From: a virus
DNA length: 24,808 nucleotides
Reading direction: 5' to 3' (one strand)
IMG/VR virus record: IMGVR_UViG_3300018015_000429
The notes under the pieces are model-generated. The model saw nothing but the letters and a program-made list of their open reading frames with translations, did no database searches and had not been told where the DNA came from. Below, piece after piece: positions 1 through 24,808 of the stretch; within the stretch, counting starts at the first letter, position 1, and the number at the start of each line of letters is the position of its first letter. A program made the position numbers and the translations under genes.

Positions 1-101
1 TGTAGACAGTTTATGTTATCGGTTCTCACTTTTTGATTGAAATGTGATACTCGAGGAAATCCTGTTTGCCTGAAAACTGGTTTATCAAAGGTGAGTCTCA
101 A
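1..101 (-). CDS. 5' part of an unknown early gene running off the left edge (MRLTFDKPVFRQTGFPRVSHFNQKVRTDNINCL...)
   Basis: TTG at 101-99 overlaps the TGA of the RHH gene (TTGA coupling), and the frame stays open for 33 codons to the window edge. Confidence 0.4.
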   Translation of the reverse strand, partial: MRLTFDKPVFRQTGFPRVSHFNQKVRTDNINCL

Positions 102-286
102 AATTTCTGCATTTTTCCATGGACTTTCTCTGTTATCAGGCTTATTGATTTGGCATAGTCCATGAAAGCCTCGCGAAGAGCTTCGCTTTCGTCAATTCCC
201 AAGCTTTTGCATATCCTTTCGAGAAGCTGCTTCTGCTCAGTCGAGAGATAGACTCTGACGACCTTCCGGGCCATGTAATCACGCAC
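98..286 (-). CDS. Ribbon-helix-helix (CopG/MetJ/Arc-like) DNA-binding protein; true start may be the ATG at 274
   Basis: MARKVVRVYLSTEQKQLLERICKSLGIDESEALREAF fits the RHH pattern: alternating beta-strand, helix, G-x-x-x-S turn, second helix. Confidence 0.8.
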   Translation of the reverse strand: MRDYMARKVVRVYLSTEQKQLLERICKSLGIDESEALREAFMDYAKSISLITEKVHGKMQKF

Positions 287-287
287 T

Positions 288-422
288 CATACCTCACCCA
301 TACCGCATCGAGCATTTAAGCCTTGCCGCACTTGTGAAGTATGCCTACCCATCGCCTCGTACAACCATGTCTGGCAATTTTTATATATTCTTGTGCAAAC
401 AATACAGCATGGGTAAGGTATG
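288..422. promoter_or_regulatory. Divergent promoter/operator region between the two RHH genes
   Basis: TATA-like TTTATATA at 380-387. A 14-bp inverted repeat (13/14 match): CATACCTCACCCAT at 288-301 versus ATGGGTAAGGTATG at 409-422. A partial copy ATGCCTACCCAT lies at 341-352. Confidence 0.6.
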
Positions 423-803
423 CCTGAAGGAAAATATCGCAGCATAAGTCTTTCAAAAGAGCTTGTCGAGACAATCGAAGACTTCATCGAAGAAAACCCG
501 CAGGCGAGTTACAAGAGCATCGCAGACTTTGTTGCGGATGCTGTCCGCATACGGTTTGAACAGCTCGGAGTCTACCCTGGAAAGATATCATTGCTAGAGA
601 TCAACGCAAACGAGATGGGCCCACTACTCTATGATAAAAGCCTCAAGAAAACCGTGCAGATCCTCATCACCCCCAAAGGACTCGAATGTGCAGAATGTAA
701 GCTAGACAGTTGCCGCCACATCAAATTCGCCTTGGCAAACCCCAAAACCCAGATGCTGATCCGAGAGAGGAAAAAAGAAGGCTGGAAGCTTCCCGCTGTC
801 TAG
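420..803 (+). CDS. RHH-domain transcriptional regulator with a C-terminal Cys/His (SWIM-like) zinc-binding domain; candidate repressor
   Basis: N-terminus YRSISLSKELVETIEDFIEENPQASYKSIADFVADAVR is RHH-like; C-terminus has CAEC-x4-CRH; gene is divergent from the other RHH gene. Confidence 0.7.
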   Translation: MPEGKYRSISLSKELVETIEDFIEENPQASYKSIADFVADAVRIRFEQLGVYPGKISLLEINANEMGPLLYDKSLKKTVQILITPKGLECAECKLDSCRHIKFALANPKTQMLIRERKKEGWKLPAV

Positions 804-871
804 GAGATATCCGTTCTGGAAAATCTTCTATACCATGCCTTTTCTTTAATTGCTCATTTGAGGGAGCAGGC

Positions 872-1102
872 ATGAAAACCAGACTGAGAATGAAGTGCGA
901 GAATTGTGGATGTTGGAATCGTTTTGAGGTGAACAAACTCTTCATTGAACAGCCTTCTGCAGAACCCAAAGTCAAAATCATACTTCCTTTCTATGAACCG
1001 TTGAAGGTTGAAAAGTGCAAGAAATGCGGGAACTTGTTAACTGAACCCAAGACGTTGGTTAGAATCACTTCTGAAAAAACGTCTGAAAGAAATCAGCCCT
1101 AA
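872..1102 (+). CDS. Small zinc-ribbon protein
   Basis: ATG at 872 after GGGAGCAGG; CENCG and CKKCG pairs. The longer 710 start in the ORF track overlaps the upstream gene. Confidence 0.65.
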   Translation: MKTRLRMKCENCGCWNRFEVNKLFIEQPSAEPKVKIILPFYEPLKVEKCKKCGNLLTEPKTLVRITSEKTSERNQP

Positions 1103-1220
1103 TCTTGAAACATGAGAATCACAATATTGCGCGCGCTAACAGTCCCCCTGTGTTTATGGTAGGTTCAGCATGACCACCCCAGAAATCACCCTATTGGACG
1201 AAAGCACGCGCGCAGAGACC

Positions 1221-1268
1221 TCGCAAGGTACTGCGTAAGGTACCGCACAAGGTACCGCGTACGGTACC
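1221..1268. repeat. Four tandem 12-bp units, three of them ending in a GGTACC palindrome
   Basis: tcgcaaggtact / gcgtaaggtacc / gcacaaggtacc / gcgtacggtacc, directly upstream of the late operon. Confidence 0.85.
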
Positions 1269-1340
1269 GTGTCTTATTTCAATTCGTATGTGTATTCTCT
1301 GCTTGTAGAATTCGAAGCCCGCCGCCCTTGAGTGGCGTGA

Positions 1341-1592
1341 GTGAGAACCATGACACACAGAAGAAGCAAAGAAAAAGAACAACTGAGACAAGCTCGTAGA
1401 ATCATACTTAACAGCAGTTTCCATGACAGAATTCGATACGAAACAGTTTGCAGAATGACTCGTACAGACGTTCTTGCACTGCTGAAGGAGCCTGTTCAGC
1501 TCGGTCTTGTGCCGGAACTTGAAAAAGGCGAAGTCTTGGTTGACTCACGTGGAAACGGCAGCTTCCAAACAGCACTTTTTAGAGAGGAATGA
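1341..1592 (+). CDS. Hypothetical protein at the start of the packaging operon
   Basis: 83-aa ORF ending 3 nt before the next gene; no recognisable motif. Confidence 0.55.
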   Translation: MRTMTHRRSKEKEQLRQARRIILNSSFHDRIRYETVCRMTRTDVLALLKEPVQLGLVPELEKGEVLVDSRGNGSFQTALFREE

Positions 1593-1595
1593 AAT

Positions 1596-2087
1596 TTGGG
1601 CGGGGGAAAGAATTGGACAGAGGCTGAAGAAAAGCTTCTGTTTGAAATGGTTCAGAGAGGAATGAACGCTCAGCAGATTTACGATTCAGGCATGTTTCCG
1701 AACCGCACTTTTCGCGCTATACTGAACGTGGTTGACAGAACCCGTATTGATTCAGGCGCCGAAAAGGAAATCCTCCTGAAGGCTCAGATTGGAGAGGCTG
1801 AGATAATCGGATTAGACTCCGTTGTCAAGCGGTATGTGGATGCTTTCAACAAGGTTTGCGATTTGAAGTCATGCAATAAAGAGGATTTGGAGCGTTTTCG
1901 CATCATCTTTTCTTCGGCTCGCGCTTACTTTGAAGTTTATTACAAGTTTCAGAAGTACGAAGAGGTGGAAAGACGTGTCGAGAGAGTTGAAAAGTTGGTG
2001 GCACAGTTGGCAGCAAAGAAGAACGCAGAGGATTCTCACACAAAGCTTAGACAAAACGGAAACCCAAGTCCGCAACCTCCTGTATGA
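1596..2087 (+). CDS. terS: Putative terminase small subunit (N-terminal Myb/HTH-like domain, C-terminal coiled coil)
   Basis: NWTEAEEKLL is a Myb/SANT-like start; helical EEVERRVERVEKLV segment; lies immediately upstream of and overlaps TerL. Assignment is mainly positional. Confidence 0.55.
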   Translation: MGGGKNWTEAEEKLLFEMVQRGMNAQQIYDSGMFPNRTFRAILNVVDRTRIDSGAEKEILLKAQIGEAEIIGLDSVVKRYVDAFNKVCDLKSCNKEDLERFRIIFSSARAYFEVYYKFQKYEEVERRVERVEKLVAQLAAKKNAEDSHTKLRQNGNPSPQPPV

Positions 2088-3372
2088 CACAACTGATGAG
2101 CCAATAGACTCGCCAGTTGTATACGCCGAAAGCGTATTTGGCATCAAACCATTCCCGTACCAGGCAGAACTGCTTGAAGATAAGAATAAGCGCATAGTTG
2201 CCTGCATGGGACGTCAAACAGGCAAAACAACGGCAATAGCCATGAAAGCAGTATTCTTCGCTGACACCCACTCAAATGTCACCATTCTAATCACCAGCCC
2301 CTCGCTTCGGCAAAGCATGATAATGTTTGACCGCGTAGCCTCCCTCGTCTTTTCAACCGCACGCCTGCTAAATAGAGTCACCAGAGCCACAAGAACAATG
2401 GTTCAACTAGTCAACGGCAGCCGCATAATCGCGTTGCCTTGCAGCGAAAACCTGCTGAGAGGGTACACCGTTGACATGCTAATTTGTGACGAAGCCAGCT
2501 GGGTTCCTGAAGAAGTCATCACGCAGGTTCTTTTTCCAATGTTGAGCACAACGGACGGCTACGCCATTTTCTTGAGCACGCCGTGGGACAAGAACCACTT
2601 CTTTCGCAGAGCCTTCGTAAACCCGAACTACAGCGTGCACAAGGTGAAATCAAAAGAATGCCCACTCATCAAACCCGAGTTTCTGAAGGAAATGCGCGAC
2701 AACATGACGCACGAAGCCTACCTCATGGAATATGAAGCCGAATTTGTCGAAGCAGTGAACAGCTATTTCACGCAGGACTTGATACGCAACTGCGTTGAGC
2801 TAGCCCAAACACTAGGCGCTGATATCTACACAAGCCTCGAAGGCCAATTTCCTAATGGAGATTACTATGCAGGTGTCGATTTCGGCAAACTACAAGACTA
2901 CAGTGTGATAACCGTCGTGAAACGTGAAAAAGAAAATCTCAGCCTCATCTATCTTCACCAGTTCCCCTTGGAAACACTCTACACTCACGTCATAGGCCAT
3001 CTATTCCGAGCGCATGAAAAATTCAGGTTCAGCAACGTGTTGGTAGACCAGACTGGCGTAGGCGAACCGGTGCTTGAGGAAATGCATAATCAAGGCATGA
3101 ACCTCGCAGAAGGATTGGTATTCACCACAGAGACCAAGGAATCGCTGCTCACAAGACTGAAGATTACGATGGAGCAAAACCGATTGGCCATACCTTACGA
3201 TAAACAATTGTGCCAACAAATGAACGAACAGCAATGCGATTACGGCAAGAGCGGCCATCTGCTTTTCACTCACCCTCCAAGAGGCCATGATGACATGCTT
3301 TGGTCATTGGCACTTGCAGTTTATGCTACTGCTCAGACACCTCCACCTGGAAAAGGTGCCATTATGCTCTAA
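1975..3372 (+). CDS. terL: Terminase large subunit (ATPase plus RNase H-like nuclease); start codon uncertain (TTG 1930, GTG 1975 or ACG 2023)
   Basis: PFPYQ adenine-binding motif, Walker A MGRQTGKTT, Walker B LICDEA, LSTP coupling motif, nuclease motifs GVDFG, VDQTGVG and HDD. Confidence 0.95.
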   Translation: MSRELKSWWHSWQQRRTQRILTQSLDKTETQVRNLLYDTTDEPIDSPVVYAESVFGIKPFPYQAELLEDKNKRIVACMGRQTGKTTAIAMKAVFFADTHSNVTILITSPSLRQSMIMFDRVASLVFSTARLLNRVTRATRTMVQLVNGSRIIALPCSENLLRGYTVDMLICDEASWVPEEVITQVLFPMLSTTDGYAIFLSTPWDKNHFFRRAFVNPNYSVHKVKSKECPLIKPEFLKEMRDNMTHEAYLMEYEAEFVEAVNSYFTQDLIRNCVELAQTLGADIYTSLEGQFPNGDYYAGVDFGKLQDYSVITVVKREKENLSLIYLHQFPLETLYTHVIGHLFRAHEKFRFSNVLVDQTGVGEPVLEEMHNQGMNLAEGLVFTTETKESLLTRLKITMEQNRLAIPYDKQLCQQMNEQQCDYGKSGHLLFTHPPRGHDDMLWSLALAVYATAQTPPPGKGAIML

Positions 3373-3388
3373 GAAAAAGTTGACCTCT

Positions 3389-3754
3389 ATGTTGTCTGCA
3401 GTTCGTTCAATACTATGCGCCATACTGTACGGAGTAATGGAGAACAGACTGTTTTTTGAGGGACATGAAGACGAGTGGCTTCTAGGTCACTTCAAAACGT
3501 ATCACCTTTTCATGTTCTTGCTCTTCGGGGTTATCGCATTCGATCCGTACTGGCCCGTCTTTCTTTGGAGTTTCTTGGCGATGCCACTGGCCGAAGATGC
3601 AACGTGGCAGCTGATTGAGCATAGACAGCTGAAGCAGGAAGATTGGAGCAACATCGGCGGCTTCAAACTCCTGCTAGGCGTTTATGTGTGGTACTGGGTT
3701 GATGCTTTCTTCTTGATTGTTCTTGGCTTGTTCATACTGTTAAGAGGCTGTTGA
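3389..3754 (+). CDS. Small integral membrane protein (about 3 TM segments)
   Basis: ATG at 3389; hydrophobic stretches YHLFMFLLFGVIAF, WPVFLWSFLAMPLA and VYVWYWVDAFFLIVLGLFILL. Confidence 0.7.
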   Translation: MLSAVRSILCAILYGVMENRLFFEGHEDEWLLGHFKTYHLFMFLLFGVIAFDPYWPVFLWSFLAMPLAEDATWQLIEHRQLKQEDWSNIGGFKLLLGVYVWYWVDAFFLIVLGLFILLRGC

Positions 3755-3758
3755 GAAC

Positions 3759-5147
3759 TTGAGTTTCGTCGCTGAAAGGGTCCGTAAGGGTTTGCAGGCG
3801 GTCAAGCAATTTGTAGGTAGATTTGTTGCTCAGCGACAAGTTCCCGAAGGCGTAAGCAAGAAACAGATTGAAGAGGAGGTACCCGTCAGCTGGAAAGCTG
3901 ACAACATGCTCTGGGGCTACGTCACCAAGTACATGCTTAAGGGCTCGGGAGCCGGCTTTGTTACTCCTCCATACATGGCGTATTGGGAACGTCTTTGGGG
4001 CGCGACGCCCGTCGAGGACCTTCCGGCCTACAAGGATTTATACACTTTTACGCCGTACATCAAGGCAAGCATTGACGTTACTGTGAACATGGCTATTGCC
4101 CAGGGTTTCGAACTTGAAGGTAGCGACGAGCAAATTCGCGAGTGGCTTACGGATTGGCTTGACGAGCATAATATTCTGCACACTTTGAGAATCATCGGCA
4201 CGGACATGCTTGTTTTTGGCAATGGTTATTTTGAGATTTGTCGCGATGAGAAGACACCAGTTGAGGAATGGTGGCTTAAGACATTAGATCCCGTGCACAT
4301 GCGAGTGCGGAGGGATGCGTACGGCAATGTTTTCGGGTACGTTCAACTTTTGACATTTCCTCCGGTCGCTTTTGTTGCGAATGACATTGTGCATTTTCGT
4401 TATGGCGCCAAGAGCTGGTGGTACGAGTGGAGTTACGGTACTTCCCTTCTTAGGTCATTGTTGAAGCTGCAAGCACTGATTGACCAGCTTCAGGATGACA
4501 TGGCGCTTATAATGCACATTTACACTAAACCCATGCTTGTCGTGAAAGCTGGGACGCCTGAAAGGCCCTTCAGTGATCCGCAGCTGCAGAGTTTGATGGA
4601 GGCTTTTCGTGATAGGAAACCTGCTACAGACATCTTCGTTCGTGGTGACGTTGAGGTTACTGTTGTTCAGAGCATGACGAAGGAAGTTAACATTGAATGG
4701 TGGATCAATTACCTTCTGGTTCAGCGATCCGCTGTCCTGGGCGTTCCGAAGATTTTCCTGGGCGAGAGCGAGCGGACGAACCGTGCAACCGCAGAGATTG
4801 TGATGCAGGAGTACGTTACTAGGCTGCGGATGCTGCAGGAACTCATCGGGGACACATTGGAGACTGCTCTCTTCAAGCAGTTGATACGGGAAAAGTGGGG
4901 AGAGGGCAAAGAAGTTCCCCATATTAAATGGCGGCCTGTCTGGGAGCCCACGCTTGACGTGAAAGCCAACTTCATCACGAACTTGGTTAAGGAGAAGATT
5001 ATCGCGCCCAGTGAGGCTAGGCCCCAGCTTGGCTATCCAGAGGAACTGCCTGAGGGATTATCGGAGAAGGGCCCTAGTGACGCGTCTGCTGGGTCCTCCG
5101 TTGCGATGGTCGAGGAGAGTAAGCCTGAGGATGCAGAAAACGCTTAG
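3759..5147 (+). CDS. Portal protein
   Basis: 462 aa after TerL; portal-type motifs DMLVFGNGYFEI, LDPVHMRVRRD, DIVHFRY, YGTSLL, LGVPKIFLG and NRATA. Confidence 0.9.
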   Translation: MSFVAERVRKGLQAVKQFVGRFVAQRQVPEGVSKKQIEEEVPVSWKADNMLWGYVTKYMLKGSGAGFVTPPYMAYWERLWGATPVEDLPAYKDLYTFTPYIKASIDVTVNMAIAQGFELEGSDEQIREWLTDWLDEHNILHTLRIIGTDMLVFGNGYFEICRDEKTPVEEWWLKTLDPVHMRVRRDAYGNVFGYVQLLTFPPVAFVANDIVHFRYGAKSWWYEWSYGTSLLRSLLKLQALIDQLQDDMALIMHIYTKPMLVVKAGTPERPFSDPQLQSLMEAFRDRKPATDIFVRGDVEVTVVQSMTKEVNIEWWINYLLVQRSAVLGVPKIFLGESERTNRATAEIVMQEYVTRLRMLQELIGDTLETALFKQLIREKWGEGKEVPHIKWRPVWEPTLDVKANFITNLVKEKIIAPSEARPQLGYPEELPEGLSEKGPSDASAGSSVAMVEESKPEDAENA

Positions 5148-5421
5148 CAAGTGGTGGCCACGGATGGCGTGTAGCCCTCTCTGTGGTTACACTAATGAGA
5201 TGCGGAGGCCTCACCTTACTTGTCTCTTCTGTCGAGTTAGAAAGTTCTTCTATGGGAAATACAAAGGGAAAGGTTTCCATTACAACAAGCTTATGCGAGT
5301 TGTCATGCCTGGGGACTGCTCGAATTATGTGCTCTTTATTGATAACAAGCGGCATCTGGTCGCTTTGAAGGCTGCTCTTCTGAAGCGGCTGCTGACGATT
5401 TGCGAGTGGCTAGCGAACTGA
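5131..5421 (+). CDS. Hypothetical basic, Cys-containing protein
   Basis: ATG at 5131 overlaps the portal end; fills the gap to the next gene; contains CSPLC and CLFC. Confidence 0.55.
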   Translation: MQKTLSKWWPRMACSPLCGYTNEMRRPHLTCLFCRVRKFFYGKYKGKGFHYNKLMRVVMPGDCSNYVLFIDNKRHLVALKAALLKRLLTICEWLAN

Positions 5422-5435
5422 TGGTGATTTGAATT

Positions 5436-5747
5436 ATGCCTGGACTTGAAGAAGCTAAGACTGTTTGGCGTTACCGGGTTCAGGACCCGGGCAAGTTTGA
5501 GAAGTTTCGCGTGAAGGAGCTTGGGAAAGGCGTCAAAATCACCGTTGGCAAGGTGAAGGGTAGCGACCGCTGGGAAATACAGAACTACATGTTTGAAAAG
5601 CAGCGGTTCAAAACCCGTGAACAGGTTCGCAAGTGGCTTGACACGCATTTGAAGGGAGAGATTCAGACTCTCTTAGACTTCAAGGCTTGGAATGAGTATC
5701 GCCGAAGAGTCATGAACGCTTACGTTCAAATCTCAGACGTACGGTGA
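5436..5747 (+). CDS. Small head-module protein; resembles a domain I recall as often adjacent to or fused with prohead proteases
   Basis: GGTGA RBS upstream; pattern RYRVQDPGKF...GVKITVGK...EIQNYMFEK...EQVRKWLDTH; located just before the protease gene. Confidence 0.6.
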   Translation: MPGLEEAKTVWRYRVQDPGKFEKFRVKELGKGVKITVGKVKGSDRWEIQNYMFEKQRFKTREQVRKWLDTHLKGEIQTLLDFKAWNEYRRRVMNAYVQISDVR

Positions 5748-5754
5748 CGTGAAA

Positions 5755-6876
5755 ATGCAGCTCAAGTATTATGTTCCGTTCAAGGCGCAAGAAGGCGTCG
5801 ACGCACAGTTTGCCTTAAAAGAGAAGCTGATCAATATCGAAGGGCTCGCTATTGACACGAGCGTAAATAAGAATAGGTGGCAGGTTCCAGAGGAGGACCT
5901 TGACTTTTTCACTGAAACGCTTAGAGGAGCTCAGTTGCGTGCGGATCATGCTGAAAGCGTTTTCATGATTGTTGGCAAAGTGCCGGAAGCGAAGCGCCAG
6001 GGGCAAGAAGTTTTTTTCAGGGCTGAGGTCGGCGGGGAAGAGAAACTTATTGACAAGATTCTACGTGGGTACGTGAAGTATGTTAGTGTCCAGGTTGATA
6101 GTGACGATGTTGAGTGCAGCAAGTGTCATCAGCAAACTCGGAAGGAAGGCCTACTCATTCACTTATGCGCCCCAGATGCTTGGGAAATCGTGCACAAGCC
6201 CACCGTCCGAGAGCTCAGTATTGTTGCTTCTCCCGCTTACGAGAAAACCGAGTTTACGCCTGTTGGCTTCGCGGCTGCAATGAACGAGAATCAGTCTGAG
6301 CAGCTCGCAAACTTTTCACAGTCACTTCAAAGTGATGATGTGGGTTCTGGGCGTGAGCCGCAAGAACCTGAAAAACAACAATCAAACACAAAAGAGGTGA
6401 AGCACTTGCCTGAACAAAATGCTCAGCAAGCAGCTTCTCCGCATCAAGCGCAAGGAGTAGTTAACGTCGCACCAGGAGAAGGTGCGCCGAAAGAGCATAC
6501 GTATCAGCAGTACATCGACCAGTTGACGCAGCTTAAGCAGCAGATAATGCAGAGGCCTGGAGCTTCCGACGCTGAACTCGACGACTTGAACAAGAAAATC
6601 GCAGATCTCGAGAGTGAACTCGCGAAGAGAGCGAAAAAGGCGGAGCTGGGAAGGAAAATCAGCGAACTGTCGAAGAAGGTTGGCGAGGAAGCGCAGGAAG
6701 GCCAGGAAGAGGGCGAAGAGGCGAACGGTTCAAGTGCAGCGGAAGCGAAACATGCCAGTGGCAAGGGCATCGTTGGGGCCATTGAAGTATCGAACCCTGA
6801 TAGTCTCGGCAATTTTGACTGGTTCAAAGACCTGATCAAGGCTTCACGCAAGCTTAGCGCTGGATTCAAGGGTTAA
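5755..6876 (+). CDS. Prohead maturation protease (HK97/herpes-like serine protease fold) fused to a C-terminal scaffold
   Basis: GGTGA at 5743-5747 then ATG 5755; IEGLAIDTSVNKNRW, ADH (His), VSVQV, RELSIVASPAY (Ser); acidic coiled-coil C-terminal half. Confidence 0.85.
   Translation: MQLKYYVPFKAQEGVDAQFALKEKLINIEGLAIDTSVNKNRWQVPEEDLDFFTETLRGAQLRADHAESVFMIVGKVPEAKRQGQEVFFRAEVGGEEKLIDKILRGYVKYVSVQVDSDDVECSKCHQQTRKEGLLIHLCAPDAWEIVHKPTVRELSIVASPAYEKTEFTPVGFAAAMNENQSEQLANFSQSLQSDDVGSGREPQEPEKQQSNTKEVKHLPEQNAQQAASPHQAQGVVNVAPGEGAPKEHTYQQYIDQLTQLKQQIMQRPGASDAELDDLNKKIADLESELAKRAKKAELGRKISELSKKVGEEAQEGQEEGEEANGSSAAEAKHASGKGIVGAIEVSNPDSLGNFDWFKDLIKASRKLSAGFKG
6406..6876 (+). CDS. Nested in-frame scaffolding protein (internal start in the protease gene)
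   Basis: GAGGTGA at 6394-6400, 5 nt before an in-frame TTG at 6406, at the end of a low-complexity linker; product would be 156 aa, Q/E/A/K-rich and helical. Confidence 0.65.
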   Translation: MPEQNAQQAASPHQAQGVVNVAPGEGAPKEHTYQQYIDQLTQLKQQIMQRPGASDAELDDLNKKIADLESELAKRAKKAELGRKISELSKKVGEEAQEGQEEGEEANGSSAAEAKHASGKGIVGAIEVSNPDSLGNFDWFKDLIKASRKLSAGFKG

Positions 6877-6886
6877 GGGATGACAA

Positions 6887-7279
6887 ATGAGTGTACCAGT
6901 TTTTGAAGGAACAACACCGCTAGTCTCTGATCGTTATACTCTCACGTTCATCGCGGGCGAAGACCTCTTGCCCGGATATCTTGTCGAGATCAGCGCTGAC
7001 TGGACAGTGAAGAAATGCACGAGCGTGAACAGTCTCAAAGTTGTCGGCATAACGTTGAGCGCGGCTCTAAATGGGAAGGCAGTTACCGTTGTGAACAGGG
7101 GACTTTGCAGAGCAAAAGCATATGGCACGATCACCGCAGGCGACCAGATAATTTCTACAAGCGGAGGCACCGGAATCGGACTTATCCAGAGCGACCAAGG
7201 AAAGAAGGACTCTAGCGTCATGGGCATAGCAGTGGCTGGAGCTGCAAGCGGCGGCACTGCTTACATCATACTTTGGTAA
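6887..7279 (+). CDS. Head decoration/cement protein (DUF2190-like beta-tulip)
   Basis: 130 aa between scaffold and MCP; Gly/Ala-rich pattern AGEDL..G.LV, VVGI, GKAVTV...G, ITAGD.I, MGIAVAGA. Confidence 0.7.
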   Translation: MSVPVFEGTTPLVSDRYTLTFIAGEDLLPGYLVEISADWTVKKCTSVNSLKVVGITLSAALNGKAVTVVNRGLCRAKAYGTITAGDQIISTSGGTGIGLIQSDQGKKDSSVMGIAVAGAASGGTAYIILW

Positions 7280-7290
7280 GGCGGTTTTGA

Positions 7291-8184
7291 ATGAGTTTTC
7301 AAAGAGACGCTTTAACATGGGTTGACACCGGGGCAGTAGCGTATCCCGCGTTGCACCAGCACATCATCGAATTGACCATGCCCGCACTTATCGTCAAGCG
7401 TTTGCTGCCTGAGTTTCCGTTGGTTGCAGGACGAACCGCGACGTTCGTAAAGGAAAAAGGAAGCAGAAGCATTGGCATCAGCGAGATCACCGAGGGCGCC
7501 GAGATTCCGATGGATTTCACGCCCCTTGACTATGTGAGTATCACGCCCTACAAGAAGGGCGAACGGATCCGTGTACCTCGCGAGCAGATTGAAGACCTCT
7601 ACATCCCAGTAATAGAACAGCAGCTCAGACGTCTGGCAAGACGTGTAGCCTACCAGATTGACAAGGACTGCCTCACATGTATTGACGCTGCGGCTGCCAA
7701 TTCAAGCGGCGGCACAGGGACCAGCATGGGAGCGACAGGAACAGAGTTCACAGTCTCGGGCGGCATCGGTACGAAGGATATTCTGTGGGCTGACGCGAAG
7801 ATTGCAAGTTACAACTTCCTCGCTGACAGCATCCTCTGCAATCCGATTAACGCTCGCGATCTAAAGTACCTCCCGCATTTCAGCCTAGCTATGCAGTACG
7901 GTGAACCAGTAATCCAGTCAGGAGCAATCGGCAAAGCGTACGGTTTAGACTTGTACGTGAGTACCGTTGTGTCTGCAGGCACAGCGTACGTGTTGAGCAC
8001 GGGTCAAAACCTAAGTGGTTCTTATGCTCCCCTCGGATTCTTCGTCATCAAGCGGCCTTTGCTGTCTGATTTGGACGTCAAGAAAGAGTTCGACGCAGTC
8101 GACGTTAGCTTGACGACGAGGTATGCGCCTGTTGTCACGGTCGGAGAAGCAATCGTCAAAATAACCGGCTTGAATACAACTTAG
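7291..8184 (+). CDS. Major capsid protein, HK97 fold
   Basis: 297 aa; EITEGAEIP, KKGERIRVPREQIED, RRLARRVAYQIDKD, ILCNP, GKAYGLDLYVS and TRYAPVV motifs; canonical position. Confidence 0.92.
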   Translation: MSFQRDALTWVDTGAVAYPALHQHIIELTMPALIVKRLLPEFPLVAGRTATFVKEKGSRSIGISEITEGAEIPMDFTPLDYVSITPYKKGERIRVPREQIEDLYIPVIEQQLRRLARRVAYQIDKDCLTCIDAAAANSSGGTGTSMGATGTEFTVSGGIGTKDILWADAKIASYNFLADSILCNPINARDLKYLPHFSLAMQYGEPVIQSGAIGKAYGLDLYVSTVVSAGTAYVLSTGQNLSGSYAPLGFFVIKRPLLSDLDVKKEFDAVDVSLTTRYAPVVTVGEAIVKITGLNTT

Positions 8185-8194
8185 AAAAGCCTGA

Positions 8195-8224
8195 TTTTCC
8201 CTTTCTTTTTTTCCCTGTTTCTTC
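8195..8224 (+). terminator. Archaeal-type oligo-T/pyrimidine terminator after the MCP gene
   Basis: ttttccctttcttttttttccctgttt-like pyrimidine run just after the TAG at 8184. Confidence 0.6.
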
Positions 8225-8269
8225 ATCATTTCCATTTCATAGTTACAATCTTGAAGGCGTGTTTGAGAT

Positions 8270-10603
8270 ATGAGTTCGGACAACAATAAGGGGTTAGCCC
8301 AGAGCATTCAGGTCAACGGTTTGACGTGGGCCAAGACGTTGATGATTTGTGCAATCCTAGTGTGTGCTGGGGTTGCCGCGTATTTTGGCGCCAATGTCTC
8401 CATGAGTGTCAGTCTTGCGGATAGGGTGCAAAACGTTGAAAATCGTATCGACATTCCCGTTAACAGTACCTTAAGCGCATTCCAGAAGAGCAACACGTTT
8501 CTTGTGATCCCACACGGTACCGGAGTATGCTTAATGAATGGTTCAGGATACTTCCAAGAATTCCTCGGAAATCAGACTCAAGTAATCATGGATGGGCTGA
8601 ATAATGCTTCAATCAGCGGTGGGAGCGTTTACGTTCAAGCGGGTAGTTACTCAGCTTCTGTCATCATTCAGAATAATACTCGATTCATCTTAGAGAAAGG
8701 CGCCACAGGAATAACGTACTCTGTAGCTCCTGGCGCTTACTGCATTATAGATGATTTCAACAGCGGCATATTCCAGTACTATGCTAACGGCAGCCTTTAC
8801 AGTCAATTCGATTATGCGCATAGCAACCTGCTTGTGCAGTCTGCTAATTTGACTTCTGTTTACGCTACAACCCTAGATCAGCTTAGCAGCGGTCAAGGCG
8901 TCAAAGTTCTGCACTTCATCGTCGAGAGCGGAACAAGCTTTCCATCTCCAATTGAGGAGCGAGTGTTCTTCAGAAGCGACCAAGGATACTTATATGTCTA
9001 CAACAGCGGATCTTGGACTGCAATCGGTGCCATCCCAAGCACGTATCCATACGCTAATCTCACAGGAGTTCCGCAAACTTTTCCGTACACTAACTTAACA
9101 AGCGTGCCTCAAACCTTTCCATACGCGAACTTAACGGGGCCACCCACACAGTATCCTTGGGCAAACTTGACGGGAATCCCTCTGCTCATTTATGCTAATG
9201 GTTCTCAGGGTCTCACAGCAGATTGGAATATTACGGGTTATGGCATTTTTGGCGCAACGTTATTGAACAGTACTCAGATTAATGCTAACTATTTCTGGTT
9301 GAACGGACAGAACCGCACTGATACGCTTGCCTATCCCATTGAACCTGTCGCTTACATCATTGACTATTCAGACGGAATCACGGCGCGAGTGAAAAACTGC
9401 ACAACTGGACAAGTAGACTACGCGAATTCCAATCAAACGCTAGCCGTTCAATACGCCTTTAATCATACAGACTGGACGGGTGCGCATGGAACACAAAAAG
9501 TGGTGCTGAGAGGTAACTTCAGCCTCAACTATTATCCAAACGTGCCCGCATATGCAGATATCGAGATTCAAGGCTATCTGAACGTAGTCAACAAAGCTGC
9601 TTTTATGCTCTGTTTCGATGATAGTCTGGCAATTCAATACAGCACTTACTTCAAGAACCTAACCTCGATATGGGGTTACAGAGGAAATGAGGCAGTTGTC
9701 GTTGATTGGCTTGCTCATGCAGGAACAACAAACACAACTTATACAACTCTTGCGAACCTGAAAGAAATGCGCGATGCAGGATGGAGTTTCTACAGTCACG
9801 GATGGTACAGTATTGACCTAAGCGCTGCTACTGTAACCCTTTCCCAGCAAGATCAAGAGATTCGGCAAAGCAAAGACTGGATTGAACGAAATCTTGGAGT
9901 ACGCGTCGATTCTATACAGTGGCCTAATGCTAAGCAAGGCGATATGGAAATGGCCAGGCAATACTACAATTACCTTGCTTACGGAAACTGGAAATCATGG
10001 CCAAACCAAACGTGGAACTATATCTCAGACTCCATGAGCGCATATTTTCCGACAGAAACAAACTTCAACGGCTCAAAACAAGACGGTGGAGTCATCGCGG
10101 CTGCTGCGTGGTATGCAGTTAACAGTACAGGCTCAGGATCAAACGGCGAGCTTGCAATTCTAACGTTCCACGGAACGATGACTAATTACTGGTTCAACCT
10201 GTGCATGGGAAACCTGAGCAGTTTCGGTCTTCCAGTTCTGACTTGGCGAGATGTTGACTACTACCTGAGCAAGCAACCGAAACCGACTATTGCAGGAGTA
10301 GATATTACTCTTAGAAATGAAGGAAATCAAACAGCTTGCGTTAACGGAACTTGGATAAAGCATAATCTCGGAGTAATTCCAAACGCAACATCAGTAACGC
10401 TAGGCAACTTCACATACATCAATAGTACTGCTTACTATATTGGCCCCTTCGTCATAGCATCCTCAATGAATTCAACATGGTTCCAAGTAGAATTTCTAAT
10501 CTGGAACGCTGGAACAATCACGCCCGTTGCAGTAACAGATCAACGAACGCTCATCTGGACTGCTTACTACGAGAAAATTATCATCTATCCAGCGCAAACA
10601 TAA
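8270..10603 (+). CDS. Membrane-anchored, sequon-rich multidomain protein: tailspike/fibre-like modules, NodB/CE4 polysaccharide-deacetylase-like domain and C-terminal beta-sandwich
   Basis: N-terminal TM (TLMICAILVCAGVAAYFGA); GGSVYVQAGSY beta-helix-entry motif; FPS...VFFRSDQGYLYVYNSGSW fibre motif; four (Y/F)P(Y/W)xNLT repeats; CFDD / SHGW / WPN / LTFHG CE4-like motifs; about 32 N-x-S/T sequons counted by hand. Confidence 0.8.
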   Translation: MSSDNNKGLAQSIQVNGLTWAKTLMICAILVCAGVAAYFGANVSMSVSLADRVQNVENRIDIPVNSTLSAFQKSNTFLVIPHGTGVCLMNGSGYFQEFLGNQTQVIMDGLNNASISGGSVYVQAGSYSASVIIQNNTRFILEKGATGITYSVAPGAYCIIDDFNSGIFQYYANGSLYSQFDYAHSNLLVQSANLTSVYATTLDQLSSGQGVKVLHFIVESGTSFPSPIEERVFFRSDQGYLYVYNSGSWTAIGAIPSTYPYANLTGVPQTFPYTNLTSVPQTFPYANLTGPPTQYPWANLTGIPLLIYANGSQGLTADWNITGYGIFGATLLNSTQINANYFWLNGQNRTDTLAYPIEPVAYIIDYSDGITARVKNCTTGQVDYANSNQTLAVQYAFNHTDWTGAHGTQKVVLRGNFSLNYYPNVPAYADIEIQGYLNVVNKAAFMLCFDDSLAIQYSTYFKNLTSIWGYRGNEAVVVDWLAHAGTTNTTYTTLANLKEMRDAGWSFYSHGWYSIDLSAATVTLSQQDQEIRQSKDWIERNLGVRVDSIQWPNAKQGDMEMARQYYNYLAYGNWKSWPNQTWNYISDSMSAYFPTETNFNGSKQDGGVIAAAAWYAVNSTGSGSNGELAILTFHGTMTNYWFNLCMGNLSSFGLPVLTWRDVDYYLSKQPKPTIAGVDITLRNEGNQTACVNGTWIKHNLGVIPNATSVTLGNFTYINSTAYYIGPFVIASSMNSTWFQVEFLIWNAGTITPVAVTDQRTLIWTAYYEKIIIYPAQT
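9044..9181 (+). repeat. Four 36-bp (12-aa) intragenic repeats
   Basis: YPYANLTGVPQT / FPYTNLTSVPQT / FPYANLTGPPTQ / YPWANLTGIP. Confidence 0.9.
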
Positions 10604-10624
10604 TCCCCCTTTTTTAGTCTCTTT
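10604..10624 (+). terminator. Oligo-T terminator after the 777-aa gene
   Basis: tccccctttttttagtctcttt-like run directly after the TAA. Confidence 0.55.
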
Positions 10625-10648
10625 AAAATTCATTCGAGATGTTGAAGA

Positions 10649-11362
10649 ATGGGTTCAGCAACTATCCTTGCAGGAAATACTTACGTTGATGTAGTGCACG
10701 GTCTCTCCTTTACGCCGACAATCGATGAGATCGTGCTAGTGCCTCAGGATGATCTAGGCGGTAGAGATTTCTGGCCTAGCAATCCAGGTCCCACAACTTT
10801 TCGCATAAACATTTCCATGGTAGACCCTGATACAAACCATACTTTCAGCTGGCAGCCTGTTCTACCAACTCTCCCAACACCACCACCTAGTGCTCCATCT
10901 CCTGACATCTTCATTAGCGCCAACGATATTCAAGCACAGCTCAACGCAGCATATGATTCTTCAAGTCTTATCTACACCGTTTTCGGCTTGCCGGTCTCCC
11001 AAGCAAGCTTCCAAGCGCACGTGAACTTCGCAAACACGTACATCCTCAACATTATAGGACCCGGAGGAGACCCTACTAGCAGTCGTTATCAGACAGCAGT
11101 ACTTACAGCAATGGACATTGCCTGTATAAGAATTCTAGTGGTCAGCCTTGGGGGAAGCCTTGTAGGAGCCTTCGACTACTTCATCGGAGATATGAGAGTT
11201 GCCAGAGCAGGACCGTACGCAACCGCAATAAAAGAGGCGCTTCAAGGCTTCCATGATGACTTGTTAAGGGTTCTCATGAACCTTTCGACGTCTGTTGTCA
11301 CGGTAGAAGCAAGTGCCAAGGATGATGTGCCAACGTATAAGGGAGGGCTCATGAATCCGTGA
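10649..11362 (+). CDS. Head-tail adaptor (gp6/gp15-like helical domain) with an N-terminal beta-sandwich and a Pro-rich linker
   Basis: C-terminal part FISANDIQAQL...FQAHVNFANTYI...AVLTAMDIACIRIL...DYFIGDMRV fits adaptor patterns; linker PVLPTLPTPPPSAPSP; position after the MCP. Confidence 0.65.
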   Translation: MGSATILAGNTYVDVVHGLSFTPTIDEIVLVPQDDLGGRDFWPSNPGPTTFRINISMVDPDTNHTFSWQPVLPTLPTPPPSAPSPDIFISANDIQAQLNAAYDSSSLIYTVFGLPVSQASFQAHVNFANTYILNIIGPGGDPTSSRYQTAVLTAMDIACIRILVVSLGGSLVGAFDYFIGDMRVARAGPYATAIKEALQGFHDDLLRVLMNLSTSVVTVEASAKDDVPTYKGGLMNP

Positions 11363-11490
11363 GTAAAGTCCTGGGAAAGGGTAACTATATCCTTGCCAAG
11401 GTCAATGGTACCAAAATGGTGCTGACAAGTACTGAGATGCAGCAGCTTATCAATAATGGCTATGATGTTGAAGTGGTCACGCCAACCTAA
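11359..11490 (+). CDS. 43-aa small protein MSKVLGKGNYILAKVNGTKMVLTSTEMQQLINNGYDVEVVTPT (below the ORF-track cutoff)
   Basis: GTG overlaps the adaptor TGA (GTGA); GGAGG RBS lies just upstream. Confidence 0.55.
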   Translation: MSKVLGKGNYILAKVNGTKMVLTSTEMQQLINNGYDVEVVTPT

Positions 11491-11502
11491 GGCCTATCAG
11501 GG

Positions 11503-11760
11503 CTACCATTTCTGTTCTGCCCAGCTTCTGTTATCAACGAGATAGAAGTCCTTGACCTTTCGATGCTCAAATACTGTCAGTCCAAAAAGCTTATCCAAAT
11601 CTACGATTCTAACTGGATAGTTTTCGCGCTCATGCACTAGCTCCTGAGTTAATCTACCTGAGACTACTGGGTTAATGAGTAACGCTATTGGTTGCCTTCC
11701 TGCTTCTCGGCATAATCTAATTGCTTCCTGAATTTGCGCGAGTATGATTGTCTTTGGCAT
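11503..11760 (-). CDS. Antisense 85-aa protein resembling an isolated HK97 capsid A-domain
   Basis: GAGGA RBS and TTTAAATAT TATA-like box (11802-11794) on the minus strand; QIQEAI...PIALLINP...RL...KLFGLTVF...FYLV pattern parallels the MCP. Confidence 0.6.
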   Translation of the reverse strand: MPKTIILAQIQEAIRLCREAGRQPIALLINPVVSGRLTQELVHERENYPVRIVDLDKLFGLTVFEHRKVKDFYLVDNRSWAEQKW

Positions 11761-11914
11761 TCCTCGTCATCCTGTACTTGTTTGGGAAAATCAATATTTA
11801 AACTTGAAGGAGCATGCCAAACTCAGGCCTGTGACTCTCAGAAGCTTTGACTTTTGATACTTTTTCCCTTCTCCGGTACAAACGTTTAGGCTTTTCTGAG
11901 GGCAGGAAATCTCT

Positions 11915-12031
11915 TTGAACGAGACTTTAAGGAAATTGAGTAAGTTAGTCTGTAAGAACTGTTCCAACTCTGATTATGACCTTTGCAGCAGTTGCGAGAT
12001 TCACAAGTTGATAAATGAACTCTTGAAGTGA
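11915..12031 (+). CDS. 38-aa zinc-finger microprotein MNETLRKLSKLVCKNCSNSDYDLCSSCEIHKLINELLK
   Basis: CxxC-x7-CxxC; TTG start; stop lies 4 nt before the next ATG (12036). Confidence 0.6.
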   Translation: MNETLRKLSKLVCKNCSNSDYDLCSSCEIHKLINELLK

Positions 12032-12035
12032 AAAG

Positions 12036-13658
12036 ATGGGCACTGTGCCTCAGAGCTATTACGATTTCATCGTGCATTACGCGCCGTACTTTTACGTGAT
12101 TCCAACCTTGCTGACGGCAGACGCGGCACTAGGACAGAAGAACGTAACGGTTGCGGATGGAACAAAGTTTCAAGCGGGATATCCTGTTCAAATCTATGAT
12201 AATATGCATAGCGAGTGGAACCTTGTTTCAAGCATTAACGGAAACATTGTCACTATGCAGAATAATCTTGTCTATGCCTATCAGATAGCTCAGAATGGAA
12301 CTGTAGAAGGCCCAGATCCTGGTTATGGTCAAGGCGTCTTCCCGGCTGCTTTTGCTATAGACTTTCTTTATCAAGCTTACTCGAGCAGCCAATTTACTAC
12401 GAAGCAGATAGATATCCTTACAAAGATCAGAGCCCTTGCAGACTTTATTCTCACGCAGCAATGCACAAATGCAGCTAAGAAAGCCTACGGCGGCTTCCAA
12501 AATGCTCAAGGAAGTACTGAATACTGGAGTGTCGACGCCGGCCGCTGCATACCTGCTCTTCTAGAAGCCTACAGCTTAACAGGTACAGCAACGTACCTTG
12601 CCGCAGCAGTCCTTGCGGGCTCTACTTTCCTATATAACATACAGCATAATCCCAGCCTTCTGGGCGTCCATGACAAGTATTATGGTGGCTTCGCAAGGTA
12701 TGTCGACATTAACGATGCCTGGAGCGAGCTGATGGACGTTGAAAACCTCTACTGCTTAATTGGACTTTCAATGCTAGCTCAAACTTACGATGGAGTACAC
12801 ACATCTATATACACCGCAATGATGACTGATCTAGTTAGCTCCCTGCGAAGCGGCTATGAGCAATTTTACTTGTGGTTTGACCCTAAGCCGACTGGAGACG
12901 GAAAATGGCATCGTGTAAGCCTTGGCGAAACACAAATCTATGACGATCCTTTCAGCTTCGCGCTCTTGGGTCTCTTCACGTATGAAGGATGGAGCACGAC
13001 CGCTGAGAATGTGTACAAGTTTCTTGGTAGTGTCCAGGCATCAGCTCAGTACCCAGCATATAATCCTGCTATCTGCTGGCCAGGATATATCGATGTTGTT
13101 CAACGGTTCCCAGCATGCGCCTATTACGATGCTCTAACGATCGGGATCCTTGGATCCATTCGTGCAGCGCATGATAAGCCTGCTTACTCTCTGAGCATGC
13201 AGGTTCTCGCTGAGTACTCAAATCAATTTCTTTTCTGGGGTCCTATATTCACGGATTACAGTCCGATAACTGCTCAAAAAGCAATGGCAAACGTAACGTG
13301 GCTAGCGCGCTTTTTCCTAAGCTATCAAGAGCCACAAACAGATATGACGAATATGCTGGCCACAAGTGGTGAAGATCTACAGCTTTACCCTGTGATAGAA
13401 GCTGCTGACACAATTACTTGGGGCAACGAGTTGGATTTGAAAGGTATGGTCACTCCGGGCGCGACAGGGGAAATCGTCATTGAGCCTGGCTACATCACGG
13501 AGAATAATATTACGGTTCACAGTTTCTTGCCTATTCGAGTGCATGATAAGATTCGCCAGGCAGGCGTGGACTATGAGGTTAAGACGGTTCAAGTTCACGA
13601 TTTCCAAGGAGATCCAGTGTTCTATAAAAGCGTCTGTAGGAAGCTGATCAATCAATGA
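12036..13658 (+). CDS. Head-closure/stopper (gp16-like C-terminal domain) fused to a large (alpha/alpha)-toroid glycosidase/cyclase-like domain
   Basis: Last ~95 aa (LKGMV...ITVHSFLPIRVHDKIRQAGVDYEVKTV...YKSVCRKL) match the stopper pattern; the N-terminal region has repeated helix plus YGGF/GKW turns typical of six-hairpin toroids; position between adaptor and terminator. Confidence 0.6.
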   Translation: MGTVPQSYYDFIVHYAPYFYVIPTLLTADAALGQKNVTVADGTKFQAGYPVQIYDNMHSEWNLVSSINGNIVTMQNNLVYAYQIAQNGTVEGPDPGYGQGVFPAAFAIDFLYQAYSSSQFTTKQIDILTKIRALADFILTQQCTNAAKKAYGGFQNAQGSTEYWSVDAGRCIPALLEAYSLTGTATYLAAAVLAGSTFLYNIQHNPSLLGVHDKYYGGFARYVDINDAWSELMDVENLYCLIGLSMLAQTYDGVHTSIYTAMMTDLVSSLRSGYEQFYLWFDPKPTGDGKWHRVSLGETQIYDDPFSFALLGLFTYEGWSTTAENVYKFLGSVQASAQYPAYNPAICWPGYIDVVQRFPACAYYDALTIGILGSIRAAHDKPAYSLSMQVLAEYSNQFLFWGPIFTDYSPITAQKAMANVTWLARFFLSYQEPQTDMTNMLATSGEDLQLYPVIEAADTITWGNELDLKGMVTPGATGEIVIEPGYITENNITVHSFLPIRVHDKIRQAGVDYEVKTVQVHDFQGDPVFYKSVCRKLINQ

Positions 13659-14638
13659 GCGTAGAGGATCCAGTTACAACGGTTATCCGACTACTCACAA
13701 AGAATGTGAGAGTAGTCAAGGATGATAGTTCTGTTGCAAGCTTCTATGCTAGCGAGCAATGGTACGACCGTGAACTCTTCAAGAACTACGATGCTCAATT
13801 AACCGTAGGCATACGGCAGATTCAGGACCAGAAGCTTAACATCGCAGGGACAGTACGCCAGCAGAAAGGACTACTTGCCGTCAATCTATGGGCTATGGAC
13901 CGTGTAGGAAGTTCTGATCCTGGACGTATGATTCGAAAGAAGCTTGTTGAAGAGATCAAACGCATCGTAAGACAAAACATGAAGGTTCCAAACCAGACGA
14001 TCTATGATTTTGCTGGCCTTGGATATCCCTCTGGAGACCCACATAAAGCCTTCTCATCTGCTGCTGCAACCGAGCTGATCCCCTCAAGTACTAGCTGGGT
14101 AGAACTTACAAACCTCGAGTACCAGAACATTTGGTACAGCGATAACATTCGCTATTCAAAAAGCACGTCCGTTAATCTTCAGGATGCCTTGATGCTCTTT
14201 CGCTTCAAGCCCTCGAGTAAAGCTCCTGTAGCCTCACAGATTCTTTTAGCTTTCGAAGGATACGGTATTGCTCCCGCTGGGAACGGTTTCACTATCAAGG
14301 TATGGAATAACGTTTCTTCTGCTTGGGAAAGCGCTCAAACGGGTTCTGGTGGATCCGACCAAGTAGTAACTATTACGTTAATATCAGCTCTCACGAATTA
14401 CATTGATGCTTCTGGGTATGTTTGGCTGCTTGCCCGGACGACTAACCCGAGTAATGGAACGACTCCTGCAGTACTCTACTGCGACTATGTAAGCTGCACA
14501 GTTAGCGTTAACGGCATCACATATCTCGACGTCGTCAGCTATGGAGATAAGGACAAAGTTGACGTCAAGCCCATCCTTTTCAGAACAGAATTCACTCTCA
14601 AATCATGGGCATTTGAGACTATCCTAGGTATCTATTAA
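13655..14638 (+). CDS. Tail terminator/completion protein with a large inserted beta-rich domain
   Basis: ATGA-coupled; VNLWAMD...RKKLVEEIKRIVRQN and C-terminal FRTEFTLKSW frame a roughly 175-aa Ser/Thr/Trp-rich beta insert; directly precedes the tail tube gene. Confidence 0.6.
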   Translation: MSVEDPVTTVIRLLTKNVRVVKDDSSVASFYASEQWYDRELFKNYDAQLTVGIRQIQDQKLNIAGTVRQQKGLLAVNLWAMDRVGSSDPGRMIRKKLVEEIKRIVRQNMKVPNQTIYDFAGLGYPSGDPHKAFSSAAATELIPSSTSWVELTNLEYQNIWYSDNIRYSKSTSVNLQDALMLFRFKPSSKAPVASQILLAFEGYGIAPAGNGFTIKVWNNVSSAWESAQTGSGGSDQVVTITLISALTNYIDASGYVWLLARTTNPSNGTTPAVLYCDYVSCTVSVNGITYLDVVSYGDKDKVDVKPILFRTEFTLKSWAFETILGIY

Positions 14639-14652
14639 AAGGTGAAAAAAGA

Positions 14653-15528
14653 ATGAGTGTTGAAACGTACGGTGCGCAAGAATCAAGAATCTACTTCGTA
14701 GCGGAATCTACCTATGGCGTAACCCCTGCAAGCCCAGCTATGCTGGGAATAAACGCGGAAGAATCAGATCCATTAGTCGATCCAGCATTGATCGGAGTCA
14801 TGGGCCTTGGAAGTAGAGACCTCCAGGCACTCTATGCTGGCCTTCGAAAGATAACTCTAAAAATCCCGAACAAACTCAGCAGTCTAGCACCCATCAGCTT
14901 AATCCAGCACGTGCAAACCTTGAGCAGTCTTAGCATACAGACGATCTATTACAAGGGCCTCTGGTCAGCTCCAACAAACATCATCAGCTACCTATTCTCC
15001 GGCTGCAAGGTTAACAAACTAACCGTTGAATGCAAGCTTGAAGACGTGATAAAGTCAACCGTAGAACTGCTTGGCCAAAGCTGCACAAGGTTGACCGCTC
15101 TCATACAGAATGCAACATACGGCGATTTCGTAGGTGCAGTTCCCTTCAACAGCAGCTTCGTCCAAAGAGGAGTAAGCGGCGGCACAGGTCTTGTAACATT
15201 GACAGATATAACGGACTGGAAATTTGAGATTGACAATAACCTCAAGCCTGTTGGAACGATTCAAAGCGGCGGCACAGGGCTCATCCTAAAGTACCTTCGT
15301 GAGCGCAACAGAAAACTTAGCGGAGAGCTGACAATGGAATTCGAGAACGATAGTGAAATGCAGGACTTTCTCCTAGATACTGAATTCAGCCTATCATTCG
15401 GCTTAGGAAGCACAAACACCGCCTTATTCACATACTGCAAATGGGACCAGATTGAGACGCCAGACAAAATGGATGACTTAATCAGCGTAAAGGCCAAATT
15501 CAAAGCACGCAATCTCTTCATAAGCTAA
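14653..15528 (+). CDS. Major tail tube protein
   Basis: GGTGA RBS; N-terminal YFVAESTYGVTP, FSGCKVNKLTV, WKFEIDNNL, RKLSGELTMEF; precedes the chaperones. Confidence 0.85.
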   Translation: MSVETYGAQESRIYFVAESTYGVTPASPAMLGINAEESDPLVDPALIGVMGLGSRDLQALYAGLRKITLKIPNKLSSLAPISLIQHVQTLSSLSIQTIYYKGLWSAPTNIISYLFSGCKVNKLTVECKLEDVIKSTVELLGQSCTRLTALIQNATYGDFVGAVPFNSSFVQRGVSGGTGLVTLTDITDWKFEIDNNLKPVGTIQSGGTGLILKYLRERNRKLSGELTMEFENDSEMQDFLLDTEFSLSFGLGSTNTALFTYCKWDQIETPDKMDDLISVKAKFKARNLFIS

Positions 15529-15541
15529 GGAGGGCCCTCGG

Positions 15542-15747
15542 ATGGCGGAGGTTAAGATTCTGGAGGATTTCGGCCGGGAGGCAGACCTGCGTAAGAAGTG
15601 GATGCGAATCTGGGAAAGGCTTGGGGCTCGCATCGTGAAGTTTCCAAAGTGGATGCAAGTAATCATCCTTAAGACGTGAACACGGCAATCGAAAACCGCG
15701 TGGCAACAATGGAGATGATTAATCATGCCAAAACAAGAAGAGTTTGA
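15542..15747 (+). pseudogene. Small helical ORF apparently split by a 1-nt deletion near 15671
   Basis: GGAGG RBS; MAEVKILEDFGREADLRKKWMRIWERLGARIVKFPKWMQVIIL(K)T* stops at 15679, and the -1 frame continues DVNTAIENRVATMEMINHAKTRRV* into the chaperone start. Confidence 0.5.
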
Positions 15748-16066
15748 CATCGACGAGAGTTACGGCGAAGAATACAAAGGGCACTATATTGCAAGGCAGA
15801 TTCCCATAGCCGTTCATGACGAGATTGTTGAGAAGTACACGGAGTTCAATCATGAGACTGGTAAGGTTCTAAGGATAAATCACACTGCAATTGGACTCGA
15901 ATTCATCATCGCAAGTTTAAAGCAGCCGCCTAGTAAGCCCATTACTCTTGAAAAGCTTTTGAGCCATGATATCGAAACATGTGTTCCTCCCGATCTAGCA
16001 GACTTTCTAAAGAAGAAAGTGAACGCAGTAATTACGACATCTCTTGAGGAAAGAAAAAACTCTTAA
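15725..16066 (+). CDS. Tail assembly chaperone G
   Basis: 113 aa after the tail tube gene, ending in ...ERKNS with an in-frame A AAA AAC slippery heptamer. Confidence 0.8.
   Translation: MPKQEEFDIDESYGEEYKGHYIARQIPIAVHDEIVEKYTEFNHETGKVLRINHTAIGLEFIIASLKQPPSKPITLEKLLSHDIETCVPPDLADFLKKKVNAVITTSLEERKNS
16054..16060 (+). other. Programmed -1 ribosomal frameshift site (A AAA AAC)
   Basis: X XXY YYZ heptamer in the correct phase (AGA AAA AAC TCT TAA); the -1 frame reads KKLLRAMRRETPHP... into ORF 16072-16263. Confidence 0.85.
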
Positions 16067-16071
16067 GAGCG

Positions 16072-16263
16072 ATGAGACGCGAAACACCGCATCCAGCTCT
16101 AACTAAGTACAGACTTTGCAAAGAATTCGGATGGACACTCCAGGAGCTAGATAAGCAGCCTTCCAAAAGGATCCAGGAATTTCTGATTATCATTAAGGAG
16201 ATTGACCGGCAAACTAAACTTGAGATTGAAAAGGCTAAAAAGGAGACTAATCGAGCCCGTTGA
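16072..16263 (+). CDS. Tail assembly chaperone T segment (C-terminus of the GT fusion, 15725-16263)
   Basis: LCKEFGWTLQELDKQP is a typical gpT-like motif; frame is -1 relative to G and open from the slippery site. Confidence 0.8.
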   Translation: MRRETPHPALTKYRLCKEFGWTLQELDKQPSKRIQEFLIIIKEIDRQTKLEIEKAKKETNRAR

Positions 16264-16631
16264 GCATAGAGTTTCGTGTTGAAGTTGGCGGCGTTGAAGA
16301 ATTCGCTAGAAAGATGCGCACATTAGATGAGAACACGCAAGCATATGTACAGGATGCTTTAAACGAGGTTGGCCAGCTTGTTGCTGCTCGAGCGCGCCAA
16401 CTAGCTCCCGTACGAACAGGCCTCTTGATATCAAGCATATTTGCCGAGATAATCTACAAATGGGTCGTCAAAATCGCATGCAGAGTACCCTACGCACTCT
16501 TCCAGGAGCTAGGAACAAGGTACATTCAGCCCCGCTTTTTCTTGACACGCGCCCTCGAAGAGAACAGAATCAATTTTCTCACGATTATCGCAGCCGGCTT
16601 ACAAAGAGCTGCAGATGAGGCATCAACATGA
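16260..16631 (+). CDS. HK97 gp10-like tail completion/neck protein
   Basis: GVEEFARKMRTL...ARARQLAPVRTGLLISSI...YALFQELGTRYIQPRFFLTRAL is the HK97 gp10-family signature. Confidence 0.85.
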   Translation: MSIEFRVEVGGVEEFARKMRTLDENTQAYVQDALNEVGQLVAARARQLAPVRTGLLISSIFAEIIYKWVVKIACRVPYALFQELGTRYIQPRFFLTRALEENRINFLTIIAAGLQRAADEAST

Positions 16632-17734
16632 GCATGGGCGAAATATCCGTAAACGTAAAGGCAATCAACGAGGCTACGTCTGAGTTTGAAGCGGTAGCTG
16701 CTGACGCTGCCTCTATGTCTTCTGCTGTTTCAGCTTCACCCTTGATTTTGCGACTCGAAAATCTTGTCTCCCCTGAGCTCAATGCTGTCGCTGAGGATGC
16801 AGCAAGAGTCAAAGCAAGCGTTGAAGCTTCCCCGGTGGCAATCAGTTTCGCACCTATCCCTCTTCCATATATCCCTCCGATTGAGGTTCCCCCGATTCAA
16901 ACAGGTTTCGCGCCTATTGAGCTCCCTGTAATCCCGCCGATAGAAGCTCCCACGGTAACGATAGACGTTCCACCAATTGAAGTTCCCCCTATCCCACCGA
17001 TTGACACTACGCTCATTCAAGATAGCATTAGCCAGGTCGGCACGCGTGCTGTTGAGATGGGTAGTGAGATTTCGGATGCTTCTTCGGTGGCGGCAAGTTC
17101 TTTTGCTGATGTTGGAGCCGGCGCAACGGAGATGGGAGCGCAAGTTGAGGCAGCATCTTCTTCTTTTACGGATATGCAGACGCACGTCGAAACGTGTAAT
17201 GTGAGCTTGCGCTCAATTTCAAGTGGTTTTAGAAGCTTCGGGATGATGGGTACAGAAGTTACGATGCTTGCTAGCAATTTCGGGCTTGTTGACAAGGAAA
17301 CAGCAAAATGGATGCGTACGATATCGCTTATGATAACGGTTGTGGCCACTGCAGCTCGAATGTACAGCTTCCTTTCAATGATGACTACCGGCCAGACGGC
17401 TGCTGTTGCGATTGAAGGAACTACAGAAACGGCCACTGCAGGCGCCATCAGCCTTTCAACAGTCGCCCACAACATCTATGCTACTGCATGCCAGATTGCA
17501 ACTGCAGCCGAAAACGCCTTGAACATCAGCCATGCAACCTTCCTAGCCTTGACGGGAGTTGGAATCGCCGTTATCATAGCAGCAGCTGCAGCAGTATCGA
17601 TTTTTGCGGCAAATATGAACAATGCCACGGCAAGCGTCAACAGTTACAATACTGCAGCAAGCAAGGTTCCAACGGTTACTAGAAACATCCAGCGTGCTCA
17701 AGAACAGAATATGCTTCGACGTGGTGTTGAATGA
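16628..17734 (+). CDS. Short tape measure protein with a Pro-rich repeat region and C-terminal hydrophobic segments
   Basis: N-terminal EISVNVKAINEATSEF is a TMP-type start; Ala/Ser/Thr-rich; LTGVGIAVIIAAAAAV TM-like segment; located between chaperones and hub. Confidence 0.7.
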   Translation: MSMGEISVNVKAINEATSEFEAVAADAASMSSAVSASPLILRLENLVSPELNAVAEDAARVKASVEASPVAISFAPIPLPYIPPIEVPPIQTGFAPIELPVIPPIEAPTVTIDVPPIEVPPIPPIDTTLIQDSISQVGTRAVEMGSEISDASSVAASSFADVGAGATEMGAQVEAASSSFTDMQTHVETCNVSLRSISSGFRSFGMMGTEVTMLASNFGLVDKETAKWMRTISLMITVVATAARMYSFLSMMTTGQTAAVAIEGTTETATAGAISLSTVAHNIYATACQIATAAENALNISHATFLALTGVGIAVIIAAAAAVSIFAANMNNATASVNSYNTAASKVPTVTRNIQRAQEQNMLRRGVE

Positions 17735-20637
17735 GCATCGGCAGCGTTGGGATCCCCCAGATCGCAGTTGTTTTAGGCACTGTTACACCCCCTCAAGGGG
17801 ACGTCATCGATGTTAGAGTGCATCTTGGCTGCACGAAAGAAGTCAGCAGTTTTGAGTTGACACTTCAGAACTGGAATAAGAAGTACAGTCCAGGCGGATC
17901 CACTCCGATAACTGTAGGCTCTAACGGCAGTATCTACGTTGGCAGAGGAACGAACGTACCCCCGATTATCACTTGCAAGGTTGAGGATATCGAGTATGAT
18001 GAACCATCGGTTGACGAGCATTATCTTAAGGTGACGGGCCGCTGCTGGGGAGAACGGCTTTTCAGCAGGGTCGTAAGCAGGACGTACACGAATCAGAAGG
18101 GCGAAGCAATAATCAAGGACTTGATGGATAATTTCGCAGGCCTCAGCCATACCAGAGGCGGCGTTGAACTTATCGAGAATACGAGTACAACCTATGCATT
18201 ACTTGACTATGACAATACCACACTTTGGGATATCCTCAAGTACATTGCCGAAACCTCGGATCTGAACGGAGCTATCGGCTTTGATTCTCGTGTTGCTCCT
18301 GATGGCAAGTTTGAGTTTTTCCCCTTGAACAGCAAAGCAGCAAGCGTATCACTAATAAATGTTCCAGAAGTTACGGGCTACAAAAAAGGCATTACTAGAA
18401 TTCGAAATAAGATATACGTTTTCGGCGCTGCAGAGAAAGTCTATCCTGTAAGCATGGATTTATTCACGGAAGGAACTAGCGGCTGGACAGCAGATGCAGG
18501 AGAGACATTAAGCGCAGATGGTACTAACAAGGTTTTCGGAAGCTACAGCGTATATATTCAAGGCGTTTCCACTTGGCCGTACCCTGCTTGCCGTATGAGG
18601 CTTGCCTTGCCCTCGAGTGTTGACTGCGGTGGCCATAATGGTTTTCAGCAGCTTAACTATGCTGTACGCAAGACTGGACAATGCATTGGCGGGAACTATT
18701 GGTTTTACTACTTTTACGTTCGTCTCATGACTGATGCTAACAACTATTTTGAGAAAATGTACACGATTGCTGAAGCTGATCAGCAGGACCAGCGCTGGGC
18801 ATACAATACAGATAGACTTGGCAAATCCTATGAAGTTCAAAGTAGTACGGAGCCTTACTGGGTTGCTTATGGAAATCCAGATTGGAGAAACATAAACTAC
18901 ATAGAGTTTGCTGGCTCAGGTGTCTGCGGTCCAGTTAACACGAATGGCTGGATTGCAATTAACGTTGACAAGCTTTTCTTTGATAAGGGTAGATACTCAG
19001 CAGTTGAGCAAGTTGCTGGCGATGAACTTCGTGAGCTCGCAGAGACTGATGAGGAACTTGTTAGTGATGCTGAATGTGACCTACGGGCCAAAAGTCTGCT
19101 AGCGTACTATAAGGACCCAGCGGAGTCTTTAACTGTCAAAAGCACGATTCTTGATTATGGTACCACGCCTATTCTTCCTGGAGACACTGTGCACGCTACT
19201 TTTCCAAATGAGAATGTCGACGGTGATTATCGCGTTGACACTATGGAGTATTATGCCGATAGCAAAGAGCAGACGCTTGAAGTAACTGTTGAGCTTGGAA
19301 AAGTCGCACCGCAACTTGCGGATTATCTTTATGGTATGCGCTCGAAAAGCATGAGCGTTGAAAAGCTTGCCAGGACAAAGGCTGGAATTGGCCAATTCGC
19401 AGTAGGATCCTTAAGTGCTGGTGCCGGTGGCGGTGGTGGGAATCATCATATTGGCCATGAAGTAGGAGACGTTAACGGCATTCAATATAGCAGCCCAGGA
19501 GTCGGCGGCTGGGATCCCCTCACAGGCTGGGTCGCACCGAACTTCATAGGGCCCCTTAGTGATACTGCAGCAGTCACTACTTTCAGAACGAAAAACAAGG
19601 CTAGCAGCATACCTATTGATCATCATTTTCAGCCTAGCGATAATGAATATGGAGTTTTGGGATGCGCTACTTATCATTGGAAAGAGATCCAAGGTAAACT
19701 ATTATTCTTGTATCAGGGCCTAGTTGCGCCCTATGGCGGCATAAAGATTCTCAATCAAGGTGACGCAAATCCCTTAGTATCTCTGATTAAGGACTACCTT
19801 GAATTCGGTCCTGGTGGCGCCTCAGCTCTTGATACTTGGCTTCACCGGATAGCAGCAGGAGAGATTGAGGTCAAGAATGACCTTGTACCAACAGGAGACA
19901 ATGCGGGGAAGATTGGTTATGGTGCTCCTTCAGGTGGTACAGCGCTTCGTTGGAGCGAGATTCACGCTGTAGACATTTACGGCAGCCAGTTTCATTTAGC
20001 TGGAAACTTTCTTCCGGACGCTGATAATCTTTATGATATTGGTGCTACTTCGCAGCGTTGGCGGGATATTTACCTCTCCGGAGCCATCAAAGGCTTGGCT
20101 GGCGGAGTAGCCGTTCAGTTTCTGCCAAATGTTGATAATCTGTATAATCTAGGCGCTGTAGGAGCGCGCTGGGGTAACCTTTATCTTGCAGGTGTCGCCG
20201 ACGTTGGCTGGCTGAATATCGCTGGTACCATAGTCATCTCAGACGCGCGTATTCTGCAGAATGTAACAATGGACGCTGGCCTAATTACAAGTGGAAAACT
20301 CAACAGCTTAAGCAGACTGCCAAACGGCACAAGCGGCTATGTTCTTGAGGCTGAAGGCGCGAGTGACCCGATGTATGTTAACCCGAATGGACGATATACT
20401 CCTGCTGGCCACACGCATGCTGCAGGAGACATCATCAGCGGGGTCTTAGCTGAGGCAAGATGTCCCAATGTTTACGCTGGTGCAATAACGTTCAATGGCG
20501 GGATAACTGCTTCTGATTATAAAAGCAGTTACGGGACTTCAGGTTTAACAGCTGATGTTGCCGTTGCGAAGGTGGGTGGCGGCACTCGTACGTTGCATTT
20601 TCAAAATGGACTATACGTTGGATACACTGACAGTTAG
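17731..20637 (+). CDS. Baseplate hub/Tal-like protein fused to an inserted CBM-like domain and a C-terminal tail-fibre region
   Basis: Hub motifs FELTLQN, LKVTGRCWGERL, TLWDILKYIAE, RIRNKIYVFG, ILPGDTVH; Trp/Tyr-rich insert (~18457-18985); GGGGG linker; repeats FLPDADNLYDIGATSQRWRDIY; HTHAAGDI fibre motif. Confidence 0.8.
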   Translation: MSIGSVGIPQIAVVLGTVTPPQGDVIDVRVHLGCTKEVSSFELTLQNWNKKYSPGGSTPITVGSNGSIYVGRGTNVPPIITCKVEDIEYDEPSVDEHYLKVTGRCWGERLFSRVVSRTYTNQKGEAIIKDLMDNFAGLSHTRGGVELIENTSTTYALLDYDNTTLWDILKYIAETSDLNGAIGFDSRVAPDGKFEFFPLNSKAASVSLINVPEVTGYKKGITRIRNKIYVFGAAEKVYPVSMDLFTEGTSGWTADAGETLSADGTNKVFGSYSVYIQGVSTWPYPACRMRLALPSSVDCGGHNGFQQLNYAVRKTGQCIGGNYWFYYFYVRLMTDANNYFEKMYTIAEADQQDQRWAYNTDRLGKSYEVQSSTEPYWVAYGNPDWRNINYIEFAGSGVCGPVNTNGWIAINVDKLFFDKGRYSAVEQVAGDELRELAETDEELVSDAECDLRAKSLLAYYKDPAESLTVKSTILDYGTTPILPGDTVHATFPNENVDGDYRVDTMEYYADSKEQTLEVTVELGKVAPQLADYLYGMRSKSMSVEKLARTKAGIGQFAVGSLSAGAGGGGGNHHIGHEVGDVNGIQYSSPGVGGWDPLTGWVAPNFIGPLSDTAAVTTFRTKNKASSIPIDHHFQPSDNEYGVLGCATYHWKEIQGKLLFLYQGLVAPYGGIKILNQGDANPLVSLIKDYLEFGPGGASALDTWLHRIAAGEIEVKNDLVPTGDNAGKIGYGAPSGGTALRWSEIHAVDIYGSQFHLAGNFLPDADNLYDIGATSQRWRDIYLSGAIKGLAGGVAVQFLPNVDNLYNLGAVGARWGNLYLAGVADVGWLNIAGTIVISDARILQNVTMDAGLITSGKLNSLSRLPNGTSGYVLEAEGASDPMYVNPNGRYTPAGHTHAAGDIISGVLAEARCPNVYAGAITFNGGITASDYKSSYGTSGLTADVAVAKVGGGTRTLHFQNGLYVGYTDS

Positions 20638-20679
20638 CGCACGCGGTCGGGTTAATGTTAATGTTGAGGTTTGTATAGT

Positions 20680-21075
20680 ATGAAGCGGAAAATTGATGAG
20701 GAAATTAAGAAGCTTAGTCCTGGAGACCTCGTAAAGGTTACGTGGGGCGATGCAAGCATAGGCAAGAGCCTTGCATGTGGCACAAACGTTGACGTGGACG
20801 TTGAAAGCTGGGGTATCTACTTGGCAGTTCTGGGCACGAACAACAAACACATAATCCTTGCTCAAAACAATTTCCGCTATGCCGATGGCCTTTATGACTT
20901 GGATTATACGGCTATCCCTTTGCAGTGGAGCATAAAGGTCACTGTCCTTGAGAAAAATCATGTTTCCTGTCAGAAAGCCAAGGATCTGGTTAACAGTTTC
21001 TTGATTGGTGGAAGACGGACGGAACGTCGTTCGAGGCAGCAGAAGGTACGGAATCACCGTGACAGACTGGGTTAA
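20680..21075 (+). CDS. Hypothetical protein (SH3/Sm-like beta-barrel pattern)
   Basis: GAGGT RBS then ATG 20680; GDLVKVTWGDA...ESWGIYL...IILAQ...TAIP pattern. Confidence 0.65.
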   Translation: MKRKIDEEIKKLSPGDLVKVTWGDASIGKSLACGTNVDVDVESWGIYLAVLGTNNKHIILAQNNFRYADGLYDLDYTAIPLQWSIKVTVLEKNHVSCQKAKDLVNSFLIGGRRTERRSRQQKVRNHRDRLG

Positions 21076-21316
21076 ACAGGCCCTGACGCGCACTATTCAT
21101 CATAAGGGCCCTCGAGGAAGACATCAAGAACTTCTGATCACGCCCAGAGACGAGCTTGTGTACGGGGTCAAGTTTGCGATTGGCATGACGGTTTGCCTTA
21201 GCGCTGTTGAGATTGCGCATATGGCTTTTTTGCATACTTGGAACAGTGAAGTGTTCGCTGCTATAACTGGCCTTATCGGCACGATCACCGGCGTTTTGAT
21301 TGGGCAGCATGCTTAA
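21059..21316 (+). CDS. Small two-TM membrane protein, holin-like candidate
   Basis: GTG 21059 overlaps the upstream gene; TM segments VYGVKFAIGMTVCLSAV and VFAAITGLIGTITGVLIG; located after the tail genes. Confidence 0.6.
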   Translation: MTDWVKQALTRTIHHKGPRGRHQELLITPRDELVYGVKFAIGMTVCLSAVEIAHMAFLHTWNSEVFAAITGLIGTITGVLIGQHA

Positions 21317-21352
21317 GCTTACCATTTTCGCAGGGTAAGAGGAGGTGGAGCG

Positions 21353-21778
21353 ATGAAGAGAATAATGTTCTTTGTAGTTGTCTTGGCTTTGGTGGTGTTT
21401 GCGGTTGCTGTTCCCGTTGTTTTTGCGCAGGATCAGCCTCCGGAACTGCCTAACGACTGGATTCATGGAATCTGGGTTGCAGCACAGGCCACGCCTATCG
21501 CCGTGATACTTTCCTTGCTAAACTGCATGGCAGGGTACTTGTCGAAGACGCCTGCTGAAAATTTCAAGTTTGAAAACTTCGTGTACACGGCGTTGATCAG
21601 CTTCACAGTCGGCGTTGGCACTTTGTATGCTGGATGGAGTTACGCTACGGTGCAGCTCTGGTTTGCCAACGGCTTTCTCACTTGGTATCTATGGAAGGTC
21701 GCTGAGATAATTGCAAAAAAGCTGCATTTCACAAAGCAGGTAACCTCTGCGCCTGGCCTAGGTCCCCCAAAAACCTAG
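21353..21778 (+). CDS. Membrane protein with a signal-peptide-like N-terminus and about 3 further hydrophobic segments; lysis or egress candidate
   Basis: GAGGAGGTG RBS; MKRIMFFVVVLALVVFAVAVPVVFA|QD signal-like region. Confidence 0.75.
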   Translation: MKRIMFFVVVLALVVFAVAVPVVFAQDQPPELPNDWIHGIWVAAQATPIAVILSLLNCMAGYLSKTPAENFKFENFVYTALISFTVGVGTLYAGWSYATVQLWFANGFLTWYLWKVAEIIAKKLHFTKQVTSAPGLGPPKT

Positions 21779-21815
21779 CTTTTCGATTGGGTCTGTTCTC
21801 CTTTTCCCTTTTTTG
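21779..21815 (+). terminator. Oligo-T terminator ending the late operon
   Basis: cttttc...ccttttcccttttttg after the TAG; the next gene is convergent. Confidence 0.55.
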
Positions 21816-21851
21816 TCATCTTAGGTACGAATCAGTCGAAGCTTGCAGGAC

Positions 21852-22124
21852 TCAAGATTTGCCGTTTTCCTTCATAGGCGAAGATTTACCTTCTTTGGCA
21901 CTGTTCGGAAGATGAAGAACTGTAACCTTGTTAAGGTTTCTCGCCTCATCGTCAATTATCTTTAAGAAGTCCGTAGGTTTAGGCTCATGGTCAAGGTGAT
22001 AGATGCCCATTTCTCTCCAGCCTTCATCTCGAATTAGAGACTTCATCAATTCTTCCGAAAGTTTTCTGGCATTTCCAATCTTGTGCTTTAGCATCAACAT
22101 TCTAATTCTATTCTTGAGCATCAC
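21852..22124 (-). CDS. Hypothetical protein
   Basis: 90-aa ORF with TTTAAAAG TATA-like box about 30 nt upstream on the minus strand; no motif recognised. Confidence 0.5.
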   Translation of the reverse strand: MMLKNRIRMLMLKHKIGNARKLSEELMKSLIRDEGWREMGIYHLDHEPKPTDFLKIIDDEARNLNKVTVLHLPNSAKEGKSSPMKENGKS

Positions 22125-22243
22125 AAAACAATTCTTCTTCGTAACTTGCTTTTAAATGTTCGAATCTCCTTTTTGGGTGTTTTTTGGGGACTTTTTTTGC
22201 CAATTTGACTTAATTGTCAGTAGATACTGTGGGTGTCTGAGCA

Positions 22244-23689
22244 GTGAGAAGACGAAGAGAGTATTTCAGGATTCGACAGTTTTGTAGGCGCTATGATCGC
22301 GAATCGGGCAGGTTTGTTGTTAATGTAGCGTATGAAACTGCAGTTCCCAGACCTAGTGAGAGAGTTGTTGCTGTGGCTGAAGGCTTTGGATTAGGCCTTG
22401 ACAAATGGGAGAAGTTCGTGATATATGACAATGTTGAGTTGAAGTTTTCTCCGAAAGATGTCGTGTACATTACGGGCGATAGTGGCAGCGGCAAGAGCGT
22501 TCTTTTGCGGGTTCTGCTTGAGGATCTTGGGCATGAGGCGGTTGAAATGGCCCGTGTTGAAGTGGATCCTGATAGGCCGCTGATTGAAACGCTTGGCAAA
22601 ACTGTTGAAGAGGGTTTAGAGCTTCTTAGCCGCGTAGGCCTTAACGACGCGTTTCTTTTCCTGCGTACCTACAATCAGCTCTCAGATGGCCAGAAATACA
22701 GGTACCGCGTCGCCAAGTTGATTGAGAGTGATAAGCAATGGTGGGTTATGGACGAGTTCTGTGCTACACTGGACCGGGATACTGCCAAGATTGTGTCGTA
22801 TAATGTGCAGAAGCTTGCAAGGATTCTGGGAAAGGCTGTTGTTGTGGCCACAACTCACACGGACTTGTTTGAGGATTTGAAACCTAGTGTTCATGTTCAC
22901 AAGCGTTTCGGCAAGGAGATATCCGTCAAATACTATCCAAACAAGCCCACTCAAGAGTGCAGTTTGATGAGGGAGATGCATGTCTCGGAGGGTACGACGC
23001 AAGATTGGAAACAGCTCGCCAGTTTTCACTACCGAAGCCATAGACTAGGCGCAGTTCGCAAGATATTCTGCCTCAAACGTACAGACGAAGTATGTGGCGT
23101 TATTGCTTACTGCTATCCACCTCCCAATGCCTATGGCCGCAGAATGGTTTTGCCCCGAATGCGCATGAGTGAACTCAACGAGAAACTAAGCATTATCAGC
23201 CGTGTTGTGGTGCATCCCAAGTATCGTACAATAGGACTAGGCAAGAAGTTGATCCAAGACACACTGCCACTTGTCGGAACACATGTCGAAATGGTTGCAG
23301 TCATGGCCAAGTACAATCCCTTTGCAGAAAACGCGGGGATGCAGCGGATCGCCCAGCAAGGTCCTTTCAAAGGCCTCCTCAGCATTTGCGAGACTCTGTC
23401 TGGTTTGGGCTTCAATCCTCAACTCCTAAGCTCCGAAAGGTACGTATTGCACAAGCTGCGGCTTCTAAGCTCAACTGATTTGAGCAAATTGCGAGACACT
23501 CTAATCAAACACCGGCATCCTAGATTTCTGAAAGAATTTGCTTCACATGAGGTCTATGGAAAAACCAGCGTTTACGTTGAGGCAATGAGAAAAGCTCCAT
23601 TGGAAAAGATTGCCCGACTAGTAAAGATATGTGGGATGCTACTGCAAACCAAGATTTATCTATTCTGGCGAAACGATACTGTTAACTAA
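22244..23689 (+). CDS. ABC-type ATPase fused to a GNAT acetyltransferase-like domain (COG2401-like architecture)
   Basis: Walker A GDSGSGKS, signature LSDGQKYR, Walker B WVMDEF, H-loop ATTH; GNAT motif A ISRVVVHPKYRTIGLG and MAKYNPFAENAGM. Confidence 0.9.
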   Translation: MRRRREYFRIRQFCRRYDRESGRFVVNVAYETAVPRPSERVVAVAEGFGLGLDKWEKFVIYDNVELKFSPKDVVYITGDSGSGKSVLLRVLLEDLGHEAVEMARVEVDPDRPLIETLGKTVEEGLELLSRVGLNDAFLFLRTYNQLSDGQKYRYRVAKLIESDKQWWVMDEFCATLDRDTAKIVSYNVQKLARILGKAVVVATTHTDLFEDLKPSVHVHKRFGKEISVKYYPNKPTQECSLMREMHVSEGTTQDWKQLASFHYRSHRLGAVRKIFCLKRTDEVCGVIAYCYPPPNAYGRRMVLPRMRMSELNEKLSIISRVVVHPKYRTIGLGKKLIQDTLPLVGTHVEMVAVMAKYNPFAENAGMQRIAQQGPFKGLLSICETLSGLGFNPQLLSSERYVLHKLRLLSSTDLSKLRDTLIKHRHPRFLKEFASHEVYGKTSVYVEAMRKAPLEKIARLVKICGMLLQTKIYLFWRNDTVN

Positions 23690-23703
23690 AGGGATATGAC
23701 AGT

Positions 23704-23928
23704 TTATTCGCGTTCCATGTCAGCTTCAATTTCCTTTTTCCTACGCTTTTTCATCTCTTCATAGAGTTTTGTAGACTCTTTGTTTTCCACTTCGATGCCT
23801 GATGTGTAGAATCTTTTTCCGCAATTTTGGCAGGTAGTAAATAGTGCTGCTGTTTCTGGTGCATTATATTTTGTACCACAGTAGGGGCAACTCCATTCAA
23901 TATACGCTTCCTTTTTCTTACTTGCCAT
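23704..23928 (-). CDS. Small zinc-finger protein
   Basis: AAGGTGA RBS; CPYCG and CQNCGK pairs. Confidence 0.75.
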   Translation of the reverse strand: MASKKKEAYIEWSCPYCGTKYNAPETAALFTTCQNCGKRFYTSGIEVENKESTKLYEEMKKRRKKEIEADMERE

Positions 23929-24045
23929 TTTTTCACCTTTCTACAAGGTTTTTTGGGAGTTACGACCTTCAATAAACTGTTTTACAGTTATCGCTCTAAT
24001 CTCAGTTCCGTCGTCTGTTTTTGTTCTTAGCGCGCGCGCTCAAGT

Positions 24046-24333
24046 TCAGTTTAGTCTCTTTCGTCCTTTTTCGACCAAATTACGATAGATGCGAGATACA
24101 CCTGAGGACTTGGCAAGGCTCGCACGGTTCCGTTGAGGGATAATGCTTAGCACGGCCCTTAGCCAAAACCTCCAGCCTTCGTTCTCATCTCCCTCTATTT
24201 CTCTTCCAGTTTTCTTAAATGACAATTTTGCCCCCCGAAGATATGAAGCACTTCCTAACGTATAAGCAATGCGAGATCCAGCGATTGATGGAAGTATTAC
24301 TTGCGGATACCGTAAGGCGCGGTGATTTGCCAT
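24046..24333 (-). CDS. Hypothetical basic protein
   Basis: 95-aa ORF downstream of the palindrome cluster; no motif recognised. Confidence 0.4.
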   Translation of the reverse strand: MANHRALRYPQVILPSIAGSRIAYTLGSASYLRGAKLSFKKTGREIEGDENEGWRFWLRAVLSIIPQRNRASLAKSSGVSRIYRNLVEKGRKRLN

Positions 24334-24353
24334 TGATCATCGCACAATTAGAG

Positions 24354-24458
24354 GGTTTTGACACTCAAAAACTAGGTAGAATTGAGTAAAAAAAGCCTGA
24401 ATTCAACATTGTTCAACATGGTTTTGACACTCAAAGAAATCACGGATTGAGTACTCAA
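24354..24458. repeat. Cluster of direct repeats and palindromes at the provirus/host junction
   Basis: GGTTTTGACACTCAAA at 24354-24369 and 24420-24435 (each containing TTTGA-CAC-TCAAA); perfect palindrome TTGAGTACTCAA at 24447-24458; half site TTGAGTA at 24382-24388. Confidence 0.85.
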
Positions 24459-24526
24459 ACACAAGGGCTCGAAGTTTAACATCGAGCATTTCGGAGTATG
24501 TTAGCGCCGTTTCAAAATCCGGGAGT

Positions 24527-24808
24527 TTATGAGTATTCTCTGAAGGTGTAGTTGCATTTTGTGCAGCGTAGAAATTGGGTTGAGGATTCGTCCGCGCCTC
24601 TTGTTTGCACTTGCCACACGAACGCCAGGTTGTTCCCGCACTTTGGGCATTCCATTCTCACAGTGGGCAGGGTTCTCAGTTTCTGTTCTTCTTTGCCTAT
24701 CACTGCCACGAGCTGTGTTGGCTTGTGCTGGAAAACCTTGGCGACTTTGGGTTCAACATTCTTGCTTGCGGCCGGTTTTTTGTAGCCGCATTTTGTGCAG
24801 GCCAGCAC
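24527..24808 (-). CDS. tfs: Transcription factor S (TFS; RpoM/Rpo subunit M-like), host gene, 5' end outside the window
   Basis: C-terminal zinc ribbon ECPKCG...QVQTRGADESSTQFLRCTKC with the acidic DE hairpin; N-terminal ribbon partly visible (CTKCG). Confidence 0.93.
   Translation of the reverse strand: MLACTKCGYKKPAASKNVEPKVAKVFQHKPTQLVAVIGKEEQKLRTLPTVRMECPKCGNNLAFVWQVQTRGADESSTQFLRCTKCNYTFREYS

Follow-up and report, generated by a model that had tools for sequence, protein, structure and literature searches.

Related systems

Phage tailspikes and depolymerase fibres, such as LKA1 gp49, AP22 gp53/gp54 and the R2 pyocin fibre, are built from an N-terminal part that is conserved, a stalk, a swappable head active on glycans and a lectin-like sandwich at the C-terminus, and their genes have internal recombination breakpoints. 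The product of gene X, which lies in a viral stretch of 24,808 nucleotides (IMG/VR record IMGVR_UViG_3300018015_000429; hereafter the window), is predicted to resemble them in each of these respects. Unlike phage tailspikes, X starts with a predicted export signal or anchor, a hydrophobic helix where a virion tailspike would have a soluble particle-binding domain; it is loaded with N-glycosylation sequons, and its gene is flanked by those for capsid and adaptor and lies away from the tail-tip block. The puzzle is that X looks built for export and sugar-coating, yet tailed-virus particles assemble inside the cell, in the cytoplasm.

Another related protein is gp31 of the archaeal siphovirus HFTV1 (PDB 8QPG), in which a CE4-type domain likewise stands beside a sugar-binding-like domain. 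This proven capsid-turret protein has a CE4-like deacetylase reported to bind a catalytic Zn, the turret being a presumed point of contact with the S-layer (PMC12494034). Unlike X, gp31 has no hydrophobic helix (Kyte-Doolittle maximum 0.88) and no sequon excess (3 forward versus 6 reverse motifs), whereas X lacks the second metal-binding His. HFTV1 gp31 was absent from the PDB profile matches of the X CE4 domain, and homology between the juxtamembrane segment of X and the gp31 N-terminus was considered and rejected (BLAST E 0.37 over a short stretch, profile E 17).

Three further systems share parts of the proposed logic. The Sec-exported or SAR endolysins of phages (P1 Lyz, phage 21 R21, fOg44 Lys44) are, as is proposed for X, envelope-directed virus enzymes that leave by Sec export ahead of lysis through a weakly hydrophobic, Gly/Ala/Ser-rich N-terminal helix (release of X is putative) and that pair an enzymatic with a binding domain; in contrast to them, X is 4-5 times larger, has a fibre stalk, is predicted to be targeted for glycosylation, carries heads that are not muralytic (CE4, beta-helix or metallophosphatase) and neighbours capsid and adaptor genes with no holin-like gene. 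The receptor-destroying glycoproteins of enveloped viruses, i.e., influenza neuraminidase (type II, N-anchored stalk, enzymatic head), influenza C HEF and the coronavirus HE O-acetylesterases, share with the predicted form of X an N-terminal anchor, a stalk, a glycan-modifying head (deacetylase/esterase logic), heavy N-glycosylation and the proposed benefit that progeny would not stick to the producer cell. They differ in that there is no homology, in that the virus carrying X has a naked HK97 capsid with a tail and no envelope, and in that the function of X is a proposed one. Finally, the functions by which prophages modify the cell surface or exclude other phages (P22 GtrABC, O-antigen acetyltransferases, T5 Llp) comprise virus-encoded envelope proteins that, as proposed for X, alter the receptor of a virus-producing or lysogenic cell or make it inaccessible; unlike X, they are encoded by accessory genes, as lipoproteins of small size or as polytopic membrane enzymes, none of them derived from a tailspike and none a core gene of a structural operon.

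The X gene and its neighbourhood

Gene X (P0001) occupies the open frame 8270-10603 and encodes a 777-aa product, annotated from its sequence as an exported, sequon-rich, tailspike-like protein (all features given here lie on the + strand). It is directly preceded by the major capsid protein gene of HK97 type (7291-8184; Pfam PF25209, E 6e-9; PHROG major head protein, E 1e-13), and at every locus with visible flanks it is directly followed by a head-tail adaptor-like gene (10649-11362 in the window), the product of which has an N-terminal 70-aa domain that is 61-87% identical among relatives. A domain with an H-G-L..P motif shared between this adaptor domain and the C-terminal sandwich of X was considered and rejected (hhalign probability 0.3, nothing in BLAST), and no module shared between X and any other protein of the window, including the 968-aa hub, was found.

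The initial annotation had described X as bracketed by oligo-T runs, and two such runs do flank the gene. The T7 run at 8206-8212, located 22 nt past the capsid stop codon, is likely to be an archaeal intrinsic terminator or attenuator; T-rich runs resembling it were also seen 3′ of the capsid gene in two relatives (L001 and L032). The second, a terminator-like C5-T6 run at 10610-10615, starts 7 nt past the X stop codon, and its CCCC-T(5-6) motif is kept in four relatives (L001, L040, L005 and L044) and absent from eight others. Within the structural operon the only other intergenic run of at least five T is a T5 at 11861. A TATA-like box (TTTAAAA, 10622-10628), read from the sequence and centred 24 nt ahead of the adaptor ATG, may serve as promoter of the adaptor gene, while a search of the 64 nt upstream of X revealed no convincing TATA/BRE element or promoter. 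Eight of 14 relatives have a gap of only 12-30 nt, without a terminator, between X and the adaptor gene, and this tight coupling points to late expression of X alongside the virion genes and not to lysogen-specific expression.

N-terminal helix and export signal

As claimed initially, X has a hydrophobic helix at its N-terminus (about residues 19-42), and there is no second hydrophobic segment in the protein. The Kyte-Doolittle maximum over 19 residues is 2.15, at residue 23, and the AlphaFold2 model shows a helix at residues 19-38. Ahead of the Gly/Ala/Ser/Thr-rich hydrophobic stretch proper (residues 22-42; 8333-8395) lies a short tail (residues 1-21; 8270-8332), predicted to be cytoplasmic, with Lys beside the helix; relatives retain the tail motif [ILV]-[NS]-L-x-x-[LIF]...K-W-W-Q-A-T. 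Lys residues on the N side of the helix fit an N-in orientation, and the Lys/Trp interface is typical of membrane insertion. Taken as an export signal, the helix would place the bulk of X outside the membrane.

Two roles are possible for the helix, a signal anchor or the core of a signal peptide that is cleaved off. Its Gly/Ala/Ser/Thr content is 41% in the X family, compared with 28% for a set of 23 N-terminal anchors of the host (Mann-Whitney p 1e-6, with family members that are not independent of each other), its mean Kyte-Doolittle value is 1.89 versus 2.25 in the host anchors, and small residues follow it. An archaeal class III (type IV pilin-like) signal peptide, which is defined by a [KRDE]-[GA] cleavage site directly before the hydrophobic stretch, was rejected: the helix start reads ..W-A-K-T-L-M-I.. 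in X and ..K-W-W-Q-A-T-I-M-I.. in relatives, with no such pair. The export helix is kept in 135 of the 165 family representatives, most of the others looking like fragments, and the family thus does not present itself as ordinary virion proteins devoid of a helix.

Sequon excess and host

The hand count of about 32 sequons proved to be exact: X contains 32 N-x-S/T sequons (x not Pro) in 777 aa, i.e., 4.1 per 100 aa. Composition-preserving shuffling gave an expectation of 10.9 ± 3.0, none of 500 shuffles reaching 32 (z 7.1), and the control motifs occur less often, with 6 reversed [ST]-x-N, 11 N-[ST] and 12 N-x-x-[ST]. Asn, Thr and Ser content alone therefore does not explain a ratio of 32 forward to 6 reversed motifs. 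Nearly half (49%) of the Asn residues of X fall in sequons, NxT outnumbers NxS by 24 to 8, and the sequons are distributed across the entire region behind the helix, with an excess in every domain, including the CE4 domain and the lectin-like tip. Of 13 homologues with identities of only 30-43%, at least 10 share each of five sequon positions, and both the excess and the export signal are found in relatives of X as well.

The contrast with the other structural proteins also held. Sequon density in the remaining + strand open frames of the window ranges from 0 to 2.4 per 100 aa (at most 1.3 for all those longer than 100 aa), the 968-aa hub has five against 6.7 expected, and only two short frames, with two and three sequons, are nominally above their own shuffles.

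The host lineage is Bathyarchaeia, and relatives sit in two Bathyarchaeia metagenome-assembled genomes (MAGs), both with an AglB gene. The calibration on host proteins was made on 400 kb of one Bathyarchaeia MAG carrying a related provirus (G001), in which exported proteins average 1.85 sequons per 100 aa versus 0.34 for cytoplasmic ones. The proteins without a hydrophobic segment, at 0.34 on average, reach a maximum of 1.7, and all those with at least 3.5 have an N-terminal hydrophobic segment. X, with 4.1, matches this exported class and ranks at its top. The oligosaccharyltransferase AglB/STT3 (PF02516, above cut-off) is encoded in three genomes hosting related proviruses (G001, G002 and G074), and X is predicted to be an exported N-glycoprotein modified by AglB.

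Domain architecture

The segment directly behind the helix (residues 43-75; 8396-8494) is the most conserved of the family, with invariant columns in alignment A2 (..ARV.AIENRLDIPVNS[ST]LSAF.K) and an invariant sequon at N65. It is followed by a conserved beta module, named module A (residues 76-190; 8495-8839; pLDDT 87-98), that resembles the cap or entry of a beta-helix, contains GGSVYV and has conserved sequons at N90, N101 and N112. In the VIA comparison, for which Z 8 marks a clear match, module A scored only Z 5.4 against both a putative glycosyl hydrolase and the tailspike of Fri1. Atlas provided leads for module A too.

Residues 200-255 (8867-9034) form a small beta module in the AlphaFold2 model and in the alignment, with the fibre motif ENGTSFP...FFRSD.G.LYVYN..W, and this module is present two to three times in some homologues. 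Next come four 12-residue repeats YPYANLTGxPQT (residues 259-306; 9044-9187) with one sequon each (N263, N275, N287 and N299), and a second beta-helix-cap-like module (residues 340-440; 9287-9589; pLDDT 76-94; alignment A1), which in homologues stands ahead of a right-handed beta-helix; beta-helix Pfam families (PF13229/PF05048) are found in 15 of 26 homologues.

The head of X is a CE4 (NodB-type) polysaccharide deacetylase domain (residues 442-670; 9593-10279; alignment A4). It matches PF01522 with 28.3 bits versus a cut-off of 23.1 and PDB 6dq3 with E 1.7e-5 as a single sequence and E 5.9e-16 as a profile, the latter also matching 6go1, PgaB/BpsB and ArCE4A. In CE4 enzymes motif 1 provides the catalytic base and a metal-binding Asp, motif 2 two metal-binding His residues and motif 5 the catalytic acid His. 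Motif 1 (T-F-D-D) reads C-F-D-D at residues 448-451 of X, F-D-D being invariant in 11 sequences, and motif 5 (L-x-H) reads L-T-F-H, nearly invariant in the alignment. Motif 2 (H-[ST]-x-x-H) is incomplete: X has H-G-W-Y-S, in which the first His is invariant, but all members of the virus clade have Ser in place of the second, likewise metal-binding His, while the remote relatives P0066 and P0113 retain H-T-x-T-H. Enzymatic activity of the head is a prediction, and after the loss of this His it may only bind. The two AlphaFold2 models of this domain, for which a (beta/alpha)7 barrel is the predicted fold, are of low confidence (pLDDT below 50; 48 overall for the CE4 domain plus C-terminus modelled from 11 sequences).

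The protein ends in a lectin-like beta-sandwich with five sequons (residues 680-770; 10307-10579; pLDDT 77-93), for which VIA gave Z 6.5 to LKA1 gp49, 6.4 to the R2 pyocin fibre, 6.2 to AP22 gp53 and 6.0 to discoidin I, all below the clear level. Whole-protein Foldseek of X against the PDB gave no match below E 0.2. The three motifs from which tailspike and fibre modules had initially been read are all present (GGSVYVQAGSY at 117-127, FP..VFFRSD.G.LYVY..GSW at 222-248 and HNLGVIP at 698-704). The sandwich scores (Z 6.0-6.5) and the beta-helix heads of homologues are in line with a tailspike-like, modular build of the predicted ectodomain.

A conserved slot and exchangeable heads

Relatives were found by a genome scan with a 13-sequence alignment, and the comparison of gene order covered about 20 related loci, viral or proviral. 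At every locus with visible flanks, on which the slot count rests, the order is capsid gene, X, adaptor gene, and this holds even in viruses with a terminase only 24-40% identical. X had been regarded as inserted in the head module; given the same slot throughout, it is not an insertion or moron, and it would be a core late gene of a group of Bathyarchaeia siphoviruses. This group is temperate, as relatives are integrated in Bathyarchaeia chromosomes. Any match to X was present in seven of 401 Bathyarchaeia genomes, and in the two host MAGs the provirus copy is the only one. No PHROGs family covers X, and tblastn of X against 50,697 phage records or genomes gave no match.

The head alternates among relatives between CE4, beta-helix and metallophosphatase. 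At the DNA level X shares 95% identity with L001 as far as about nt 8390 and around 60% beyond, which places recombination breakpoints within the gene. Remote homologues with a different N-terminus were also identified (P0027, P0029, P0031-P0035). The N-terminal parts of X show no co-variation with the extra domain of the adaptor. Several relatives encode no tailspike-like protein besides X, the products of their tail-tip genes being no longer than about 345 aa. X is conserved, fixed in position and fast-evolving, with the anatomy of a tailspike and the address label of a cell-surface glycoprotein. In a non-exhaustive literature search we found no export-signal-bearing, sequon-rich tailspike-like protein described for a tailed archaeal virus.

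Proposed role and alternative explanations

The explanation that we tentatively prefer, at somewhat below an even chance, makes X an exported and N-glycosylated fibre that processes glycans. Late in infection it would act on the glycans of the S-layer or sheath from outside the membrane and so help progeny leave or destroy receptors. The N-terminal helix would send X along the Sec route, N-terminus in and bulk out, and the host AglB would glycosylate it heavily. It would then be displayed outside the cytoplasmic membrane as a fibre-like stalk, tethered or freed beneath the S-layer, bearing the glycan-processing head (here CE4-type, in relatives beta-helix or metallophosphatase) and the lectin-like tip. 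With a stalk that may reach the outer layers, X could bind and modify the glycans on the surface of its own host (N-glycans of the S-layer, or the outer sheath) late in infection. It would loosen or strip the glycan coat, letting progeny escape, and take away receptors, sparing progeny from being lost to debris or to cells infected already. X would in this way be the cell-side counterpart of a tailspike, akin to a receptor-destroying enzyme, and a tailed virus that puts a receptor-destroying or coat-opening enzyme outside its producer cell would be new for Caudoviricetes.

This explanation draws on the export signal and sequon excess shared with relatives, the conserved sequon positions, the rank of X within the exported proteins of G001 and the AglB genes of the three genomes. 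The heads identified all act on glycans or phosphoesters, with no protease or lysozyme among them, the C-terminal sandwich resembles a lectin, X turns up only sporadically in cellular genomes, and it is closely coupled to the adaptor gene in eight of 14 relatives. The separate 968-aa hub/fibre, devoid of sequon excess, can be the receptor binder of the virion, and the virion-borne CE4 protein gp31 of HFTV1 has neither hydrophobic helix nor sequon excess. How tailed archaeal viruses handle S-layers or outer sheaths and leave the cell is an open question, their egress being uncharacterised (PMC10791045), and X is a concrete candidate. On the other hand, a non-virion gene would be unusual between capsid and adaptor genes, where head and neck parts normally lie; a conserved N-terminal part with stalk and swappable head is the layout of a virion receptor-binding protein, and X is the sole tailspike-like protein in several relatives. 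Moreover, deacetylases do not cleave polymers, the domain has lost its second metal-binding His and the CE4 fold model is of low confidence.

The same layout, the fixed position in about 20 loci, the breakpoints inside the gene and the relatives with X as their only tailspike-like protein would suit the main rival explanation, possible though doubtful in our view, in which X is a virion fibre (a head, neck or tail appendage) that takes the secretory route. It would be exported and glycosylated, freed by signal-peptide cleavage or by a weakly hydrophobic anchor letting go, and docked through residues 43-190 onto finished particles only when the membrane breaks at lysis, giving the virus a sugar-coated host-recognition fibre. 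The small-residue-rich helix (41% versus 28%) and the small residues behind it fit a cleavable or releasable signal, and in HFTV1 a CE4-like deacetylase does sit on the capsid, in turrets presumed to attach to the S-layer (PMC12494034). That protein, however, has no export signal, sequon excess or sequence similarity to X; the N-terminal parts of X do not co-vary with the extra adaptor domain, and the window already encodes a hub/fibre. Tailed viruses assemble in the cytoplasm, and we know of none that incorporates exported proteins into its particle. The broader idea that some archaeal tailed viruses make host-recognition fibres via the secretory and N-glycosylation pathway, X joining the particle at or after lysis, is one we consider unlikely; to our knowledge such an assembly route is known for no member of Caudoviricetes, and export and glycosylation of a fibre before it joins a naked tailed virion would be new for the class.

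The main reading of the initial annotation was lysogenic conversion, with X as a surface protein of the lysogen that masks, decoys or remodels receptors, excludes superinfection or acts as an adhesin, and we now regard it as improbable. The bracketing terminators are not conserved, the gap to the adaptor gene being 12-30 nt in eight of 14 relatives, the region upstream of X contains no convincing promoter, and X is present throughout and always in the same slot, whereas morons are gained and lost. What speaks for it are the export and glycosylation signals, the oligo-T runs with a TATA-like box for the adaptor gene, the temperate nature of the group and the glycan-modifying heads, which recall the O-antigen-modifying enzymes of prophages.

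An ordinary, cytoplasmically assembled virion fibre, its helix serving trimerisation or insertion into the particle and its sequons a by-product of Asn/Thr-rich repeats, would account for the tailspike-like folds and the place in the structural operon, and four sequons do stem from one 12-residue repeat; it is nevertheless very improbable given the 32:6 ratio with an excess in all domains, the lack of excess in the hub/fibre of the same virus and in HFTV1 virion proteins, the confinement of such sequon densities in G001 to proteins with an N-terminal hydrophobic segment, and the Lys/Trp interface of a helix kept in 135 of 165 relatives. Least probable of all is an auxiliary metabolic gene for a surface-anchored polysaccharide-active enzyme feeding a peat-dwelling host on plant polymers, as the carbohydrate-active heads and a host MAG named SPRUCE (which we take to be from the SPRUCE peatland site) might suggest, since cellular homologues are rare (7/401 genomes) and the stalk, lectin tip, fast head swapping and fixed slot fit host-surface interaction better.

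Segment 43-190 of X could be used as a sequence marker for Bathyarchaeia viruses in peat and sediment metagenomes, and the swappable heads may provide a readout of the surface glycans that matter in these uncultured, globally abundant archaea.

Sequon load and export helix

The tailspike-like protein considered here (X) comprises 777 aa and is encoded by the ORF at 8270-10603 on the plus strand of the window. It contains exactly 32 N-x-S/T sequons, while 500 composition-preserving shuffles gave 10.9 ± 3.0 (z 7.1) and none of the 500 reached 32. As controls, there were 6 occurrences of the reversed motif [ST]-x-N and 11-12 of motifs with other spacings. Forty-nine percent of the Asn residues lie inside sequons (NxT:NxS of 24:8), and sequons are present in each domain C-terminal of the helix, including residues 259-306, where a 12-residue repeat occurs four times with one sequon per repeat. 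At 4.1 sequons per 100 aa, X exceeds the other plus-strand ORFs of the window (0-2.4, and at most 1.3 in ORFs longer than 100 aa), among which only two short ORFs, with 2 and 3 sequons, were nominally above their own shuffles; the 968-aa hub/fibre protein of the same virus has 5 sequons versus 6.7 expected. Both the sequon excess reported in the initial annotation and its contrast with the other window proteins were thereby reproduced, and the sequence motifs quoted there were all found in X.

X has a single hydrophobic segment (residues ~22-42, KD19 2.15), of which residues 19-38 were modelled as helical by AlphaFold2, and the position of Lys and Trp residues ahead of it suggests that the N-terminus lies inside and the C-terminus outside. 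Helices of the X family are richer in Gly/Ala/Ser/Thr than the N-terminal anchors of host proteins (41% vs 28%, n=23) and less hydrophobic than these 23 anchors (KD 1.89 vs 2.25), and small residues follow them, in X in the pattern A-A-x just ahead of G-x-N-V-S. In these sequence traits they resemble a releasable anchor of the signal-anchor-release (SAR) type or a long signal peptide. X had been described as membrane-anchored: its predicted export is well supported, while permanent anchoring is not.

Host lineage and glycosylation background

A scan of species-representative genomes identified relatives in two Bathyarchaeia MAGs, in one case on a 1.44-Mb contig, and the viruses of this group are thus temperate. 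In each of these MAGs the proviral copy is the only one. Any match was found in just 7 of 401 Bathyarchaeia genomes, and the N-terminal module in only 2, a distribution that fits a mobile element and not a family of cellular surface proteins. Cultured Bathyarchaeum has been reported to possess an S-layer and a sheath, and the oligosaccharyltransferase AglB/STT3 is encoded in all three host genomes tested.

For calibration, 400 kb of G001, a Bathyarchaeia genome carrying a related provirus, were sampled (L012-L031). Proteins lacking a hydrophobic segment averaged 0.34 sequons per 100 aa and never exceeded 1.7, and those with a single N-terminal hydrophobic segment averaged 1.85. Of the nine proteins that reached 3.5 or more sequons per 100 aa, none lacked an N-terminal hydrophobic segment. 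X, with its 4.1, falls at the top of this class. The ratio of forward to reverse motifs was 0.87 in the cytoplasmic proteins; in proteins with several hydrophobic segments it was 1.75, at a density of 1.2 sequons per 100 aa.

Domain composition and family

X carries a CE4 polysaccharide deacetylase domain, scoring over the Pfam cut-off, and a profile of this region matched the Streptococcus deacetylase 6dq3 (E 5.9e-16) as well as other CE4 structures. Conserved residues are F-D-D in motif 1, the first motif 2 His and the motif 5 His. The second metal-binding His of motif 2, retained in remoter relatives, is replaced by Ser across the virus clade, and on this account the head may be an atypical enzyme or a mere binding module. 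The whole-protein model has a pLDDT of 64.5, with confident regions at residues 70-190, 220-255, 360-440 and 680-770; AlphaFold2 gave no confident model of the CE4 domain. The modelled C-terminal sandwich matched the C-terminal domains of the LKA1 and phi297 tailspikes, the R2 pyocin fibre and the AP22 fibre, together with H-type lectins (Z 6.0-6.5), and module A matched beta-helix proteins (Z 5.4), middling values that are nevertheless consistent in kind.

A word-based search yielded 38 homologues and an exhaustive search 324 cluster representatives. The modules of the family are shuffled, the N-terminal ~190-400 residues being common to its members, and the heads of 26 aligned homologues include right-handed beta-helices (15), CE4 domains (2) and one metallophosphatase. 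An N-terminal hydrophobic helix was detected in 135 of 165 fetched proteins, many of the others appearing truncated. The family averages 2.6 sequons per 100 aa, with 2875 forward versus 1693 reverse motifs, and among 13 homologues of just 30-43% overall identity, 10 or more retain each of the sequons N65, N90, N101, N112 and N193. No relative was detectable in deposited phage and archaeal virus genomes, and PHROGs holds no family for X.

Genomic position and expression

Four IMG/VR loci were retrieved with the X protein as query and 13 further ones with the alignment. In all loci with visible flanks the capsid gene is followed by 0-2 small ORFs, X and the head-tail adaptor-like gene, an order kept even where terminase and portal are only 24-40% and 23-25% identical to those of the window. 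X is thus a core component of these structural modules, and not, as first described, an insertion in the head module. Among their long ORFs only X is enriched in sequons; a few short ORFs elsewhere in the related loci reach similar densities on just 4-7 sequons. L003, a related locus, has two X-like genes in tandem (8321-9991 and 9998-12004), both with the N-terminal helix and with 12 and 22 sequons. In the distant Bathyarchaeia provirus L011 (G074:C3, 1-4483, minus strand), an 864-aa homologue closes the structural module, its distance downstream from the capsid gene being ~10 kb. Next comes a further anchored ORF, which has 21 sequons and is cut short by the contig start.

The oligo-T runs noted earlier on either side of X are indeed present (T7 at 8206-8212, T6 at 10610-10615), and a CCCC-T(5-6) run 3' of X also occurs in four closer relatives. 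A TTTAAAA box is centred 24 nt 5' of the adaptor ATG; no convincing promoter was found upstream of X. The gap between X and the adaptor gene is only 12-30 nt in 8 of 14 relatives, with purine-rich, Shine-Dalgarno-like spacers. The short gaps and the lack of a convincing promoter favour late co-expression with the virion genes over lysogen-specific expression.

Mosaicism and proposed function

Compared with L001, the closest relative, head proteins are 97-100% identical, X 75% and downstream genes 51-81%. DNA identity is ~95% until ~nt 8390, just past the helix, drops to ~60% in the stalk and returns to 82-90% in the CE4 head. Across eight loci, the identity of residues 1-45 follows that of the capsid gene, whereas residues 46-190 are 43-70% identical independently of it. 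Receptor-binding proteins show this type of recombination.

Two robust findings on X conflict: its export helix and conserved sequon excess indicate a role outside the membrane, while its genome position and architecture are those of a virion fibre. The reading ranked first, and held tentatively at somewhat less than even odds, is an exported glycan-processing fibre that acts from the cell side late in infection, its target being the glycans of the S-layer or the outer sheath; release would be aided and receptors destroyed. This reading requires no novel route of assembly, and it agrees with heads that are directed at glycans only and with the further hub/fibre of this virus, which shows no excess of sequons. 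The main rival, possible but less probable, is an exported fibre that joins the particle at lysis. In its favour are the fixed structural slot, the several relatives without any other tailspike-like gene, and the turret precedent of HFTV1 gp31 (PMC12494034), which is proven to be part of the particle in this archaeal siphovirus and also carries a CE4-like domain; unlike X, gp31 lacks a hydrophobic helix and has 3 forward versus 6 reverse sequons. A lysogenic conversion protein is improbable and ranks below these two. Very unlikely is an ordinary cytoplasmic fibre, and an auxiliary metabolic enzyme is the least probable of all.

Known tailspikes and depolymerases have neither an export signal nor a glycosylation load, both of which are predicted for X. 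No such protein was found described in papers on Bathyarchaeia viruses and proviruses, in an archaeal provirus survey, in a review on how archaeal viruses enter and leave their hosts, or in wider searches.

Neighbouring genes

The small ORFs between the capsid gene and X often include one of ~200 aa with its own N-terminal hydrophobic segment. Such genes of 196-237 aa are present in five related loci (L005 9049-9762, L037 7308-7898, L044 2643-3344, L036 9220-9861 and L043 8990-9583), are absent from the window and L001, and have no Pfam or PHROGs match. In the adaptor-like gene (10649-11362, plus strand) the first 70 residues are 61-87% identical among relatives, exceeding the conservation of the capsid protein in distant ones; the C-terminal part exists in two unrelated versions, one resembling the HK97 gp6/SPP1 gp15 connector. 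The following 673 nt (11363-12035) of the structural operon contain no plus-strand ORF of at least 60 aa and only short minus-strand ORFs (11503-11760 and 11886-12077). Further downstream, the tail tube gene (PF18906, 14653-15528) lies 5' of the HK97 gp10-like gene (PF04883, 16260-16631), an unusual neck/tail order for a siphovirus. Finally, the 141-aa protein encoded at 21353-21778 (plus strand) has a very hydrophobic N-terminal segment (KD 3.18) and additional hydrophobic stretches; it may be holin-like or a second surface protein. L003, L004 and L006 encode small membrane proteins at the equivalent spot, between the homologue of another window ORF (w20671) and the ABC-GNAT gene, two of those in L006 being sequon-rich.

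Follow-up and report, generated by a model that had tools for sequence, protein, structure and literature searches.

The window (the whole stretch of 24,808 nucleotides that was analysed) comes from a non-contractile, siphovirus-like head-tailed virus or provirus of Bathyarchaeia; no sheath gene was found in it. Three neck-candidate ORFs are confirmed at 10649-11362 (237 aa), 12036-13658 (540 aa), and 13655-14638 (327 aa), flanked by a gene for a spike-like protein on one side and the tail tube gene on the other. The features of this block are as follows.

8270-10603, + strand: 777-aa membrane-anchored, deacetylase-like, spike-like protein (Polysacc_deac_1, E 1.9e-6)
10649-10858, + strand: adaptor-like protein, residues 1-70, mobile beta module of ~68 aa (Atlas structure search and search of representatives)
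10859-10903, + strand: Pro-rich linker, residues 71-85 (read off the translation)
10904-11362, + strand: adaptor-like core, residues 86-237, probably of helical fold; VPTYRGGLxxP tail conserved at the C-terminus
11359-11490, + strand: conserved 43-aa ORF, start overlapping the adaptor stop codon; no family match
11503-11760, - strand: 85-aa antisense ORF
11915-12031, + strand: 38-aa small protein, CxxC...CxxC, immediately 5' of the 540-aa gene
12036-12320, + strand: 540-aa protein, residues 1-95, N-terminal helix and small beta domain (AF2 model)
12321-13340, + strand: 540-aa protein, residues 96-435, predicted six-hairpin (alpha/alpha)6 toroid, glycosidase- and epimerase-like
13341-13658, + strand: 540-aa protein, residues 436-540, stopper/head-closure-like beta domain, one helix and then long beta hairpins
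13655-13990, + strand: 327-aa protein, residues 1-112, N-terminal part of the predicted tail-terminator core
13991-14512, + strand: 327-aa protein, residues 113-286, predicted inserted CBM-like jelly roll
14513-14638, + strand: 327-aa protein, residues 287-327, C-terminal strands of the terminator core, aligning with the C-termini of 152-aa relatives
14653-15528, + strand: tail tube protein, directly after the terminator (PF18906, E 4.6e-19; phrog_290, E 1.1e-23)
16260-16631, + strand: tail-completion/Neck1 protein, HK97 gp10-like (phrog_5, E 2.4e-23; PF04883, E 1.9e-5)
17731-20637: 968-aa hub/fibre protein at the tail tip (ORF list)

The gp10-like gene, located past the tube and chaperone genes, is a fourth neck gene and is undecorated; the preliminary description of this region omitted it. 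Among the 8000 candidates scored, the 540-aa protein has 753 matches, the 327-aa protein 796, and the 237-aa protein 130; because they recur in such large families, the three neck architectures are not due to chance. Small ORFs lie between these genes. A homologue of the 43-aa ORF is found directly 3' of the adaptor gene in most loci (identity up to 93% by tblastn). In most window-type loci, the 38-aa protein, which has a weak ZZ zinc-finger match under the cut-off (E 0.017), is kept 5' of the 540-like gene; it is present also in loci that have no such gene. The 85-aa antisense ORF, for which no Pfam match was found, is not a neck component and is a small gene of variable position; in L021, L024, L027, and L075 its homologue lies on the minus strand between the portal and protease genes.

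The adaptor-like protein and its spike-like neighbour

The division of the 237-aa protein into an N-terminal beta module, a Pro-rich linker, and an adaptor-like core, which had been proposed in the preliminary description, holds. The linker is the least conserved stretch of the protein (33% mean identity to the window). The core of ~152 aa occurs alone, as a protein of ~154 aa, in most relatives, and the N-terminal module is missing from most of them: among the 120 homologues listed, 17 are full length (231-245 aa), and most of the others (144-178 aa) span no more than the C-terminal 57-76%. In relatives, the core directly follows the capsid gene (e.g., L016, L017; 86-base gap); in the window, the adaptor gene comes after the spike-like gene and not straight after the capsid gene. 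Its slot is that of the first neck gene past the capsid block.

It is plausible that this core is a head-tail adaptor. Residues 89-219 align with a PF05135 cluster with a TM of 0.56 by row and 0.30 by query (Atlas model pLDDT 0.68), and Atlas features score 0.86-0.87 against gp6-like connector clusters, under the tool's lead threshold of 0.9. No Pfam, PHROG, or PDB sequence match was found for the core alone or for the whole protein, none of the 43 family members has a Pfam match, and hhalign against SPP1 gp15 gives an E of 0.99. The adaptor identity has weaker evidence behind it than that of the other two cores.

From its distribution among relatives, the module appears to be an accessory domain of 68 aa mounted on the Pro-rich linker. 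Residues 1-73 align to a 77-aa viral cluster in the Atlas structure search (TM 0.75 by row), and the search of representatives places the module in many other proteins, with 118 instances among 148 representative proteins (69 at the C-terminus of long proteins, 24 at the N-terminus, and 25 internal, the last including triple tandems). Ten carriers were scanned; two contain Polysacc_deac_1, three Beta_helix, and five nothing. The adaptors of related loci carry other additions as well: that of P0314 has a BppU_N-type extension instead of the module, those of L015 and L020 (263 aa) have an N-terminus that resembles such an extension by eye only, and that of L050 has the module at its C-terminus.

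The adaptor extension is strictly linked to a neighbouring spike-like gene, and this link is new here. An ORF of 639-1154 aa lies between the capsid and adaptor genes in each of the 12 loci that have the module at the adaptor N-terminus; no large ORF is present there in 51 of the 53 loci whose adaptor lacks the module, and the two exceptions both bear the other extension type, all of these counts being taken from related contigs that are not phylogenetically independent. The different extension of L015 and L020 is accompanied by an ORF of 472-484 aa, and the C-terminal module of L050 by a downstream ORF of 674 aa. The module probably works with, or tethers, the 777-aa spike-like protein.

The same linkage, seen in three layouts, bears on an explanation that we regard as possible, though somewhat short of an even chance: the module might not be an independent glycan binder. 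It might be a docking or partner piece of the spike-like protein, the two forming a neck appendage as in phi29 appendages or collar-whisker systems, or it might have remained after a gene boundary shifted and the C-terminal module of the spike was transferred to the adaptor. Indeed, the module ends many deacetylase and beta-helix proteins. However, an N-terminal membrane anchor is present in the 777-aa protein, which makes it hard to see how this protein would enter a particle assembled in the cytoplasm, and the module was not found in this protein of the window by BLASTP or the module HMM. Moreover, in L061 the module forms an ORF of its own (101 aa) and no large ORF lies between the capsid and adaptor genes, and the loci that show the link are related to one another.

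Domains added to the terminator and stopper-like cores

The beta insert of roughly 175 aa that had been noted in the terminator-like protein comprises 174 aa and is placed at residues 113-286 by the model and by alignment with insert-free relatives. In the predicted model, which is of mediocre quality (pLDDT 68; residues 287-327 of low confidence, below 50), the alpha/beta core fold of the terminator type is clear, and the inserted domain is a CBM-like beta-sandwich jelly roll resembling CBM22/29/4. The gene lies directly 5' of the tail tube gene, its ORF ending at 14638 and the tube starting at 14653. The protein has no match to a Pfam or PHROG terminator family, and its family carries PF27237 (AF_1625_C); hhalign against SPP1 gp17 gives an E of 0.25, and the PDB profile search found nothing. 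Five tryptophans in the insert region (W148, W160, W217, W224, and W257) are invariant in the 327-aa family and are only candidates for a role in a ligand-binding aromatic cleft.

In the AF2 model of the 540-aa protein (pLDDT 84.1, pTM 0.87), a helix (residues 6-15) precedes a small beta domain (20-95); a helical toroid (~100-445) follows, and a further beta domain occupies residues 446-536, in agreement with the earlier placement of a stopper-like domain at the C-terminal end. Residues 1-95 have a mean identity of 69% across 85 homologues and a weak match to K1-lyase_Rider (E 0.051); the beta domain within them is similar in size to the C-terminal stopper-like domain. The predicted toroid has the fold of the six-hairpin (alpha/alpha)6 glycosidase/epimerase superfamily, and a Pfam C5-epim_C match scores under its cut-off. 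Residues D167, D303-D304, E317, and D365 are invariant in the 540-aa family, and their placement relative to active sites is only a candidate one.

Judged by sequence, the added domains appear to be under purifying selection and are conserved as much as the cores or more: mean identity is 68% for the toroid vs. 52% for the stopper domain and 67% for the insert vs. 59% for the N-terminal part of the terminator core. Such high conservation is unlike that of typical receptor-binding tips or host-range determinants. It would suit extra domains that are structural and not glycan-directed, that is, domains that stabilise the neck, touch the capsid or tube, or aid assembly, with the toroid as a catalytically dead scaffold; such roles have been proposed for the beta sandwiches and decoration proteins of phage 812. 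In the available text of PMC12886913, the adaptor sandwich of phage 812 touches the capsid and that of the terminator is bound to the sheath; the decoration proteins are suggested to strengthen interfaces. The sugar-related folds of the added domains are real at the level of the predicted models, and it is from them that we infer a glycan-directed role; a purely structural one is, in our view, unlikely.

In the C-terminal domain of the 540-aa protein, a stopper-like fold is probable. Foldseek with the whole model finds the Pam3 neck chain 8hdr_A (110 aa; TMt 0.74, E 1.4e-4), and BFVD ranks 2-50 are mostly viral proteins of 102-173 aa (many of ~110 aa), eleven of which have head-tail or connector names, e.g., 'head-tail joining', 'stopper', or 'closure knob'. 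Named stopper and head-tail joining proteins give a TMt of 0.5-0.68 against the whole-protein query, and since Foldseek printed no ranges, all these matches were assigned to residues 436-540 by size and secondary structure. The Pam3 connector, as described in the available text of PMC9942802, has a helix followed by two long hairpins, as does the C-terminal secondary structure of the 540-aa protein. Neither the whole protein nor residues 436-540 matched Pfam (PF05521) or PHROGs, the PDB profile search gave nothing relevant, and hhalign against SPP1 gp16 gives an E of 0.15. The 540-aa ORF is the only large ORF, and the only stopper candidate found, in the slot between adaptor and terminator; its stop overlaps the terminator start (ATGA at 13655-13658), and 540-like and 327-like genes co-occur in 20 of 20 window-type loci. 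In L062 and L037, a stand-alone 141-aa ORF occupies this slot; it is the best non-self match of the stopper-domain HMM, although a weak one (E 0.006; hhalign E 0.016, probability 2.9%). The toroid-stopper fusion is new here.

It is very improbable that the 540-aa protein is instead a soluble or lysis/egress glycan enzyme with a C-terminal beta barrel that is only superficially stopper-like, the head being closed in another way: the protein has no sequence-level place in PF05521 or any PHROG connector family, its Foldseek E-values are only ~1e-4 with no ranges, and one homologue is called 'pectate lyase' by its source, but the overlap with the terminator gene within the neck block, the constant pairing with 327-like genes, the matches to mostly ~110-aa viral proteins and to a solved neck chain, and the absence of an alternative stopper ORF in the slot all speak against it.

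The expectation that the three cores match neck folds stands clearly for the terminator, probably for the stopper, and only plausibly for the adaptor, and it fails at the level of sequence profiles, none of which (Pfam, PHROGs, PDB, and hhalign against SPP1 gp15/16/17) assigns any of the three to a known neck family. A survey of conservation among relatives, which had been suggested earlier, found insert-free and extension-free versions in related viruses.

A proposed collar and comparable systems

The reading that we favour, with a probability of about 0.6, is that adaptor, stopper, terminator, and the plain gp10-like protein constitute a neck module, the added domains of which form a glycan-binding collar. 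The 237-aa adaptor would presumably be a 12-mer on the portal, the 540-aa stopper/head-closure protein presumably a hexamer, and the 327-aa tail terminator presumably a hexamer capping the tube, while the gp10-like tail-completion protein would be the fourth component. The adaptor would show its mobile 68-aa beta module on the Pro-rich linker, the stopper would carry an N-terminal unit of ~440 aa (the small beta domain and the six-hairpin glycosidase/epimerase-like toroid), and the terminator would carry the 174-aa CBM-like jelly roll in a loop of its core. The assembled rings would surround the head-tail junction with a collar of ~12 + 6 + 6 accessory domains, and this collar would most likely bind host-surface or matrix glycans; the toroid may also process them. 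In the earlier proposal that such rings display glycan-binding or glycan-cleaving domains, it is the sugar-related folds that stand, and the glycan function itself stays conditional. The collar would work alongside the tail-tip hub/fibre. That contact with the host surface has shifted to the neck, as first suggested, is not borne out: the 968-aa hub/fibre is kept at the tail tip, so the neck domains supplement it and do not replace it.

A bolder and rather doubtful extension is that, in a whole group of Bathyarchaeia siphovirus-like viruses, the neck bears an enzymatic organ as a second site of host interaction. The stopper ring would contribute six glycosidase-like toroids, the terminator ring six CBMs, and the adaptor ring twelve small modules that tether a membrane-exported spike-like protein or cooperate with it; the collar would bind envelope or matrix glycans and cut (or epimerise) them. 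If true, the collar might, for example, destroy receptors and so free particles from debris, or guide particles through a glycan layer. To our knowledge, no tailed virus has been described in which ring proteins play such a role.

The statement that no characterised virion with all three neck proteins decorated was known has to be withdrawn: according to the available text of PMC12886913 (PDB 8q01), the adaptor (gp96), stopper (gp97), and terminator (gp99) of Staphylococcus phage 812 each have an external beta-sandwich domain. However, phage 812 is a bacterial myovirus with separate decoration proteins, and its small beta sandwiches have structural roles (capsid or sheath contact), whereas the window represents an archaeal siphovirus-like virus in which the stopper extra is an enzyme-like toroid unit of ~440 aa and the terminator extra is CBM-like. 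SPP1 gp15/gp16/gp17 occupy the same slots between capsid and tube genes and have the same presumed roles. As had been stated, neck proteins of this type are small: SPP1 genes 15, 16, 16.1, and 17 encode 102, 109, 144, and 134 aa, sizes that match the cores in the window. Nonetheless, there is no detectable sequence relation, the proteins in the window exceed their SPP1 counterparts in length 2.3- to 5-fold, and the gp16.1/gp10-like gene lies past the tube gene, unlike in the SPP1 arrangement.

The tail terminators lambda gpU (3fz2), T5 p142 (8bcp), and the HFTV1 tail chain 9fkb_Pa have 129-159 aa, no insert, and 9-14% identity to the 327-aa protein. The six-hairpin enzymes CPF_2247 (3ren), cellobiose 2-epimerases, GH76 mannanases, GH88, and GH8 share 7-15% identity with the toroid. 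None of these matched enzymes is listed as a virion component or has a stopper-like domain fused to it. Neck-mounted parts for host interaction or sensing include the gp12 appendages of phi29, the lactococcal neck passage structure with its CBMs, and the whiskers of T4. These are separate proteins docked on the neck, whereas the added domains in the window are fused into the presumed ring proteins themselves.

Neck genes within the late operon

In the window, the late operon of a head-tailed virus is complete and lies entirely on the + strand; its three neck ORFs are placed between the gene of a 777-aa spike-like protein and that of the tail tube.

Late genes of the window
1930-3372, +, terminase
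3759-5147, +, portal
5749-6876, +, protease/scaffold
+, 130-aa protein with a PHROG head-scaffolding match
7291-8184, +, HK97-type capsid protein (PF25209)
8270-10603, +, 777-aa deacetylase-like, spike-like protein
10649-11362, +, neck ORF of 237 aa, adaptor-like
12036-13658, +, neck ORF of 540 aa, stopper-like
13655-14638, +, neck ORF of 327 aa, terminator-like
14653-15528, +, tail tube (PF18906, E 4.6e-19)
after the tail tube gene, +, 113-aa ORF and 63-aa ORF
16260-16631, +, HK97 gp10-like tail-completion/Neck1 protein (phrog_5, E 2.4e-23)
+, 368-aa ORF, putative tape measure by gene position, without family match
+, 968-aa ORF, putative hub/fibre by gene position, without family match

Because a sheath gene is absent, the tail is non-contractile. 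The source names of homologues of the 540-, 327- and 237-aa proteins indicate Bathyarchaeia, and the virus is probably a provirus, since a contig of 863,897 bases encodes an identical 237-aa protein. The HK97 gp10-like gene follows the tube and chaperone genes, whereas in SPP1 it is located between the stopper and the terminator; the order seen in the window is kept in all 20 related loci of the same type as the window (window-type loci). Small ORFs accompany the neck genes. A 43-aa ORF (11359-11490), whose start overlaps the adaptor stop, is conserved beside neck genes across many loci, as is, just 5' of the 540-aa gene, a 38-aa CxxC...CxxC protein (11915-12031). An 85-aa antisense ORF within the neck block (11503-11760, -; no Pfam match) has homologues between the portal and protease genes of four related loci (L021, L024, L027, and L075) and looks like a small mobile gene.

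Cores and added domains of the neck proteins

The preliminary description noted extra domains on the adaptor, stopper-like, and terminator-like proteins, and this observation is confirmed. The AF2 model of the 327-aa protein is mediocre (pLDDT 68, pTM 0.54; residues 286-327 below 50); a VIA search with it, which is independent of Foldseek, returned coherent matches to solved tail terminators and collar proteins, GTA 6tba among them, in alignments that cover residues 1-327 with the middle skipped. In two related IMG/VR loci, L062 and L037, the terminator position is occupied by an ORF of 152/153 aa (N-core HMM E 3.5e-9 and 1.2e-5), whose alignment covers residues 1-113 and 287-327 and cleanly skips the CBM-like insert. 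The family of the 327-aa protein comprises 796 matches among 8000 candidates scored; PF27237 (Atlas name AF_1625_C) is present in 120/120 of its listed members, and no mention of AF_1625 was found in the literature searched. A 467-aa terminator variant (L034, 3821-5224; L025, 7401-8804; also family members P0230 and P0232) has a further domain of ~140 aa nested within the insert.

The 540-aa protein gave a good AF2 model (pLDDT 84.1, pTM 0.87), which ends in a helix (436-444) and a beta domain (446-536) with two long hairpins. When the whole model was searched with Foldseek, a 110-aa Pam3 neck chain (8hdr_A) appeared at rank 32 (TMt 0.74, rmsd 4.0, E 1.4e-4), and in the BFVD most of ranks 2-50 were viral proteins of 102-173 aa, 11 of these ranks being named head-tail joining protein, head-to-tail stopper, closure knob, head-to-tail connector, and the like (TMt 0.5-0.68); as Foldseek was run without aligned ranges, we infer that these small-protein matches fall on residues 436-540. 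Among its best 50, VIA returned only toroid matches for the same model and no range for stopper-like ones. Pam3 connector gp11 is described as a barrel with a helix at its N-terminus and two hairpins pointing downward (PMC9942802), a layout that residues 436-540 fit, 8hdr_A not being equated here with gp11. By position, the 540-aa protein is the sole candidate in the stopper slot, the stop of its gene overlapping the terminator start, and 540-like and 327-like genes co-occur in 20/20 window-type loci. In L062 and L037, this slot is filled by a stand-alone 141-aa ORF, the best non-self match of the C-domain HMM at a weak E of 0.006 (hhalign E 0.016, probability 2.9%). The family of the 540-aa protein yielded 753 matches among 8000 candidates scored.

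Between their plain terminator and tube genes, L062 and L037 also encode a separate 411-417-aa protein (9705-10958 and 4266-5501, respectively) without a family match, perhaps an unfused accessory of neck or tail; comparison of the 417-aa sequence of L062 with both toroid and insert revealed no relation. Within the six-hairpin toroid of the 540-aa protein, stretches 295-303, 349-367, and 402-412 are poorly modelled by AF2, yet they are among the best-conserved parts: 32% of the columns of loop 349-367 are invariant, and the invariant residues of the stretches include D303-D304, Y363, Y364, and D365. This suggests a functional surface or partner-binding site. Elsewhere in the toroid, D167 and E317 are invariant too.

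In the 237-aa protein, the conserved unit is the core (residues 86-237); 17/120 listed homologues are full length, and most others are core-only proteins of 144-178 aa. Atlas feature scores of 0.86-0.87 against gp6-like connector clusters and an Atlas structural alignment of residues 89-219 with a PF05135 cluster (TM 0.56 by row) are leads only. The N-terminal module, of 68 aa, is mobile; profile searching across 1.84 billion representatives located it in many proteins. Its 118 instances in 148 representatives are C-terminal on long proteins in 69 cases, N-terminal in 24, and internal in 25, including triple tandems. Ten carriers were scanned, of which two have a polysaccharide deacetylase domain, three a beta-helix, and five nothing. 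Other adaptors bear other extensions, i.e., a BppU_N domain in family member P0314 and, judged by eye, a similar-looking N-terminus in the 263-aa adaptors of L015 and L020, while the adaptor of L050 carries the same 68-aa module at its C-terminus.

The profile comparison of the cores with known neck families, proposed in the preliminary description, gave no match in Pfam, PHROG, the PDB, or SPP1. Pfam and PHROGs assigned none of the three whole proteins to a known neck family and had no match for the isolated stopper-like or adaptor core, and Pfam had none in any of 43 adaptor-family members. PDB-sequence profile searches with adaptor, stopper-like, and terminator queries (A1, A4, A5, and A7) returned chance-level matches only, such as interferon gamma, TFAM, and MJ1480. 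No relation to SPP1 gp15, gp16, or gp17 was found by hhalign, and tblastn with the 540-aa or the 327-aa protein as query found no relative in 50,697 GenBank phage records.

Exchange of neck modules and inheritance of the spike-like gene

Downstream of a shared head module and adaptor core, the modules differ between loci. Among 80 related loci, 22 do not extend far enough downstream; the 58 assessed comprise 20 of the window type, 32 in which a gp10-like gene directly follows a small ORF, two (L011 and L065) with a small ORF and then the tube gene, two (L062 and L037) with the plain pair and the separate 411-417-aa protein before the tube gene, and two that fit none of these layouts. Mosaicism is extensive, its breakpoint lying directly behind the adaptor and its small ORFs. 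Across the 80 loci (L001-L080), the conserved head module, from terminase through capsid protein plus adaptor core, is found with at least three unrelated neck/tail modules. Mean identity to the window is 68% for the toroid (14% invariant columns) and 52% for the stopper-like domain (6.7%), and it is 67% for the terminator insert versus 59% for the N-core. The added domains are therefore at least as conserved as the cores, which speaks for functional constraint and against a receptor-binding tip that evolves fast.

Inheritance couples the extra domain of the adaptor to a large neighbouring spike-like ORF, an observation that covers the window (8270-10603 with 10649-10858) and loci L001-L013, L015, L020, and L050. 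In 66 loci, the interval from capsid to adaptor is present in full; these are related contigs, so that their counts are not independent: adaptors with the N-terminal module are accompanied by an ORF of 639-1154 aa in this interval in 12/12 loci, and module-less adaptors have no ORF of at least 400 aa there in 51/53. The two exceptions (L015 and L020) combine the other extension type with an ORF of 472-484 aa, and in L050, with its C-terminal module, a 674-aa membrane-anchored ORF lies immediately downstream. Three different layouts thus agree that an adaptor extension is accompanied by a large neighbouring ORF; in a reverse exception (L061), the module is a separate 101-aa ORF, and no large ORF lies between the capsid and adaptor genes. 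As the 51 loci show, some members of this virus group lack the spike-like gene. The idea that the adaptor and the 777-aa protein share the 68-aa module was dropped, as neither BLASTP nor the module HMM gave a match. Most likely, the adaptor module and the neighbouring spike-like protein are linked in function, a connection relevant to the question of how an exported part could join a particle that is assembled in the cytoplasm.

The decorated neck in comparison with known systems

The most likely reading is that the neck rings display accessory domains as a collar, which would bind glycans and perhaps process them. The collar proposed in the preliminary description is retained in this form; its transfer of host interaction from tail tip to neck is not, as the neck would act in addition to the tip. 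Ring stoichiometry, outward display, and domain activity are what we infer. Enzyme-like and sugar-binding-like domains would be built into the neck rings of uncultivated archaeal viruses that form a large and widespread family and, if these domains are active, the neck would take part in adsorption or release alongside the tail tip. To our knowledge, nothing is known experimentally about virus attachment to Bathyarchaeia. Otherwise related genomes that carry either the plain or the decorated version provide a natural comparison set for the contribution of the added domains.

The usual view of neck proteins is that of small, passive gaskets. SPP1 genes 15, 16, 16.1, and 17 encode 102, 109, 144, and 134 aa, and the size contrast with the window proteins that had been pointed out is real. 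In the available portions of the literature searched, no stopper fused to a glycoside hydrolase or six-hairpin enzyme-like toroid was found, and those of two papers on Bathyarchaeia viruses (PMC10848311, PMC11705971) do not describe these neck proteins. The statement that no characterised virion has all three fusions is nonetheless outdated: phage 812 is described as having beta-sandwich domains on its adaptor, an external one on its stopper, and one on its terminator, together with two decoration proteins (PMC12886913).

Follow-up and report, generated by a model that had tools for sequence, protein, structure and literature searches.

The DNA analysed here, IMG/VR record IMGVR_UViG_3300018015_000429, is one strand of 24,808 nucleotides, hereafter the window, and represents the plus-strand morphogenesis module of a head-tail virus. 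Set into this module on the opposite strand is a short gene for a protein of 85 amino acids, which is the subject of this analysis. The features of the module and of the gene are as follows:

1930-3372, plus strand: large terminase
3759-5147, plus strand: portal
5749-6876, plus strand: 375-aa head-assembly protein, between the portal and the 130-aa protein
plus strand, between the 375-aa gene and the MCP: scaffold-like 130-aa protein
7291-8184, plus strand: resident capsid protein (MCP), PF25209, with phrog_1650 (the "major head protein" family) as best PHROG match
7774-7971, plus strand: A-domain segment of the resident MCP (residues 162-227), as aligned to the 85-aa protein by profile methods
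8270-10603, plus strand, after the MCP: 777-aa protein
plus strand, after the 777-aa gene: 237-aa protein
11359-11490, plus strand: conserved 43-aa late gene, convergent with the 85-aa ORF, the two stop codons lying 12 nt apart
11491-11914: spacer from the 43-aa to the 38-aa gene, containing the cassette (ORF and predicted promoter)
11503-11760, minus strand: coding sequence, starting with ATG, of the 85-aa protein, a predicted stand-alone A-domain
11761-11812, minus strand: predicted promoter and short-leader block, containing TTTAAATA and nearly identical in the related locus L001
11795-11802, minus strand: TATA box TTTAAATA, archaeal consensus, 34 nt before the ATG
11915-12031, plus strand: conserved 38-aa Cys-rich late gene, the other flank of the cassette
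plus strand, after the 38-aa ORF and in this order: 540-aa protein, AF_1625_C protein and tail tube

The most likely host belongs to Bathyarchaeia, because the relatives of the resident MCP carry the NCBI name Candidatus Bathyarchaeia and the sole match to the 85-aa gene in a species-genome collection is a Candidatus Bathyarchaeota MAG. The 85-aa protein recurs without a single change on metagenome contigs, the longest of 864 kb, and the element is therefore taken to be integrated as a provirus.

Several other genes of the module have features of their own. The 38-aa product, encoded directly upstream of the 540-aa gene, has a CxxC ... CxxC pattern and 55-67% identity in relatives, and is likely a zinc-ribbon microprotein of the neck region. 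The 43-aa gene overlaps the stop of the 237-aa gene and encodes a protein with no family assignment that is 74-93% identical among relatives, above its large neighbours. The 777-aa protein has a polysaccharide-deacetylase domain and is highly variable (49-75% identity); it was not detected in the eight related IMG/VR contigs L012-L019, where the gap from the MCP to the 237-aa gene is much shorter. Variability in the head module thus has a second location here. For the 375-aa protein, which occupies the protease/scaffold position and whose C-terminal half is acidic and coiled-coil-like, no Pfam or PHROG match was obtained, and conservation is 60-97% in all relatives. Near the end of the window, a 481-aa protein (22244-23689, plus strand) joins a P-loop N-terminus of ABC/AAA type to a GNAT acetyltransferase region, and a 31%-identical relative of it lies near the cassette-bearing provirus region of L102. 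In another Bathyarchaeia provirus, L107 (G054:C10), a gene between terminase and portal (3909-4964, plus strand) encodes a DUF362 protein with two 4Fe-4S ferredoxin motifs and looks like an insertion of the auxiliary-metabolic-gene kind.

The 85-aa ORF is the sole sizeable minus-strand frame between the 43-aa and 38-aa genes, and upstream of it lie the 38-aa and 540-aa genes, both plus-strand late genes; a first, sequence-only reading of this DNA, which described an antisense gene within the late genes, was thus accurate in its placement. The protein itself matched no model in Pfam, PHROG or NCBIfam, and tblastn against 50,697 deposited phage genomes gave no match. That reading had also singled out conserved homologues as a point on which it could fail, and about 50 clusters of them were found (52 representatives at E<=1e-3 among 1.8 billion), and a separate search gave 13 clusters at 40-64% identity. 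None of the homologues carries a name or a Pfam family, a search with a broad alignment likewise gave no named proteins, and the PHROG matches among family members are stray ones only, one of them to phrog_1650, the best family of the resident MCP. Compared with L001, the gene has a dN/dS of 0.32, and in distant pairs synonymous sites are saturated (pS about 0.8 versus pN about 0.3). The best-conserved element of the family is the C-terminal D-[ND]-R-S-W-x-E-Q-K-[WF], which is invariant as amino acids while its codons differ synonymously (AGA/AGG/CGC, AGC/AGT/TCG, GAA/GAG, CAG/CAA). A DNA- or RNA-level element, considered on account of strong nucleotide conservation at the 3' end of the gene, was ruled out, since codons in the wider set vary synonymously.

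Being short and without database annotation, the ORF might be no gene at all but a frame open by chance, lying opposite an intergenic part of the late operon. Against this stand a confident structure model and a conserved promoter block, both described below, while the homologue clusters, the pattern of substitution and the exchange of synonymous codons under fixed amino acids effectively refute it, and we give this explanation next to no weight. Comparative sequence data thus strongly support a real protein-coding accessory gene under purifying selection.

Upstream of the ATG, about 50 nt containing CTTCAAGTTTAAATA and CAAGTACAGGATG are almost identical to L001, whereas the proteins are 61% identical; the promoter block is better conserved than the coding sequence, and further upstream there is no alignment to L001. 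The TATA-like box of the sequence-only reading proved to be a consensus archaeal TATA box, at 11795-11802 on the minus strand. The ribosome-binding site that it also proposed fared less well: a GAGG is present, but just 1 nt separates it from the ATG, and the probable length of the leader is only about 12 nt. We read the block as a putative archaeal TATA promoter followed by this short leader, from which the gene would be transcribed separately, in agreement with the independent expression proposed earlier. A sigma-70 promoter scan is inapplicable to an archaeal host, and a terminator scan of bacterial type, with archaeal terminators outside its coverage, reported no terminator-like site. In the 24.8-kb window the motif TTTAWATA occurs at two sites, each 32-34 nt before a gene start. 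The other of these consensus boxes, TTTATATA at 380-387 on the plus strand, stands 32 nt before the 127-aa gene at 420 and is probably the promoter that opens the plus-strand block.

Placement of the gene was compared mostly among viruses with MCPs 77-87% identical to that of the window, together with one more distant provirus, L102:

Window and L001/L002: site after the 43-aa gene, antisense
L012-L019, eight IMG/VR contigs: between the 103-aa and 375-aa genes, antisense
L020, the Bathyarchaeota MAG: between the 103-aa and 375-aa genes, sense, co-oriented with the head genes
L102, the more distant provirus: tail-like region, antisense

There are thus three insertion sites and both orientations, almost always antisense, and in the antisense cases the stop of the 85-aa gene lies about 10 nt from that of the convergent late gene. 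For 80 further IMG/VR loci with MCPs 65-99% identical, the gene was found in 7. Both sites are covered by 34 loci, of which 6 have the gene and 28 lack it. The closest comparison is with L022 (IMGVR_UViG_3300035660_000814), whose terminase, portal and MCP are 98-99% identical to those of the window and which is without the gene: by blastn and tblastn, its spacer between the 43-aa and 38-aa genes measures about 95 nt, as against about 425 nt in the window. These comparisons strongly support movement of the gene as a compact cassette of about 330 nt, consisting of the predicted TATA-box promoter and the ORF, among intergenic sites of the structural module. L022 is also mosaic in its own right over 4300-20891, with genes from terminase to MCP 97-100% identical to the window and neck and tail genes only 61-75% identical, a drop that implies a recombination breakpoint just after the MCP. 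More distant members of the family (38-46% identity) sit in small-gene arrays and point the same way as their neighbours, among which are an RNA ligase, an HTH protein, GH130 or a metallophosphatase, with no capsid genes in view. A conserved neighbouring enzyme gene was seen neither at any of the three insertion sites nor in the small-gene arrays.

The fold was examined in predicted structures from two sources. With the family alignment as input, AF2 gave a model of the 85-aa protein with a pLDDT of 82.8 and a pTM of 0.71, in which helix 6-19, strand 24-29, helix 31-43, a variable loop and strands 61-65 and 72-76 are followed by a short terminal helix. An exhaustive comparison with 48,161 PDB representatives placed PF0899 (2pk8) at the top (Z 8.6, 79 of 94 residues aligned), and residues 249-336 of HK97 gp5, a stretch that we take to fall within the A-domain, superpose on the model with Z 7.7. 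All but one of the top 50 structural matches (49/50) are HK97-fold capsids or encapsulins, aligned over the A-domain. Foldseek, one of the checks suggested with the sequence-only reading, returned the same HK97-fold picture at E-values of 0.04-2. Similarly, the best match of the independent ESM Atlas model is a cluster with the automatic name "family 4C encapsulin" (TM 0.72), and SU10 and PF25209 capsid clusters are matched as well.

Sequence profiles lead to the same domain. Searched against PDB sequences, a profile built from the family alignment of 58 sequences matched best to SaPIbov5 Ccm at residues 235-305, the A-domain region (E 2.7e-4), followed by PF0899 (E 0.004), the Pyrococcus furiosus virus-like particle PfV (E 0.07) and Thermotoga maritima encapsulin (E 0.16-0.36); entries for these four proteins make up 8 of the 12 PDB sequences among the matches listed. 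Of the 58 members, 15 match NF041192 (family 4C; best E 2.6e-4), 4 match NF041190 (4A) and 1 matches NF041191 (4B), with PF08967 matched by 4 (best 7.6e-4) and Linocin_M18 by 5, while nearly every unrelated family was matched by a single member. None of these matches to PF08967 or NF041190-NF041192 reaches the curated cut-off (90 bits for NF041192), the 85-aa protein itself has no match to them, and a search of the Bathyarchaeota MAG with NF041192 gave one stray 15-bit match only. The KEOPS subunit Cgi121 (NF011465), matched by 3 members at a best E of 6e-4, was treated as chance, as no structural search backs it. Run over 201 Bathyarchaeia genomes, the family profile scored 27 bits on two frames, each about 300 aa in length. 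Upon inspection, both are 294-aa PF05065 capsid proteins of another Bathyarchaeia provirus (L107), encoded between a tail-tube gene and, on the opposite side, genes for terminase, portal and cement proteins. Aligned by hhalign, the family and this 294-aa MCP match with a probability of 91.3% (E 9.6e-7) over MCP residues 167-245.

Could the likeness be convergence or an artefact of prediction, in a small alpha/beta protein of unrelated origin such as a regulator or an antitoxin? By the aligner's own note, Z-scores of 5-8.6 are common for small domains, the Foldseek E-values are modest, and the 85-aa protein taken alone lacks any Pfam, PHROG or NCBIfam match. Yet the leading structural matches belong with one exception to a single fold class and align the same domain, the independent ESM model gives an equal answer, and profiles that use sequence only land on A-domain regions, with an hhalign probability above 90% for the PF05065 protein; we consider such an artefact highly improbable. 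By these profile matches, homology of the 85-aa protein to the capsid A-domain can be taken as established independently of structure prediction. That it is a free-standing A-domain homologue of HK97-fold capsid proteins, as first proposed from the sequence, is strongly supported by the agreement of two independent structure predictors with the sequence profiles, as is the identity of its nearest named relatives, the Family 4 "A-domain encapsulins" (PF0899/PF08967).

The first proposal had been reached by a different route, through similarity to the MCP of the same element. The strings it quoted correspond to ORF residues 9-37 and 56-75 and to MCP residues 163-191 and 214-235, and its spacing from NP to GL (28 residues in the ORF, 32 in the MCP) is correct. 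As evidence, the gapless 29-residue similarity is at chance level: it has 6 identities in 29 and a BLOSUM62 sum of 4, whereas the average over shuffled ORFs, each scored at its best-matching 29-mer with the MCP, is 18.7, and BLASTP of the ORF against the MCP did not report the quoted alignment, its best match lying elsewhere (E 0.16). The register, on the other hand, is the one that profile methods choose. When the ORF family of 58 sequences is compared with the family of the resident MCP, hhalign pairs ORF residues 10-69 with MCP residues 164-227 (P 0.006, probability 6%), and the family HMM scores relatives of the MCP at up to 12.1 bits, always at residues 162-227, compared with a best of 3.8 bits for 720 shuffled or reversed control sequences; the window's own MCP was not reported in this search. 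The early alignment had caught a true but very faint signal. With 25 close homologues as input, AF2 modelled the resident MCP at a pLDDT of 34, and the secondary-structure string of this model fits the register but is unreliable. A complex prediction of the resident MCP with the 85-aa protein, run without controls, gave a score of 0.00 where the mark is 0.32 and bears neither way.

The further idea of a truncated mimic of the element's own MCP has to be given up, since the hhalign probability of 6% for that MCP compares with 91% for the PF05065-type MCP of another Bathyarchaeia provirus and Family 4 is also closer. In profile comparisons, the affinity to this heterologous PF05065 lineage is much stronger than that to the carrier's PF25209-type MCP. 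In pairwise identity, the 85-aa protein is 17-23% identical to any MCP, and about 17% to the carrier's own.

Among characterised systems, the closest in kind are the Family 4 proteins. A likeness of PF0899 to the HK97 A-domain has long been noted, as cited in one paper (PMC11476376), and Andreas and Giessen classed the PF08967 proteins, of about 100 aa, as Family 4 "A-domain encapsulins" (PMC8346489). Their range covers Euryarchaeota (Pyrococcus, Thermococcus) and two thermophilic Bacteroidetes genera, with genes downstream of hydrogenase, OsmC, GAPDH or DeoC and a function that is speculative (PMC8346489). Complexes with GAPDH and other enzymes are described for these proteins, which seem to be dimeric and not shell-forming (PMC8346489, PMC11664910); a 2024 review describes the sole Family 4 structure as a dimer unlike capsomer contacts, with no shell reported (PMC11664910). 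As in Family 4, this is a protein in the range of 85-100 aa made up of the HK97 A-domain alone, PF0899 (PDB 2PK8) is its best structural match, and 20 of the 58 family members have sub-threshold matches to Family 4 models. The settings differ, however, in that the 85-aa gene is viral or proviral and lies behind its own predicted promoter, in most cases antisense within a late operon, whereas Family 4 genes sit in two-gene operons behind hydrogenase, OsmC, GAPDH or DeoC (Family 4C, with orphan genes, is the exception to this enzyme-operon rule); the host here is Bathyarchaeia, as opposed to Thermococcales or Rhodothermus (PMC8346489); and the invariant RSWxEQK[WF] tail of the 85-aa family lies outside the PF0899 alignment.

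With the A-domain of complete HK97-fold MCPs (PF05065; HK97 gp5, PDB 1OHG), the protein shares the order helix, strand-NP, helix, FG-strand, strand, and the A-domain alignment spans its full length. Unlike these MCPs, it has no N-arm, no E-loop and no P-domain or spine helix, and therefore cannot build a shell alone. SaPIbov5 Ccm (PDB 7RWZ), whose A-domain region (235-305) is the best PDB sequence match of the family profile, offers a parallel in concept, as a capsid-derived protein of a mobile element that acts on the capsid assembly of another virus; it is, however, a full-length HK97-fold satellite protein that co-assembles with the helper capsid and redirects its size, whereas only an A-domain is present here. 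In its genetic layout the cassette recalls the morons of phage late operons, such as lambda bor and lom or HK97 gp15, a late-region moron that gives superinfection exclusion. Like them it is a single small gene with its own (here predicted) promoter between late genes, polymorphic in presence and absence among near-identical relatives and variable in site and orientation; it differs in its archaeal TATA promoter, its capsid-domain-derived product and the failure of the bacterial-type scan to recognise a terminator.

Late transcription reaching the 38-aa gene would have to cross the cassette in antisense, and read-through would collide with it, so that expression of the 85-aa gene probably falls in periods of late-operon silence, whether in the provirus or early in infection. 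The protein itself probably acts purely by binding other proteins. Our leading guess, offered tentatively, is that the gene serves against rival head-tail viruses in the same host by interfering with their capsids: the protein would engage the HK97-fold capsid subunits of such viruses and disturb capsomer or procapsid assembly, as a provirus-encoded, capsid-derived exclusion factor, while the carrier would be spared by the closer resemblance of the protein to a heterologous MCP lineage than to its own. The invariant C-terminal peptide may either cap a surface exposed by loss of the P-domain or dock a partner. We favour interference because the native partners of an A-domain are other A-domains around the capsomer axes, because the cassette looks like a prophage moron of the HK97 gp15 kind, and because the protein is far closer to a heterologous Bathyarchaeia MCP than to that of its carrier; the Gag-derived restriction factors Fv1 and enJS56A1 provide an analogy for interference by capsid-derived proteins. 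Several observations count against it. At 17-23% identity to MCPs, the capsomer contact surfaces may be lost; the C-terminal peptide has no counterpart in MCPs, which points to neofunctionalisation and not mimicry; the solved Family 4 dimer is unlike capsomer contacts (PMC11664910); the bacterial-type scan showed no terminator-like site; and co-orientation of the distant members in arrays would mean that a capsid poison is made beside the virus's own capsid.

Some of the same evidence would suit a role like that proposed for Family 4, in which a small, probably dimeric protein binds or stabilises a non-capsid partner (a host or viral enzyme or another factor), with the invariant C-terminal peptide as its docking element and capsids not its target. 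PF0899 as best structural match, encapsulin families 4C, 4A and 4B as nearest HMM families, the enzyme-bound dimers reported for Family 4 (PMC8346489, PMC11664910), the concentration of constraint on a peptide that MCPs lack, and the arrays of small non-structural genes around distant members all fit such a role; the lack of a conserved enzyme neighbour at the three insertion sites and scores far under the curated Family 4 cut-offs do not, and we consider it possible but somewhat improbable. A part in the carrier's own capsid, as a plug, a vertex or decoration subunit, an assembly chaperone or a modulator of size or assembly, might be expected of a cassette that in this virus group never lies outside the head-neck-tail morphogenesis module, points the same way as the head genes in L020 and encodes a protein in which profile methods see weak similarity to the resident MCP A-domain. 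This role is unlikely, and clearly more so than the preceding one, because near-identical viruses do without the gene: its absence from most comparable loci, including a relative with a 99% identical MCP, implies that it is not needed for assembly, and the usual antisense placement would oppose co-expression with the capsid genes. Overall, we put our confidence in the explanation as a whole, an accessory A-domain gene that moves as a cassette and has a more tentatively proposed role against the capsids of other viruses, at about one half.

Until now, free A-domains have been described only as cellular Family 4 proteins of hyperthermophilic Thermococcales and Rhodothermus, with one structure and a function that is not known (PMC8346489, PMC11664910), and we found no paper on virus-encoded free A-domains in the open-access literature. 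The family described here is new in being virus-borne and unnamed, with about 50 clusters outside Pfam, PHROG and NCBIfam, and it extends free A-domains to a wider set of habitats and taxa. It raises the question of whether a free capsid domain interferes with capsid assembly or has been recruited elsewhere. As a separate observation, BFVD holds many uncharacterised proteins of 70-130 aa from cultured phages with a free A-domain-like fold, examples being those of Bacillus phages SP-15, CP-51, BSP38, JL, Palmer and Slash and of Serratia phage Rovert; among phages of bacteria, too, this class may be common. A bolder proposal, which we regard as speculative and unlikely to hold in full, is that the cassettes are dominant-negative decoys against rival capsid assembly, a prokaryotic counterpart of Gag restriction, and that they, rather than truncated cellular encapsulins, are the source of Family 4. 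The family shares its fold with Family 4 and with a genuine capsid protein and is related to the two in sequence as well, so that viral cassettes of this kind could plausibly have been an intermediate on the way to Family 4.
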